NCBI GenBank assembly: GCA_016933675.1
Contig: JAFGAM010000100.1
Location: 8,928-72,927, forward strand
Source of the DNA: Candidatus Anaeroferrophillacea bacterium
GTDB lineage: Bacteria > Desulfobacterota > Anaeroferrophillalia > Anaeroferrophillales > Anaeroferrophillaceae
DNA: 64,000 nucleotides
Direction: 5' to 3'
This document shows positions 1 to 64,000 of this stretch, in pieces (the first letter of the stretch is position 1; every line of letters begins with the position of its first letter). Made by a program: the position numbers and the translations under genes. Under the pieces are notes generated by a model. That model worked only from the letters and a program-made list of their open reading frames with translations. It did not search any database and was not told the origin of the DNA.

Positions 1-412
1 TCAGCAGCTCCTCGATGACGGTTTCCGGGCCGCGGGCGAAGGCGGCGTTGGCGGCGGTGCCGAAAAACTCGCATACCAGGGCCAGCGGCTCGCCGTCGCC
101 GCGGCGGGCGCGGATGATGACGACGCGGTCATGGTGCGGCTGCTCGATCGCGCTGATCCGCGCCCCCTGGAGGTGGCGCCGCAGGTAGGCGCAGAAACGC
201 GGCGGCCGCGGCGGGTTGGGGAACATGCCGGTGGTCAGATGGAGCCCCGGCGCCCGAGGATCGCATGAGACCATCAACTTCAGGTTCCCGGCCCGGCCCC
301 GCAGACGCAGCACCAGGTGGCGCGGGCCCGGTTGCTGAACCTTGTTGATGAATGCGCCGAGTGCCAGCGGGCGGAGATCGTCGATCATGGCGGTCAGAGT
401 GTCACGGTCCAT
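1..412 (-). CDS. NFACT/FbpA-family (RqcH-like) protein, N-terminal part; gene continues beyond left window edge
   Basis: Minus-strand frame from ATG 410-412 reads MDRDTLTAMIDDLRPLALGAFINKVQQPGPRHLVLRLRG...PPRFCAYLRRHLQGARISAIEQPHHDRVVII. This is colinear with the N-terminus of fibronectin-binding protein A/RqcH. No stop before position 1. Not in the ORF track because it is open at the edge. Confidence 0.7.
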   Translation of the reverse strand, partial: MDRDTLTAMIDDLRPLALGAFINKVQQPGPRHLVLRLRGRAGNLKLMVSCDPRAPGLHLTTGMFPNPPRPPRFCAYLRRHLQGARISAIEQPHHDRVVIIRARRGDGEPLALVCEFFGTAANAAFARGPETVIEELL

Positions 413-852
413 GCCTGCCGTTGTACGCCAGGGGCGCCGCTCTTGTAAAGGGTTTCCGCCGTTTGCCAATTCATCGGCGTTTGCACTTTCCGGCGCTGGT
501 CTGGTGCCGGTCAGCAACGCAAGCATCTTGCCCGCGGCCGCCGGCACGTGGTATATGTGCCAAAAGATTTCCTGCATGGCGCGATTGCCGATTGCTGCCG
601 TGCGCCGCTGGGTAGATGCCGGTGCCTCCGCGTCGAGATGTTTCGCATGCCCTGGGTTCCGTATCCGGCCTATCCTGCTGGTGGCGGCGGAGATGTCCAT
701 CTGCAACTACGATCACCACGCCTGCATACTGGAGGTCGGCATCGGTGCCGGCACAATCTTCGTGATGATTCTGGTCCATTTCATTTATAATGAGGGGCGG
801 CTGCTGGAAAAACAGGTGCATGAAGGCCGCCACGATACGGGAGGGACAGGCG

Positions 853-1473
853 GTGACTGAACTGGTACTCGTTCGTCACGGACAGTCGCTGTGGAACCGG
901 GAAAGCCGCTTTACCGGATCCGTCGATGTGCCGCTTACCGACACCGGCCGCGAGGAGGCCCGGCGGGCGGCGGCGCTGCTGGCCGGCCGTGATTTCGCGG
1001 TAGGCTATACTTCTCTGCTGCGGCGGGCGGCGGAAACCTTGAACATCATCGCCGCCGCCGGCTGGCCGGGGTTGCCGGTGATTGCCGATGCGGCCCTTAA
1101 CGAGCGCCATTACGGTGATCTTCAGGGCCGTTTCAAGGACGAAGTCAGGCAGCGGTACGGTTCTGATGTATACCAACTCTGGCACCGGAGCTACGAGATC
1201 CCGCCGCCCGGCGGCGAGAGCCTGCGGCAGACCGTCGAACGGGTGGGGGATTTCTATCGGCGCACCGCGGAGCCGGACCTGCGCCGGGGGAAGAACGTGC
1301 TGCTGGTGGCCCATGGCAATGTCATCCGGTCGCTGGTCATGATCCTGGACGACCTGGCCCCGGAGGCGCTGGCCGCCGTGGAGGTGCTCACCGGAGTGCC
1401 GCGGATCTATCGCTTTGACGACGAGCTGCGGGTCGTCCACCGCGAATCGCTTGCCGAAGGGTTGACGCCATGA
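853..1473 (+). CDS. gpmA: 2,3-bisphosphoglycerate-dependent phosphoglycerate mutase (histidine phosphatase family)
   Basis: ORF 790-1473 contains LVRHGQSLWNRESRFTG (RHG phosphohistidine motif) and LLVAHGNVIRSL. A GGGAGGG RBS lies 7 nt before the in-frame GTG at 853. In-frame alternatives are the track's ORF start at 790 and an ATG at 820. Confidence 0.85.
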   Translation: MTELVLVRHGQSLWNRESRFTGSVDVPLTDTGREEARRAAALLAGRDFAVGYTSLLRRAAETLNIIAAAGWPGLPVIADAALNERHYGDLQGRFKDEVRQRYGSDVYQLWHRSYEIPPPGGESLRQTVERVGDFYRRTAEPDLRRGKNVLLVAHGNVIRSLVMILDDLAPEALAAVEVLTGVPRIYRFDDELRVVHRESLAEGLTP

Positions 1474-1748
1474 ACCAGCGGCTATCGGTGGTGGTTAGCG
1501 GTCGGGTGCAGGGGGTCTGGTTTCGGGCCCATACCATGCGGGAGGCGGAGCGCCTGGGGCTTGCCGGCCGGGTCTGGAACGCTGCCGACGGCAGCGTGCG
1601 GATTATTGCCGAGGGCCCGGCGGCGGTACTCGACGAATTCATCGCCTGGTGCCATCGGGGCTCGCCCGCGTCCCGGGTGGACGCGGTGGAGGTCAGCCGG
1701 GAGCCGTTCCGGCGCGAATATGCCGATTTCCGCATCGCCCGGGCATGA
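1470..1748 (+). CDS. acyP: acylphosphatase
   Basis: 92 aa with the canonical VSGRVQGVWFR and GRVWNAADGSV motifs. ATGA start/stop overlap with gpmA. Confidence 0.9.
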   Translation: MNQRLSVVVSGRVQGVWFRAHTMREAERLGLAGRVWNAADGSVRIIAEGPAAVLDEFIAWCHRGSPASRVDAVEVSREPFRREYADFRIARA

Positions 1749-1772
1749 TGGCTCGTAACCGCGTCGTCTCCC

Positions 1773-4370
1773 ATGCATGACCATCCCGGCATCCGCCTCG
1801 ATCCCGATACCTATCTGACCTCCGAAGTGCAGGCGGAACTGCGTGCCGCCGTCGCCGCCGCCGGCGGCCGCGAGGTGCTTTTCCAGGGTGTCTGCGATGA
1901 CAATGGCCGGATTGCCGTCGTGCGGGTGCTGGCTCGCGGTAACCCCCGCATGGCACCGGCGGTGGACGCCGGCCTGCAGGCCGGCGAGGTGATTATTCAC
2001 AATCATCCCACCGGCAATCTCGAACCGTCAGATGCCGATATCGCGGTGGCCGCACGCCTTGGCGCCCGCGGTATCGGCTGCCTGATTATCGACAACGCCG
2101 TGGCGGCAATCTACCCGGTGGTCGAACCCCTGCGGCCACCGTCGGCGGCGGTGGTGGACCCGGCGGCGGTGGCCGCCTGTTTTGCCGCCGACGGACCGCT
2201 GGCGGCCGCGTTGCCGTATTTCGAGTCGCGTCCCGCCCAGGTGCGCATGGCGGCGGCGGTTACCGCGGCCCTCGATCACCGCCGGCTGCTGCTGGTCGAA
2301 GCCGGCACCGGCACCGGCAAAAGCCTCGGCTACCTGGTGCCGGCGGCGCAATGGATCCTCGCCGGCGATCGCCGGGTGGCGGTCTCCACCAACACCATCA
2401 ATCTTCAGGAACAGCTTCTCAACAAGGATCTGCCGCTGCTCACCGGGCCGCTGGGGATGTCCCTGGAAGCGGTGCTGGTGAAGGGCCGCGGCAATTATGT
2501 CTGTCGTCGCAAGATGCACGAGCTGCAGGGCGACGCGACCCTGCCGGGGCTGGAGGACGGCGAGCGCGCCCTGCTGGCCGATATCGTCGCCTGGTACGCG
2601 GCCACCACCGACGGCAGCCGGGCGGATTTACCGGTGCCGCCGCCGCCGCACATCTGGGAACAATGCTGCTGCGAGGCCGACATCTGCCTCGGGGTGCGCT
2701 GTCCGGATTACGACTCCTGCTTTTTTCAGGGAGCCCGCCGGCGGGCCTCGAAAGCCCGGCTGCTGGTGGTCAACCACCATCTGCTGTTCGCTGATCTCGG
2801 GCTGCCCGAGGGTGCTTCGCTGCTGCCGTCCTGCCAGGCGGTGATCTTCGACGAGGCGCACCATCTGGAAGACATCGCCACCGACCACCTGGGTGAAACC
2901 GCTTCCATGGTGGGCCTGCAGCGGCTGCTCGGCCGCCTGACCCGGCGGCGGGGCGGGGTGCCCGGCGGCGGCGGGTCGGGGCTGCTGGAGCGGCTGTACC
3001 ACCGGCTGCTGCGCCATGTGAAACCGTCGGGCCGGGATCCGGTGGGGATGATAGTCGGCTTGCTGGAAAGTGAGCTGTTGCCGGCTGCCGGTCATGTTTC
3101 CGGGATGCTGCGGACGCTGACGGCAGAATGGCTGGCGGCGGTGAACGGCCGGCTGCCAACGGGTGACGAAGACGATGCCGGGCGGCGCCGGGACCGGCGG
3201 CTGCGGGTGACCGATGGTTTTCGCGGCGAGCCGTGGTGGATAGATGCGGTGCAGCCCCCGGCGTGTGAACTGCAGGAACTGCTGGCGCCGGTGATGAGTG
3301 GGCTGTTGCGGCTTGACACCCTGCTGGAGTCGGCCATCCGCGAGACGCTGCTGCCGCTGGAGGAGTTCGATTTTCTCCTTATCGAGGCCCGCGGGCTGCG
3401 CAGCCGGCTCGATGCCCTGGCGGGGATTTTCAGCCGTTTCTTCCTCGCCGCCCGGGCCGAGGAAGGAACTGTTTGCTGGATCGAGACCAGCAGTGGCCGA
3501 TGGCCCAATCTCACGGTCGTCATCGCGCCGCTGGAGGTCGGGCCGCGGCTCAAAGAGCTGCTTTACGACCGCCGCGAGGCGGTGGTCATGACCTCCGCCA
3601 CCATGGCGGTGGGTGACCGTTTCGACTATGCCCTGGAACATCTGGGGCTGGCGGACGGAGAGATCCGCCGGCGGGTGGACATGTTGCAGCTTCCCAGTCC
3701 CTTCGACTACGAGCGCCAGGCGCTGCTCATGGTGCCGGACGATTTGCCGGAACCGGCTGACCGCACCTACGGCGAGCGACTCGCCGCCTTCCTTGTCGAT
3801 CTGGCGCTGACGGCGGGCGGGCGGATGATGGTGCTGTTCACCGCCTACGGTCTCATGCGCCGGGTGGCGGAACACTGCCGGCCGGCGCTGGCGGCCGGCG
3901 GCATGCACCTCCTCATGCAGGGGGATGGCTCCCGCGACGTTTTGCTCAACACCTTCCGGCGGCACGCCGCGGCGGTGCTTTTCGGCACCGACAGCTTCTG
4001 GGAGGGGGTGGATGTGCGCGGTCGGGCGCTGGAAACCCTGGTGATCGTCCGGCTGCCCTTCCGGGTGCCGGATGAACCGCTGCTGGAAGCGCGTACCGAA
4101 CTTCTGCGCCGGCGCGGCGGTGACCCGTTCAATGATCTTGCTCTGCCGCTGGCGGCGATCAAATTGAAACAGGGGGTTGGCCGGCTCATCCGCGGCCGTG
4201 ACGACCGCGGCATCGTGGTGATTACCGACCGGCGCCTGGTGACCAAGGGCTACGGCCGGCTGCTGCGCCGCTCGCTGCCCATGTCGCGGTTGCGGACCGG
4301 GAGTGCCGCGGAGCTGCTGGCGGCGGCGCGGGAGTTCCTGTACCGGCAGGACCCGGAGGATTCAGCATGA
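1773..4370 (+). CDS. dinG: JAB/MPN-domain - DinG/XPD-family Fe-S DNA helicase fusion protein
   Basis: 865 aa. Residues ~1-125 carry a JAMM motif (IIHNHPTGNLEPSDAD with upstream GREV). The rest has Walker A VEAGTGTGKS, a Cys cluster (VCRRK...CCCEADICLGVRCPDYDSC), DEAH box FDEAHHLED and C-terminal GTDSFWEGVD. Confidence 0.85.
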   Translation: MHDHPGIRLDPDTYLTSEVQAELRAAVAAAGGREVLFQGVCDDNGRIAVVRVLARGNPRMAPAVDAGLQAGEVIIHNHPTGNLEPSDADIAVAARLGARGIGCLIIDNAVAAIYPVVEPLRPPSAAVVDPAAVAACFAADGPLAAALPYFESRPAQVRMAAAVTAALDHRRLLLVEAGTGTGKSLGYLVPAAQWILAGDRRVAVSTNTINLQEQLLNKDLPLLTGPLGMSLEAVLVKGRGNYVCRRKMHELQGDATLPGLEDGERALLADIVAWYAATTDGSRADLPVPPPPHIWEQCCCEADICLGVRCPDYDSCFFQGARRRASKARLLVVNHHLLFADLGLPEGASLLPSCQAVIFDEAHHLEDIATDHLGETASMVGLQRLLGRLTRRRGGVPGGGGSGLLERLYHRLLRHVKPSGRDPVGMIVGLLESELLPAAGHVSGMLRTLTAEWLAAVNGRLPTGDEDDAGRRRDRRLRVTDGFRGEPWWIDAVQPPACELQELLAPVMSGLLRLDTLLESAIRETLLPLEEFDFLLIEARGLRSRLDALAGIFSRFFLAARAEEGTVCWIETSSGRWPNLTVVIAPLEVGPRLKELLYDRREAVVMTSATMAVGDRFDYALEHLGLADGEIRRRVDMLQLPSPFDYERQALLMVPDDLPEPADRTYGERLAAFLVDLALTAGGRMMVLFTAYGLMRRVAEHCRPALAAGGMHLLMQGDGSRDVLLNTFRRHAAAVLFGTDSFWEGVDVRGRALETLVIVRLPFRVPDEPLLEARTELLRRRGGDPFNDLALPLAAIKLKQGVGRLIRGRDDRGIVVITDRRLVTKGYGRLLRRSLPMSRLRTGSAAELLAAAREFLYRQDPEDSA

Positions 4371-4606
4371 CCAACACGACGGCTGGAAAACCGGGGCCGC
4401 TACCGCCGGCAAAGAAGCATCCGTGTTCCGACTGCCGTTTCTGCCAGTGGTGTTCCGACGACCGCTGTTGTCTGTGCCGCGGCGGGGCAGAAAAAGGCGG
4501 GGGTGAGAACGGCGGCGGTTGCCGGCAGGGGCGGAAGCTGAGCCTTGCGGAACAGATTGCCCTTTACAACCGACGCAATCCCGAGATTGCCGGAAAGGGT
4601 GATTGA
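4367..4606 (+). CDS. small Cys-rich protein of unknown function, translationally coupled to the helicase
   Basis: 79 aa with an ATGA overlap on the dinG-like stop. CSDCRFCQWCSDDRCCLCRG gives 8 Cys in 20 residues. No family recognised. Confidence 0.45.
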   Translation: MTNTTAGKPGPLPPAKKHPCSDCRFCQWCSDDRCCLCRGGAEKGGGENGGGCRQGRKLSLAEQIALYNRRNPEIAGKGD

Positions 4607-4897
4607 TGGCTTTGCAGCGGCTGGGCGGCTGCCGATACCCCGTCCGCGGCACCTATCAGGTAGTCGCTGGTAAACAACGGACCTGAATCTTTCCGTCCAC
4701 CCGGAGCGGCAGTATTTTGGCGGCCGCCTGCCGCGATATATCGGCTCGGCCGAGTTGCCGCAGCAGTTCCGCGCACATCTTCTCGTGTCCGTTGCGGTCC
4801 CTTGCCGTGTTCATCGCCAATTCATCCCGTAGGGGTTGCGGGGAGCTGATTTTTACCGCAGGTGCCGACGGACACGGGCTTTCCCCGGTACCTCGCG

Positions 4898-5101
4898 TCA
4901 CCGCCCCCGCTGCCGGCGTGCGGTGACGGTTTCACCGCCGATGCCCCAGTTGTCCGTGTCCACCTCGTCGATGACCACCATCGTTGTCGCCGGGTTTTTT
5001 GCCAGGACCTGGACAAGCAGGTCCGTCACCCCCTGGACGAGTTCTGCTTTCTGGGCTGCGGTGGCGCCGTCCTTCGTGATTCTGATATTGACGTAGGGCA
5101 T
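4898..5101 (-). CDS. 4-oxalocrotonate tautomerase family protein
   Basis: 67 aa, MPYVNIRITKDGATAAQKAELVQGVTDLLVQVLAKNPATTMVVIDEVDTDNWGIGGE, with catalytic Pro1. GGAGGA RBS upstream. Confidence 0.9.
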   Translation of the reverse strand: MPYVNIRITKDGATAAQKAELVQGVTDLLVQVLAKNPATTMVVIDEVDTDNWGIGGETVTARRQRGR

Positions 5102-5160
5102 GGTTCATCCTCCGTTACGGTTCAGTCCCGCTGATGACTGAACTGACATGGTTGGGACCA

Positions 5161-5595
5161 TCAACGGCCGCGGTTGGCGCGGCAGGTTTTTCTCTGATTT
5201 TCGGTGGCGGGATAACTTCTGCAGATTGCCGATCGCGCTTCGTATATGCTGCACCGATAGGCACCGTGAATGTTATTGAGAAAGATGCAATCTCCGTTTT
5301 CCTGGAATTTCATAAAACGCCTCTCACCGGCTTTGTCGATATTGCCGGTAAATTCATCCGCGTTCAATCCCGTGAATGATGCTATTGCCTCGATATCGTC
5401 CTGAAACAGCCGGATAAATGCGAAGTTCCTGCAGCATGAACCGCAACCGCTGCAAACATGCGCTGCTGATAAATTGATGATATGGTTACCTCGCCGTCGG
5501 GTTTGTCCTGTGGCAATAAGCGGGGGGCCGTTGTGGTGGCCATCCTCCGGCGTGACAAACACGCTGTTTATGGTGTATATGCACTTTTTGATCAT
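5161..5595 (-). CDS. YkgJ/UPF0153 family zinc/iron-chelating cysteine-cluster protein
   Basis: CSGCGSCCRN (CxxCxxCC) plus later C-x-F...RCSIYEARSAICRSYP. The ORF extends to 5700, but that would overlap the divergent gene, so ATG 5595 was chosen. Confidence 0.7.
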   Translation of the reverse strand: MIKKCIYTINSVFVTPEDGHHNGPPLIATGQTRRRGNHIINLSAAHVCSGCGSCCRNFAFIRLFQDDIEAIASFTGLNADEFTGNIDKAGERRFMKFQENGDCIFLNNIHGAYRCSIYEARSAICRSYPATENQRKTCRANRGR

Positions 5596-5617
5596 CGTGT
5601 CGAGGAAAATTCCGGCT

Positions 5618-5899
5618 ATGAGTCCTTTGCTGATCAGCCTGCGACAGGCGCCTGTGGTGGTACCGACGGGAGTGGTGGGGGCGACGGCGTTGCTGCTCAA
5701 CGTGCCGTTGGGTTACCTGCGGGCCGGGGTGGACAGGTACACCGTGGCCTGGTTCGTCTACATCCATCTGTCCATTCCGCTGATCATCTGGCTGCGGCGC
5801 TCGCTGCTGCTGGACTGGCGCTTCGTGCCGCTGTTCATCCTCGCGGCCGCCGCCGGCCAGTACCTCGGCGGGCGGCTGCGACGGCACGAGGCGCCATGA
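5618..5899 (+). CDS. small hydrophobic (membrane) protein, unknown function
   Basis: 93 aa from ATG 5618 within ORF 5474-5899. Hydrophobic stretches VVVPTGVVGATALLL, WFVYIHLSIPLIIWL and FVPLFILAAAAG. ATGA overlap with the next gene. Confidence 0.4.
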   Translation: MSPLLISLRQAPVVVPTGVVGATALLLNVPLGYLRAGVDRYTVAWFVYIHLSIPLIIWLRRSLLLDWRFVPLFILAAAAGQYLGGRLRRHEAP

Positions 5900-6561
5900 A
5901 TTGGTCAGCGGTTTTCCCCGGTCGTGACGGCACCGACGGTGCTCGTCCTGTGAAGGCGGTCATTTTCGACTGTGACGGCGTGCTGTTTGCCAGTGAGGGC
6001 GCCAACCTGGCCTTCTACAATCATATTTTCTCGGTCTTCGGCATGCCGCCGGTATCACCGGCGGACAAGATGCGCCTCCGGGTGCTGCATACCTATTCCT
6101 CCCACCAGGTTTTTATCCACTTCTTTGGCACCGGTCGGCTGTACGATGAGGTTCTGACCTACGCCTGCACGGTGGACTATCGCCGTTTCGTGCCGCTGAT
6201 GATTCCTCACCACGGCCTCTTCGAGGTACTCGACGCGTGCAGCCGGCAGTATCCGCTTGCCATTGCCACCAACCGCCGCGGTTCCATGAGCCTGGTGGCC
6301 GATTACTTCGGTATCGGCGGCTATTTCAGCCATATCCTCACCGCCGCCGACGTGCCCCGGCCCAAACCCGCCCCCGACATGCTGGAGGAGATCATCGGAC
6401 GCCTGGGCATCCTTCCCGCCGAGGCGCTCTACGTCGGCGACTCGGTTCTCGATCGTGACGCCGCCCGGGATGCCGGTATCCCTTTCCTCGGATTTGGTTC
6501 CGCCGCCGGCGCCACCCGCCGCATCGACTGCCTCACCGAACTGCTTCCCTTGGCCGGCTGA
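5896..6561 (+). CDS. HAD-superfamily hydrolase (phosphoglycolate phosphatase-like)
   Basis: 221 aa from ATG 5896, the C-terminal part of track ORF 5482-6561. Motif I is VIFDCDGVLF; later motifs are ATNR, KPAPD and YVGDSVLDRDAA. Confidence 0.85.
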   Translation: MNWSAVFPGRDGTDGARPVKAVIFDCDGVLFASEGANLAFYNHIFSVFGMPPVSPADKMRLRVLHTYSSHQVFIHFFGTGRLYDEVLTYACTVDYRRFVPLMIPHHGLFEVLDACSRQYPLAIATNRRGSMSLVADYFGIGGYFSHILTAADVPRPKPAPDMLEEIIGRLGILPAEALYVGDSVLDRDAARDAGIPFLGFGSAAGATRRIDCLTELLPLAG

Positions 6562-6830
6562 TATAAACCGCGTACAAAGAAGCTGGATTTTTCCATCTGC
6601 CGGCATTAGATTAGCCATTTAGTTGGGTATTAGCGCCCCACATTGCTTCCGGCAGTGGTTTATTATCACGTAACCTTGTACTTTTTGAAGTCTCGGGTCA
6701 AGAATTAAAAAACTTAACCATGTAAAATTAATTAGTTAGCGTCATGTTGCTTGGAAGGATGGTGGTCGCAACCGGGCGGCGGGGCGCAACTGGGCGGCGG
6801 AAAAAATGCGTCGAATCGCGGGAGGGGATC

Positions 6831-7745
6831 ATGCGGGCATTCATTACCGGCGGTACGGGATTCATCGGACGGACTCTCACCGGGCACCTGGCGGCGGCGG
6901 GCTGGGAGGTGACGTTGCTCACCCGCACCCTGCGGCCGCCGAAGAACCTGCCCGACGGGGTGCGTTACCTCGAAGGAGATCCCAATCTGCCGGGGCCGTG
7001 GCAGGAGGCGGTGCGTGGCCATAACCTGATCATCAATCTCGCCGGTGCCAACATCTTCACCCGTTGGACCTCCGAACAGCGGCGGCTGATCTATGACAGC
7101 CGGATCAAAACCACCCGCAACCTGGTCGATGCCCTGGCCGCCGGGCCGTTGCCGGATACGGTGCTTATCAGTACCTCGGCCACCGGTTATTATGGCTACC
7201 ACGGCAATGAAACGGTGACCGAGGAAGCGCCTCCGGGAAATGATTTTCTCGCCCGTCTGGCGGTGGACTGGGAGACCCGGGCGCTGCAGGCGGAGAAGTT
7301 CGGGGTACGTACCGTCATCTGTCGCTTCGGTGTTGTCCTCGGGCGCCGCGGCGGCGCCCTAGCCAAACTGCTGCCGGTGTTCCGCGCCGGTTTCGGGGCG
7401 CCGCTGGGTTCCGGGCGGCAGTGGTTTCCGTGGATTCACGAGGCTGATCTCGCCGGCATCCTGCTGTTTCTCACCCGTCAGCCGGAGGTGCGCGGGGTGG
7501 TGAACTGCGTCGGCCCCGAACCGGTGACCAACCGCGAGTTCACCGTCATGCTGAACCGGCTGCTGGAGCGGCCGACCATCTTCCCCGGCGTGCCGGGGTT
7601 TCTCCTGCGCCTGGCCCTCGGCGAGGTGGCCGGCGTCGTCCTCCACGGTCAGCGGATTTCGGCCCGGCGCCTGCTTGACCTTGGTTACCATTTCCGTTAC
7701 GCGACCGTTGAAGAGGCCCTGCGGGCGTTGCTGACCCATGACTGA
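6831..7745 (+). CDS. TIGR01777/SDR39U1 (YfcH-like) epimerase-family protein with DUF1731 C-terminus
   Basis: [16 protein letters not shown] Rossmann start preceded by a GGGAGGGG RBS. Family-typical [12 protein letters not shown] and [16 protein letters not shown]. Confidence 0.85.
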
Positions 7746-8071
7746 CGGCTCGGATAATAGGGATCGGCCCTGTTCACGTCCAGGTGCCGGGTTCAAATCT
7801 GCCCGGTGTCTGTCACCTCTTTGGTATTCTGGCCATTCTTCCAGCTCCGATGAAAAGCCCTTCTCCGTTACTGATTGTTCGAATTCTGGATCTAGCTCAG
7901 CGCATTCCTGGGCAAGACGGCTTTTCTCAAGGCGCAATAATTTTTCGGCAACAGCCGCCTGAATAGCTTTGCTACGGTGTCGAGGAAAAATTTCCGCTAC
8001 CGTGAAGTGGTTTTTGAGGTGGGCGGGTACGTGCCGTCGGCGGTTCCGGTTGCCGATTCCGCGCTCGCCGC

Positions 8072-8100
8072 TTGACAGGGTGGGGTACTGATGCTAGCCT
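8072..8100 (+). promoter_or_regulatory. sigma70-like promoter candidate for the STAS-domain gene
   Basis: TTGACA (8072-8077), 17-nt spacer, TAGCCT (8095-8100), about 65 nt upstream of ATG 8167. Confidence 0.35.
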
Positions 8101-8166
8101 GTTTTTTGTCGTACGGCTTGAAGCTGGAACGGTGACTACCTTCGGGATGACGGATGGAGGCAAGCA

Positions 8167-9300
8167 ATGGCAGTGACGGTTGACGTACAGGCCCCGGAAA
8201 CCGGGGTGGCGGTACTGGCGGTAACGGGTGATGTCAACCACGGGGCGGGGACAATCCTGCACGACGCCGGCCAGGAGGCGCTGGCCGGGCACCCCGGCGC
8301 AGTGGTGGTCGATCTTGAAAAGGCGGTTGTCGTGGACGGCTTCGGCCTTGCCCATCTGCTGGCCCTGGTGGTGCGGTTGAAACGGCGGCAGGTGGCCGTC
8401 GCCCTGGCAGCTACCGGCTCTCGCTCCTGGCGGCTGCTGGTAGAGCTGGGTATCGACCGTGTCGCCCGCATCTATTCGGCCACCGCCGCGGCGGTGGGCG
8501 ACCTGAAATCCGGCGCCCCGGGCGGAACCTTCACGCCGCCGGTGGTCGGTGCCGACGACGAACACGAGATCTTTCCGGCCGCTACCTGGGCGCCTTCCCT
8601 GGGCGAGACCTGGTTTGATGAACGCCCCGAAGGGATTCGCAATCTCAACGTCCTCGGCCGGCTACCCCAGGGCATCGGTCACGGCTACGGTTCCCTGTGG
8701 CGCAAGACCTACCGGGTACGGCTCACCGCCGATGACGTTACCCCGGCGGCGGTGGCGGCGGCGTTCAAACAGCATCTGCCGGACTACTGGCCCGCCGGTA
8801 ACGTCATCGTCCTGCCCCTCGGGCTGGTCACCGGGGCGCCGGGGATCATTAATCTTACCATCCCCGGCGGGGTGCCGCTGGCCACCGGTATCCGGGTGTT
8901 GAACGTCACCGACCGGAGTTTTTCCTTCGTGCCGCTTCGCGGCCACATGGAGGCCGGCTGGATCACCTTCGGCGCGGTGGAGGAGGAGGGGCGCCCGGTG
9001 GCCATGGTGCAGTCCTTCGCCCGCACCGGTGATCCGCTCTACGAATCCGGCTTCGTCTTCTTCGGCCACCACCAGCAGGAGAGGTTCTGGGACGAGACCC
9101 TGACCGCGCTGGCCGCCGATCTCGGTGTCAGCGCCCTGGTGGAGATGTCCACCACCTGTATCGACCGCCGCCGGCTCGGCCGCGGCTGGCGCAACCTGCC
9201 GGCTAACGGCGCCGTGCGCACCGTGGCAGCAATCATTGCCGACGGTGTCCGGCGGCTGGTACGCCGCCGGTCCAAAGCGTCCGCCCCGGAACGTTCGTGA
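8167..9300 (+). CDS. STAS (anti-sigma-antagonist-like) domain fused to a DUF1990-like domain
   Basis: The N-terminal ~110 aa (VAVLAVTGDV...VVVDLEKAVVVDGFGLAHLLALV) resemble SpoIIAA/STAS. The C-terminal part (SFSFVPLRGHMEAGWITFGAVEEEGRPVAMVQSFART) resembles DUF1990. This is recognition by eye only. Confidence 0.6.
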   Translation: MAVTVDVQAPETGVAVLAVTGDVNHGAGTILHDAGQEALAGHPGAVVVDLEKAVVVDGFGLAHLLALVVRLKRRQVAVALAATGSRSWRLLVELGIDRVARIYSATAAAVGDLKSGAPGGTFTPPVVGADDEHEIFPAATWAPSLGETWFDERPEGIRNLNVLGRLPQGIGHGYGSLWRKTYRVRLTADDVTPAAVAAAFKQHLPDYWPAGNVIVLPLGLVTGAPGIINLTIPGGVPLATGIRVLNVTDRSFSFVPLRGHMEAGWITFGAVEEEGRPVAMVQSFARTGDPLYESGFVFFGHHQQERFWDETLTALAADLGVSALVEMSTTCIDRRRLGRGWRNLPANGAVRTVAAIIADGVRRLVRRRSKASAPERS

Positions 9301-10736
9301 CCGCCGATGTTGTAGTTGTCGGCAGCGGTCCCAACGGCCTGGTGGCGGCGGCGTTTCTTGCCCGCACGGGGTTTTCCGTCACCGTCTTCGAAGGTGAGTC
9401 CACGGTGGGCGGCGGCTGTCGCTCAGCCGCCCTGACCCTGCCGGGGTTTATTCACGACATCTGCGCCGCGGTGCATCCCCTGGGTATCTCTTCGCCCGGT
9501 TTCGCCTCGCTGCCGCTGGCGGCGCACGGGTTGAACTGGCGGCAGCCGGAAATTCCCCTGGCCCATCCCCTGGACGACGGCTCGGCGGCGTTGCTGGAGC
9601 GTTCCCTGGACCGCACCGCCGCCGGTTTCGGCCGCGACGGCGACGCCTACCGCCGGCTGGTGGCGCCCTTCGTTGCCCGCTGGTCCGGTCTGGTACCTGA
9701 CATCCTCGCTCCGGCGGTGACCGGTACCGTTCCGCGCCACCCGCTGCTCATGGCCCGTTTCGGCCTGCATGCTCTGCGTTCCGTGCGCGGCCTGGTCGAC
9801 GGGCGTTTCGTCGAACGGGGCACGAAGGCGCTGTTTGCCGGACTCGCGGTTCACGGCCTGCTGCCGTTGGAACGGCCGCCTACCGCCAGCTTCGCCATGG
9901 TACTCGGCGCCGCCGCCCATGCCGTCGGCTGGCCGCTGGTGGCCGGCGGCTCCCAGAATCTGGCCGACGCCCTGGCGGCCTGTGTCCGCGCCGCCGGCGG
10001 CGATATCGTCCGCGATCATCCGGTACGGGCTGCGGCCGATATCCCCCCCGCCCGGGCGGTGCTGTTCGACATTAGCCCCCGGCACCTGCTGGGCCTCGCC
10101 GGCGACCGCTTTCCGCTGTCGTACCGTCAGGCGCTGCGGCGTTTCCGGCACGGTCCCGGCGTGTTCAAGGTGGACTGGGCACTCTCCGGGCCGATTCCCT
10201 GGCGGAATGGCGCCTGCCGCCGCGCCGGCACCGTGCATCTCGGCGGCACCTTCGGCGAGATCGCCCGCAGTGAACGGCAGGTCTGGCTCGGCGGGCACCC
10301 CGACCGGCCGGCGGTGCTGCTGGTGCAGCCGACCGTCTGCGATGCCTCCCGGGCGCCGGCGGGGAAGCACGTCGCCTGGGCCTACTGCCACGTGCCGGCG
10401 GGCTCGCCGGTGGACATGGCGGCGGCCGTCGAGGCCCAGGTGGAGCGTTTCGCTTCTGGTTTCAAAGACCTGGTGATCGGTCGCCACGTGATGCCGCCGG
10501 CGGCCATGGAGGCTCACAATCCCAACTATATCGGCGGCGATATCACCGGCGGCGTTCAGAGTCTGCGTCAGACCTTCTTCCGGCCGGTGGCGGGCCGCGA
10601 CCCGTACCGCCTGCCGGTGCCCGGCTGGTTTCTCTGCTCGGCGTCGACGCCGCCGGGCGGCGGGGTGCATGGCATGTGCGGGCTGCATGCCGCGCAGCGG
10701 GCGCGGCACTGGCTGGAGAAAAAATCTTCCACCTGA
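9297..10736 (+). CDS. NAD(P)/FAD-dependent oxidoreductase, phytoene-desaturase (CrtI)-related
   Basis: GTG start overlaps the previous stop (GTGA). N-terminal dinucleotide fold VVVVGSGPNGLVAAAFLARTGFSVTVFE..TVGG. Length 479 aa. Confidence 0.8.
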   Translation: MTADVVVVGSGPNGLVAAAFLARTGFSVTVFEGESTVGGGCRSAALTLPGFIHDICAAVHPLGISSPGFASLPLAAHGLNWRQPEIPLAHPLDDGSAALLERSLDRTAAGFGRDGDAYRRLVAPFVARWSGLVPDILAPAVTGTVPRHPLLMARFGLHALRSVRGLVDGRFVERGTKALFAGLAVHGLLPLERPPTASFAMVLGAAAHAVGWPLVAGGSQNLADALAACVRAAGGDIVRDHPVRAAADIPPARAVLFDISPRHLLGLAGDRFPLSYRQALRRFRHGPGVFKVDWALSGPIPWRNGACRRAGTVHLGGTFGEIARSERQVWLGGHPDRPAVLLVQPTVCDASRAPAGKHVAWAYCHVPAGSPVDMAAAVEAQVERFASGFKDLVIGRHVMPPAAMEAHNPNYIGGDITGGVQSLRQTFFRPVAGRDPYRLPVPGWFLCSASTPPGGGVHGMCGLHAAQRARHWLEKKSST

Positions 10737-10875
10737 TCCGGCGCGGCGGCCGCTGTTCCGACCGGTGGATGTGATGTGGCCGTGCGGGGCGTGAACCGGT
10801 GGGCAGCGCAAGGAATGTGATCGGCCGGGGCGTGGAGTCGGCGATCCCGGCGGATGGGCCGGAGGGGGTGCTGTT

Positions 10876-12000
10876 ATGACGAACCGTGGTGAACTGGTAA
10901 TTGTCGGCGGCGGCTACGCCGGCCTTGCCTGCCTGCGTACCGCCGCCCGCGGCCTGCCCGCCGGCTGGCGCATCCGCCTCGTCGATGCCGGTTTCCGGCA
11001 CCAGGTCAAGGCCCGCTTCCACGAACGGGTGGCGCGGCCTTCCCGTGACCGGTTGGTGTGGAAGTCCCTTGGTTCCCTGGCGGCGGCTGCCGGCGCCGAA
11101 TGGGTGCAAGATACGGTGATTGAACTTGACCCGGGGCGGCAGTGGGTGGTCGGCCGCCGGGAGACGTATCGCTACGATATCCTGGTGCTGGCGGCCGGCG
11201 CCGGAATCGCGTATTTCGGTATCCCCGGGGCGGCCGAACACGCCATCCATACCCAGGAATACGAATCCGTGGTGCGCGGTTGTCGCCGGGTGCAGGAGCT
11301 GGCCTCCCGGGCGGCGACCGGGGAACGCGTACGGCTGGCGGTCAGTGGCGCCGGGGTCGAGGGGGTAGAGGTGGCGGCTATGGTCCGCCGGGTGTTGCCG
11401 CGGCCGGCGGGGGAGGTGATCCTAACCGCCCGCAGCGCCGATATCCTGCCGCGGGCCGGTATCACCGATGCTCAACGGGCCTACGTGCGCGAGTACTGCC
11501 GGCGGACGGGCATCGAGCTGCAGTTGGATACCGCCGCCACAGCAGTCACCGCCGCCGGGTTGGAAGTTGCTGGTGACTGCCTGGCGGCGGATCTGGTGCT
11601 CTGGTGTGCCGGGGTGCGGCCGCGGGTGCTGCCGGGCATGCCTGACGGCCGCCCGCTGACCGTCAATCGGTTTTTGCAGAGTGAACGCTGGGCTGACGTG
11701 TTTGCCGTCGGCGATGTTGCCGTGGTCGCCGGCGGTACCGGTGACGCCAACCAGGCCAGCGCCCAGCGGGCGGTGTTCCACGGCGACCGGGCGGGGGCCA
11801 ACGTCCGGCGGCTGGTCGCCGGGAAGCCGTTGCGACGGGTAGATTACCATTCTCACGGGGAGTTGATCGCCCTGGGAGATGGCGACGGGGTGGGCATAGT
11901 CGGCGGGGTGCCGCTGTGCGGTCTGAAGGTGGCGCTGCTTAAACGGGTCAACGAATGGCGTTATGCCGCCATGCTGCGGTCCGGCCGCCGCCGCCGCTGA
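10876..12000 (+). CDS. FAD-dependent pyridine nucleotide-disulfide oxidoreductase (type II NADH dehydrogenase-like)
   Basis: LVIVGGGYAGLA first Rossmann, VSGAGVEGVEVAA second Rossmann, and C-terminal VFAVGDVA motif. Confidence 0.75.
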   Translation: MTNRGELVIVGGGYAGLACLRTAARGLPAGWRIRLVDAGFRHQVKARFHERVARPSRDRLVWKSLGSLAAAAGAEWVQDTVIELDPGRQWVVGRRETYRYDILVLAAGAGIAYFGIPGAAEHAIHTQEYESVVRGCRRVQELASRAATGERVRLAVSGAGVEGVEVAAMVRRVLPRPAGEVILTARSADILPRAGITDAQRAYVREYCRRTGIELQLDTAATAVTAAGLEVAGDCLAADLVLWCAGVRPRVLPGMPDGRPLTVNRFLQSERWADVFAVGDVAVVAGGTGDANQASAQRAVFHGDRAGANVRRLVAGKPLRRVDYHSHGELIALGDGDGVGIVGGVPLCGLKVALLKRVNEWRYAAMLRSGRRRR

Positions 12001-12127
12001 AGTCGGCCCCCCGTGTTCTCTCTCGCCCGTATCCGGGAGCGTATCGAACGCTTCCTGGTCGGTGACGGAACGGGGCATCAATATAATGATAAAAAACTTG
12101 AATTAAAGCTTTGAGGTTGTCGATATC

Positions 12128-12961
12128 ATGAAGCTTATCGATGTTCATCTTCATGTCGGCCAGGTCTTCGAATGGCGGCCGGAGGCGGTGCGCCTGTGGA
12201 TGGATACGGGTCCCTACCGGCCGCTGATCTACGACGATGAGGGCCGGTTGGTGCCGGAGCGCTATCATCGGGTGCTGGCCGGTGAAGGTGTGGTCGGGGG
12301 TGTCCTGCTCCCGGAGTATTCGCCGGAAACCGCCGGCTCGCTGCCGGTGGAACGGGTGTTCGAGGTCTGTCGGCGCTATCCGCGGTATATCCCGTTCGGG
12401 GCCGTGAATCCGCTGGTTCACGACGATCTGCTGGCCGAGGCTCGGCGCCAGCGGCAGCTCGGGGTGGTGGGCTTCAAACTCCACGGGGTGCACGGTCTCT
12501 ACGCCGTCAACGACCGCCGGCTCTACCCGTTTTACGAGTGGTGCCGCTCCGAGGGGCTGCCGGTGATGCTTCATGCCGGCACCTCCATCTTTCCGCGGAC
12601 CAAGCTCAAACACGCCGATCCCTACCTTTACGACGAGGTGGCCACCGACTTCCCGGAATTGACCCTTGTCCTCTGCCATGCCGGGCGGAACTTCTGGTAC
12701 CACCTGGCGGAGTTCATGGTGATCCGCCATCCCCGGGTCTACATCGATGTCTCTGGCCTGCCGCCGCGGAAATTGTTGACATTCTACCCGAGGATGGCGA
12801 AACTGGCCGATCGGTTTCTCTTCGGTACCGATTTCCCCGGCGTTCCCGGTATCCGGAGTAATGCCGAAAAGATCGCCACCCTGGGGCTCGATGATGCGGT
12901 GTTGCATCGCATCTTTTACGCCAATGCCCGCGAACTGCTGCCATTTCCGGACGGGGTGTGA
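12128..12961 (+). CDS. amidohydrolase-2 (TIM-barrel metal-dependent hydrolase) family protein
   Basis: MKLIDVHLHVG metal-binding start, then FKLHG, VMLHAG, LCHAG and FGTDFP motifs typical of PF04909-type hydrolases. Confidence 0.8.
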   Translation: MKLIDVHLHVGQVFEWRPEAVRLWMDTGPYRPLIYDDEGRLVPERYHRVLAGEGVVGGVLLPEYSPETAGSLPVERVFEVCRRYPRYIPFGAVNPLVHDDLLAEARRQRQLGVVGFKLHGVHGLYAVNDRRLYPFYEWCRSEGLPVMLHAGTSIFPRTKLKHADPYLYDEVATDFPELTLVLCHAGRNFWYHLAEFMVIRHPRVYIDVSGLPPRKLLTFYPRMAKLADRFLFGTDFPGVPGIRSNAEKIATLGLDDAVLHRIFYANARELLPFPDGV

Positions 12962-12972
12962 GGTGTCCGAGC

Positions 12973-13416
12973 ATGCTTGATCGTCCCGTGGTGCGAGTCA
13001 CCGGGGTGTTCACGGCCGACTGCCGCACGGCCCAGCCGCTGCCGCTGGCGGTGGCTTCGGTGTCGGCCGGTTTTCCATCCCCTGCCGATGACTACCTGGA
13101 GGGGAGCCTCGATCTCAATCAGTATCTCGTCAAACACCCGGCGGCGACCTTTTTCGTCCGGGTGACCGGGGATTCGATGATCGATGCCGGCGTTCACGAC
13201 GGCGACCTGCTGCTGGTGGACCGTTCCCTGGAGCCCGCCGACGGCCGGGTGGTGATCGCGGTGATCAACGGCGAACTGTTGGTGAAGCGGGTACGCCGCT
13301 TGCGCGGCGGCCTCTACCTGCTGCCGGAAAACGACGATTACCGCCCCATCAGGATCGAAGCGGAGATGGATTTCGAACTCTGGGGCGTGGTTACCCACGT
13401 GATTCATGCCTTGTGA
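12973..13416 (+). CDS. umuD: translesion polymerase V accessory subunit UmuD (S24 peptidase)
   Basis: Colinear with E. coli UmuD: AGFPSPADDYLEGSLDLNQYLVKHPAATFFVRVTGDSMIDAGVHDGDLLLVD...GELLVKR. This covers the Ala-Gly cleavage site and the Ser/Lys dyad. Confidence 0.9.
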   Translation: MLDRPVVRVTGVFTADCRTAQPLPLAVASVSAGFPSPADDYLEGSLDLNQYLVKHPAATFFVRVTGDSMIDAGVHDGDLLLVDRSLEPADGRVVIAVINGELLVKRVRRLRGGLYLLPENDDYRPIRIEAEMDFELWGVVTHVIHAL

Positions 13417-13636
13417 AACGTTGTTCTTTTTCTTCAGGTTAACGTAAAACTGACGAAACTATCACCATGCCGGTGGCCGTTGTTGCCCGATCCACGCCCG
13501 GTGTCGCGGGTTGCAGTCTGTTTTTCGCATGTTCCGGGTGGCTTTACGGAGTGCCTGCCACATGTCGGTGCCGTCGTAGGGGCGAAAGATTTTTCGCCCG
13601 TACAGGGGAAAAGGTTGTGAAAGGAAACGGGAATTG

Positions 13637-16486
13637 ATGCGACGGTGTCTTTCGGTGTTGATGCCGGCCATGTTTTTGCTGTGCGGGCTGCTGCTGTCCG
13701 GTCCGGCGGCGTCTGCCGCCCGCGGCGACGAGCTTTCGCCGGCCCAGCGGCAGTACCTGGCCGAAAAGGGCACCATTACCTTCATCAGCCAGAGTCACTA
13801 CCCGCCGTTTGAATTCATCGCCGCCGATGACGGCGCGCGAACCGGCATGTGCATCGACCTGGTGCGCTGGATGGCCGCCGAATTGGGGTTTCGCGTTCGC
13901 TTTGTCGATGCCCCGTTCCGGGAGGCCCAGGAACGGGTGCTGGCCGGTGATGCCGATGTCCTGACCGGTCTGTCCTTCAGCGACCGGCGGGACGAGGAGT
14001 TCGATTTCACCCGGATGATGTTCGCGGTGCCGGCCTCCATCTTCGTGGTCGCCGAGCGCACCGATATCCATGGCCTGCAGGATCTGCGCGGCCGGTGCGT
14101 CGCCATGCAGGCGGGAGGCTACGCCGCCGGGTTCCTCGAACGGCTGGGGATTGTCTGCGAGATCGTTCCCGCCGCCAGCTTCGCCGCCACCGTCGATTTG
14201 GTGCTGGCCGGCCGGGCCGACGCGGTGATCGGTGACGAGCAGGTGGTGTGGCACCACGTCTATTCCAGCAATCTCGCCGAGAGCATCAAGAAGGTGGGTG
14301 AACCGCTGTATGTCGGCCGCAACTGCATGGCGGTCAAGGGCGGCAACCGGAAACTGCTGAGTATAATCGATATCGGTATCGCCCGGGCGCAGGCGCAGGG
14401 GGTGCTGGACCGGATCACCCGCACCTGGCTGGGGGAACGTTATGCACCTCCGTGTCCCTGGTGGCGGGAGTACGGCTCGGTGCTGCTGGCCGCCGGGCCG
14501 GCGCTGGCGCTGCTGCTGCTCTGGTTCTGGTGGTGGCATCGCCGGCTGAAGGCCGAGGTGGCCGATCGTACCGCTGCCCTGCGGTCGTCCGAGGCCACCC
14601 TGCAGGCCATTCTCGCCGCCTCGCCGGTGGGTATCGGGGTGTCCCGGGGGAGGCGCATCGAGTGGTACAACCAGGCCCTGGCCCGGATGCTGGACGGCGG
14701 CGAGACCGAGCTGGTGGGCCGGGACGTGCGACAGCTCTATCCCGATAACGCTGCTTTCCATGCCGCGGTGGCGGCGGTGAAACCGGAACTCGAAGCGGGT
14801 CGCAGCGGCCCGGTGGCGGTGCGCTGGCAGCGCCGGGACGGGGCGGTGATCGACTGCCGGCTGCATTTTGCGCCGTTGCCCGGTGAGGGGGCCGATAATC
14901 TGCCGCGAACCATCTACACGGTGGAAGATACCACCGGGCAGCGGCGGCGGGACGCGGAGCTTGCCCGCAGCGAGAACCGGCTGCGGGCGATTCTTGCCGC
15001 CAATCCCAATCCTATGGTGGTATATGATGATCGCGGCCATCCGACCTACCTGAATCCGGCGTTCACCGAGTTGTTCGGCTGGACCGCGGAAGAACTGGCG
15101 GGGGGTACCATTCCCTTCGTGCCGGAGTCGGAGCGCGAGCAGGCCATGGCCAAGATCCGCGAACTCTACGCCACCGGCCGGGTGCCGCTGTTCACCACCC
15201 GCCGTCTGACGAAAAAGGGGGATATGCTCGACATCATGCTCAGCGCCCGGCTGGTGCACGACACCGCGGGACGGGCGGTGGAGATGGTGGTCAATCTTGC
15301 CGATATCACCGCCGTCAAGGAGCTGAAGAGCCGCCTGCGCCAGGCCGAAAAGATGGAGGTGGTGGGTACCCTGGCGGGCGGCATCGCCCACGATTTCAAC
15401 AATATCCTGACGGCGATCATGGGGTTCGCCGAGATCGGCCGGGAGAAGATCCGGGCCGGCACGGTCCCTGACAATGAATATGGCAGGATCACGGCGGCGG
15501 CCGAGCGGGCGCGGAACCTGGTGAAGCAGCTGCTGGCCTTCAGCCGGCAGACCGAGCCGGAGATGGTGCCCCTCGACCTGAACCGGCTGTGCGCTCAGAC
15601 CATGGAGATGATCGAACGGGTGATTCCGAAGATGATCACCGTGGACCTGCGGCTGGCCGCCGACCTGCCGCCGGCTACCGGTGATCACCACCAGCTTTCC
15701 CTGGTGCTGTTGAACCTGTGCGGCAATGCCGCCGACGCCATGCCCGAGGGTGGTACCATCCGCATCGAGACCGGCCGGAAGCGGGTATCCGGGCTGGTCT
15801 GCGCCGCCTGCGGCGACGCTTTCAGCGGTGACCTCGTCCGTCTCCGGGTGGCCGATACCGGCTGCGGCATGGACGCTGAAACCCGGAAGCGGATGTTCGA
15901 TCCGTTCTTCACTACCAAGGAGGTGGGCAAGGGGACAGGGCTTGGCATGTCCACGGTGTACGGTATCGTCAAGGGGCATGTCGGCCACGTGACCTGTGAG
16001 AGCGCTCCGGGCGCGGGGACGATCATCGACGTGTTTCTGCCGGTGGCGGCGGTGCCGGCCGCCGTTGTCGACCCGCCGCGCCGGGCTCCGGGGCTCGGGG
16101 AGGAAGTGCACGGTACCGAAACCATTCTGCTGGTGGACGACGAGGATGATATCCGTGAGGTGGGCCGGGAACTGCTGACCACCTTCGGTTATCGACTGAT
16201 GTCGGCCGCCAGCGGTGAGGAGGCACTGGAGATCTACCGGCAGGCCGGCGGTGATCCGGTCGATCTGGTGATTCTCGATCTCAGCATGCCCGGCATGGGC
16301 GGCTTCGCCTGCCTGGCCGAACTCAAGCGCCTCAATCCCGACATCAAGGTGGTGATCGCCAGCGGCTACTTTCCGGAAAATCTGCCTGCCGATACCCCCA
16401 CGGCGGCAGCTTACCTGCACAAGCCTTACAGCCACGCCCAGTTGCTGACGACCATCCGCCGCATCCTGGATTCGGCCCGGGCGTAG
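13637..16486 (+). CDS. hybrid sensor histidine kinase: periplasmic SBP_bac_3-type domain - TM - 2x PAS - HisKA/HATPase - receiver
   Basis: Signal/TM segment, then an amino-acid-binding-protein-like domain ([13 protein letters not shown]...). A second TM ([18 protein letters not shown]) and PAS regions follow. H-box is [14 protein letters not shown], ATPase is DTGCGM...GTGLGMS, and REC is [11 protein letters not shown]...[14 protein letters not shown]. Confidence 0.9.
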
Positions 16487-16496
16487 CGGGGTGGCC

Positions 16497-17768
16497 ATGG
16501 GCTGGATCGCGCTGGTGGATTGCAACAACTTCTATGTCTCATGCGAACGGGTGTTCGACCCCCGCCTCGGCGGCCGGCCGGTGGTGGTGTTGTCCAATAA
16601 CGATGGCTGCGTCATCGCCCGCTCCAACGAGGCCAAGGCCCGGGGCATCGCCATGGGGGAACCCTGGTTCCGGGTGCGGCGGCGTTTCGGCGGCGGGCGG
16701 GATCTCGTCGTGCTGTCCTCCAATTACGCCCTCTACGGCGACATGTCCCGTCGGGTTATGAGTGTCCTTGCCGGCTTCACGCCGGACCTGGAGATATATT
16801 CCATCGACGAGGCGTTTCTCGGCCTCAGCCGCCTGGATGCCTGCCGGCGGTCGGCTTTGGCGCGGGAGATTGTTGCCACGGTGCATCGCTGGACCGGCAT
16901 CCCGGTGTCGGTGGGAATTGCCGCAACCAAGGTGCTGGCGAAGCTCGCCGGCGCCCGGGCGAAACGGTTGCCGGAGGCCGGCGGGGTATTCGATCTCGAT
17001 GCTGCCGTCGACCGCGAAGCACTGCTCGCCGCGGTGCCGGTGGGCGACGTTTGGGGTGTGGGGCGGCAAACGGCGGCGAAACTGGAGTCGTGGGGCATCA
17101 ATACCGCGTTGAAACTGCGGGACGCCGACGACGGCCGGGTGCGCCGGCGGCTGGGGGTGGTCGGCCAGCGGCTGGTGCTGGAGTTGCGGGGTATTTCCTG
17201 CCTGCCGCTGGAAAGTTGTCCGCCGACGCCCAAAAGCATATGCTGTTCGCGTTCCTTCGGGGCTCCGGTGACCGACCGGCGCGAACTTTTGGAAGCGGTT
17301 TCCGCCTACCTTGCCCGGGCGCTGGAAAAGCTGCGCGCCCGGCGGCTCGATGCCGCGGCGGTCACCGTATTCCTCCAGAGCGGCAGCGGCACCCCGGCCG
17401 AACGTCGTTGGGATATGGCGGACCTGCCGCTGCTGGTGGCCAGTTCTTCGACCCCGGAGCTTTTGGGGGTGGCCCGCCGGGCGGTGACCGGGCTGTACCG
17501 GAACGGCTGCCGCTACCGGAAGGCCGGGGTCATCCTCCACGGCCTCGAACCGGCCGGTACCGGCCAGCTTGCGCTGCTGGACGAGCGCGACCGCGAGGCC
17601 GATGACCGCCTGCTGGCGGCGGTGGACGGGCTCAACGCCCGCATGGGGGTGGGAACGGTGCGCTTCGCCGCCGAGGGGCTGGCGCAGTCCTGGCGGATGA
17701 AGGCCGAGCGCCGGACACCGGCCTATACCACCTGCTGGGACGAGTTGCCGGTGGCGGCGGCGCACTGA
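16497..17768 (+). CDS. umuC: Y-family DNA polymerase V catalytic subunit UmuC
   Basis: [24 protein letters not shown]...[18 protein letters not shown]...YSIDEAFL, colinear with UmuC. An in-frame GTG at 16491 is an alternative start. Begins 5-11 nt after the kinase stop. Confidence 0.9.
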
Positions 17769-17965
17769 CGGAGTCGGGACGGCTCCGGACTTCTGATTCT
17801 TTCCCCGTAACTTGACGCCAAGTGCCTGATCTATAGAGGTACATGCTTTTACCTGTAAATGACGTTGGCCGAGTTCAGCGCGAAGTTATTTGATGATGAA
17901 TCGCTGCCGTGGGCGGCCTGGGGCGCTGAATCCCGATTCCTGAATCCTCTATCGAGTAATATACC

Positions 17966-20794
17966 GTGGGCATCTACAATCTGGACAAACTTTTCACGCC
18001 GCGCGCCATCGCCATGGTCGGCCGTTTCGATTGCCGCTCATGCAAGGAGCAGATCATCTACCGTAATCTGCGGGCGAGCCGGGGTGAGCACGTCTACCTC
18101 GTCAACCTGCGTGGCTGCGGCCGCGATGACTGTCCGTTCACCGCGGTGCCGGGCAGCCGCTGCTGTCCCTATCTTACCGCCCTGCCGGAAGAGATCGACC
18201 TGCTCATCAGTTCCCTGCCGCTGGCGGAGACCCCGGCGCTGGTGGATGACTGCCGCGCCGCGGGGGTGAAAAACCTGATCATCACCCGGGGTAAAACCGG
18301 TACCGACGACGATATCCACGAACGGGCCATCGTCGAACGCGCTCGGGAGGGTCGTGTCCGCCTGCTGGGCTTCAATTCCTTCGGCCTGATCGTCCCGCGT
18401 CAGGGGTTCAATACCTCCTTCTTCGAGACCGAGCCGGCGGCCGGCAAGATCGCTCTTATCAGCCAGAGCGGCGCGGTGATCTCCTCGATCCTCGACCTCG
18501 CCCGGGTGCGTCGGGTGGGGTTCAGCCACGTGGTCAGCCTCGGTTCGCTTATCGACGTGGATTTCGGCGACATGATCGACTTTCTCGGCTGGGAATACGA
18601 TGTCCGCTGCATCCTGCTCTACATCGAGAACCTCAAGAACGTGAAGAAGTTCCTCAGTGCGTGCCGTTCGGTGGCGCGCATCAAGCCCATCGTCGCCATC
18701 AAGGGTGGCAAGAACCCCCTGAGCCGGGAGATCATCAAGAAACATACCGGGCACGCCGCCGGCGAGGATCAGGTATATGATTCCGCCCTCAGGCGGGCCG
18801 GGATCATCCGGGTGGAAACCGTGCCGGAACTGCTCAGCGCCGGCGTGTCCCTTTCCACCCAGCCGGTGCCCCGTGGCGAACGCCTGGGGATGGTGACCAA
18901 CTCCGGCGGCCTCGGGGTAGTGGCGGTGGATGAGCTGGCGCTGCTCGGCGTCGCCCTGCCGCCGCTATCGGCGGTGCTGCAGGAGCGGTTGCAGGCGTAC
19001 ATCACCCCCTATTCCGGCGGCCTCAACCCCGTCTGCATCGCCAGCGATGCCGACAACCAGCGCTATATCGATGTCATCCGGCTGGCGATTTCCGCCGGCG
19101 AGTTCGACACCCTGATGGTGATCATGGTATTGTCCGGCTTCCTCGATCCGGAGCTGATTATCAACACCATCCGCCCGGCGGCGGCCGATGGCCGGGTCAA
19201 TATGGTCTATGTCTGGCTCGGGAACCGGGAAAGCTTCATCGACTGTGCCAAACGCCTGGTGGACGCGGGAACCAGTGTCTTCTTCAGCATCGAGGAGGCC
19301 ACCAACGCCTTCGCCTATACCATGCGCTATTATGAAAAACTCGCCAAGGTGGTGGTGGTGCCGCCGCGTTTCGACCGTACCTTCACCTACGACCGCGACC
19401 GCGCCGACGAGCTGATCCGCGGCGCCCTGGCCGCCGGCCGGGAGATCTTCACCGAGCGCGAGGCCAAGGAACTGCTGGCCTGCTACCGCCTGCCGGTGAA
19501 TCCTACCTACGGGGTGAATACCTTCAACGATGCCTCCCGGGTGGCCGAGCGTCTGGGCTACCCGGTGGTGCTGAAGAGCGACCGGCCGGACGCCGTTTTT
19601 CACAAGAGCGACCGCGGCGGGGTGGTACTCAACATCCGTACCGAGGGCGGCCTTTACAACGCCTGGGACCGCCTGACCCGGAGCTGTGGCGGCCCTGAGG
19701 TGGAGGAGGCGGGCATGATCCTGCAGCCGATGTTCGAGGACGGCCACTACGAATTGAACCTCGGGGCGCGCACCGACATCGAATTCGGTCCCTTCCTCTT
19801 CCTCGGCATGGGCGGACCGATGGCCCGGGTGGTCACCGACGAGGCGGTAATCCTGCCACCGGTGGACCGTTTCCTCGCCCGCAAATTGATCAACCGGACG
19901 CCGCTGCCGGGATGCTGCGAATTGCGGCCCTTCAACATGGAGCGCCTCGAGGAGATTATCGTCCGGCTTTCGCAACTGGTGGTTGACTTTCCCCAGGTGC
20001 GCGAACTGCGGCTGGATCCGCTGATCGTTGCCGGTGACCGTTTCGCGGCGGTGGACGCCAAGGTGCGGCTGCGGGAAATCGCGGTGTCGTCGCCGCGGCA
20101 CCTGTGCACCACCCCCTATCCGAACCAGTACGAGTTTCACGAGCGGCTCCGGGACGGGCGCGAGGTCTTCATTCGCCCCATCAAGCCCGAGGATGCCGAG
20201 GCTCATTACGAGATGATCCGTTCCTTCTCGCAGCAGACCCGTTACTATCGCTTTTTCAGCTTCGAGAAGGGGATTACCGACGATCAGATGGTGCGCTTTA
20301 CCCAGATCGACTACGACCGCGAGATCGCCATCGTCGCCAAGGTGACGGACGACGATGGCCGTGAGATCACCATCGGCGTCAACCGCCTGGTCTACTACCC
20401 GCACAACGACGAGTACGAGTTCGCCATTGTTATCCGCGACGACTGGCAGAAGACCGGCGTTGGCAGCCTGCTGATGGAAAAACTCATCCGGATCGCCCGC
20501 GACCGGGAGATTCACAGCATCTACGGCTATGTGCTGGCCGACAACATCAAGATGATGAAGTTCGTCCGCAAGTTCGGTTTCCGGGTTGCAAGCTTCGAGG
20601 AGGACATGATGCATATCCGCCTCGATATTGCCGGCGATGAAACGCATGCCGAAGCCAACCCTTCCCTTGACACGGCTGCCGCCAACATGTCTTCCCCCGG
20701 CACGTATCCTGCCGATAACACTCTTTCCACCGACAGCTCCCCCTCTGCACCGACGGTGGGAGAGAAAGAGGCAAGGGAGGGGACGCCGTCGTGA
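17966..20794 (+). CDS. Pat/YfiQ-like protein: ADP-forming acyl-CoA synthetase domains (CoA-binding, ligase, ATP-grasp) fused to a C-terminal GNAT acetyltransferase
   Basis: 942 aa with a GTG start. FTPRAIAMVG CoA-binding N-terminus, LISQSGAV, ATP-grasp region (TEREAKELLACYRLPV...YPVVLKS), and GNAT region (VFIRPIKPEDAEAHYEMIRSFS...). Low-complexity S/T/P tail. Confidence 0.8.
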   Translation: MGIYNLDKLFTPRAIAMVGRFDCRSCKEQIIYRNLRASRGEHVYLVNLRGCGRDDCPFTAVPGSRCCPYLTALPEEIDLLISSLPLAETPALVDDCRAAGVKNLIITRGKTGTDDDIHERAIVERAREGRVRLLGFNSFGLIVPRQGFNTSFFETEPAAGKIALISQSGAVISSILDLARVRRVGFSHVVSLGSLIDVDFGDMIDFLGWEYDVRCILLYIENLKNVKKFLSACRSVARIKPIVAIKGGKNPLSREIIKKHTGHAAGEDQVYDSALRRAGIIRVETVPELLSAGVSLSTQPVPRGERLGMVTNSGGLGVVAVDELALLGVALPPLSAVLQERLQAYITPYSGGLNPVCIASDADNQRYIDVIRLAISAGEFDTLMVIMVLSGFLDPELIINTIRPAAADGRVNMVYVWLGNRESFIDCAKRLVDAGTSVFFSIEEATNAFAYTMRYYEKLAKVVVVPPRFDRTFTYDRDRADELIRGALAAGREIFTEREAKELLACYRLPVNPTYGVNTFNDASRVAERLGYPVVLKSDRPDAVFHKSDRGGVVLNIRTEGGLYNAWDRLTRSCGGPEVEEAGMILQPMFEDGHYELNLGARTDIEFGPFLFLGMGGPMARVVTDEAVILPPVDRFLARKLINRTPLPGCCELRPFNMERLEEIIVRLSQLVVDFPQVRELRLDPLIVAGDRFAAVDAKVRLREIAVSSPRHLCTTPYPNQYEFHERLRDGREVFIRPIKPEDAEAHYEMIRSFSQQTRYYRFFSFEKGITDDQMVRFTQIDYDREIAIVAKVTDDDGREITIGVNRLVYYPHNDEYEFAIVIRDDWQKTGVGSLLMEKLIRIARDREIHSIYGYVLADNIKMMKFVRKFGFRVASFEEDMMHIRLDIAGDETHAEANPSLDTAAANMSSPGTYPADNTLSTDSSPSAPTVGEKEAREGTPS

Positions 20795-21723
20795 TGCATT
20801 ACGGCTGCGGCATCGATATCGGCTCCACCTCCACCGAGGCGGTGCTGGTGGACGCAGATGGCCGGGTCATCGCCTGGCGCGAGGTTTTAACCGCACCCGG
20901 CCAGGCGGCGCTGGCCGCCGCGTTGCTGGCCGAACTGCGGGCGGAACTGCCGGAGAATTCGCGGGAGGTACGGCGGGGCGAACCGCGGGATGATGTGCGG
21001 GGCGAATCGCATGAGGTACCGTCGGGCGAATCGCGGAAGGACCTGCATGGCGAATCGCGGGATGATGCGCCGGGCAAGCTGCGGCAGGATGCGTGGGGTG
21101 CTGCCGGCAATTCGGCGGTGCCGGAACCGGCGGTGGTCGGTACCGGCTATGGCCGCCGCAACGTTCACGGGGCGCGGCGCACGGTGACCGAGATCAGCTG
21201 CCACGCCCGGGCGGCGGCGGCCTGTTTTCCCGGCGCCCGCGGGGTGATCGACATCGGCGGCCAGGACAGCAAGGTGATCCGCCTCGATGCCGAAGGCAGA
21301 GTCGAGGATTTCCTCATGAACGACAAGTGCGCCGCCGGCACCGGCAAGTTTCTCCAGGTCATGGCCCAGACGCTGCATCTCGAACTGGAGGAGCTTGGTC
21401 CCCGGTCGCTGGGCACCGATGCGGTGCGTCAGATCACCAGCACCTGCACCGTCTTCGCCGAATCGGAGGTCATCTCGCTGCTCGCCGCGGGCGAGGACGT
21501 TCCCACCCTTGCCGCCAGCATCCACCGGGCCATGGCCCGCCGGGTGGCGGGCATGGTCCGCCAGCTCCGCCTTGCCGGCCCTTTGGTGTTTACCGGCGGG
21601 GTGGCGCGCAACCCCGGCATGGTCCGCGCCCTCGAGGGGGTTCTCGACCGCACCCTCAGAGTTCCCGATCATCCCCAGATCATGGGCGCCTGGGGTGCGG
21701 CGCTGATGGCGCTGGAGGAATAG
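20794..21723 (+). CDS. BadF/BadG/BcrA/BcrD-type ATPase (CoA-substrate-specific enzyme activase, HgdC-like) with an internal octapeptide-repeat insertion
   Basis: GIDIGSTSTEAV, IDIGGQDSKVI, NDKCAAGTGKFL and TSTCTVFAESEV are hallmark activase motifs, including the cluster-ligand Cys. TGATG junction with the upstream gene. Confidence 0.85.
   Translation: MHYGCGIDIGSTSTEAVLVDADGRVIAWREVLTAPGQAALAAALLAELRAELPENSREVRRGEPRDDVRGESHEVPSGESRKDLHGESRDDAPGKLRQDAWGAAGNSAVPEPAVVGTGYGRRNVHGARRTVTEISCHARAAAACFPGARGVIDIGGQDSKVIRLDAEGRVEDFLMNDKCAAGTGKFLQVMAQTLHLELEELGPRSLGTDAVRQITSTCTVFAESEVISLLAAGEDVPTLAASIHRAMARRVAGMVRQLRLAGPLVFTGGVARNPGMVRALEGVLDRTLRVPDHPQIMGAWGAALMALEE
20953..21096 (+). repeat. six in-frame tandem 24-bp (8-aa) repeats inside the activase gene
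   Basis: ENSREVRR / GEPRDDVR / GESHEVPS / GESRKDLH / GESRDDAP / GKLRQDAW. The DNA units begin ggcgaa(t/c)cgc... Confidence 0.85.
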
Positions 21724-21791
21724 GAGATTGCCGGCAATGCCGGCATCAACCGAGGACATGCCGGCTGACCGCTACCTGATTCTTGTTGTTT

Positions 21792-21818
21792 ATTGGCCAT
21801 GTGGCATCATATGCCAAT
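21792..21818. promoter_or_regulatory. nested inverted repeats upstream of parD (candidate antitoxin operator)
   Basis: ATTGGC...GCCAAT outer arms enclose GGCAT-CAT-ATGCC, about 25 nt before the parD start. Confidence 0.25.
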
Positions 21819-21841
21819 GATTCCTTGTGATGGAGGCGCGT

Positions 21842-22129
21842 ATGCCGACCCGTAACGTGGTACTCACCGAAACCCAGGCCCGATTTGTTGAAGAATTGGT
21901 GCCCGCAGGGCGTTATCAGAACGCCAGCGAAGTCTTGCGTGATGGCTTGCGGCTGATCCGGCAACGTGAACAGGAGGCTGCCGATCACCTGCAGGTTTTG
22001 CGGGAAGCGGTGGTGGCCGTAGGCCTCACGGATATGCAGGCGGGGCGTTACACCGCCATCAGTGACGAGGAGGCTCTGCGTTCACATATGATCTCACTGT
22101 CTGAGCAGGTTCTAGCGCCGCGCCGATGA
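21842..22129 (+). CDS. parD: ParD-family type II antitoxin
   Basis: MPTRNVVLTETQARFVEELVPAGRYQNASEVLRDGLRLIRQRE, typical of ParD/COG3609. Overlaps the parE start (ATGA). Confidence 0.8.
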   Translation: MPTRNVVLTETQARFVEELVPAGRYQNASEVLRDGLRLIRQREQEAADHLQVLREAVVAVGLTDMQAGRYTAISDEEALRSHMISLSEQVLAPRR

Positions 22130-22452
22130 CTGGTTGGAATGTGCGCATTGCCCGGCGGGCGGACCAGGATATGGCGGACATCCTGGCCTGGACGGCTGAT
22201 CGTTTCAGTCCGCAACAGACTGAAGTTTATGCTGAAACGCTGCTGCTGTCGTTAAATGCATTGCTACAGGGGCCCACGGTTCCGGGAGCAAAAAAGCGTG
22301 ACGATATCCATCCTGATGTTTTTGTTCTGCCTGTGGCACGCCAGGGCCGGCGCGGCTGGTATTTCATTGTTTTCCGACCGGATGAAGTCAACCGCGGTAT
22401 CGACGTGTTGCGCATATTGCACGACAGTATGGATATGCGCCGGCATGTTTGA
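22126..22452 (+). CDS. parE: ParE/RelE-family type II toxin
   Basis: 108 aa with the ParE-like pattern (ADQDMADILAWTADRFSPQQTEVYAETLL...IDVLRILHDSMD), paired with parD. Confidence 0.8.
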   Translation: MTGWNVRIARRADQDMADILAWTADRFSPQQTEVYAETLLLSLNALLQGPTVPGAKKRDDIHPDVFVLPVARQGRRGWYFIVFRPDEVNRGIDVLRILHDSMDMRRHV

Positions 22453-22756
22453 ATGCATTACCGGCAGCTCCATCATGTTGTATCTCATTATTGGCTTTTC
22501 GGTTGTCTGTTCGGCGAGCGTTGCATGGCGGCGTTGGATGTCCATGTTCCCAAAGCGATCCTGTGCGAAAGGCTGCGTGCGCTGTGATTACCGCCGGCTG
22601 GATGTACTTTTCGTGGTATGATCTCTTTTTCTGTCGGGCCGCCACCGCCGACCCGGCGCCGCCGCTCCCGGTGACGGTGATCGCGAAGATACAGTCCCGG
22701 TTGGCGACCATTTTTTTCTTGACGTGGAAAGTCCCTTGTGCTAGCTAACAGGATAA

Positions 22757-22774
22757 ATACTACTATGATAGTAT
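22757..22774. promoter_or_regulatory. perfect 6-6-6 inverted repeat between promoter-like sequence and the rbr RBS (candidate PerR/Fur-family operator)
   Basis: ATACTA-CTATGA-TAGTAT at 22757-22774. A TTGACG box lies about 40 nt upstream and the AAAGGAG RBS downstream. Confidence 0.3.
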
Positions 22775-22808
22775 AGAAAAGCGACGATAACGGGAAAGGA
22801 GACATATC

Positions 22809-23315
22809 ATGAGCAAGACAACCGACAACCTGATGGCCGCCTTCGCCGGTGAAAGCCAGGCTAACCGGAAGTACCTCGCCTTCGCGAAGAAGGCCGACCA
22901 GGAGGGTTTCGGGCAGATCGCCAAGCTGTTCCGCGCCGCCGCGGCGGCGGAGACGGTACACGCCCACAATCATCTGCGGGCCGCCGGCGGCATCAATGAC
23001 ACGAAGGCGAACCTGCAGGAGGCCATCGCCGGCGAGAGCCACGAGTTTAACAACATGTATCCTGAGTTCATCGAAACCGCGAAGGCTGAGGGTGCCCCGT
23101 CCCAGGCGCTGAAAAGCTTCGAGTGGGCCAACGCGGTGGAGCAGGTGCACCACCGCCTCTACAGTGAGGCGCTGGAGACTTTCGAAAAGGGCGGCGACCT
23201 GCCGGCGGCGGACATCTGGGTCTGCAGCGTCTGCGGCAATACCCATTCCGGCGACTGCCCGGATACCTGTGAGGTCTGTGGGGTGCCGGGGAGCAAGTTC
23301 GACCGGATTTCCTGA
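22809..23315 (+). CDS. rbr: rubrerythrin
   Basis: N-terminal diiron four-helix motifs (AGESQANRKY, ETVHAHNH, AGESHEF, EQVHHRLY) plus a C-terminal rubredoxin-like CSVCG...CEVCG. Confidence 0.95.
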   Translation: MSKTTDNLMAAFAGESQANRKYLAFAKKADQEGFGQIAKLFRAAAAAETVHAHNHLRAAGGINDTKANLQEAIAGESHEFNNMYPEFIETAKAEGAPSQALKSFEWANAVEQVHHRLYSEALETFEKGGDLPAADIWVCSVCGNTHSGDCPDTCEVCGVPGSKFDRIS

Positions 23316-23417
23316 TGGTGGTGCGGATGAGAGCAACCGTGCCGGCCCGCCGCCTGCGGGCCCGGCATGGCAGAACATGGTTTTCATCCGCTGATGTCAG
23401 TTTGGTGAGAACGCGAA

Positions 23418-23446
23418 GGGGGCGGACCATCTGGTCCGCCCCCTTT
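23418..23446 (+). terminator. rho-independent terminator of rbr
   Basis: GGGGGCGGACC-atct-GGTCCGCCCCC followed by TTT. Confidence 0.8.
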
Positions 23447-23468
23447 GGGCTGGTGCGCCGGCACCGGC

Positions 23469-23974
23469 ATCAGTTCAGGCTGATGGTTTTTTGCGATCTT
23501 ATTGTTTCGGTTCCCGGCCAAGCCATAAATCAGTCAGCCAGGAGTGGGCGCCGCGGATTTCAAGACCATCGGGAAACGTTTTTCCCCGCGCCGGTTCTTT
23601 CACGATCTGTACCTTGCGCGAGTTGGGGAAAAGATTGCGAACCTGGCAAAATTTCGACTCGGTTGATCGTCGCACCATTTAACCTCCAGCAGCAGATCCG
23701 GACCCTTTTCACCGGTTACCAGAACATCGATCTCATAACCGTTCCTGGTGCGAATATAGTGTTGTTCATACGACTCTCCATAGATGTCACTCAAGCGGTG
23801 AATCTCCTTCAGCAGAGTACAGGCGGTTAGCTTCTCGAGCTTTTTGCCTTTGTCTTCCCCGACCTGGCCGGTATCGTAAAAATATTTGGGGGCCTTAAGC
23901 AGTGACCTGGCTATATTTTCATGGTAATAACGTGCCGGTGCCGGCGCGTCGGGTTGATGACGTGTCGGTGCCAT
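23469..23974 (-). pseudogene. N-terminally truncated and frameshifted AAA_14/DUF4143-type ATPase remnant
   Basis: Only the C-terminal part is present (NIARSLLKAPKYFYDTG...GYEIDVLV...LLLEVKW). The reading stops at 23600, but the family-like tail KVQIVKEPARGKTFPDGLEIRGAHSWL continues in another frame to 23469. There is no Walker A region upstream. Confidence 0.6.
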
Positions 23975-24146
23975 GGGGCCGGACCGACTGGTCGGGTCGA
24001 TGACGTGCCGGGCCGGCGGGGGCGGTCGGGGCGGGGATTGAAATCATCGGGGACGGAACGCATGGGTGACGGAACGCATGGGTGACCGGGCGGTTATAAT
24101 GCTATTCCCTTTCTCGGCGGATGTTGGTCCTGGTTGCGGATTCGTC

Positions 24147-24770
24147 ATGGGTGATTCGACCAGCCGGAAGGAAGCCATCGCCGCCGCGGCACTGGCGCTG
24201 TTCGCCGAACAGGGCTACGCCGCTGCCGGGACCGGCGAGATTGCCCGCCGCGCCGGGGTTGCCCAAGACACGGCATTCTACCATTTCGGCAGCAAGGAAG
24301 GGATTCTCGAATACATCCTCGCCGGTATCACCGACGATCTGCTGGAGGCCTACCGCGACGAACTGGCAGCGGCGGCTGACGGGATCGCGGCGGTGCTCGC
24401 CATGCTGGCCTCCAACCGTCGCTTCAGCGCCGAGCGGAAACTGGAAAGCATGGTCCTGCTACGCGATCCGCCGGCCGATATGCTGAGCCGCGAATCGTCG
24501 ATCCAGGCGCGTCTGGAGGTGTTTCTCCCCGAGGTTTGCGGCTTGCTGCGAGTCACCCTGGCGCAGGGTGTGGCCGATGCTTCCATCCGCCCCCTCGCGG
24601 CGCCGGCGGTGAGTTGGATCCTCCACAGCTTCACCTGCGGGATCGTCCAGAACACCTTTTTCGGGCCGCCGCGGCCGGCGGAGACCGAGGCGGAGATTGC
24701 CGCCTTCCTTCGCCACGCCCTGATGGCATCGTCACCGCACCATCTTCCGATTACAGGAGAGCGGGAATGA
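24147..24770 (+). CDS. TetR/AcrR-family transcriptional regulator
   Basis: N-terminal HTH (RKEAIAAAALALFAEQGYAAAGTGEIARRAGVAQDTAFYHFGSKEGIL). A perfect TATAAT at 24095-24100 lies inside the longer track ORF, which favours ATG 24147. ATGA overlap with the MFP gene. Confidence 0.8.
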   Translation: MGDSTSRKEAIAAAALALFAEQGYAAAGTGEIARRAGVAQDTAFYHFGSKEGILEYILAGITDDLLEAYRDELAAAADGIAAVLAMLASNRRFSAERKLESMVLLRDPPADMLSRESSIQARLEVFLPEVCGLLRVTLAQGVADASIRPLAAPAVSWILHSFTCGIVQNTFFGPPRPAETEAEIAAFLRHALMASSPHHLPITGERE

Positions 24771-25903
24771 ACATGTCAGCAATCCACCGATATTCGCGAC
24801 GGTTCGCCCTGTTGCTGCCGGCGGTCGTTTGCTTCGTACTGCCGTTGCCGGTGCCGCTGGCGGCCATTGCCGCCGACGGCCCTCCCGCCGCGCCGCCGCC
24901 GGCGTTGGTGCGCACCGTGCCCGCCGAAGCCGGCCGCCTGGCACCGGAGACCACCGTTACCGGCACCCTGTTCTTCGATTCACTCGCCGATGTGTCGGCC
25001 GAGATCTCCGCCCGCGTCGAGGCGGTCCACGTTCGCGTCGGCGACCGGGTGGCCGCCGGGGCGCCGCTGGTGGACCTCAATCACGACTTCATCGATGTCG
25101 ATATCGCCCGCCGGGAGGCCGCCCGCGACGCGGTGGCGGCGCGCCTCGAACAGGCGCGGCGCGATCTTAAGCGCTACGAGCAACTCCACGCCGAGGGTGC
25201 CGCCAGCGTCAGCACCTACGAGGAACTGCTGTACTGCCGCGATGCCCAGGCGGCGGAACTCAGGGTCCAGCATGCCGCTCTCGACGACGCCCGGCTGCGA
25301 CTGAAGAAGTGCCGGGTCACGGCGCCTTTTGCCGCTCTGGTGGTGGCCCGACCGGCGGCGGTGGGCGCCTGGGTTGATCCGGGGCGGGCGGTGGCCAGGC
25401 TCGGCTCCCTGGCCGAGGTTTTTGTCCGCCTGCCGCTGGCCGAAACCCTGCTGCCCTTCAATCCGGCGGGCAGTGAAATCCGCCTCGTCCACGCCGCCTC
25501 CGGTGCCGCGGTGGCCGGGGTTGTCACCGGCATCGACGGGCAGGCGGACCTGCAGACCAAAAACGTCTTTTTGCGCCTTCACCTGTCCGAACCGCCGGCG
25601 CTGCTGGCGGAGCATATGTCGCTTACCGCCGCCGTCGCCGCCGGGCCGCCCCGCGAAGTGGTTTTCATCTCCCGCGACGCCCTGGTGAATTTTCAGGGTG
25701 GGAACTTTGTCTATACCGTCGAAGACAACGCCGCGGCCATCGTGCCGGTGGAGATCGTCGGCCGCGACGGCGGCCGCGTCGGCGTCGCCAGCCCGGTGTT
25801 GAAACCCGGCATGCCGGTGGTGGTGGACGGCAACGAGCGCCTGCGGCCCGGTCAGCCGGTGCGCGTTGCCGGAAATGCGGCCGCGGCGGAGCAGCGTCCG
25901 TGA
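24767..25903 (+). CDS. efflux RND transporter periplasmic adaptor (MFP/HlyD family)
   Basis: 378 aa from ATG 24767 (track ORF 24536-25903). Signal peptide, coiled-coil segment and C-terminal beta-barrel, sitting between tetR and the RND pump. Confidence 0.85.
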   Translation: MNMSAIHRYSRRFALLLPAVVCFVLPLPVPLAAIAADGPPAAPPPALVRTVPAEAGRLAPETTVTGTLFFDSLADVSAEISARVEAVHVRVGDRVAAGAPLVDLNHDFIDVDIARREAARDAVAARLEQARRDLKRYEQLHAEGAASVSTYEELLYCRDAQAAELRVQHAALDDARLRLKKCRVTAPFAALVVARPAAVGAWVDPGRAVARLGSLAEVFVRLPLAETLLPFNPAGSEIRLVHAASGAAVAGVVTGIDGQADLQTKNVFLRLHLSEPPALLAEHMSLTAAVAAGPPREVVFISRDALVNFQGGNFVYTVEDNAAAIVPVEIVGRDGGRVGVASPVLKPGMPVVVDGNERLRPGQPVRVAGNAAAAEQRP

Positions 25904-28900
25904 ACCTTATTCGTTACTTCATCGAGAAACCGGTGACCGCCGCGGTGGCGGTCATCCTGGTGGTGATGTTCGGCATCATCGGACTGAAAAGGCTGCCGGT
26001 GCAGCTCACCCCCGACGTCCAGTTGCCGGAAATCACCGTGCGTACCACCTGGCCCGGCGCCACCCCCTACGAGATCGAGCAGGAGATCATCGAGGATCAG
26101 GAGGACGCCCTCAAGGGACTGGAAAACCTCGTTGAACTGGAGAGCAGTAGCTACAACGATTTCGGCGAGATCCGGCTCACCTTCAGGGTCGGTACCGACA
26201 TCGACGCCGCCCTGCTGCGTACCTCCAACAAGCTCGACGAGGTGCCGGACTACCCCGAAAACGTCGACCGGCCGATCATCGACGCCGCCGGTGCCAACAG
26301 CTCACCGGTAATCTGGCTGCTGATGCAGATGAAGGCGGGCGATCCGGAGCTGATCAACCATTACCGGACCTTCTTCGAGGACGAGGTGCGCCAGCACCTG
26401 GAACGGGTGCCCGGCGTCGGTTCCCTGTTTATCGGCGGCGGCACCGAACGGGAGTTGCACATCGAGATCGAACCCACCGCCCTGGCGCGCCGGCGGATCA
26501 GTATCATGCAGGTGGTGGACGCGGTGCAGAGTGCCAACCGCAACGTTTCCGCCGGGGTGCTGGGCATCGGCAAGAAGGACTACCGCGTCCGCACCGTGAG
26601 CCAGTACCAGACGCCGCAGGAGCCCCTGGAGACGGTGATTGCCGACAGCGGCTACGACCGCGTCCGGCTCGGTGAGGTGGCGACCTCGGGCATCGGCTAC
26701 GACCGCGAAACCGTGTCGGTGATGCTCAAGGGGGTGCCCTCCCTGGTGGTGGGGGTGCGCAAGGAGCAGGGGGCCAACGTTATCGAGCTCACCGAACGCG
26801 TCCGCGGCGTGGTGGATGATCTCAATGCCGGCCTGCTGGCGGACCACAACCTTCATTTCCACTGGGCCTACGACCAGACCCCCTACATCTTCACCGCCAT
26901 CGACATTGTCAAGGACAACGTCCTCATCGGCGGCCTGCTGGCCATCGCCGTGCTGCTTCTGTTTCTGCGCAGCGTCAGCTCCACCGCCATCACCGCGGTG
27001 GCGATCCCGGTGTCGGTGATCGGCACTTTCATTTCCCTGTGGGTGCTGAAACGCAATCTCAACGTCGTCAGCCTCGCCGGCATCTCCTTTGCCGTCGGGA
27101 TGCTGGTGGATAACGCCATCGTTGTACTGGAGAACATCGACCGTCATCGCAAACTGGGCAAGGACGCCTTCGCCGCCGCCTACGACGGCACCCGTGAGGT
27201 TGTCGGGGCGGTGCTGGCCTCTACCATCACAACCGTGGCGGTGTTCCTGCCGGTGATCTTCATCGCCCAGGAGGCCGGCCAGCTTTTCCGCGACATCGCC
27301 ATTGCCATCAGCTTTTCCATCCTCCTGAGTTTCTTCGTTTCGGTCTCGGTCATCCCCAGCCTGGCCTTCCAGCTCTACCGCCGGCGCGCGCCCGACGCCC
27401 GTACCGGCGGTCTCGTCGGCTGCTTCAACGCCGCCATCGGCCGGATCGGCGAGCGGCTTGCGGGCGGTATCATGGCGCTGGTGAACGTCGCGCTGCATAC
27501 CGCCTGGAGTCGAATAGGCACCGTTTTACTGCTGACCCTGGCCGGCGTCGCGGTGACCGCCTGGCTTATCCCCAAGGCGGAATACCTGCCCCAGGGCAAC
27601 CGCAACCTGCTGCTCAATATCCTCGTGCCGCCGCCGGGGCTGTCGGTGAAGAAGCGCAAGGAGATCGGCCACCAGATCTACGACCGGGTGCGGCCCTACG
27701 CCGAGGCCGACGGCGTCGACGGCCTGCCGCAGATCGACGACCTGTTCTATGTCGCCGCCCCGGAGGTCAACCTCTTCGGTGTCACCAGTACCCACGAAAC
27801 CGAGGCCCGGCGCCTGTTGCCGCTGATGAACCGGGTGATCAACGGTCTGCCGGACATCTTCGGCGTCAGTCTCCAGGTGGGGATCTTCGAGAGCGACATC
27901 GGCGAGGGCCGGAGCATCGACGTCAACCTTTCCGGGGCGCGGTTGGAGGATCTGGTGGGGGCCGGGCGGCTGTTGTTCAGTGCCATCCAGCTACAGATTC
28001 CCGGCAGCCAGGTACGGCCGGTACCGTCACTGGAGATCAGCTATCCGGAGGCGGTAATCCTTCCCGACAAGGAACGTCTCATCGCCCACGGCATGCGCGA
28101 GGACGAGCTGGGGATCTATGCCGACATCCTCATGGATGGCCGCCAGGCGGGCGAATACAAGCCCGACGGCCAGCGTCAGATCGATCTAGTCATCACCGGC
28201 AGCGACCGTCGTTTCACCTCCCCCGAGGCGATTCTCGCGGCGCCGCTGAGCAACGCCCGCGGCGACCTCCTGCGCCTCGGCGATGTTGCCCGGCTGGAAT
28301 ACCGCCAGGGCATGACCCAGGTGAACCACCTGGAGCGCCGGCGGACGGTGAAGCTCCAGGTGACGCCGCCCGAGGAGATGCCGCTGCAGGAGGCGATGGA
28401 GACCATTGCGACGGCGCTGGTGGCACCGCTACAGGAGCAGGGGAAGCTCGCGGGCGTGGCGGTGGCGCTGGGCGGCAATGCCGACAAGCTGGTGCAGACG
28501 CGGGACGCGCTGCAGTGGAACCTGCTCTTGGCGGTGGTCATCGTCTACCTGCTGATGGCGGCATTGTTCGAAAACTTCTTTTACCCACTGATCATCCTCT
28601 TTTCGGTGCCCCTGGCGGCGGCCGGCGGTTTCGTCGGGCTCAGGCTGGTGAACCTCTTCATTGCCCCCCAGGGCTTCGACGTGGTCACCATGCTGGGGTT
28701 CATTATCCTCGTCGGTACCGTGGTCAACAACGCCATTCTGATTGTTCACCAGACCCTCAACAATGTCCGCTACGAGGGGTTTGCCGGTATCGAGGCGGTG
28801 CGCGAGTCGGTAAAAACCCGCATCCGGCCGATCTTCATGAGCACCATCACGACCCTGTTCGGCATGCTGCCGCTGGTGGTCGCCACCGGTTCGGGGAGTG

Positions 28901-29034
28901 AACTCTACCGTGGCATCGGCAGCGTGCTGCTGGGCGGCCTGCTGGTGAGCACGGTGTTCACCCTCTTTATCATTCCCTCGCTGCTGGTCTTTTTCATCGG
29001 CCGGGAGCAGGCGCGGGAGGAACCGCAGGTATGA
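25900..29034 (+). CDS. RND efflux permease (AcrB/AcrD/AcrF family)
   Basis: 1044 aa with a 12-TM pattern and two large periplasmic loops. N-terminus LIRYFIEKPVTAAVAVILVVMFG. GTGA overlap with the MFP stop. Confidence 0.95.
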   Translation: MNLIRYFIEKPVTAAVAVILVVMFGIIGLKRLPVQLTPDVQLPEITVRTTWPGATPYEIEQEIIEDQEDALKGLENLVELESSSYNDFGEIRLTFRVGTDIDAALLRTSNKLDEVPDYPENVDRPIIDAAGANSSPVIWLLMQMKAGDPELINHYRTFFEDEVRQHLERVPGVGSLFIGGGTERELHIEIEPTALARRRISIMQVVDAVQSANRNVSAGVLGIGKKDYRVRTVSQYQTPQEPLETVIADSGYDRVRLGEVATSGIGYDRETVSVMLKGVPSLVVGVRKEQGANVIELTERVRGVVDDLNAGLLADHNLHFHWAYDQTPYIFTAIDIVKDNVLIGGLLAIAVLLLFLRSVSSTAITAVAIPVSVIGTFISLWVLKRNLNVVSLAGISFAVGMLVDNAIVVLENIDRHRKLGKDAFAAAYDGTREVVGAVLASTITTVAVFLPVIFIAQEAGQLFRDIAIAISFSILLSFFVSVSVIPSLAFQLYRRRAPDARTGGLVGCFNAAIGRIGERLAGGIMALVNVALHTAWSRIGTVLLLTLAGVAVTAWLIPKAEYLPQGNRNLLLNILVPPPGLSVKKRKEIGHQIYDRVRPYAEADGVDGLPQIDDLFYVAAPEVNLFGVTSTHETEARRLLPLMNRVINGLPDIFGVSLQVGIFESDIGEGRSIDVNLSGARLEDLVGAGRLLFSAIQLQIPGSQVRPVPSLEISYPEAVILPDKERLIAHGMREDELGIYADILMDGRQAGEYKPDGQRQIDLVITGSDRRFTSPEAILAAPLSNARGDLLRLGDVARLEYRQGMTQVNHLERRRTVKLQVTPPEEMPLQEAMETIATALVAPLQEQGKLAGVAVALGGNADKLVQTRDALQWNLLLAVVIVYLLMAALFENFFYPLIILFSVPLAAAGGFVGLRLVNLFIAPQGFDVVTMLGFIILVGTVVNNAILIVHQTLNNVRYEGFAGIEAVRESVKTRIRPIFMSTITTLFGMLPLVVATGSGSELYRGIGSVLLGGLLVSTVFTLFIIPSLLVFFIGREQAREEPQV

Positions 29035-29200
29035 CGGCTTGGTAACAACTCCATCTTCCGTACTGCGCCGGCCGGGCGCGTTCCACACCGACAGGCGCTG
29101 CGACATGACTCGTTCAACCTGGGGCTATGCCGGACTCAGCATGCCGGGACACGTCGTGAATCCGTAAGGGCGATGCCTGCATCGCCTTTACGGTGCCATT
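29031..29200 (-). repeat. interspersed structured repeat, copy 3 (minus orientation)
   Basis: The reverse complement starts AATGGCACCGTAAAGGCGATGCAGGCATCGCC and ends GCAGCGCCTGTCGG...GGAAGATGGAGTTGTTACCAAGCCGTCAT. Its terminal TCA provides the TGA stop of the RND gene. Confidence 0.7.
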
Positions 29201-29274
29201 CCTGGTGCGCCGGATTCTGGCGGGTGCTACGGTTTCATCCAGTGATCAGACAACAAGCATTTTACGAGGCCGAG

Positions 29275-30672
29275 ATGTGCAGGTGGTGTGGTTATTCCGT
29301 TCCGTGGCAGGGCGCCGCGGTCCGATTGGTGATCCCGGTTTCCGTCATGGTGTTGACCGCCGTGTTGTTCGGTGTGTTCGCCGTACCGCCGCTGGCGACC
29401 GGCTTCACCCTCGCCGAATTGCAGCGCGTGGCGCTGGAGAACCGCCGAGTGCTGGCGGAGCAGGGACACCAGATGCGCTACCACGAGGCCCGGGAGGCGG
29501 AGCAGCGCGGCACCTTCCATCCCCGGCTCGACCTGGTCTATCGCGGCAGCGATCGCTCGGCGGCGGACTACTATTACGCCGTCGCTCCGAGCCATTCCGT
29601 CGGTGCCGCCATCGACTGGAATCTCTACCGCGGCGGTGCCGATCGGGCTGAGCGCGCCGCCCGTGAGCGCGAGCTGGCCGCGGCCGGCATCGCGCGCCAC
29701 GGTACCGCCCAGGAACTGCAACTGGCGGTGGCCCTGGCGCTGGTGGATGTCTGGCAGCGGGACCAGGCGCTGATGGTGGCGGCACAGGATCTGGAACGCC
29801 GCGAGCGCGAATATGCCGATGCCCGAACCCGCTACCGGGTGGGGGTGATCCGCCGCGACGAACTGCTGGCCCTTGAAGTCGCCGCCCGCCAGGCGCGGCT
29901 GGCGCTCAATAGCGTCCGCGCCGCCCGTGAGCAGGCGCTGAACATCCTGGAACGGGAAACCGGCCTGACGCCGATCACCGTGGACGGGCTGGATTTCAGC
30001 GGCCTGGAACAGCCGGCGGCGCTGCCGGCGCCGGAGGAATGTTGCCGGCGGCTGGCGGAACACAGCAGCGTGCTGCGCCTGAGCGCTGCCGAGGACGCGG
30101 CGCTGAACCGGGCCCGGGCGGCGGCCGCTGAACGGCTGCCGCGAGCCGACCTCGGCCTCGGCTGGGAGCGCATCGAGGACAGTTGGCTGCCCGGCCGGGG
30201 CGACGAGGACGAGGAGGATCTCCAGGTGATGCTGGAGTTGCGCTGGAACCTGTACCAGGGCGGCCAGGTGAAGAACCGCGAACGCCAGCAGGAGGAGCAG
30301 GCCCGGGCCGCCGCCGCCCGTCGGGATGAAACCGTGGAGCACCTGCGGCTGTTGCTGGACAATCTGCTGCTTGACCGCGAGGTGGCGGCGGAGAATCTCG
30401 AGGTGGCGCGCCGCAACGTTGTCCAGGCGGCGGAGAGCCTGCGCATCGGCCGCCTGAGCTACGGCGAGGGGATCAGCACCGTGGCCGAACTCATGCAGCA
30501 GCTCACCCTCCACGCCGGAGCCGAATACGACGTGGTTCGCGCCCGCTGCGACCTGCGCCGGGCGGAGCTGCGGCTGCGCGGCCTGCTGGAGGATTTTCCG
30601 CCGCCGCCGGCGTTGCCGGATACCGCGCCGCCGGCCATGAAGCGGCGGCTGCCCGGGCGGGTGAAAGAATGA
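29275..30672 (+). CDS. TolC-family outer membrane efflux protein
   Basis: OEP repeats (LTLAELQRVALENRRVL..., RTRYRVGVIRRDELLALEVAARQARL...) and coiled-coil-rich sequence. Start uncertain (ATG 29275 chosen within ORF 29173-30672). Confidence 0.8.
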   Translation: MCRWCGYSVPWQGAAVRLVIPVSVMVLTAVLFGVFAVPPLATGFTLAELQRVALENRRVLAEQGHQMRYHEAREAEQRGTFHPRLDLVYRGSDRSAADYYYAVAPSHSVGAAIDWNLYRGGADRAERAARERELAAAGIARHGTAQELQLAVALALVDVWQRDQALMVAAQDLERREREYADARTRYRVGVIRRDELLALEVAARQARLALNSVRAAREQALNILERETGLTPITVDGLDFSGLEQPAALPAPEECCRRLAEHSSVLRLSAAEDAALNRARAAAAERLPRADLGLGWERIEDSWLPGRGDEDEEDLQVMLELRWNLYQGGQVKNRERQQEEQARAAAARRDETVEHLRLLLDNLLLDREVAAENLEVARRNVVQAAESLRIGRLSYGEGISTVAELMQQLTLHAGAEYDVVRARCDLRRAELRLRGLLEDFPPPPALPDTAPPAMKRRLPGRVKE

Positions 30673-30792
30673 ACACAAAACCTTTGGCGCGTCCAGAATC
30701 TGGAGTTGCTACGGTGCCATGCCGTTTCGGCGCGTTTTGGCGGTTGTCACGATTCCATCATTACCGCTGCTCTTGACAAGGTGACGACATGA

Positions 30793-30816
30793 TGTATATG
30801 TGTGGTGTATATGTTG
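30793..30816. promoter_or_regulatory. direct repeats TGTATATGT x2 overlapping the promoter-like region of vapBC
   Basis: TTGACA-16 nt-TATATG followed by tgtatatgtgtgg / tgtatatgttgtag, about 30 nt before the vapB ATG. Confidence 0.3.
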
Positions 30817-30843
30817 TAGTGTGGTTATGCCGGGAGGTGTTGG

Positions 30844-31074
30844 ATGATCCGCACACAGATTTACCTTACTGATGAGCAGCGTGAAGAACTTGCTGTCATT
30901 GCGGAACACAGGGGGAAAAAGCAGAGTGAAGTCATTCGTGAGGCAATTGACGGCCTCATCGATCGAGCCCGGCGGAAACGGAAAAAAACCGCGTTGAGAG
31001 ATGCTGCCGGAATCTGGAAGAACCGGGATGACCTTCCTGATTTCAGGACGATGCGATCTGAATGGGACAGGTAA
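30844..31074 (+). CDS. vapB: ribbon-helix-helix (CopG-type) VapB-like antitoxin
   Basis: MIRTQIYLTDEQREELAVIAEHRGKKQSEVIREAIDGLI, a typical RHH fold. Immediately precedes the PIN gene. Confidence 0.8.
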   Translation: MIRTQIYLTDEQREELAVIAEHRGKKQSEVIREAIDGLIDRARRKRKKTALRDAAGIWKNRDDLPDFRTMRSEWDR

Positions 31075-31079
31075 TTGAC

Positions 31080-31463
31080 ATGTCGAAACAGTTTCTGGTG
31101 GATACCGACGTGTTGATCGATTTTCTCCGTGGCAATGAAAGAGCCATAGCATTCATAGAAGAATATGCGCCGCATATTATGCTTTCCGCGATCGTGGTTG
31201 CGGAACTTTACGCCGGGGTGAAAGGGGCCAATGAATTGTCGGTCCTGGACAACTTTATCTCTTTTTTCCGTGTTGTCCCGATTGACAACGAACTTGCGAA
31301 AGCAGGCGGGTTGTACAAGCGTGATTTTGGTGAATCTCATGACGTCGGTCTGGCAGATGCAATTTTAGCGGCGACCGCCGTGCGGGAAGATGCCGAATTG
31401 AAAACTTTGCATGTCAGACATTATCCGATGGTCAAGGATCTGAAGCCGGCCTATATCAAATGA
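31080..31463 (+). CDS. vapC: PIN-domain VapC toxin
   Basis: FLVDTDVLIDFL (first acidic residue), SAIVVAELY and GLADAILAATA motifs. 127 aa. Confidence 0.85.
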   Translation: MSKQFLVDTDVLIDFLRGNERAIAFIEEYAPHIMLSAIVVAELYAGVKGANELSVLDNFISFFRVVPIDNELAKAGGLYKRDFGESHDVGLADAILAATAVREDAELKTLHVRHYPMVKDLKPAYIK

Positions 31464-31573
31464 TGGCGTCTTCATGAGACCACCACCTTCCTGCTTCTTG
31501 CCTGCCCGCGCATACTTTTTTCCCCCGAAACGTATCAACAGCGGCGGTTGAAATTCTTGAGCGGAGTGTTTCC

Positions 31574-33016
31574 ATGATTTGGATTTCCTTTCGGCGGCAG
31601 TGCCGCCGGCGATCCACGGTGGGCGGCGGTGTTGTCCCGCTGCTGGCGCTGTGTGTTTTGGTGCTGCTTTTCGCCGGTTGTGCCGCCGTTGGTCCCGAAT
31701 ACATCGCGCCGAATTCCGCGGTGCCTCCCGCCTGGCATACGGAAACTGGGTCGGGGACGAGCGGTGCCGCCGCCGACCCCCGGGAGCTGTCGGCGTGGTG
31801 GACCAACCTCGGCGACCCGGTGCTGGTCGATCTTGAGGCCCGGGCCGTTGCTGGCAACCTCGATCTGAAACAGGCCGTCGCCCGGATGCACGAGGCTCGT
31901 GCCCGCCTCGGCGTCAGCCGCGCGGCGCAGTTTCCCGCCGGCGATGCCGCCGGCTCAGTCAGTCGCAGCAAGGGCCGCGGCGAGGCGTCGAGCCGCGGGT
32001 TCTATGCCGCCGGGTTCGACGCCGGTTGGGAGCTGGACATTTTCGGCGGGGTCCGCCGCGCGGTGGAGGCGGCGGCGGCCGATCTCGCCGCCGGTGAGGA
32101 AAACGTCCGCGACGTGCTGGTATCCCTCACCGCCGAGGTAGCGCTGGATTACCTGGAACTCCGTACCCTCCAGCGGCGCCTGGCGGTGGCGACGGAAAAT
32201 ATCGCCGCCCGGGAGCAGACCTTTGAGCTCGTCCGGTTGCGCCGCGATACCGGCCTGGCCGACGAACTGGAACTGCAGCAGGCGCGCGCCGCCCTGGAGA
32301 ACGCCCGTGCCCTGATTCCATCCCTGCGCGCCGATCGTGAAGCGGCGAAAAACCGCCTGGCGGTACTGACCGGCGTGGTCCCCGGTACCCTGGGCGAACT
32401 GCTGGCCGAACCCCGGTCCGTGCCCCTGGCGTCCCCCCTGGTGGCGGTGGAGGTGCCGGCCGAAACCCTGCGTCGGCGGCCGGACATCCGCCGGGCCGAG
32501 CGTGAACTGGCCGGTGCCACCGCCCGCATCGGCGTCGCTACCGCCGATCTCTATCCCCGTTTCCGGCTGGCGGGTTCCATCGGGCTCGAATCCCTCCAGT
32601 CCGGCGATCTGTTCGACCGCGTCAGCCGTACTTGGAATATCGGGCCGTCGGTCTCGTGGAAGGTGTTCGACGCCGGTGCCATCCGCCGGAATATCGAGGT
32701 GCAGACCGCGATTCAGGAACGCTACCTGCTGGCTTGGGAGGCGGCGGTGCTGGGGGCTTACGAGGAGGTGGAGAGCGCCCTGAGTGCCTATGCCGAGGAA
32801 CAGGTGCGTCATGACCGCCTGTTCGATGCCGCGGCGGCGGCGCGGGAAGCGGAGGGGCTGGCGCGGGAGCGCTACGCCGCTGGCCTGGCGGATTTTCTCA
32901 CCGTGCTGGATGCCCAGCGCACCCGGCTGTCCTACGAGGATCAACTGGCCGCCGGTGACGGCGCCGTGACCGCGGAACTGGTACGGCTGTACAAGGCCCT
33001 GGGTGGCGGCTGGTGA
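31574..33016 (+). CDS. NodT-family efflux outer-membrane lipoprotein
   Basis: Lipobox LLFAGC. Family-typical WWTNLGDPVLVDLEARAVAGNLDLKQAVARMHEA and two OEP repeats. Confidence 0.9.
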   Translation: MIWISFRRQCRRRSTVGGGVVPLLALCVLVLLFAGCAAVGPEYIAPNSAVPPAWHTETGSGTSGAAADPRELSAWWTNLGDPVLVDLEARAVAGNLDLKQAVARMHEARARLGVSRAAQFPAGDAAGSVSRSKGRGEASSRGFYAAGFDAGWELDIFGGVRRAVEAAAADLAAGEENVRDVLVSLTAEVALDYLELRTLQRRLAVATENIAAREQTFELVRLRRDTGLADELELQQARAALENARALIPSLRADREAAKNRLAVLTGVVPGTLGELLAEPRSVPLASPLVAVEVPAETLRRRPDIRRAERELAGATARIGVATADLYPRFRLAGSIGLESLQSGDLFDRVSRTWNIGPSVSWKVFDAGAIRRNIEVQTAIQERYLLAWEAAVLGAYEEVESALSAYAEEQVRHDRLFDAAAAAREAEGLARERYAAGLADFLTVLDAQRTRLSYEDQLAAGDGAVTAELVRLYKALGGGW

Positions 33017-33312
33017 TGGCTTCGTTGCCCGGGCAGAGTAGTGATTGCTTCGTTTGGCGTCAGAAATTGGTATCGGTAGTCGGTATCGGACGGATGATGG
33101 AGGGGATTCGGACCCGGTAAGCTGGATGTGTACCGTGCCGTAAAAAGGATCTGCCCGATTGCATCGCGGCGTCGCTGGCGCGGCTCGGACAGCGCGGCGA
33201 TGGCGTTCTCGAGGACCGGGAGCCGGACCCGATTGGGACCGATACCGATTCCGACCCTGGAACCGATGAAAGGCATTTCCGACCCCGACATACCTACACA
33301 GCGTAACTGAAG

Positions 33313-34632
33313 GTGGGCATGATGGCTGAAACGGAAGGGCAACAACCCGGCGATGTCGAACTGCAGCGGTTGCTGGCGGTTGAAGCCGGCGGCGGCCGGC
33401 GGCGGAGGATCATCCGCCGGCTGGTGTTCACGGTGGTCGTTCTGGTCGCGGCGGGCCTGGCGGCGGTGTATTTCTTCGGTCGCAACGGCCGCGGCGCGGC
33501 GGTGGAATACCGCACCGCCGCCGCCGTGCGCGGCGATCTCACGGTTACCGTCACCGCTACCGGCAATCTCGAACCCACCAATCAGGTGGAGGTGGGCTCG
33601 GAGGTTTCGGGCACCATAGAAACCGTGATGGTGGACTACAACGACGCGGTTACCGCCGGGCAGGTGCTGGCGCGGCTGGATACCACCAAGCTCGAGGCCC
33701 AGGCGAACCAGTCCCGGGCGGCGGTGGCGTCGGCGCGGGCGGCGCTGCTGCAGGCCGAAGCCACCCTGGCGGAGACCGCCGCCGAACTCGCCCGGCTCGA
33801 ACGCGTCCGGGAGCTGAGCGACGGCCGCCTGCCGTCACGCCATGAGCTGGATGCCGCCCGGGCGGCAGAGCGCCGCGCCGAGGCTGATGTCGCCCGGGCT
33901 CGGGCGGGGATCGCCGAGGCTGAGGCGCGCCTCGGGGTGGACGAAACCAACCTCGAAAAGGCGACCATCTACTCTCCGGTTGATGGCGTCGTTCTCGTCC
34001 GCAGCGTCGATCCCGGCCAGACCGTGGCCGCCTCGCTGCAGGCGCCCGTCCTCTTCACCCTGGCCGAGGATCTGCGGCGCATGGAGCTGCAGGTGGACGT
34101 GGACGAGGCCGATGTCGGCCAGGTGCGGGAAGGGCAGGGGGCGACCTTTACCGTGGACGCCTGGCCCGAGCGCACCTTTCCGGCCCGTATCGTCCAGGTG
34201 CGCTACGGGTCGCAATCCAGCGAAGGGGTGGTGACCTACCCGACGGTACTCGATGTTGAGAATACCGATCTCACCCTGCGGCCGGGGATGACCGCCACCG
34301 CTGACATCGTCGTGCGGGAGCTTCATGACGCCCTGCTGGTGCCCAATGCCGCCCTGCGCTACGCGCCGCCGCCGGCCGCGAAAACGAACGGTACTGCCGG
34401 CGGCAGTCTCCTGAGCAAGCTCTTTCCCCGCCCGGCACGCACACGGCCGCAGCGCACCGGCAATGGCGGCGGCGTGCGGCAGGGCCGCCGGGTCTGGACC
34501 CTCAGGGACGGGAAGCCGGTAGGGGTGCCGGTGACTGTCGGGGCTACCGACGGGGTGTTGACCGAGATCATCGGTGGCGAGGTCGCCCTCGGAATGCCGC
34601 TGATCATCGAATCGGTGAGCCGGAAACCATGA
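33313..34632 (+). CDS. MacA-like periplasmic adaptor subunit (MFP)
   Basis: TM anchor, VTATGNLEPTNQVEVGSEVSGTI, long coiled coil, IYSPVDGVV, and C-terminal barrel. GTG at 33313, or ATG at 33319 or 33322, as start. Confidence 0.88.
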   Translation: MGMMAETEGQQPGDVELQRLLAVEAGGGRRRRIIRRLVFTVVVLVAAGLAAVYFFGRNGRGAAVEYRTAAAVRGDLTVTVTATGNLEPTNQVEVGSEVSGTIETVMVDYNDAVTAGQVLARLDTTKLEAQANQSRAAVASARAALLQAEATLAETAAELARLERVRELSDGRLPSRHELDAARAAERRAEADVARARAGIAEAEARLGVDETNLEKATIYSPVDGVVLVRSVDPGQTVAASLQAPVLFTLAEDLRRMELQVDVDEADVGQVREGQGATFTVDAWPERTFPARIVQVRYGSQSSEGVVTYPTVLDVENTDLTLRPGMTATADIVVRELHDALLVPNAALRYAPPPAAKTNGTAGGSLLSKLFPRPARTRPQRTGNGGGVRQGRRVWTLRDGKPVGVPVTVGATDGVLTEIIGGEVALGMPLIIESVSRKP

Positions 34633-35360
34633 ACGCCGCCGCTGCCGTTTCGCCGCCTGCTCCTCCGCCGCTGGTGGCGCTTGCCGCCATCACCAAGATC
34701 TACGGCACCGGCACCGCAGCGATGCGCGCCCTGCGCGGTATCGATCTGGCCATCGGCCGGGGGGAGTTCGTCGCCGTCATGGGTCCCAGCGGTTCGGGGA
34801 AATCCACCTGCATGAACATCCTCGGTTGTCTCGATACCCCCACCGCCGGCGGCTACCGCTTCCTCGGTGTCGACGTCGGCAGCCTGGACCGCAACCGCCG
34901 CGCCCTGCTGCGGCGCCACTATCTCGGCTTCGTCTTCCAGGGGTTCAACCTGCTCAACCGTACCTCGGCGCTGGAAAACGTCGAATTGCCGTTGATCTAC
35001 CGCGGTATGGGGCGTGCCGAACGGCATCGGCGAGCCGCCGCGGCCCTGGCTGCCGTCGGCCTCACCGGCTGGGAGCATCACACCCCCGGGGAACTGTCCG
35101 GCGGGCAGCAGCAGCGGGTGGCCATCGCCCGTGCCATTGTCACCGAGCCGGCGCTGCTGCTGGCCGACGAGCCTACCGGCAACCTCGATACCGCACGCAG
35201 CATCGAGATCATGGAACTGCTGACAACATTCAACCGCGACCGGGGTCTAACCATCATTATGGTGACCCACGAGGCCGACATGGCCCGTTACGCCCGTCGG
35301 GTGGTGCATTTCCGCGACGGTCTGGTGGATGCCGACGAGCGGCAGGGGGAGACGGACTGA
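34629..35360 (+). CDS. ABC transporter ATP-binding protein (MacB/LolD family)
   Basis: Walker A GPSGSGKST, signature LSGGQQQRVAIARA, Walker B LLLADEPTGNLD, and H-loop VTHE. Confidence 0.95.
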   Translation: MNAAAAVSPPAPPPLVALAAITKIYGTGTAAMRALRGIDLAIGRGEFVAVMGPSGSGKSTCMNILGCLDTPTAGGYRFLGVDVGSLDRNRRALLRRHYLGFVFQGFNLLNRTSALENVELPLIYRGMGRAERHRRAAAALAAVGLTGWEHHTPGELSGGQQQRVAIARAIVTEPALLLADEPTGNLDTARSIEIMELLTTFNRDRGLTIIMVTHEADMARYARRVVHFRDGLVDADERQGETD

Positions 35361-36565
35361 TGCTGACCAATACCCTGCGTCTGGCGCTCAGGGAGATCCG
35401 CCGCAACGTGCTGCGTTCCTTTCTGACCATTCTCGGCATCGTCATCGGTGTCGCCGCGGTGATCGTCATGGTCACCGTCGGCGCCGGCGCCACCGCCCAG
35501 GTCACCGAGCAGATCGCCAGCCTCGGCAGCAACCTGCTGATGATCCGCACCGGCCAGCGCATGGGTCCGGGGCAGACCACCGCCGCGCCGCCCTTCGACA
35601 TGGACGATGTCGAGGCCCTGGGCCGCGATATCCCCGCCGTTGCCGCCGTCGCTCCGTCCGCCTCGCAGCGGCTGGTGGCGGTCTACGGCAACGCCAACTG
35701 GGCCACCATGGTCACCGGCGTCGACAATCAGTTCTTCATCGTCCGCAACTGGGCCGTCGCCTCCGGCCGCCGTTTCCTGGAAACCGAATTGCGTGCGGGC
35801 AAGGCGGTGTGCGTCGTCGGCGCCACCATCGCCCGGGAACTGTTCGGGCCCCAGGAACCCCTCGACCAGCTCATCCGCGTCGGCACCTTCACCTGCACCG
35901 TGATCGGTGTGCTGGAGGCCAAGGGGCAATCCACCTTCGGCTCCGACCAGGATGACCTCGTGCTCGTTCCCCTGCGTACCTTTCAGCGGCGCGTCGCCGG
36001 CAACCGCGACATCGGGCTGATCCAGGTCTCGGTGGCCGAGGGCCGTTCCACCGACAAGGCAAAAAGCGATATCGAGTACCTGCTGCGCGAGCGTCGCCGC
36101 ATCACCGGCTCCGAAAGCGACAATTTTCAGGTGATGGACATGAAGGAGATCACCAAAATGCTCACCGGCACCACCCGGATTCTCACTACCCTGCTGGGCG
36201 CGGTGGCGGCGGTGAGCCTGCTGGTGGGCGGTATCGGCATCATGAACATCATGCTGGTGTCGGTGACCGAACGCACCCGGGAGATCGGTATCCGCCTGGC
36301 CATCGGGGCGCTGGAGCGTGAGGTACTGCTCCAGTTCCTCGTCGAAGCGGTGGTGCTTTCCTCCTTCGGTGGTGTCATCGGTATCCTGCTGGCCCTCTCC
36401 GCCTCGCTGGGCCTCTCCCGGCTGCTGCAGATTCCCTTCGTTTTCAACCCCGGCATCATGGCCGTCGCCTTCCTCTTTTCCGCCGCCGTCGGCATCGTTT
36501 TCGGCTTCTTTCCCGCCCGCAAGGCCGCCCGCCTCGACCCCATCGACGCCCTGCGCCACGAGTGA
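35360..36565 (+). CDS. ABC transporter permease (MacB-like periplasmic core + FtsX domain)
   Basis: 401 aa from ATG 35360, with a 1-nt overlap on the ATPase stop. MLTNTLRLALREIRRNVLRSFLTILGIVIGVAAV and the C-terminal FtsX motif TREIGIRLAIGA. Confidence 0.9.
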   Translation: MLTNTLRLALREIRRNVLRSFLTILGIVIGVAAVIVMVTVGAGATAQVTEQIASLGSNLLMIRTGQRMGPGQTTAAPPFDMDDVEALGRDIPAVAAVAPSASQRLVAVYGNANWATMVTGVDNQFFIVRNWAVASGRRFLETELRAGKAVCVVGATIARELFGPQEPLDQLIRVGTFTCTVIGVLEAKGQSTFGSDQDDLVLVPLRTFQRRVAGNRDIGLIQVSVAEGRSTDKAKSDIEYLLRERRRITGSESDNFQVMDMKEITKMLTGTTRILTTLLGAVAAVSLLVGGIGIMNIMLVSVTERTREIGIRLAIGALEREVLLQFLVEAVVLSSFGGVIGILLALSASLGLSRLLQIPFVFNPGIMAVAFLFSAAVGIVFGFFPARKAARLDPIDALRHE

Positions 36566-36811
36566 GGACGATTACTGCGCACTTTCCGGGCCCGGCGGTC
36601 CGGTTTCCGAGGAAAGATGATGGCACTTGCCGGGATTCTGCCGGTGAATAATATTTGACATAAAGGGTCAGGATGTGTAGGTGGATATAACATCGTCTTA
36701 ACAAAAGGCTTTGGTGGGCCGATCCGATCTGTTTCGGGAGCGTGGTCTGCCGGTCGGCCTTGATGGAACCGTAACAAGTGCCGAGTCCGGGCCGTACCGA
36801 AACCGCTTCAG

Positions 36812-37804
36812 ATGCCTTCTATCAGACCCTGTCCTTTTCACAAACGCCTGCGTGATTATCTCTTCTATGCCCTTATCAGGGGGCTGGTATCCGGGGTGCG
36901 GATCCTGCCCCGAAGCCCCGCCATCGCCGTCCTGCGTTTTCTGGGGGGACTTGTCTTTGCCGTAGGGGGGGAAGAGCGGTGCAAAACCATCCGCCACCTC
37001 ACCCATGCGCTTGGGAAGGAGAAATCTTCGGCGGAGATCGAAGCTATTGCGCGCGGGGTGTTCCGGCATTTCGCCGCGGCAGGTGTCGATTTCGTGCGGA
37101 TGGATGCCTATGTCGCCGACGGGTTCCGGGGGCTGGTTTCCTGCACCGGTTTCGAGCATCTGGAAACCGCGGTCGCGGGGGGCCGGGGGGTGATCGCTCT
37201 GACGGCCCATTTCGGCAACTGGGAGCTGCTGGGGGCCTATGTCAGTTTCCGGGGGGTGCCGCTGCGGGTCGTCGGCACGCCGCTGAAACATCGCCGGTTG
37301 GACGATCTGCTCGTTGCCGCCCGCAACCGGGCCGGCTACGGCAATATCGCCCGCGGCCGGGATACCAGGGAGATTATCCGGGCGCTGCACCGGGGCGACG
37401 TGCTGGGCATGCTCATCGACCAGGATACCCGGGTCAACGGCGTGTTTGCCGATTTCTTCGGCCACCCGGCCCATACCCCCGCCGGCCCGCTGCTGCTGGC
37501 CCGCAAGTACGATGTGCCCGTGGTGCCGATGTTCATGTGGCTGCGGGATGATCTGACCTATCAGTTCGAATGCCTGCCGCCTCTCGATTTGGTGCATAGT
37601 GATGATCAGGATCATGATCTGCGCGTAAACGTCCGGAAATGCAATGAGATGTACGAAAGCATGATCCGCCGCCATCCCGAACAGTGGGTCTGGATGCACA
37701 AGCGTTGGAAGAAGCGGCCGCCGCCGGAGGGGGACGGCGCGGAACGGGGAAAAACTGCGGCGTCCCGTTCCCGGCGTTCATCGCGGTCCCGCCGGGCGGC
37801 CTGA
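36812..37804 (+). CDS. lysophospholipid/lipid A biosynthesis acyltransferase (LpxL/HtrB family)
   Basis: Catalytic LTAHFGNWE (HX4E-type), DQD motif and PEQWVWMHKRWK C-terminal signature. Confidence 0.8.
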   Translation: MPSIRPCPFHKRLRDYLFYALIRGLVSGVRILPRSPAIAVLRFLGGLVFAVGGEERCKTIRHLTHALGKEKSSAEIEAIARGVFRHFAAAGVDFVRMDAYVADGFRGLVSCTGFEHLETAVAGGRGVIALTAHFGNWELLGAYVSFRGVPLRVVGTPLKHRRLDDLLVAARNRAGYGNIARGRDTREIIRALHRGDVLGMLIDQDTRVNGVFADFFGHPAHTPAGPLLLARKYDVPVVPMFMWLRDDLTYQFECLPPLDLVHSDDQDHDLRVNVRKCNEMYESMIRRHPEQWVWMHKRWKKRPPPEGDGAERGKTAASRSRRSSRSRRAA

Positions 37805-37881
37805 CGGGCATGGACGGATATCCGTAGTTTCCAAAACCGTGATGATTGCCAAAACACGGCAAAACGGCGTGTCACCCTGAA

Positions 37882-38026
37882 ATGGCCCCCCATACGCGCA
37901 GCGCGTAACATCCGGGAAGCAAGGCGTACCTGGCCGCACCTTGAGCGATGCGGGTTGCGGCGCCTGCCGGTCGCTGGCACGCACCGGCGGGCAGTGAGGA
38001 AGATGGTGCCGTTACGAAACCATCAG
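37882..38026 (+). repeat. interspersed structured repeat, copy 1
   Basis: AATGGCCCCCC...AAGGCGTACCTGG...GCGGCGCCTGCCGGTCGCTGGCACGCACCGGCGGGCAGTGAGGAAGATGGTGCCGTTACGAAACCATCAGG. The terminal TCA is the stop codon (minus strand) of the glycerate kinase gene. Confidence 0.7.
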
Positions 38027-39360
38027 GTACCGCCCACCACCACCAGCCGTACATCCATGACGTTGGTGTTGGTGGGGCCGGTGATAAGCAGGTCGTCGAG
38101 TTTCGCGAAGAAGTGATAGGCGTCGTTGGCGGCGAGGAAGTCCTCCGGTTTGAGACCCAGTTGCCGCGCCCGTGAGACGGTGTCACCGTCGGCGATGGCG
38201 CCGGCGGCGTTGGTGGGGCCGTCGGTGCCGTCGGTGCCGCCGCTCAGAACCGCCACTCTCGGCAGACCGGCGATATCCAGTGCCGCCGCCAGCACGAACT
38301 CCTGGTTGCGCCCTCCCTTTCCTTTGCCGCGAATTGTCACCGTGGTTTCGCCGCCGCTGATGATGCATGCCGGGGGGGCGGCAGGGTTGCCGCTGACCGT
38401 TGCTTCGCGGGCGATGGCGGCGTGCATCCGGGCGATCTCCCGGGTTTCCCCCTCGATGAAGGTTGAGAGGATAAGCGGTTGGTAGCCGTGCTCCCGGGCC
38501 GCCGCCGCCGCCGCGTCCACCGCCTGGCGGCTACTGGCGACGATGCGGTTGACGACTCGGGCAAAGAGCGGGTCGTCGGGCTTCGGGGTTTCCGGCCGGC
38601 GGCCTGCGGCGCCGGCCTCGATGTGTTCGTACACCGCCGGCGGCAACCGGTCGGCGAGCCGGTATTTCTCGACGATTGCCCGGCAGTCACTGAAGGTCGT
38701 GGGGTCGCCCACCGTCGGCCCCGAGGCGATGCTGGTGAGGGGGTCGCCGATGACATCCGAAAGTACCAGGGTAAGCAGGGTCGCCGGGGCCGCCAATCGT
38801 GCCAGTTGGCCGCCCTTGAGTTGTGAGAGGTGCTTGCGGATGGTGTTGATCTCGGTGATGTCGGCGCCGCATTCCAGCAGCCGGGCAGTGGTCTCCTGCT
38901 TGTCGGCCAGGGTGATGCCGGCGGCGGGCAGGGGCAGGAGGGCGGAGCCGCCGCCGGAGATGAGGCAGATCACCAGATCCCGCTCACCGGCCCGGGACGC
39001 CAGCTCCGCCATCCGCCGGGCGCCCTCGACGCCGGCGGCGTCAGGTACCGGGTGTCCCGCCTCGATCACTGCCACCGTCCGCACCGGCGCCAGGTGACCG
39101 TATTTTACCACCACCACCCCGGCGGTGAGCCGGTCGGCCAGCAGCTTTTCCATTGCTCCGGCCATCGCTGCGCCGGCCTTGCCGCCGCCGATGACGAAGA
39201 TGTTGTCGAAATTCTCCAGGTTCCATTCGTGCCCGCCGCAGACAAGGCGGCTGCCGTCACGCTCGACGTAGCGGTTGATGGCTTCCTCGGGGTCCGCCGC
39301 GCGGACGGCGGCGGTGAAGATGGCGCGGGCGTCCTCCCGCAGGCGGGCAGTAGCGGTCAT
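38023..39360 (-). CDS. glycerate 2-kinase / hydroxypyruvate reductase (DUF4147 + MOFRL family)
   Basis: 445 aa. VIGGGKAGAAMA, LISGGGSALL, IRKHLSQLKGGQLA and LSGGTDGTDGPT are typical of TtuD/GckA-type glycerate kinases. Confidence 0.88.
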   Translation of the reverse strand: MTATARLREDARAIFTAAVRAADPEEAINRYVERDGSRLVCGGHEWNLENFDNIFVIGGGKAGAAMAGAMEKLLADRLTAGVVVVKYGHLAPVRTVAVIEAGHPVPDAAGVEGARRMAELASRAGERDLVICLISGGGSALLPLPAAGITLADKQETTARLLECGADITEINTIRKHLSQLKGGQLARLAAPATLLTLVLSDVIGDPLTSIASGPTVGDPTTFSDCRAIVEKYRLADRLPPAVYEHIEAGAAGRRPETPKPDDPLFARVVNRIVASSRQAVDAAAAAAREHGYQPLILSTFIEGETREIARMHAAIAREATVSGNPAAPPACIISGGETTVTIRGKGKGGRNQEFVLAAALDIAGLPRVAVLSGGTDGTDGPTNAAGAIADGDTVSRARQLGLKPEDFLAANDAYHFFAKLDDLLITGPTNTNVMDVRLVVVGGT

Positions 39361-39651
39361 GACGATGCTCCTTCACCTTGTCTCGACATCCATGCGATAT
39401 CTATGCGATCGGCCGGCATGGCCTCATTCCACACTTTTTATTAACTCGAATTATGAGGTAAAAACAATCGTGAAGTGATGCAAATGTGAGGTTTCTCTTG
39501 AGAAGTCGACAATTCACCTGGTGCGTGCGGGTGCGGTTTCATACCGAGGAAAAATCCGTGCTGGTCGGGGCCGAATCCGCCGCTTTACGGCCGCCCCGAT
39601 ATCGGTTATATTCCGGTGCATCCGCTAACGTTTACGAATAAGGAGTTTGCC

Positions 39652-40422
39652 GTGAAAAGGATGTTTTCATTATCGGTCACGATTTTGCTGCTGTTTGTCT
39701 TTGCTTCCGTGGCCGCCGCCGCGCCCACCGACATCACCGTGCGGGTGCGAAGCAAAGGAGCGAAGTTTATCGGTTCGAGCATGGGTGGGGTACTGATCAC
39801 GATTAAAGATGCCGACACCGGCGAACTGCTGGCCAGAGGGACGGTCGTCGGCGGTACCGGGGATACCGAGTTGATCATGAAACAGGCGCACCGTACCGGC
39901 GAGTCCTATGCCGACACCAAAACCGCCGCGTTCACCGCCACCTTTGACCTCGATGCGCCCCGTTATCTGGAGATCGCCGCCTTCGGCCCCCTGGCCCAGC
40001 GGCAGGCCGCCAACCGTGTCACCCTGACCCAGTGGGTGGTGCCCGGCAAGCATCTCACCGGCGGTGATGCGATGATGCTGGAGATGCCCGGCCTAGTGGT
40101 CGACGTGCAGTCGCCCGCGACGCACATCAAGTTGTCCGGGACGCCGCAAACTGTGAAGATCGAGGCCAATGTGACGATGATGTGCGGCTGCCCCATCGAA
40201 CCTGACGGTCCCTGGGGCGCGGATGACATCGAGGTGCGAGCGCTCATCAGGAGGAACGGCAAAGCATACACCGAAATTTCGCTGGGCTATGCTGGCCGCA
40301 CCAGCCAGTTCGCCGCTGATTTCACCATCACTGAACCCGGGGTTTATGACGGCACGGTATACGGCTACGAGGCCGCCACCGGCAATACCGGGCTGGACCG
40401 GTTTACCGTAGTGGTCAAGTAA
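39652..40422 (+). CDS. secreted protein of unknown function
   Basis: AAGGAG RBS then GTG 39652 (an ATG at 39661 is also possible). Signal peptide MFSLSVTILLLFVFASVAAA. No family recognised. Confidence 0.5.
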   Translation: MKRMFSLSVTILLLFVFASVAAAAPTDITVRVRSKGAKFIGSSMGGVLITIKDADTGELLARGTVVGGTGDTELIMKQAHRTGESYADTKTAAFTATFDLDAPRYLEIAAFGPLAQRQAANRVTLTQWVVPGKHLTGGDAMMLEMPGLVVDVQSPATHIKLSGTPQTVKIEANVTMMCGCPIEPDGPWGADDIEVRALIRRNGKAYTEISLGYAGRTSQFAADFTITEPGVYDGTVYGYEAATGNTGLDRFTVVVK

Positions 40423-40445
40423 GTCATCGGTACCGGGTTTTGCTC

Positions 40446-40475
40446 TTGACAATCCGGTTTTCCGGGGGGTACAAA
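40446..40475 (+). promoter_or_regulatory. promoter candidate of riboswitch A
   Basis: TTGACA-atccggttttccgggggg-TACAAA. The same architecture recurs at 48379-48407. Confidence 0.4.
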
Positions 40476-40508
40476 GACAGGCTAAGAACATAGTAAGAAC
40501 ATAATAGA

Positions 40509-40675
40509 TTCGTTCGGGTGCTGTTTCAGCCTAACAGGGAACCCCGTGCAAACCGGGGACGGGCCCGCCGCTGTAATCGCCGACGAAAACCGCAAGATGC
40601 CACTGGCCGGCGCTGCCGTCCGGGAAGGCGCGGTGAGTAGATTGACGCGAGAGTCAGAAGACCTGCCCGAACGAA
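40509..40675 (+). promoter_or_regulatory. cobalamin (B12) riboswitch A, complete aptamer
   Basis: P1 TTCGTTCGGG/CCCGAACGAA encloses GGGTGC, AGGGAA, CCCGCCGCTGTAA, GCCACTG, GGGAAGGC and the B12 box AGTCAGAAGACCTGCC. Confidence 0.85.
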
Positions 40676-40738
40676 GCGGCTTCTCCCTTGGGTGAGGGAT
40701 GGCGTCGAGGAACTGTGAACGGGGCGTAAAAACGGATG

Positions 40739-40774
40739 CCCCCGTATCGGCTGCGGTCGATACGGGGGTTTTTT
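40739..40774 (+). terminator. intrinsic terminator (expression platform of riboswitch A)
   Basis: CCCCCGTATCG-gctgcggt-CGATACGGGGG followed by TTTTTT. Confidence 0.8.
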
Positions 40775-40854
40775 GTGCCCGGCACCTTGCATGCGCATGG
40801 AAACATCTGTTCCGGTCACTGATGGCGGGCGGTGGCGCGGGCAGCAGAGGAATC

Positions 40855-41700
40855 ATGGACATTGCCGCCGTTTTCCGGTCGCTGGAGCCGTTCCGTCAAC
40901 TGGAAGAAGATCGGCTTGTCGCCATCGTCGCGGGATTTACCCGGCGTTACTACCCGGTGGGTTTGCCGCTTTTCGGGGTCGATGAAGCTATTGCCGAGAT
41001 CGGCCTGGTTACCGCCGGGCAGGTGCGGCTGGAGGTTGCCGTCGGCAGGAATCGGTTCGTGTCTTTTCAGCGCATCGGCAGGGGCGAATTCGTCGGCCTG
41101 GAAAGTGTGCTGCTCGATGGCGGTTCACTGGTAAGAAATTTATCCGAAATTGCCGTCCGGGGATATTTCTGTTCCCGGAAAGATTTTTTCGCTTCACTGG
41201 GATCACTTCCCGATGTCCGGGGGTACTTTATGCGGGAAGCGGCCTCCCGGCTGGAAAAAGCGTTTCAGATCCTCCAGCGGGAGACGGTACCGGGCCCGGC
41301 TGCCGGCGACGCGGTATCGGCCGAACCGGTGCCTCGTGCCGTCGTGCCGCCTGCAGCCGCGTCCCCGGTTGCCCGTGCCCTGCGCTACATCGAGCAACGC
41401 TTCGCGCAGCCCATCGCACTTGACGAGATCGCCCGGGTCAACGCCATGAGCAAATCCCATTTCTCCCGGGTATTCAAGGTGGAAACCGGCTGCACCTTCA
41501 AGCGCTACCTGAACTGCCGGCGTATCGAGGCAGCAAAGGAACTGCTTTCCCGACGCGGGATGACGATAACTGAAGTCGCCATGGAGGTGGGCTTCAACGA
41601 CTTTGCCTATTTCAGCCGCACGTTTCACCGTTGTGCGGGGATGACGCCGTCCGAGTACCGGAAAACCCGCGCCGGCATGCCCCCGGCGTGGCAGACGTGA
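40855..41700 (+). CDS. transcriptional regulator: cNMP-binding-like (Crp-type) sensor domain + AraC-family HTH
   Basis: 281 aa from ATG 40855 (AGAGG RBS). The N-terminus FRSLEPFRQLEEDRLVAIVAGFTRRYYPVGLPLF...IGRGEFVGLESVL is Crp-domain-like. C-terminal AraC motifs are MSKSHFSRVFK and VGFNDFAYFSRTFHRCAGMTPSEYR. Confidence 0.8.
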   Translation: MDIAAVFRSLEPFRQLEEDRLVAIVAGFTRRYYPVGLPLFGVDEAIAEIGLVTAGQVRLEVAVGRNRFVSFQRIGRGEFVGLESVLLDGGSLVRNLSEIAVRGYFCSRKDFFASLGSLPDVRGYFMREAASRLEKAFQILQRETVPGPAAGDAVSAEPVPRAVVPPAAASPVARALRYIEQRFAQPIALDEIARVNAMSKSHFSRVFKVETGCTFKRYLNCRRIEAAKELLSRRGMTITEVAMEVGFNDFAYFSRTFHRCAGMTPSEYRKTRAGMPPAWQT

Positions 41701-41868
41701 AACAATCGCCGGCGCCGAGGGGCGTACCGGGAGGCGCGCCGGTGCCGAAACGGTGGACGGCTCCGGCCGGCCGCATGATTATGGTAATTTTGTTATAGTT
41801 TTTGGCAAACAACTCCAAGTATCAATATTTTTTTTGCGGTATACATGGCATCGTTCTCCATCATGAGA

Positions 41869-42036
41869 GGAACAGGAAAAGGGAATGCGGTGAAATTCCG
41901 CAACTGCCCCGCAACTGTAAATCCCGGTTGTCCGATCACGGACAATCAGTGCCGCGGCCAGGAATGCCACTGCTTCCTCATGGATGAGGCGGGAAGGCGG
42001 TCGCGGTCGGGAAAGTCAGGAAACCTTGCCTGTTCG
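41869..42036 (+). promoter_or_regulatory. cobalamin (B12) riboswitch B, canonical
   Basis: P1 GGAACAGG/CCTGTTC. AGGGAATGCGGTGAAATTCCGCAACTGCCCCGCAACTGTAA, GCCACTG, GGGAAGGC and the B12 box AGTCAGGAAACCTTGCC. Confidence 0.88.
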
Positions 42037-42532
42037 GTATGTTGTCGGGCTCTGTCGAGGGGCGGAGTGGCGATGAAGGTGCCGGCCGAATAACCGGGAG
42101 ATCCCCCGGTCGACCAAAGGCGCATTTCATTCTCTTCTCCTTCCCGATACGCAACATTCCGTCACATTCGTTTTCCGGCGGCTGCCGGAAATCCTCTCCC
42201 GAAAGTGGTGCCGGCAGTGCCGGCGCCGCAACCAGCGGACAAAGCCACACCCCGAGTGATCGGGGGCCGGAAAGCCATCGGGTCTCCACATTCCATGAGA
42301 CGGCCGGGTTGCCTACTGAAACATACGTACGGCGGCCCGGCCTTTTTTCCCGGGCCCGGAGCAGGGGAGGTGATGCCGGGCGCAAAGACGGTGCAGGGAT
42401 GTGGCGATGTGCGGGCGTACGGAGACTGGATACTGGATTGGAGCTTTGATCAGCGGACGCGAGAGCGCTGCCGCCCGCCGGGAACAGCAGGCGAAGCAAA
42501 GTGAAGAGGAAAGATAAAGGAGGTTTGTCATT

Positions 42533-43339
42533 ATGAAACGCAGTTTGTTGTTTGGCTGGATCATGATCGGGGTCGTATCCGCGTGGCTGCTTCCGGGCAG
42601 TGAAGCCCTGGCGGGATACTATGCCCCGGCGGCCGGTCAGGCCGGCTCGACCGCTATCTATATGAATGATGCCGCTTTTGTCGGCTGGGCCACCGGCTGG
42701 GAGGATTACAATGTCGGTAGCAACGTCGATGCCGGATGGCGGACGCCGGACAAGGCCCTCGGCAAGGCCATAGGGAGTTCTTATGATATCGTCTGTCTCG
42801 GCCGGGGTGGCTCGATTACGATGACCTTTGCCGACCCAATTGCCAACGGCAGCGGTGATGATTTTGCCGTCTTCGAGAACAGCTTCAACGATACCTTCCT
42901 CGAACTGGCCTATGTCGAGGTTTCCTCCAACGGGACGGATTTCTTCCGTTTCGCCAACGATTCCCAGACCGCAAGCGCGGTTGGCGGGTTCGGAGCGGTC
43001 GATCCGACGAATATCGGCGGTCTCGGTAGTAAATACAGACAGGGTTACGGCACGCCGTTCGACCTGGCCAGCCTGGCCGGTGTCAGTCCTCTGCTTGATT
43101 TAAACAATATCGGCTATGTGCGACTGGTCGATATCGTCGGTGACGGAACCTATTTTGATACCAGCGGTGATGTCATCTACGATCCCTATCCCACGGTCGG
43201 TTCCGCCGGTTTCGATCTGGATGCCGTCGGCGTGCTCAACAATGCCTCTCCGGTGCCGATTCCCAGTGCCGTCTGGCTGCTGGGCTCCGGTCTGGCGGGG
43301 CTGGTCGGAATTAGCCGCAAACGCGGGAACAGAGCATAA
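42533..43339 (+). CDS. secreted protein with unassigned ~200-aa domain and exosortase-type (VPxP/PEP-CTERM-like) C-terminal anchor
   Basis: AAGGAGG RBS and a signal peptide. Domain shared with 46475-48316 ([70 protein letters not shown]). Tail is [29 protein letters not shown]. Confidence 0.75.
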
Positions 43340-43390
43340 ATACGCCTCGCGGCGGATTACATTTAAACCTAATGATATTGGGAGGAAAGC

Positions 43391-44215
43391 ATGAAACGTT
43401 TCACCCTTAAAATTGCTTGCGCCATGGCGCTGCTGCTGCTGCTGACGCCGTCGCTTTACGCGGCCACGGCGACCTTCGATGATTTTGCCCTCGCTCCGGA
43501 GTCTCATTACGGCGGTGCCGGTTCAGGCGCAACCGGGTTTTCCGACGGCGGCGCCTTTTTCGAGCATAACTCCTCTGACTGGGCCTGGAACGGCTGGAGC
43601 TATTCCAATCACACCGATACCACTACCGCGGGGTATACCAACCAGTTTTCCGCCATTACCGGCGGCGGTGCCGGCGGAACGGCCAATTATGCCGTGGCCT
43701 ATGTCCCTACAGATTGGGCGGGCGGATCCTATGCTTCGCTCCCGATATCGATCATGCTGGATGATACCAGCGGCTCGTCATTGTCCGGCATGTACATCAC
43801 CAACACCACCTACGCCTACCTGTCCATGACCGGTGGCGATCAGTTCGGTAAAACCTTCGGCGGTGATACGGGAAATGATGCCGACTGGTTCAAGATGACC
43901 TACCAGGGAATCAGGTCCGACGGCTCTTTAACCGCTGCCTATGATTTTTATCTTGCCGACTATCGCTTCGCTGACAACTCTCAAGACTATATCATCGACG
44001 ACTGGACCTGGCTGAATCTCTCAGGTCTGGGCAATGGTCTCAAGGGTATCCAGTTTACCATGGCATCGTCGGATACCGGAGATTGGGGTATGAACACCCC
44101 CGCATATTTTGCCATCGACAACTTCAACGGTTCACCCGTCCCGATTCCCGGCGCCGTCTGGCTGCTGGGTTCCGGGCTGGCGGGGCTGGTCGGCCTGCGC
44201 CGGCGGCGTTTCTGA
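43391..44215 (+). CDS. DUF4465-like protein with exosortase-type C-terminal anchor
   Basis: Signal peptide. ATFDDFALAPESHY...NGWSYSNHTDTTTAGYTNQFSA...ANYAVAY...YITNTTYAYLSM..GDQFGK...FYLADY...WTWLNLSGLG...GMNTPAYFAIDNF matches my recollection of DUF4465. Tail is [26 protein letters not shown]. Confidence 0.75.
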   Translation: MKRFTLKIACAMALLLLLTPSLYAATATFDDFALAPESHYGGAGSGATGFSDGGAFFEHNSSDWAWNGWSYSNHTDTTTAGYTNQFSAITGGGAGGTANYAVAYVPTDWAGGSYASLPISIMLDDTSGSSLSGMYITNTTYAYLSMTGGDQFGKTFGGDTGNDADWFKMTYQGIRSDGSLTAAYDFYLADYRFADNSQDYIIDDWTWLNLSGLGNGLKGIQFTMASSDTGDWGMNTPAYFAIDNFNGSPVPIPGAVWLLGSGLAGLVGLRRRRF

Positions 44216-44480
44216 AACCTGGCCGCGACTGCTGTTTGACCACGGCCAGGTAACGGGATCACACCACATTAATTAAAAACAACGGCATTGATTTGACCGG
44301 GGCGGTGGTTCGTTTTTTGCGGATTGCCGCCCCGGTATGATGGCTTCGTGGTAAGAACGCCATTTTCATTCGTTGTATTGTCGATCGGGTTGTTCAGCGT
44401 ACGGCTGCGCGCACCACACGCCACAGTTTGTGCGCGCCTGGAATGAATTTCCAGCATTTACGGAAGAAAAATCAGCCTTG

Positions 44481-46418
44481 ATGAAAAAAACCGTTTGCTG
44501 GGTGCTGGTTCTCTGCTTGAGCTGGTTCGGGGTCGCGGCCGCCGAAACCACGGTGACAAACCAGACCTTGCCGCGCTTCCAGATGGATGAGATGGTGGTG
44601 ACCGCCGGGCGGGACGTGGAGCGGATCATCAACGTGCCCGCCAATGTCACCGTGATCAGCGCCGAGGACATCGAGAAATCCACCGCTACCACGATTACCG
44701 ATCTTCTCGCCGCCGAAGGGGGGCTGGTACGGCGGGGGTTTCTCGGCAACGACAAGAAGGCGGGCGTCGATATCCGCGGCATGGGCGAAACCAGCGTCAG
44801 CAGTGTCCTGGTGCTGGTCGACGGGGTGCGGATCAACCCGGCCGACATGGCCGGTCCCGATTTCAGCAGCCTGGCTCTGGACCAGGTGGAACGCATCGAG
44901 ATTCTGCGTGGTTCCGGCTCGGTGCTCTACGGCAACGGGGCCGTGGGCGGGGTGATCAACATTATTACCCGTCCCGAAGGCGGTCCGCCGGGCGGTATGG
45001 TGCGGCTGGAACGGGGGCGCTACGGGGCGGAAAAGGCGACCGTGCAGGCGCGCGGTACGGCCGGTGATTTCCGTTTCGCGGTTCTCGGGAACTACGCCTG
45101 CGAGGACGGTTACCGGGAGAACGGCGATCTGACCAACCGCAACCTCGATGCCCGGGCGGCGTGGGATATCGGCACCCGGCTGACCCTCTCGGGCGAGATG
45201 CGGTATCACCGGGACCATTACGGCTTTCCCGGCCCCCTGACCGAATCACAGTTCGAAGAAGACCCCCGGCAGAGCCTGGATGATACCGGCAGCGACGGTG
45301 ACACGGAAGAAGAGGCATATGTCGCCGGTCTGGACGGTTTTTTCGGGGCGTATGGCGACCTGTCGGTCAAGTTTACCGCCCGGGAGCGGGAGAACCGCTG
45401 GGTCATGCTCAGGTCGCCCGGTGAAATCCGCGAGCGCAGCCGGGATCTCAACCTGAAACACCGCCTCGAACATGACTTTACCGGCTGGCTGCAGAGCGAA
45501 CTGATTGCCGGGATTGATTACCGGGAAGCGGATTATCATCAGGTAACCTCGTTCGCGGTCAAGCCCTACGATCTCGACAGCGCCGGCTGGTATGCCCTTG
45601 AAAAAATCACCCTCTTCGACCACTGGATCATCCAGGCCGGCTACCGCCGCACCGATTTCACCTATGACGTCAGGAAGACCGACGCCGGCGAAACCTGGCA
45701 TTCGAATGATGTTACCCTCGGCATTGTGCGCCGCTTCTCCTGCGGCGACTTCCTTTCCGGCAGCCTGTTCGCCAATTACGCCACCAGCTTCCGGGTGCCC
45801 GATGTCGACGAACTGGGATTCGCCACCGACGATATCCGGCCCCAGGACGGCGAGCATCGTGACGCCGGGGTGAAACTCCGCTTCCGGAATCGCGCCGAGC
45901 TGATGCTGACCTGGTTTGATACCCGTATCGAGGATGAGATCTGGTTCGATGCCTTCAACTACATCAACACCAATTACGATCATCCGACGCGAAGAACCGG
46001 GCTGGAAACGAGCTTCCGGCTCTTTCTGCCGGCCGCGCTGCGCTGCTGGGGGAGTCATACCTATACCAAAGCGCGCTTCGAAGGCATCGATTACAAGGTG
46101 CCCACGGTGCCGCGGCACAAGCTGGTTCTGGGGTTGAATTGGGCGCCCCTGGAATGGCTGGAGGTGGGGGCGACCTACGACCGCGTGGGATCACGCCCCC
46201 AGGGCGGTGATCCCACCGTGGGCAGCCGGTATAAGGACATGCCGTCCTACGAGGTGGTGAACTGCAAGGTGACCGCCAGATACGAGCCGTACAACCTGAA
46301 GGTGTTCGTTGCGCTTACCAACCTCTTCAATGAACACTATTACAGTCTTTCGTATTACGATAACGTCTATCCGTCGCCGGGCCTCGGGGCGCGTCTCGGC
46401 CTCGAGTGGCGGATATAG
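44481..46418 (+). CDS. TonB-dependent receptor, BtuB-like size and context
   Basis: 645 aa from ATG 44481. Signal peptide, TonB box DEMVVTA, plug (NVTVISAEDIEKSTATTITDLL...VLVDGVRIN...IEILRGSGSVLYGNGAVGGVINIIT), and a beta-barrel to the C-terminus. Confidence 0.88.
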   Translation: MKKTVCWVLVLCLSWFGVAAAETTVTNQTLPRFQMDEMVVTAGRDVERIINVPANVTVISAEDIEKSTATTITDLLAAEGGLVRRGFLGNDKKAGVDIRGMGETSVSSVLVLVDGVRINPADMAGPDFSSLALDQVERIEILRGSGSVLYGNGAVGGVINIITRPEGGPPGGMVRLERGRYGAEKATVQARGTAGDFRFAVLGNYACEDGYRENGDLTNRNLDARAAWDIGTRLTLSGEMRYHRDHYGFPGPLTESQFEEDPRQSLDDTGSDGDTEEEAYVAGLDGFFGAYGDLSVKFTARERENRWVMLRSPGEIRERSRDLNLKHRLEHDFTGWLQSELIAGIDYREADYHQVTSFAVKPYDLDSAGWYALEKITLFDHWIIQAGYRRTDFTYDVRKTDAGETWHSNDVTLGIVRRFSCGDFLSGSLFANYATSFRVPDVDELGFATDDIRPQDGEHRDAGVKLRFRNRAELMLTWFDTRIEDEIWFDAFNYINTNYDHPTRRTGLETSFRLFLPAALRCWGSHTYTKARFEGIDYKVPTVPRHKLVLGLNWAPLEWLEVGATYDRVGSRPQGGDPTVGSRYKDMPSYEVVNCKVTARYEPYNLKVFVALTNLFNEHYYSLSYYDNVYPSPGLGARLGLEWRI

Positions 46419-46474
46419 ACAGAGCTTGATGAACCGGCATCTTGAACATCATTAACATGCGGGGAGAATAATTG

Positions 46475-48316
46475 ATGAAAGTAGCGATGGTGCGCAAACT
46501 TATGGTAAATATTATTCTTTTTCTTTCATTGCTGCTGGCCGGTGCCGCGCCGGTGTTCGCGGCCTACGGCGACCATGCCGGCCTATATGGTGAGAATGAC
46601 GGGATTCATGGCGGCAACCGCCTGGATCCGGGGGCTTACCCGAGCATGGATTCGCGTATCAAGGGCTGGGCCACCGAAGTGGTGAACTCGTGGCGTCCCG
46701 ATGCCGCCACTTTCGGTTCCCCGACCGATGTGCTCGGCCAGCCGGGCGGTACCTTCGACGTATTTTCGCTTGGCGATGGCGGCAGTATCACGGTGACCTT
46801 CCCGGTACCCATCGGCCGGGGTGACGGACCCGATTTCGCGGTCTGGGAAAATGGTTTTGTCTCCGTGCAGGGAGGTGAAACGGGGATGCTGTTCGCCGAA
46901 CTGTGTTATGTGGAGGTTTCCTCCGACGGCGTGCATTTTGTCCGTTTTCCCAGTGTGAACGGCAGTCCCGATTCCCTGGGCGGCTTCGACTGCATCGATC
47001 CGACCTACTATCACAATCTTGCCGGCAAGCATCCCAACGGCAACGACGGCCGCGATGAGGGCACGCCGTTCGAACTGAATGTTCTTGCCAACGACCCTGA
47101 GGTACTGAACGGAAATGTCGATCTCGACAATATTCTCTATGTCAGACTGATCGACCTGGTCGGCGACGGCTCGACCTTCGATTCTCTGGGCAATCCCATA
47201 TACGATCCGTATCCCACCCCCTTCGGCACCGGCGGCTGCGATGTCGACGCGGTGGGGGTTTTGAATCAGGGCGGGATCAACCAGCCGCCTGATCAGCCGA
47301 CGCCTGTAGCTCCGGAGGATGGCGCGGCCGAGGTGACCTTGCCGGTAGTCTTGTCAAGTTCCGCTTTCAGCGATCCGGATATTGATTCAGAACATGGGTC
47401 AACCCAGTGGCAGGTCAGTGTGAGTGCCGGCTTCGAAACAACGGTTTTCGATAGCACAAGTGCGACCGAGCTGATCGATATTACCCTGGATGACTCCGAT
47501 CTCAACGACGGTATCACCTACTACTGGCGGGCGCGGCATTACGACGATGACGGCGCCGCATCGGCCTGGTCGGCGACATCCAGCTTCACCACCGCGGCGG
47601 CGGTGATTCCGAATTCGGCGCCGAATCAGCCGAGCCTGAGCGCCCCGGCAAACGGTGCGACGGATATCTCTATGCCGGTGACTTTGTCAACCTCGGTCTT
47701 CAGCGATCCGGATGTTGATTCAGAACATGGGTCAACCCAGTGGCAGGTGAGCGAAAGTTCCGGTTTCGGTACGACGGCGTACGATGCAACGAGCAGTGAA
47801 CATCTGACCGCCTTGACACTCGACAATACCTTCCTGCTGGCGGATACGACCTATTACTGGCGGGCGCGTCATTACGACGATGACGGTGTAGCATCGGCCT
47901 GGTCGGCGACATCCAGCTTCACCACCATTGTCGGCGGCAACAGCCAGGCCTGGCCGGAGAATCCGCTGGTGCCGGTGGTCTGGCCCGCCCAGGTGGACCC
48001 GTTGACCACCCCGGTTCAGGTGGGTGCCTGCCCCGATGTTACGGTGCGGCCGTCGCTGCAGGTGTCGGCCGCCGATGTCGGCAAAACGGCGACGCTGATC
48101 ATGTATATCTATTTTCCTGATTACGGCTTCGGGATCAGTATGCGTTCCGCGTCGAAGAAACTGACAACCGAAACCGTTTTCGACCTGATCCCGACCGAAC
48201 TTGATCTCAGCGATGTCGGGAGGTACTCGTTCCACATCTACTACGGCTATATGGTCGGTTCAGATATCATCTACAGCGCCTACGCGCTGACGGTGGGTGA
48301 TGCCTGTGGTAATTGA
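46475..48316 (+). CDS. large secreted multidomain protein: paralog of the 42533 domain + two FN3-like 111-aa repeats + unique C-terminal domain
   Basis: GGGGAG RBS and a signal peptide. [70 protein letters not shown]. Then 2x (SDPD[IV][12 protein letters not shown]...[24 protein letters not shown]). Confidence 0.75.
47261..47926 (+). repeat. intragenic tandem duplication, 2 x 333 bp (FN3-like modules)
   Basis: Unit ends (ttcaccacc) lie at 47593 and 47926. Long near-identical stretches include ttcagcgatccggat.ttgattcagaacatgggtcaacccagtggcaggt and tactactggcgggcgcg.cattacgacgatgacgg. Confidence 0.8.
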
Positions 48317-48378
48317 CGAACCTCTTCGGGGTTGCCGCGAGCACGGTGTGTGCCGTGCCCGGCGGTACCCTTTTACCC

Positions 48379-48407
48379 TTGATAACCCGGTTTCCTGAGG
48401 GTAAACG
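48379..48407 (+). promoter_or_regulatory. promoter candidate of riboswitch-like element C (paralog of 40446-40475)
   Basis: TTGATA-acccggtttcctgaggg-TAAACG. Confidence 0.35.
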
Positions 48408-48430
48408 GGTGAAAAACGAATTATGAACAA

Positions 48431-48519
48431 TTCGTTCGGGTGCTATTTCAGCCTGACAGGGAACCCCGTGCAAGTCGGGGGCGGGTCACTGAATCGCAAC
48501 CGGGGCGATAAAACGGATG
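48431..48519 (+). promoter_or_regulatory. truncated cobalamin-riboswitch paralog C (5' half only; B12 box and 3' P1 strand missing)
   Basis: TTCGTTCGGGTGCTATTTCAGCCTGACAGGGAACCCCGTGCAAGTCGGGG is about 92% identical to the start of riboswitch A. It then jumps to AACCGGGGCGATAAAACGGATGCC, which matches the pre-terminator segment of A. There is no AGTCAG..CCTGCC box and no CCCGAACGAA. Confidence 0.55.
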
Positions 48520-48554
48520 CCCCATACCGGCGGATGCCGGTATGGGGCTTTTTT
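48520..48554 (+). terminator. intrinsic terminator following element C
   Basis: CCCCATACCGGC-ggat-GCCGGTATGGGG followed by CTTTTTT. Confidence 0.8.
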
Positions 48555-49068
48555 ACCCGTAACGCGATGTTAATCCGCTGCCGGCATGATTTATGGAACC
48601 GTAACAACCGCCGCTGAAGTTTAGCGCTTACACGTTTCCCATGCCCCGCATGAGACATCGGGGTTGAAAGCTCATTGAAAAAAGAAGATTGTCTAAGCTA
48701 CGCTGCTTTTTCCAATTCTGGCGGCTGTTTGTCTCTCGCCAAGCCTTTACTCGGCCCGAATTTTCCTGATTTCGGGTTCCAGAGAGAGCGAATGTCGACC
48801 TGTGCAAAAATCCGTTGCAGGCCCAGCCGCAGCCGCCCGGCGGTAATCGGATGACCTCCCCGCCAAGGGGCCAGATTTGCCAGCTCATGCAGAGGAAGGT
48901 TTTGATCCTTCTTCCAGGGCCGCGCAAAATTGCCGCAGTGTCAAGCACTTTTTTAACATTTTTTGCTTCGACAACTTTTTTTCAAAGAGCGCAGGTGAGG
49001 CCAAGGTGAGCGTGCTCACGAAGTGCTCAGAACTCTAAACTTCAGAACCGCCGGAATACGCTGAAAAG

Positions 49069-49233
49069 AGATGGCACGGGAGGGTCGATTCGCGAATCGC
49101 CCCTCCAAATTCACGGCGCTTTTAATGAAGCGTACATGGAGGTGCGGCGAATGACTCAACTTGCAGCGCCTGTCTGCGTGCGGCACGCACAGGCAGGCAA
49201 CGAAGAAGATGGAGTTGTCGCGAAGCCATCATG
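49069..49233 (+). repeat. interspersed structured repeat, copy 2 (longest)
   Basis: GATGGCACGGGAGGGTCGATTCGCGAATCGCCCCTCC...GAAGCGTACATGGAGGTGCGG...GCAGCGCCTGTCTGCGTGCGGCACGCACAGGCAGGCAACGAAGAAGATGGAGTTGTCGCGAAGCCATCATG. Confidence 0.7.
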
Positions 49234-49234
49234 A

Positions 49235-49263
49235 TTGACACCGCGTTGTGCCCCTGTTATAGT
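49235..49263 (+). promoter_or_regulatory. sigma70-type promoter of the TonB2-type energizer operon
   Basis: TTGACA (49235-49240), 17 nt, TATAGT (49258-49263), about 110 nt upstream of ATG 49372. Confidence 0.5.
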
Positions 49264-49371
49264 GAGGAAACCGCTCACGAAGAGCGGATACCCCGCCTGA
49301 AGCAACGGGCAGAAGCCCAGCCTTGATCTGATGTTCATTTTATCCCGTTATTCACTTGTTTACCGTCGAGG

Positions 49372-50157
49372 ATGCTGCCGATGAGGATTCCTCTCCATCT
49401 GTTCCTGTGCCTGTTCTGCCTGGCGATGGTGCTGCCGCCTGCTGTGGTCCGGGCTGCAACGGTGCCGGTGGATGCCGCCGGCGACACGGTGAATCGCACT
49501 GTCGCCGAGCAGGAAAAACGTCAGCGCGAGGTTTCCGCCTGGGAGGAAGAGCGCCGCGAACTGCTGGAAACCCGTCACGAACTGGAGCAGCGGCTCGAAC
49601 TGCTGCGCTTCCGTTGCGCGAAGTACGAGGGCTATACCGACCGGCGGCGGCAGACCATCGCCGAGCTGGAGGCGGGTATCGCCGCCCAGCGGCAGATTGC
49701 CGACGAGCTGGAGCCGCTGCTGGATGAAACCCTGGCGAAAACCCGGATGTTTGCTGCCGCCGATCTGCCGTTTCTCGTCGACGAGCGGGAGAACCGGTTT
49801 CTCCAGATCGCCGAGCTGCTGGATAGCTACGATGCCTCGCTGGCGGAGAAGCTTCGCCGGGTGCTGGAGATGCTGCACATCGAGGCGCGATACGGCCAGG
49901 GGGTCGAGGCCTATGACGCCCGGCTGCCGGTGGGCGGCGGCGAGGCCGCGGTCAAGGTGCTGCGGGTGGGACGCGTTGGGCTGTATTACCTGACCCTCGA
50001 CGGCACCGCGGCCGGCTGGTACAATCCTGCCGCCGGGGTCTGGGAGCCGCTTTCCGGCGGATCCCGCGACGCTGTGCGCGAGGCGTTGCGAATGGCGATG
50101 AAGCAGCGCGCGGTGGATCTCGTCACCCTGCCGGTGGCGGCAGGAGGGCGGCCATGA
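49372..50157 (+). CDS. DUF3450-domain protein (TtpB-like component of TonB2-type systems)
   Basis: Signal peptide then a long coiled coil, with a C-terminal LRVGRVGLYYLTLDG...GWYNPAAGVWEPL pattern. First gene of the ExbB/ExbD/TonB cluster. Confidence 0.75.
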   Translation: MLPMRIPLHLFLCLFCLAMVLPPAVVRAATVPVDAAGDTVNRTVAEQEKRQREVSAWEEERRELLETRHELEQRLELLRFRCAKYEGYTDRRRQTIAELEAGIAAQRQIADELEPLLDETLAKTRMFAAADLPFLVDERENRFLQIAELLDSYDASLAEKLRRVLEMLHIEARYGQGVEAYDARLPVGGGEAAVKVLRVGRVGLYYLTLDGTAAGWYNPAAGVWEPLSGGSRDAVREALRMAMKQRAVDLVTLPVAAGGRP

Positions 50158-51809
50158 GCTTCCGCATGAATCGTGTACCGAATCCCGATTTGCATGATGC
50201 ATTTCGTTGTGCAGACCGACCCTGCTATACGGTCATACAGACCGGTTTTTCGCCGGGCGGCGATGAATTCGCCGCAACCCTGTGTCAAGTTCCTGCAGGT
50301 GCCGGTTGCGGATGTGCCAAGCCGGCGTCCGCGGCCGGCCGGATGATACGGACGGGGCTGTACGGCCGATTGCCGTGGGTTGCCGTCACCGTGATTCCGC
50401 TGCTGTTTATCATCCTCTGCGTCGCGATGATCGATGGCGGACCGCCGGCCACTGCCGCCGAATCCGCCGATGGCTTCGCCGCCGTGCGCCGGGGACTGCA
50501 GGAAGAACTGAACGCGGCCCACGCGGAACGGCGGCAGACCACGGCTGACATCGCCGCCGAACGCCGTGGACTTCAGGATGACATCGTCGCTCTGCAGCGT
50601 GATGTGGCGGCGGCGGAGGCCGAACTGAACCGCCTGGAGAAGGTCCACGACCAACTGCTGGCGGAGGAAAAACGGCTCGCGGAAGCTCAGCGCGAGGCGA
50701 TCGCCGCCATGGACGAGGTCCGGGGTACCGTGCGTACCGGGGCCCGGGACCTGCTGGCGCTGCTGGAAAGTTCCCTGGTGTCGGGCCACCGGCCAGGCCG
50801 GGCAGAGCCGTTTCGGGAACTGCTGGCCGCCGGCCGGGCGCCGCGGATGGAGGAAATCCGCGCGCTCATCGCCGCCTATGACGACGAACTGTGGGGCAGC
50901 GGCACGGTCGAGCGGCAGCCGGCGGCGATGGTGGGGCTCGACGGCCGCCGGCGGCAGGCCGAGGTGACCCGTATCGGTGCGCTCACCGCCATCTGCCAGG
51001 ATGACGAGGCGGGCCTGTCCTTCGCCGTCTACGGCAAGGAACATGACGCCTTCCTGGCCGTTTCCCGCGTCCCCTGGTTCCACCGCCGGACGGTGAAGCG
51101 CTTCCTCGCCGGTGAGGATGCGGATGTCTGCCTCGATTTCTCCGGCGGCGCCACGGTGCAGCGCCTGGCATTGCAGCCCACCCCCTGGGAGCGGCTCAAA
51201 TCCGGCGGCGTGCTGGTCTGGCCGATTCTTTTTATCGGCATTGTTGCTCTCGGTCTGAGCGTCGAGCGCTTTTTCTTCCTGCGCCGGGTGAAGAGTAACA
51301 CCGACACGGTGATGGGGCGGGTGACCGGCCTGGTGGCCGGCGGCGAGTGGGACGCGAGTCTCGAGCTGGTACAGCGGCGCACCGGGCCGGTATACAACGT
51401 GCTCGCCGCCGGGCTGCGGGCCCGTCGGAGTACCCGGGAGGTGTTGGAGCACGTCTTCGAGGAAGCGATCATGAAGGAGCTGCCGCGGTTGGAGAAGTTT
51501 CTGCCCACCCTCCAAGTGCTGGCGGCGGTGGCGCCGCTTTTGGGCCTGCTGGGTACCGTCACCGGGATGATCGACACCTTCCAGGTCATCACCATCTACG
51601 GCACCGGTGACCCCAAGATGATGTCCGGCGGCATCTCCGAGGCCCTCGTCACCACCAAACTCGGCCTGATGGTGGCCATTCCCATTATCCTCATTCATAC
51701 CTTCTTCTCCCGCCGGGTGGAGGCGATCATCGGCGATATGGAGGAGAAGGCCGTGGGCCTCACGGTGGCAATCATCAACCGCGACAACGGCCGCGCTGAG
51801 GGCGCCTGA
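50154..51809 (+). CDS. large MotA/TolQ/ExbB proton-channel family protein (TtpC-like)
   Basis: N-terminal TM + coiled coil + C-terminal ExbB core (LAAVAPLLGLLGTVTGMIDTF...GISEALVTTKLGLMVAIP). ATGA overlap at 50154. An alternative start at ATG 50343 is plausible because 50160-50340 looks non-coding. Confidence 0.8.
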   Translation: MSFRMNRVPNPDLHDAFRCADRPCYTVIQTGFSPGGDEFAATLCQVPAGAGCGCAKPASAAGRMIRTGLYGRLPWVAVTVIPLLFIILCVAMIDGGPPATAAESADGFAAVRRGLQEELNAAHAERRQTTADIAAERRGLQDDIVALQRDVAAAEAELNRLEKVHDQLLAEEKRLAEAQREAIAAMDEVRGTVRTGARDLLALLESSLVSGHRPGRAEPFRELLAAGRAPRMEEIRALIAAYDDELWGSGTVERQPAAMVGLDGRRRQAEVTRIGALTAICQDDEAGLSFAVYGKEHDAFLAVSRVPWFHRRTVKRFLAGEDADVCLDFSGGATVQRLALQPTPWERLKSGGVLVWPILFIGIVALGLSVERFFFLRRVKSNTDTVMGRVTGLVAGGEWDASLELVQRRTGPVYNVLAAGLRARRSTREVLEHVFEEAIMKELPRLEKFLPTLQVLAAVAPLLGLLGTVTGMIDTFQVITIYGTGDPKMMSGGISEALVTTKLGLMVAIPIILIHTFFSRRVEAIIGDMEEKAVGLTVAIINRDNGRAEGA

Positions 51810-51828
51810 GGCGGACGGGGAGGTAAGC

Positions 51829-52452
51829 ATGGAACTGCTGACCCGCATCTATCACTACGTTACGAGCGGGGGCCCGCTGATGGTGCCCATCGCCGCGGTG
51901 TCGCTGCTGCTCTGGGTGCTGGTGATCATGAAACTGCAGGAGGTTTACGAACTTTCGCGCCGGGAGGTGGGCGCCGGTGAGGCGGTGGCCATGGTTGTTC
52001 GTGGTGACGACGGTTCGCTGACGGGTACCGTACTCGGCCACGTGGTGTTCCATTTTCTCGAACAGCGTACCGCCGACCGGCAGGTCAACCTGGCGTTGCT
52101 CTCGTCCCTGGTGGCCCGGGAGCAGCGGCGCCTGGAGCAGGGCCTCGACGTCATCCTCGTACTTGCCACAGTGGCGCCGCTTTTGGGTCTGCTGGGCACG
52201 GTTGCCGGTATGATCGGTACCTTCGACAGCATCGCGGTGCATGGCACCGGCAACGCCCGGGCTATGGCCGGGGGCATCTCCGAGGCGCTGATTACCACCC
52301 AGAGCGGCCTCTTCGTCTCCATCCCGGGGCTGTTCATGGCCAACTTCCTGCGCCGGCGGGTGGAAGGGTTTGCGCATATGCTCGAGGAATTCCGCGCCGG
52401 GATGATGCAGACCGTCGGCGGGCCGGCGGCTGCGGCGGAGGGCGGCCGATGA
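51829..52452 (+). CDS. exbB: ExbB (MotA/TolQ/ExbB family)
   Basis: 207 aa. LATVAPLLGLLGTVAGMIGTF and GISEALITTQSGLFVSIP. Confidence 0.9.
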   Translation: MELLTRIYHYVTSGGPLMVPIAAVSLLLWVLVIMKLQEVYELSRREVGAGEAVAMVVRGDDGSLTGTVLGHVVFHFLEQRTADRQVNLALLSSLVAREQRRLEQGLDVILVLATVAPLLGLLGTVAGMIGTFDSIAVHGTGNARAMAGGISEALITTQSGLFVSIPGLFMANFLRRRVEGFAHMLEEFRAGMMQTVGGPAAAAEGGR

Positions 52453-52862
52453 TCAACGCTAGAGGCCGGCTGCGCCGGCAGCGCGGGGCGGCGGAGATCA
52501 ACATGGCGCCCATGCTGGACATGGTGTTCATCCTGCTGATCTTCTTTCTTGTCACCACCAGTTTCGTCCGTGAGGCCGGAGTCGAGGTGCGCCGCCCGGT
52601 GGCCCGCACCGCTGCCGCCGAGGCCGCCGCCAGCCTGCGGGTGGGTATCGAGGCGTCAGGGCGGATATTCATGGATGGCCGGCAGGTGGACGAACGCAGT
52701 GTCCGCGCCCTGGTGGAACGCTTTCTGGCCGAGAATCCCGATGGCAGCGTCGTCATCGTCGCCGACCGCGAGACGCCTACCGGGGTGACCATCAGGGTGG
52801 TGGACAACTGCCGCCTGGCGGGGGCGGTGAACGTCGCCGTTGCCGCCACCCGGGAGTCCTGA
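52449..52862 (+). CDS. exbD: ExbD/TolR biopolymer transport protein
   Basis: 137 aa. INMAPMLDMVFILLIFFLVTT and a C-terminal periplasmic domain. ATGA overlap with exbB. Confidence 0.9.
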   Translation: MINARGRLRRQRGAAEINMAPMLDMVFILLIFFLVTTSFVREAGVEVRRPVARTAAAEAAASLRVGIEASGRIFMDGRQVDERSVRALVERFLAENPDGSVVIVADRETPTGVTIRVVDNCRLAGAVNVAVAATRES

Positions 52863-52863
52863 G

Positions 52864-53550
52864 ATGTCCTGCGAACACGGCACCTCCCGGCGACTGCCGC
52901 TGGGGATTGCCGGCGCCGTGGTGATCAACATCGTCCTGCTGGCGCTTATTCCGCTGCTGTTTCAGCGCCGGTCGCTGCCCAAACGACTGCCGCGGATCGA
53001 CCCGATACCGGTCTGGCAGCCGGCCGCGGCGTGCGCAGAGGACCGGCGGAAGATGGAACCGGAGAAGCCGGAGTCGATGGAACCGCTCTTCCAGCCGCCG
53101 GCGCCGGTGCTGCCGCCGCTGGATTTGGCGCCCGAACTGCCGCGGCCGGATGTCGACGCGCCGCAGCTTGACATGACCTTTTCGCCGGAACTGAAAGCGG
53201 TGGTGCCGTCGATCACCATGCCTCGGCCGGCGGCGCCGGCCCCCGAGCCGGTCGGCCCCTTCAGCCCCGGCGACCTGGACCGGCAGCCCATGGCGCTGCA
53301 GACGGTGGAGCCGGTCTATCCCTTCGCCGCCCGGCGAAGGGGGATCGAAGGACAGGTGGAAGTCCGCTTTGTTGTCGATGCCGCCGGGGCGGTGCGGGAC
53401 ATTTTCATCGTCAACGCCGAGCCGCCGGGGATCTTCGAGGACGCCGTGCGCCGCACTCTTTCCCGCTGGCGTTTCAAGCCCGGCATGCGCCGCGGCGAAG
53501 CCGTGGCGACGCTGGTGCAGACTGCCATCGTCTTCAAGCTGGACCGCTGA
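52864..53550 (+). CDS. tonB: energy transducer TonB
   Basis: N-terminal TM, Pro-rich spacer (PPAPVLPPLDLAPELPRPDVDAP...), and C-terminal TonB domain (YPFAARRRGIEGQVEVRFVVDAAGAVRD...AVRRTLSRWRFKPG). Confidence 0.88.
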   Translation: MSCEHGTSRRLPLGIAGAVVINIVLLALIPLLFQRRSLPKRLPRIDPIPVWQPAAACAEDRRKMEPEKPESMEPLFQPPAPVLPPLDLAPELPRPDVDAPQLDMTFSPELKAVVPSITMPRPAAPAPEPVGPFSPGDLDRQPMALQTVEPVYPFAARRRGIEGQVEVRFVVDAAGAVRDIFIVNAEPPGIFEDAVRRTLSRWRFKPGMRRGEAVATLVQTAIVFKLDR

Positions 53551-53578
53551 TTTCCTGCAGGAGTCAGGAGTCGGAATC

Positions 53579-53642
53579 GATGGCGCCGTAACCGTGGCCG
53601 AAATATACCGAAAAGGGATGGCACCCTGACAGTTCCATCGAA
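53579..53642 (+). repeat. mini-copy of the interspersed repeat (5' box + 3' hairpin only)
   Basis: GATGGCGCCGTAACCGTGG ... GGGATGGCACCCTGACAGTTCCATCGAAG, about 30 nt after the tonB stop. Confidence 0.55.
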
Positions 53643-53762
53643 GCGCCCTGAATCTGGAGGGGCCCCCTGTGGTTACCCGATTCGCCGGACTGATCTGGAT
53701 CTCGGGGGGATCGCGTGAAGGTCGAGCGATACGGCATCAATTGGGCCAACCTTGATTCTATC

Positions 53763-54980
53763 ATGGATGCAGATATCGACAAGACACGTCATTTTCCCCC
53801 GCTGTTGCTGTTTCTGTTGCTGTTCCTGCTGCCGCCGCGGCCGGCGGCCGCGGCGGCGGAGCGCTGGGTGCGCGAGCTGCCGCCGGCGGTCGCCCGGGTG
53901 GTGGCCGCGGCCCAGGAACTGGCGGGGAAGGGTAATGAGCGGGAGGCCGTCGCCCGGCTGGCCCAGGTTCGGCAACCGAACGGGCCGCCGCGCTACGTCC
54001 TTGTTGAATTGCTGGCCGGCAATCTCGCCTTCATGGTCGAGGATTATGCCGCCGCGGCGGCGGCCTATGAGCGGGTGCTGCACCTGGCGCCGGACCATGC
54101 CGGCGCCCGGGAGAATCTCGCCATGGCTCTGATGGCCGGTGGTGAATATGCGGCCGCAGCACCACTTTTTCTGTGTCTGGCCAACGGCACCGGGCAAGAC
54201 CTCGCGGCGCGTGACCGGTTCCTCGGCTATGCCGGCAGCGCCCTTCTTCATGCCGGCGACTACCGCGCCGCCCTGGTGCCGTACCGTGAATTGACGGTTG
54301 ACCGCCCGGTACCGGACCCCGGCCATCTCCGGGCGCTGCTGCGTATATACCTCGAACTGGAGGAGTATCCCGCTGCCGAAGCGGCGGCCGCCCGACTGGT
54401 GAATCTTCGTCCTGACGATGCCGCCGGCTGGCGCGCCCTGGGGCAGGTCCGTCTCCAGCGGCAGCGTTATGGGGCGGCCCTGGCGGCCTACGCCGTGCTG
54501 CGTGAACTGGGCGCCGCTTCCGCCGATGAACTGGGAACCCTGGCGCGCCTTTATCAGCATCGCGGTGTCCCTCTCGCTGCCGCGCGAATTCTTGCGGAGT
54601 CATTCACCGGTGCCGCGACCCTCGAACCGCGACAGTACGACCTGCTGGTCGGTCTCTATGCCGAGGGCGGAGAAACCGATGCCGCGTTGCGCTGGCTGGA
54701 GCGTCGTCAGCGGGAGCATTCCGACCCCGCCGCCTTCATGCGTCGGGGCGATCTGCTGTACCGCGTCGGGCGCTACGCCGAGGCGCTCGCCGCCTACCGG
54801 CAGGTGGAAAAGCTCCCCGGAGACAACGGTCGCCAGTTTCTCATGGCGGCCTACAGCGCCTGGTATCTCAACGACCACGATCTGACCCGGATGCTGGCGG
54901 AACGTGCCCGGCGCCACGATGCCTCACGGCCGGGGGCCGTTGCCCTGCTGGCGGCCCTGGACCGTCTGCGGTCCGAGTGA
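53763..54980 (+). CDS. tetratricopeptide-repeat protein (TtpD-like)
   Basis: Signal/TM (PLLLFLLLFLLPP) then multiple TPR-like A/L/Y-rich repeats. Last gene of the energizer cluster. GTG 53715 is an alternative start. Confidence 0.7.
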   Translation: MDADIDKTRHFPPLLLFLLLFLLPPRPAAAAAERWVRELPPAVARVVAAAQELAGKGNEREAVARLAQVRQPNGPPRYVLVELLAGNLAFMVEDYAAAAAAYERVLHLAPDHAGARENLAMALMAGGEYAAAAPLFLCLANGTGQDLAARDRFLGYAGSALLHAGDYRAALVPYRELTVDRPVPDPGHLRALLRIYLELEEYPAAEAAAARLVNLRPDDAAGWRALGQVRLQRQRYGAALAAYAVLRELGAASADELGTLARLYQHRGVPLAAARILAESFTGAATLEPRQYDLLVGLYAEGGETDAALRWLERRQREHSDPAAFMRRGDLLYRVGRYAEALAAYRQVEKLPGDNGRQFLMAAYSAWYLNDHDLTRMLAERARRHDASRPGAVALLAALDRLRSE

Positions 54981-55211
54981 GTTTTTTACCCCGCGGCGGA
55001 CCAATTGCGATGGCATTGCAACCATCGAGCGCGGTTTGGCGGATGTTGGAGACCCATATGATTATAAAAATGTTTTAAATAATCCTTGACAATCCCTCAC
55101 CGTTTTGATTAATTGACGCTAATGTAAAAGTGAGCGACGGTTCAGGATATGTTCGTTCTTGTTGCCGACCGCCGCTCATAACCGGTCGTTACCGAAGAGG
55201 GAGAGGGGAAG

Positions 55212-57155
55212 ATGGCGAAACGATTGACGATGGCGCTGCTCATTGCCGTCCTGCTGGCGTGGACCGGCGGCGTCATGGCGGCGGAGCAGGGCAACGGGCT
55301 GCAGCAGGCGGCGGAAGACATCACCGAGGCGGGCATCGTCGGCCCGGGGAGCATCAACGTCCACAAGGCGGGCGATATCCAGATGAGCTTCGGGGCCACG
55401 GTGCGGATCATCCCCACCAGTGAGGACGATTACGATTTCGGCCTCGGGGACAAGATCGGCACGGATATCTTCCAGTCCCACGCCAACGAGGGCGGCTGGG
55501 TGAACGACTCCCACATTCGCACCGAGAACAAGCTCTACTTCAACGCCATGCCCAACGACCAGATGTGGAGTTTCTACGCCGCGCTGGAATTCGACGGCAT
55601 CCTCGATAACCATGTGGTCGACGATCGCGGCAATAACGACGGCGGCAAGATCGACAATGGCTCCAGTAACAGCAACTACGGTCTCGAGCGTCTCCACGGC
55701 ACCATGCGCCTGCCTTTCGCCAAGGATCTCAACCTGCGTCTGCATGCCGGCTGGGATATCTACCAGCTGGATGTCTTTGACGGCGGCGGTCTGGTCTACG
55801 GCGATGACAACCCCGGGTTCTGGCTTACGGGCAGCTGGTGTGACACCATCGATTTCCAGGTCGGTTTCCACAAGTTGAAGGAAAACGACTGGCAGATCAG
55901 TGATCTCGGTATCGGTAACTACGACGACGACCGCGACCTCTACACCGCAGCGGTGGACTACAAGATCAACAAGACCAACCACGTCAAATTCTTCTACGCC
56001 TTCAACAATATGCGCAACGTAGCCGCCAATACCATCCAGGGCTATCTGTTCGGTGACGCCATCAGCGCGAAGCTGGACGAGAAACAGGGTGACGTGGTCA
56101 GCGGGCAGAACGGCCTGTCGAGTACCGCCTACAACATCAATCCCGCCTTTGTCACCGGCGGTACCGTGGTGGGTACCGATCTGGCCACCGGGGCGAGCAT
56201 CGTCGAGGGCGGCCGGGTGAACACCGGCGGCTTGGTGGCGGCGCTGGACGGCGGCCAGGCCCAGATCGATGCCGGCCGGGCGCAGATCGACGCCGCACGG
56301 ATGTCACTGACGAACAACTACTTTTACGGTAACGATGTCCAGGCGGATACCATGTCTCACCACCTGGGCTTCTACTACCAGGGTCAATTCGGCATCGTCA
56401 AGCCGTTCTTTGAAGCGGTCTATCAGTTTGGTGAAGCCGACAACACCGGCCTGTCCCAGTATCTCGATCCCTATACCGGCCAGTACCTGAAGGAAGACTA
56501 CGATATCGACGCCTACGCCCTGGCCGCCGACGTGGCCTTCGATTTGAAGGAGCTGGTGGGCTTCAAGTTCGAGCCCCATATCGGCATCATGTACACTTCG
56601 GGTGACGATGACCCCACCGACGGCGACCTGGAAGGGTATACCGGTGTGGTCAACGCCCAGCGCTTCTCCTACCACTGGGGCGGTGAGAACACCATCATCG
56701 GCGATACCAACCTGATGATGGGGAGCATCCTTTACGGCTACCTGCCGGAACTCTACGGCAGCGGAACCCCGGTTTCCACCGGCGGTCTGCAGAACTTCGC
56801 CGGTGCCGGCGGCGGCCGCGGCGACAACCCCGGCCTGACCATGGTCAGTGTCGGCCTGAATATGGCGCCCAAGCGCTTCATCATCTTCCGTACCAATCTG
56901 AATTACTTCGAGTTCAACGAGGACTTCCGCCTGCCGACGCTGGACGGCCGCATCGTTCCCATCGACGCCGACTATGCCGGTACCGAGTGGGACAACGAAC
57001 TCACCATTGCCTTCAGCAAGAACACCTTCATCAAAACCCAGGTTTCCTTTCTCTTCCCGGGTGACGTGATGGAAGATATCGCCGAAGCCTACAGCGGCGA
57101 AGAGACCGACGACGTCGCCACCCGCCTGGCGATGGAGCTGATCTGGAATTTCTAG
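55212..57155 (+). CDS. large outer-membrane beta-barrel (porin-like) protein, family not recognised
   Basis: GGGAGAGGGG RBS. Signal peptide MAKRLTMALLIAVLLAWTGGVMAAE, alternating amphipathic, aromatic and Gly/Asp/Asn-rich sequence, and a C-terminal ...LAMELIWNF (terminal Phe). Confidence 0.6.
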   Translation: MAKRLTMALLIAVLLAWTGGVMAAEQGNGLQQAAEDITEAGIVGPGSINVHKAGDIQMSFGATVRIIPTSEDDYDFGLGDKIGTDIFQSHANEGGWVNDSHIRTENKLYFNAMPNDQMWSFYAALEFDGILDNHVVDDRGNNDGGKIDNGSSNSNYGLERLHGTMRLPFAKDLNLRLHAGWDIYQLDVFDGGGLVYGDDNPGFWLTGSWCDTIDFQVGFHKLKENDWQISDLGIGNYDDDRDLYTAAVDYKINKTNHVKFFYAFNNMRNVAANTIQGYLFGDAISAKLDEKQGDVVSGQNGLSSTAYNINPAFVTGGTVVGTDLATGASIVEGGRVNTGGLVAALDGGQAQIDAGRAQIDAARMSLTNNYFYGNDVQADTMSHHLGFYYQGQFGIVKPFFEAVYQFGEADNTGLSQYLDPYTGQYLKEDYDIDAYALAADVAFDLKELVGFKFEPHIGIMYTSGDDDPTDGDLEGYTGVVNAQRFSYHWGGENTIIGDTNLMMGSILYGYLPELYGSGTPVSTGGLQNFAGAGGGRGDNPGLTMVSVGLNMAPKRFIIFRTNLNYFEFNEDFRLPTLDGRIVPIDADYAGTEWDNELTIAFSKNTFIKTQVSFLFPGDVMEDIAEAYSGEETDDVATRLAMELIWNF

Positions 57156-57185
57156 GTTTGGGCGCCGTTGCAGTTTGATTTTCAG

Positions 57186-57227
57186 GGGACACGCATGGAT
57201 GTAACCAACCATGCGTGTCCCTTTTTT
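57186..57227 (+). terminator. rho-independent terminator of the porin-like gene
   Basis: GGGACACGCATGG-atgtaaccaa-CCATGCGTGTCCC followed by TTTTTT. Confidence 0.85.
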
Positions 57228-57241
57228 GTGCCATCAATGGA

Positions 57242-57366
57242 TTGATGGCTGCTTAACAACGCCATCTTTTTCGTTGCGCGTCAGGCTGATTCCTTCGACG
57301 TACCTTCATGTACGCCTTTCCTCAGCTCTTGTGTGCCGCCAATCAGGAGCGGTTACGGTGCCATCC
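57242..57366 (-). repeat. interspersed structured repeat, copy 4 (minus orientation, short form)
   Basis: The reverse complement reads GATGGCACCGTAACCGCTCC...AAAGGCGTACATGAAGGTACGTCGAAGGAATCAGCCTGACGCGCAACGAAAAAGATGGCGTTGTTAAGCAGCCATCA. Confidence 0.65.
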
Positions 57367-57479
57367 CGCTTTGCCGGGTTTTGTCACTCGTTACGGTTTC
57401 ATCTATCATTGAGTTGTGCGCCGATCTGCGCTATAAGGAAACGCTCTGTTGCTGATCACCCCGAGACAGGATCGGTCCG

Positions 57480-58463
57480 ATGAAACGTTCTGCGGGAATG
57501 TTCCCGGCGACGGTCGTTGTGGTCGTCGTCATGTGTTTGGTGCTGCTGCGCGGCGCCATGGCGCCGGCGTTGGCGGCGGAGCTCGATTTCGGCAATATCA
57601 GCGATGCCGATACCCGGAAGATATTCTATCCGTCCCTCGTGTCCGGTGACGATGTCCGGGAGGGAACGATCACCGAGCGCCAGGTCAATATCAGCCGGAT
57701 GCTGCGCAATGAGCCGGAGACGCCGCCCGGCGCGGTCTTTCCCCTCGCCGCCATGCCGCCGCTCAGGCCCAAGGCAGGGCTGTTCTGCGGCGCGCCGCTG
57801 CCGCGTCATCCCGTCGTCGACGAACTCATGCACCGCCTGCCGGCGATGATGCAGGAGTGCGGTCTGGTGCCGGTGCCCAGCGCCGAACTGCACGCCGTCT
57901 TCGGGCGTTATCCCTGGCGCGACCGACTTCAGGGGCCGCCGGCCATCGGCCGCTTTCTGGCCGAATATCCCGGCAGCCGTTTCCTGTTCTACGTCCGCGG
58001 ATTTTCGCTGCCTGCCGCCGTACCCGGCGAGGTGCGTCTGGACTGCCTGCTGGTGGATGGTGAAAGCGGCGCGGTGTACCCGTCGCCGGTGTTCCGGCGG
58101 CCGGTCTATCATCCCTCGGCCCTGACCGGGGCGGTGCCGGCGGTATTTCAGGATATGCTCCGCTATCATCGGCTGCAGCTGACCGGGGCTGCCTGGAGTA
58201 CGAAGATATTTCTGGTGCAGAACAACCTGGCCTATATCGGCGCCGGCCGCCTGAGCGGTCTGGTGCCGGCCCGGGAATTGACGGTGAACGGCCCCGGCCG
58301 GCCGCTGATCGATCCGCGTACCGGGACCATGGTGGGCTTCGTCCCCGGTGAAGTCCGTGCCCGGCTGCGGGTGCGGCGGCTATTCGGTCCCGACCTGGCC
58401 GAAGTCGAGGTGGTTTCCGGTGGCCCGGTGCGCATGGGGAATGTCGTCCATTCTCTGCAATAA
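57480..58463 (+). CDS. secreted/periplasmic protein of unknown function
   Basis: 327 aa. Signal peptide MFPATVVVVVVMCLVLLRGAMAPALAAE. No family recognised. Confidence 0.5.
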   Translation: MKRSAGMFPATVVVVVVMCLVLLRGAMAPALAAELDFGNISDADTRKIFYPSLVSGDDVREGTITERQVNISRMLRNEPETPPGAVFPLAAMPPLRPKAGLFCGAPLPRHPVVDELMHRLPAMMQECGLVPVPSAELHAVFGRYPWRDRLQGPPAIGRFLAEYPGSRFLFYVRGFSLPAAVPGEVRLDCLLVDGESGAVYPSPVFRRPVYHPSALTGAVPAVFQDMLRYHRLQLTGAAWSTKIFLVQNNLAYIGAGRLSGLVPARELTVNGPGRPLIDPRTGTMVGFVPGEVRARLRVRRLFGPDLAEVEVVSGGPVRMGNVVHSLQ

Positions 58464-58531
58464 ATAATCGATCCCGATCACTATCCCGGGGTAAAGGGAT
58501 GATGTCCCGGTAAGTTAAAGGATTTGCGGCA

Positions 58532-59782
<1,251 letters not shown>

Positions 59783-60215
59783 GGTACGGCCGGGCATTTT
59801 TTCATGAGGAATCGACAACCGCTTGATCTCCTTCATGAACCCTCTTGACAACCCGGCCGATTTTTTTTACAAGGTCTTTCCGGCGCTGACCGGCCGCTGA
59901 ATCGCCGGGTTGCGAGAGAAAGACGGAACCGTATTCACCGCCGAAATCAGGCAGAATGTAATGGCACCATAACCGCGCCATATTTCCTGCCGCGGTTTCC
60001 GCATCCGGTTTTCCGGCGGGGACGGCGGCTAAGCGATCTGTATGTATCGTTGTTGCGGCAGCGAAGCGTATGTATCCGCGGGAAATGTACCTTTCTCCAC
60101 CCGGAGCGGCGGTTTTCACCTGACCGTTCCGGGTCCTTCCGGCGCCGGGAGCGCCGCTTCAGCCGCACTCAACCGACCATCCGGATCCCTTTCTCAGACC
60201 ACGAGGAGCCGCATC

Positions 60216-61169
60216 ATGATCCATGTGGAAAACCTGACCAGATTCTACGGTGATTTCTGCGCCGTCGATCATCTCGACCTTGATATCTCCCGGGGTGAGG
60301 TCGTCGGCCTGCTGGGGCCCAACGGGGCCGGCAAGACCACCACCCTCAGGATGCTCACCGGCTATCTGCCGCCCAGCGACGGTGACATCCGTGTCAACGA
60401 CTTCTCCATCCGCGATGACCTGCTGGAGATCAAGCGCCTTACCGGCTACCTGCCGGAATCGGCGCCGCTGTACCACAACATGCTGGTCTACGATTATCTC
60501 ACGTACATCGCCCGCATCCGTGGTCTGGATGGCGACCGGCAGCGTAACCGCATCCGCGAACTGGCCGCCTTGTGCGGTCTGACGCACATCATGCACAAGA
60601 GCATCGAGACCCTTTCCAAGGGGCTCAAACAGCGCGTCGGTCTGGCCCACGCGATGATGAGCGACCCGGAGATCCTCGTTCTCGACGAACCCACCTCGGG
60701 ACTCGATCCCAACCAGATCATCGAGATCCGCGACATAATCAAGGAAATCGGCCGCGAGAAGACGGTTATCCTCTCGACCCACATCCTCAGTGAGGCGGAA
60801 GCCTCCTGCGACCGCATCGTGATTATCAATAACGGCCGGATCATCGCCGACGACAATACCGCGGACCTCAAGGGGGCGAATCGCGGCAGCGGCTTGCGGC
60901 TCATCCTGCGGCGGGCGGCATTGCCTGACGCCGTCGACCGGCTCGCGGCCCTCGCGGGGGTCGAATCGGTACTGCCGGAAAACGGCGTCGCCGGTGCCGG
61001 GTCCGGGGAGGTTGCCGAACTTCGCCTCCGGTTGCAGTCCGGCGGTGACACCGACATCCGCCCGGCGGTCTATGCCGCGATCAAGGACACCGACTGGGTG
61101 CTGGTGGAAATGGTCCGTGAAACCCGGACCCTGGAAAGCATCTTCCGTGAACTGACGAGGGAGAACTAG
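60216..61169 (+). CDS. ABC transporter ATP-binding protein (ABC-2/GldA-like)
   Basis: 317 aa from ATG 60216. Walker A GPNGAGKTT, signature LSKGLKQRVGLAHA, and Walker B ILVLDEPTSGLD. Confidence 0.9.
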   Translation: MIHVENLTRFYGDFCAVDHLDLDISRGEVVGLLGPNGAGKTTTLRMLTGYLPPSDGDIRVNDFSIRDDLLEIKRLTGYLPESAPLYHNMLVYDYLTYIARIRGLDGDRQRNRIRELAALCGLTHIMHKSIETLSKGLKQRVGLAHAMMSDPEILVLDEPTSGLDPNQIIEIRDIIKEIGREKTVILSTHILSEAEASCDRIVIINNGRIIADDNTADLKGANRGSGLRLILRRAALPDAVDRLAALAGVESVLPENGVAGAGSGEVAELRLRLQSGGDTDIRPAVYAAIKDTDWVLVEMVRETRTLESIFRELTREN

Positions 61170-61171
61170 TT

Positions 61172-61876
61172 ATGCAGCAGGTGTTACACATTCTCAACAA
61201 GGAATGGAAGGACTACTTCCTGTCGCCCATCGCCTACCTGGTGATCGCCGTTTTTCTGCTGGTCACCGGCTGGCTCTTCTTTTCCACCTTCTTCATCTAC
61301 AACCAGGCCGACATGCGCAACTTCTTCGGCATGCTGCCCATCACCTTTGCCTTCGTGGTCCCGGCGATCACCATGAAACAGTTCTCCGAGGAGCTCAACA
61401 CCGGCTCCTACGAGCTGCTCATGACCCTGCCGGTTTCCTTCCGGGACGTGATTCTGGGCAAGTTCCTCGCCTGCGTCCTTTTCATTGCCGTCACCCTGGC
61501 ACCGACCCTGGTCTATGCCCTGTGCATCGCCCTGATGGGCGAACTTGACTGGGGGGTGGTGGCCGGCGGCTATCTCGGGGCGCTGCTGCTGGGCGGCGCC
61601 TATGCCGCCGTCGGCCTGCTGGCGTCGTCATTGACCCGCAACCAGATCATCGCCTACATCGTCGGTATCGCCGTCTGCTTTCTGCTCACCATCGTCGACA
61701 AGATGCTGTTCTTCTTCCCGCGTCACCTGCTCGGCCTGGTGAACCACCTGGCGGCGGAGGCGCATTTCAGAAATATTGCCAAGGGCATCGTCGATTCCCG
61801 TGACTTGCTGTATTTCTTCAGCATCATGTTCATCGGCCTCTACGCCACCCACCTGACGATGCGGGAACGGATGTAG
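61172..61876 (+). CDS. ABC-2 type transporter permease (GldF-like)
   Basis: 234 aa with six hydrophobic segments. N-terminal ILNKEWKDYFLSPIAYLVIAVFLL is typical of GldF-type permeases. Confidence 0.8.
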   Translation: MQQVLHILNKEWKDYFLSPIAYLVIAVFLLVTGWLFFSTFFIYNQADMRNFFGMLPITFAFVVPAITMKQFSEELNTGSYELLMTLPVSFRDVILGKFLACVLFIAVTLAPTLVYALCIALMGELDWGVVAGGYLGALLLGGAYAAVGLLASSLTRNQIIAYIVGIAVCFLLTIVDKMLFFFPRHLLGLVNHLAAEAHFRNIAKGIVDSRDLLYFFSIMFIGLYATHLTMRERM

Positions 61877-61893
61877 GGGAGGAGGAAACGACC

Positions 61894-64000
61894 ATGCGCA
61901 TGCATATAGAGGATATGGGCAGGTTTCTCAAACTGGGTGTTTACCTGGTGGTTATCGTGCTGGTGAACCTGGCGGGGATGACCGTGTTCTTCCGGGCCGA
62001 CCTGACCACCGACCGGATCTACACCCTGTCGGCGGCGAGCCGGGAGACGGTGGCGACGCTGTCCGAACCGCTGACGGTGAAGGTTTTCTTCACCCGCGAT
62101 CTGCCGGCGCCCCACAACCAGACCGAACGCTACCTGCACGATCTGCTGGAGGAGTACGCCATTGCCGGCAACCGTTATTTCAACTACCGGTTCCACGATG
62201 TCAGCGCCGAGGCCGACAGCCTCGATCCGGCGGCGGCGGAAAATCGCGATCTGGCGCGGGAATATGGTATTTCGCCGGTGCAGATCCAGATGGTGGAGAA
62301 CGACGAGATCAAGTTCAAACAGGCCTATATGGGCCTGGTGCTGATCCACGGCGACCTGGTGGAGCGCATTCCGGCATTGACCACCGTCAGCGGTCTCGAG
62401 TACCGTTTGACCACCGCCATGCAGAAGCTCAACAACAAGGTCAGCGCCCTGCTCAACGTCGATGGTGACATTGCCGTCAGACTGGTGCTGTCTTCCTCCC
62501 TCGAGCGTGTCGCGCCCCTCATGGGATTGGACGCACTGCCGGGTTTCGTCAACGATGTCAAGGCAATTGTCGAGAAGGTCAATGCCCGGAACTACGGCAA
62601 ACTGAAATTTGTCCACATCGATCCCGATACCGATCCGGCGACGGCGGCAAAGCTGGCCGACCGCCAGTTGATGCAGTTGAGCTGGCCGGATGTTCCCCAG
62701 GCGGGCGTTGCCGCCGGCGAGGGGATGATCGGCATGGTGATGGCATACGGCGACCGGACCCGTGATCTGCCGGTGCTCAACGTTTTCCGCCTCCCCATTA
62801 TCGGTACCCGCTACGAGCTTGCCGATGCCGCCGCCATCGAGGAGATGATCAACACCGCCATCGACCGGCTGGTGGACATCAACACTGAGCTGGGCATGCT
62901 CTCCGGCCACGGTTGTCTTGATGCCGGGGGGTTCGATCCGATGATGGGCGGCGGCAGTCCCGATGCCCTGAACAACTTTGCCGCCCTCGCCGGGCAGAAC
63001 TATTCCCTGAAACCGGTGCGCCTCGCCGACGGCGGTATCCCTCCGGGCCTGAGGACCCTGGTCATCGTCCGGCCGACGGAGTCCCTCAGTGATTATGAAC
63101 TCTACCAGATCGACCAGGCACTGATGCACGGCACCAGCCTTGCACTGTTCGTCGATACCTTCGCCGAAGCGCAGCCTCCCGCCGGGCAGCAGATGTTCAG
63201 CCGTCAGCCGACCTACAAGCCGCTGGACACGGGGCTTGAAAAGCTCCTGGCCCACTACGGGGTACGGCTGCAGAACGCCCTGGTGCTGGATGAAAAATGC
63301 TACCACCAGCGGCTCGACCGGCGCATGGGCGGCGGCGAGCAGCCGATCTATTACGCGCCGCTCATCGAGCGTGAGAACATCAACCAGGAACTCGACTATA
63401 TCAAAAACGTCAAGGGCCTGATCGCCTTGAAGATTGCTCCTCTGGAGCTGGACCGGGAGCGCCTGGAGGCGCAATCGGCGGCGGCCCACCTGCTGTTTTC
63501 GTCGTCCGACCGCTCCTGGGTGGTGCGCGATAATATCACCCTGAACCCCATGTTCATGCGTCCGCCGGCGGCGGCGGAGGAGTTTGCCGGCCGACCGCTG
63601 GCGTACCTGCTGGAGGGATCATTCACCAGCTATTTCAGCGGCAAACCGCGGCCGGAGAAGCCGGCAGGTACAACGGCGGACGACAAGGATGCCACCGGTG
63701 GCGGCAGCGAGACCGAGACCGCGGCCGCCGGGGATGGGGCGGCGAAGACCGCGGCAAAAGAAACCGCCGGCAAACCTTCCCTGCGGGCCGATGTCCGGGG
63801 GGAGGGCGATTTTGTCGAACGCAGCCCGGCGGTGAAGATTCTCGTGGTGCCTTCGGGTGACATGTTGCGGGACAATCTGCTGGATGAGCAGGGACAGACC
63901 ACCAACACCATGTTCGTTCTCAACCTGATCGATGTACTCAACGGCCGCGAGGATATCGCCGCCATGCGCAGCAAGGAACAGCGCTTCAACCCGCTGGCGG
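61894..64000 (+). CDS. GldG-like ABC-transporter auxiliary protein, 3' end beyond window
   Basis: GGGGAGGAGG RBS then ATG 61894. N-terminal TM then DLTTDRIYTLSAASRETVATLSEPLTVKVFFTRDLP, typical of the GldG family. Open to position 64000, and not in the ORF track because no stop is reached. Confidence 0.8.
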   Translation, partial: MRMHIEDMGRFLKLGVYLVVIVLVNLAGMTVFFRADLTTDRIYTLSAASRETVATLSEPLTVKVFFTRDLPAPHNQTERYLHDLLEEYAIAGNRYFNYRFHDVSAEADSLDPAAAENRDLAREYGISPVQIQMVENDEIKFKQAYMGLVLIHGDLVERIPALTTVSGLEYRLTTAMQKLNNKVSALLNVDGDIAVRLVLSSSLERVAPLMGLDALPGFVNDVKAIVEKVNARNYGKLKFVHIDPDTDPATAAKLADRQLMQLSWPDVPQAGVAAGEGMIGMVMAYGDRTRDLPVLNVFRLPIIGTRYELADAAAIEEMINTAIDRLVDINTELGMLSGHGCLDAGGFDPMMGGGSPDALNNFAALAGQNYSLKPVRLADGGIPPGLRTLVIVRPTESLSDYELYQIDQALMHGTSLALFVDTFAEAQPPAGQQMFSRQPTYKPLDTGLEKLLAHYGVRLQNALVLDEKCYHQRLDRRMGGGEQPIYYAPLIERENINQELDYIKNVKGLIALKIAPLELDRERLEAQSAAAHLLFSSSDRSWVVRDNITLNPMFMRPPAAAEEFAGRPLAYLLEGSFTSYFSGKPRPEKPAGTTADDKDATGGGSETETAAAGDGAAKTAAKETAGKPSLRADVRGEGDFVERSPAVKILVVPSGDMLRDNLLDEQGQTTNTMFVLNLIDVLNGREDIAAMRSKEQRFNPLA

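Follow-up and report, generated by a model that had tools for sequence, protein, structure and literature searches.

The repeat at positions 49069-49233 of the DNA analysed here raises the question of what kind of element it is and why its copies lie where they do. The window is the whole stretch of 64,000 nt that was analysed (contig C87:8928-72927 of the source genome G000, which comprises 2.68 Mb in 146 contigs, with the assembly 87% complete). A first-pass annotation of the window had named four copies of a structured intergenic repeat, had recognized no known family and seen no transposase in the window, and had suggested either a REP- or MITE-like element or an RNA structure, such as a transcript 3'-end stabiliser or insulator. 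We find that the repeats very probably represent a non-autonomous transposable element (MITE) of ~164 nt that is presumably moved by an IS1182-like transposase.

The four named copies are real, aligning over their whole length with their shared boxes. A first profile, built from these four copies, gave 182 matches at E<=1e-3 in the source genome, and a refined 164-column profile, for which 56 full-length matches were re-aligned with 70-nt flanks, gave 305 matches (nhmmer, E<=1e-3), distributed in equal numbers over both strands, about 100 of them full length and together covering 41 kb, or 1.5% of the genome. The conserved block has sharp ends at TGATG and CATCA; it begins ~40 nt upstream of the '5' box' with which the copies had been taken to start, and stops at CCATCA. 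The 5' limits first drawn were too short, each copy extending ~40 nt further 5', and it is this extra stretch that contains the true outer left terminal repeat. The unit is ~164 nt long in the consensus (TGATGGAACCGTAACAACTGCCAAAATGCGCCGAAAAGGGATGGCACCGTAACCGCTCCGGATTCGCGGCGCGCAAAACCTGAGGAATGCGGCGTACATGGCCGTACGTCGAATGACTCAGGTTGCAGCGCAACGAAGAAGATGGAGTTGTTACGAAGCCATCA), with full copies of 142-232 nt; it has no coding capacity and is too short for a transposase.

The element is bounded by terminal inverted repeats (TGATGGAACCGTAACAACT...AGTTGTTACGAAGCCATCA). Its outer left end reads TGATGGAACCGTAACAACTGCC and the reverse complement of its right end TGATGGCTTCGTAACAACTCCATC, and the opening 22 nt share TGATGG-N3-CGTAACAACT-C with the final 24 nt read as their reverse complement. 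The outer left repeat is followed by a short spacer and then by a long imperfect hairpin, at the base of which the inner left repeat (GGATGGCACCGTAAC) is paired with the right terminal repeat (GTTACGAAGCCATCA). The '5' box' (GGATGGCACCGTAAC, column 40) is thus conserved, as had been described, but is this inner, second copy of the left repeat rather than the outer end, and the GATGG/CCATC pairing with its varying loop turns out to be a segment of the much longer hairpin formed by the inner left and right repeats. The 'variable GC hairpin' and the 'GCAGCGCCTG hairpin' both exist, but as optional modules, the former after consensus column 51 in 33 of 106 full copies and the latter after column 129 in 28 of 106. 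From the inner left repeat onwards, all of the consensus up to its right end forms a single long, imperfect hairpin of -72 kcal/mol (z = -6.6). The copies in this genome are old and decayed, with a mean identity of 72% to the consensus and 61% pairwise, and many are truncated or internally deleted; no nested insertions that could serve as internal empty sites were found in this genome, only adjacent copies 4 nt apart. Within the window, the following copies and relics were located.

24719..24748, minus strand: solo right-end hairpin relic, its 30-nt arm 87% complementary to 37998-38027 (pair I16)
29032..29239, minus strand: full copy, ~208 nt, both optional modules (nhmmer columns 2-164, E=2e-22)
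30682..30760, minus strand: 5' half copy, columns 1-79, with outer and inner left repeats (nhmmer E=8e-14; repeat families D9 and D17)
36761..36814, plus strand: solo outer left terminal repeat TGATGGAACCGTAACAAGTGCC, a weak call (nhmmer E=0.039)
37834..38025, plus strand: near-full copy, columns 6-164, optional module 2 (nhmmer E=4e-20)
44338..44444, minus strand: 3' part of a copy, columns 62-164 (nhmmer E=6e-11)
49042..49231, plus strand: near-full copy, columns 12-164, both optional modules, degenerate outer left repeat (nhmmer E=1.5e-28)
53579..53657, plus strand: internally deleted mini-copy (nhmmer columns 2-83, E=5e-8)
57243..57403, minus strand: full copy, 161 nt, without optional modules (nhmmer columns 2-164, E=1e-35)
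59922..59985, plus strand: 5' part of a copy, columns 2-65 (nhmmer E=3e-6)

The copy at 49042..49231 is the locus from which the question arose, and lies upstream of a DUF3450 gene (Pfam). That at 29032..29239 sits between an AcrB-type pump gene (25900..29034) and an outer-membrane factor gene (Pfam), directly past which lies the half copy 30682-30760(-), overlooked in the first-pass annotation, as was 44338-44444(-). An apparent ~12-nt deletion marks the outer left repeat of the copy at 37834..38025, and the copy at 57243..57403 is bordered on one side by a terminator-like hairpin and its T run, 3' of gene 55212..57155, and on the other by the start of gene 57480..58463. The mini-copy earlier drawn at 53579-53642 is a genuine internally deleted copy, in which almost nothing separates the outer and inner left repeats from what remains of the right end (GATGGCACC..TTCCATCG). 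The lone 3' hairpin (24719-24748) falls below nhmmer reporting; it is nevertheless 26/30 identical to the end of another copy, far beyond chance by a rough estimate. The more degenerate candidates fared less well: 36619-36780 has a match at 36761-36814, as a solo left repeat (E=0.04) that agrees with the consensus at 21 of 22 positions by eye and lies immediately upstream of a lipid A acyltransferase gene, but the rest of it has none; 59960-60120 is matched only through the adjacent 59922-59985, as a 5' part; and 4605-4720 is without a match to the refined profile. The additional string CTTTC..TCCACCCGGAGCGGC, which had been noticed in the last two of these (~4700-4725 and 60090-60118), is real but not part of the MITE; beyond its two copies in the window it has one loose match in the rest of the genome.

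Several other features of the sequence stand out. The hairpin GGGGACACGCATGG..CCATGCGTGTCCC with its T run (57180-57230, + strand), after gene 55212..57155 and beside the MITE copy, has the appearance of an intrinsic terminator, perhaps one that acts in both directions. Two cobalamin riboswitches and one c-di-GMP-I riboswitch occur within 2 kb (40499-40684, 41829-42046 and 42234-42316), and the two genes after them (42533..43339 and 43391..44215) share an 82%-identical 78-nt stretch at their 3' ends (repeat family D7), which may encode a PEP-CTERM-type sorting tail. A 333-bp in-frame tandem duplication (47286-47926, units 73-94% identical) lies inside the large ORF 46472..48316. Elsewhere in the source genome, another hairpin repeat, GCCGGCTGAAGCCGGCTGGCGGAGG / CCCGCTAAAGCGGGCTGGCGGAAGG, lies on either side of a Y1_Tnp (IS200/RAYT-like) gene (contig C12:1-700, L165); on this 1.2-kb contig the gene and the GCCGGCTGAAGCCGGCTGGCGGAGG repeat may be a separate REP-RAYT pair.

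The flanks of the copies bear the marks of transposition. For the 75 full copies of this genome, the match rate between positions -4..-1 and +1..+4 is 0.44-0.55, compared with a background of ~0.25; the summed 4-bp flank matches come to 146, compared with 81.9 +/- 7.6 in shuffles, and three or four of the four positions match in 27 of the 75 copies, where 5.4 would be expected. By our own estimate, the seven perfect duplications are about the expectation at 28% decay per site from a start at which all copies carried 4-bp duplications. Outside the duplication the target is palindromic, with T-C-A at -7..-5 and T-G-A at +5..+7 (A at -5 in 47 of the 75 copies and T at +5 in 41), so that the target can be written as TCA-N4-TGA, with duplications of 4 bp and sometimes 5 bp. 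Perfect 4-bp duplications are also found in 14 of 40 copies taken from different genomes of the phylum, for which the match sum is 103, compared with 55.5 +/- 5.5. Terminal inverted repeats and target-site duplications had both been put forward as checks on a MITE-like nature, and both are present.

Young copies, 93-100% identical, are present in G020 and G017, two genomes of the order to which the source genome belongs; eight of nine have perfect 4- or 5-bp duplications. In order to find empty sites, the joined flanks of eight young copies were searched against the genomes of the order. In G017, contig C188 (filled) and contig C120 (empty) are ~99% identical and differ only by the element and one extra ACCAT; in G020, C22 is filled and C68 is without the copy; and uninterrupted orthologous sites were found in G011, G018, G019 and about ten further genomes. 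The family is recently active in related genomes. Since bins G017 and G020 each contain both the filled and the empty allele of one MITE site, at 96-99% identity, these bins mix strains. For the copies of the source genome itself no empty site was found: genomes of the same family share only 73-75% identity with it in coding DNA and show no synteny at those sites that were tried, and exact-pattern scans of metagenome contigs for its predicted empty sites gave nothing. The search of the order also brought up a second repeat family of ~187 nt (query positions 1177-1363 in the joined-flank search), ending in ...GAAAGAGGGG.GATA.AATTT.AGCTGAATAGTT. Its copies, 87-98% identical, are numerous in G020, G017 and G013, and directly adjoin several of the young MITE copies (left flanks of L039 and L040).

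The likely source of the transposase was found among the DDE_Tnp_1 loci, in the form of four insertion sequences (ISs) of ~1.9 kb with a single ORF of 558-579 aa (G008:C12, G017:C267, G002:C56 and G004:C72). The ends of those in G008, G002 and G017 read TGATGGACYCGTAAAAAG, and of that in G004 TGATGAACTCGTAACAACTCTC. Clean 4-bp duplications flank the ISs of G008 (AGGA) and G002 (AAGT), and a fifth IS, with matching ends and in the complete genome G282, has the duplication ATCT; for the ISs of G017 and G004, two of the four first found, no clean duplication was seen. The transposase has the Pfam domains DUF772, DDE_Tnp_1 and DDE_Tnp_1_6, all of which pass, and its best NCBIfam model is NF033551 (IS1182 family), aligned over positions 36-487 of 488 with a score of 148-168 bits, where the cut-off is 270. 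Because it is only ~27% identical to annotated IS1182 transposases on plasmids, the partner IS is, judged by its protein, a distant, IS1182-like branch.

The phylum-consensus left end of the MITE matches the IS end in G002 at 24 of 26 positions. The end variant GTAACAACT is common to the MITEs of this genome and to the IS of G004, a genome from within the same bacterial family, and outside this variant the ends of both MITE and IS read GTAAAAAGT. Only the terminal 20-26 nt are in common between the two, so that the conserved core of the MITE is not IS-derived. Two IS copies in G002 lie only 4 nt apart, as do MITE copies in this genome; such 4-nt-spaced neighbours fit a target that resembles the element's own CATCA/TGATG tips. 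A 121-bp mini-element with the same IS-type ends (TGATGGACCTGTAAAAAGTC...), a TGTT duplication and an unrelated interior lies on G002 contig C50 (L097:1058-1178), and this transposase family would seem to have given rise to more than one MITE.

The transposase found in relatives has no homologue in the assembly of the source genome (tblastn; 87% complete, 146 contigs), which bears out and extends the earlier remark that the window has none; because this incomplete assembly lacks one, mobilization is not demonstrable in this genome. Across the 301 genomes sampled, the MITE is present in 7 of 18 with the transposase and 52 of 283 without (Fisher p=0.06), a weak association of the kind expected for fragmentary bins and not a proof. 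Other candidate partners were discarded. Terminal-repeat pairs 0.3-6 kb apart, considered as a parent IS inside this genome, enclose ordinary genes (for an outer-membrane factor, an acyltransferase, a chemoreceptor and a cysteine desulfurase), and two weak DDE fragments, both located at contig ends, have termini unrelated to the repeats. An rve-type (IS3 or IS21) partner had been guessed from the TGA...TCA tips; no rve domain occurs in this genome, and the repeats are absent from all 30 rve loci examined in the order.

We then considered the position of the copies relative to genes, using a home-made, crude codon-usage caller that gave 2086 genes over 84% of the genome and agrees with Pfam in the window. 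Of 273 non-redundant copies, 74% overlap called genes by <=10%, against a coding share of 84% for the genome. An ORF stops exactly on the terminal TGA of the element at 27 of 323 element ends, compared with 1-4 ORF stops at each other offset within +/-40 nt; these counts, like those of orientation below, rest on the crude codon-usage gene calls. At the best-preserved junctions the far side consists of the duplication followed by TGA, for example atct|TGATGG...CCATCA|atct TGA, and therefore the insertion lies between the last sense codon and the native TGA, with the element supplying the new stop. Two copies in the window supply a neighbour's stop by their terminal TGA: that at 29032..29239, counted among the stop-codon junctions (C87 37959), whose TGA (29032-29034, + strand) is the stop codon of the AcrB-type pump gene ending at 29034, and that at 37834..38025, whose final TCA is the stop codon of the convergent DUF4147/MOFRL gene (38023..39360, minus strand; Pfam). 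Their duplications are decayed and the pre-insertion state is not recoverable. The placement at gene 3' ends that had been observed is thus real, but it is explained by the choice of target (N4-TGA), the right half of which is often a TGA stop codon, rather than by a role of the RNA. Where the flanking genes are co-directional, the two orientations of the element relative to them occur at random in this genome (84 of 152, p=0.22), and the share of tandem, divergent and convergent spacers tracks spacer length, with no enrichment of convergent ones; these two findings therefore argue against a terminator or stabiliser role, and with it against the transcript 3'-end stabiliser or insulator that had been suggested.

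The family is not confined to the source genome. Of 31 close relatives, 25 carry it; in a sample of 301 genomes from 201 genera across Desulfobacterota, it turned up in 59 genomes and 34 genera. The named carriers are metagenome bins labelled Deltaproteobacteria, Desulfobacteraceae, Desulfobulbaceae or Thermodesulfobacteriota. From BLAST coverage it had appeared that relatives carry only the inner 125-nt form, but the outer left repeat is present in them, in the GTAAAAAG type. Forty copies from different genomes show the same three-repeat layout, with a core 75-85% identical across bacterial families. In an alignment of these 40, which takes the best-scoring copy per genome and in which related copies inflate the covariation counts, 94.9% of the cells of the long hairpin are paired, compared with 88.4 +/- 0.3 in shuffles, and 19 pairs show two-sided changes, compared with 7.7 +/- 1.8; controls in which the partner was slid give a pairing of 25-45%. 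The inner left repeat covaries with the right repeat, as GACGGC/GCCGTC or GATGGC/GCCATC (CG 22, UA 13, no single-side changes), and on our reading of the alignment the outer left repeat appears not to follow this switch. On the element's strand G-U pairs outnumber A-C mismatches (~59 and ~20 cells, respectively), many of them shared by descent. The copies of this genome, by comparison, are 74.9% paired, compared with 73.5% in permutations, as in near-neutral decay, and RNAalifold gave no consensus structure for its 106 copies. We read the covariation of the hairpin as constraint, or arm-to-arm correction, in the lineages that multiply, and not as the function of each resident copy.

The conservation of the hairpin speaks in favour of a different explanation, namely that the repeat is a structured RNA or single-strand DNA module kept by its hosts for a function, such as mRNA 3'-end protection, transcript termination or insulation, or the binding of a host factor, with transposition merely the means of its spread. 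The pairing and the two-sided changes among the 40 phylum copies, the covariation of the inner but apparently not the outer left repeat with the right one, a core that is well conserved across families and not derived from the IS, the excess of G-U over A-C and the good fold of the consensus would all be accommodated by such a module. However, the covariation counts are inflated by kinship and many of the G-U pairs are shared by descent, while the random orientation, the lack of enrichment in convergent spacers, the near-neutral decay and absent RNAalifold structure in this genome, and a consensus without a T run after its hairpins all speak against it. The copies gave no match in Rfam at gathering thresholds, nor two good copies even at E<=1, in line with the earlier failure to recognize a family. 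We consider this explanation improbable.

REP or REPIN-type elements, which in E. coli and Pseudomonas owe their spread to a RAYT (Y1, IS200-like) transposase, are likewise intergenic, palindromic and very numerous, and the genome does contain one Y1_Tnp gene (G000 contig C12, 90 bits). Y1 transposition is not known to yield target duplications and terminal inverted repeats, yet the present elements have 4-5-bp duplications and 20-nt terminal inverted repeats; moreover, the repeat on either side of the sole Y1 gene is another hairpin, GCCGGCTGAAGCCGGCTGGCGGAGG, no profile match lies nearby, and the ends of the element match a DDE-type IS instead. The REP-like half of the original description has accordingly been given up, and we see scarcely any prospect that such a mechanism spread these copies. 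Chance resemblance among GC-rich intergenic sequences has the composition of the window (64%) in its favour and nothing else; with nhmmer E-values down to 1e-49, hundreds of matches, occurrence in 59 of 301 genomes and near-identical copies in G020, the similarity is well above chance, and we discount this explanation altogether.

The MITE-like half, by comparison, holds: terminal inverted repeats, 4-5-bp target duplications, empty sites in relatives and, in relatives, an autonomous IS with matching ends and the same duplication length, together with the target, are established at the level of sequence, and we infer that this transposase is what mobilizes the element and that the hairpin is of importance for its propagation. 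On this MITE account, the DDE transposase of the ~1.9-kb IS1182-like IS, which has the same terminal repeats, would act on the MITE in trans. Judged from the sequence, insertion makes a staggered cut of 4 bp, sometimes 5 bp, in a roughly palindromic T-C-A N4 T-G-A, by which 4-5 bp are duplicated. The element begins with TGA and ends with TCA, and the right half of the target is often the TGA stop of a gene; the many insertions exactly between the last sense codon and the stop leave the element's TGA as the stop and the protein unchanged. Copies lie right at gene 3' ends because the right half of the target is so often a TGA stop codon.

A purely selfish, neutrally decaying element does not alone predict the phylum-wide covariation of the hairpin. 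An extension of the MITE account, which we think doubtful although less so than a host module with transposition as mere vehicle, is that the ~100-nt hairpin core not shared with the IS is a selected structure in its own right, with the TGA tips and N4-TGA target perhaps adaptive. The core may be a fold of single-strand DNA or RNA that is needed for copying or moving the element, or it may be a module adopted by hosts, for example at mRNA 3' ends; the tips and target could be an adaptation for the harmless colonization of stop codons.

The MITE family is apparently new and undescribed, no description having been found in the literature by characteristic sequence words or by topic, although it is no new kind of system. 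It accounts for ~1.5% of this genome and occurs in about one-fifth of the Desulfobacterota genomes sampled, and a family of this extent, if left unmodelled, risks being annotated as 'structured intergenic RNA', being called as false ORFs or lengthening gene ends wrongly, noise that a named model would remove. It matters also for assembly, near-identical copies lying at contig ends in the relative G020, and the filled and empty alleles within two related bins indicate that copies can mark strain differences. The distant IS1182 link and the replacement of TGA together offer a testable example of a transposon that minimizes harm to its host.

Among known systems, REP/BIME and REPIN-RAYT sequences resemble the present family in being abundant intergenic palindromic repeats, often just past genes. 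REPs are 20-40 nt long, are without target duplications and depend on a Y1 transposase, and none of these properties fits here. The IS1182 family is represented by ISPse1, captured experimentally in Paracoccus seriniphilus, which is 1653 bp long with a 4-bp direct repeat (PMC3281130); the partner IS is like it in having one ORF, terminal inverted repeats and 4-bp duplications, although it is ~1.9 kb long, and the window elements are a non-autonomous derivative and not the IS itself. The MITE Chunjie, from Geobacter uraniireducens Rf4, comes from a related lineage (the same phylum in GTDB terms); it is 178-235 bp long with a highly stable fold, and some of its copies lie inside operons or overlap genes (PMC3184786, PMC10969869). 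It is A+T rich, with 21-bp terminal repeats and 9-bp duplications (PMC3184786), and by this description it is distinct from the present family, with its 4-5-bp duplications and different ends.

The closest parallels are Correia/NEMIS of Neisseria, ERIC/IRU of enterobacteria and Nezha of cyanobacteria, which, like the present family, are non-coding elements of 100-250 nt with terminal inverted repeats, target duplications and a long hairpin, occur between genes by the hundred, size variants and truncated relics included, and are moved in trans by an IS transposase, as would be the case here. We know of no reason to expect a relation in sequence to any of them. The present family differs from all three in its 4-5-bp duplications at a TCA-N4-TGA target, in its third, inner copy of the terminal repeat, in its apparent IS1182-like partner and in the TGA...TCA tips that let the element replace a stop codon.
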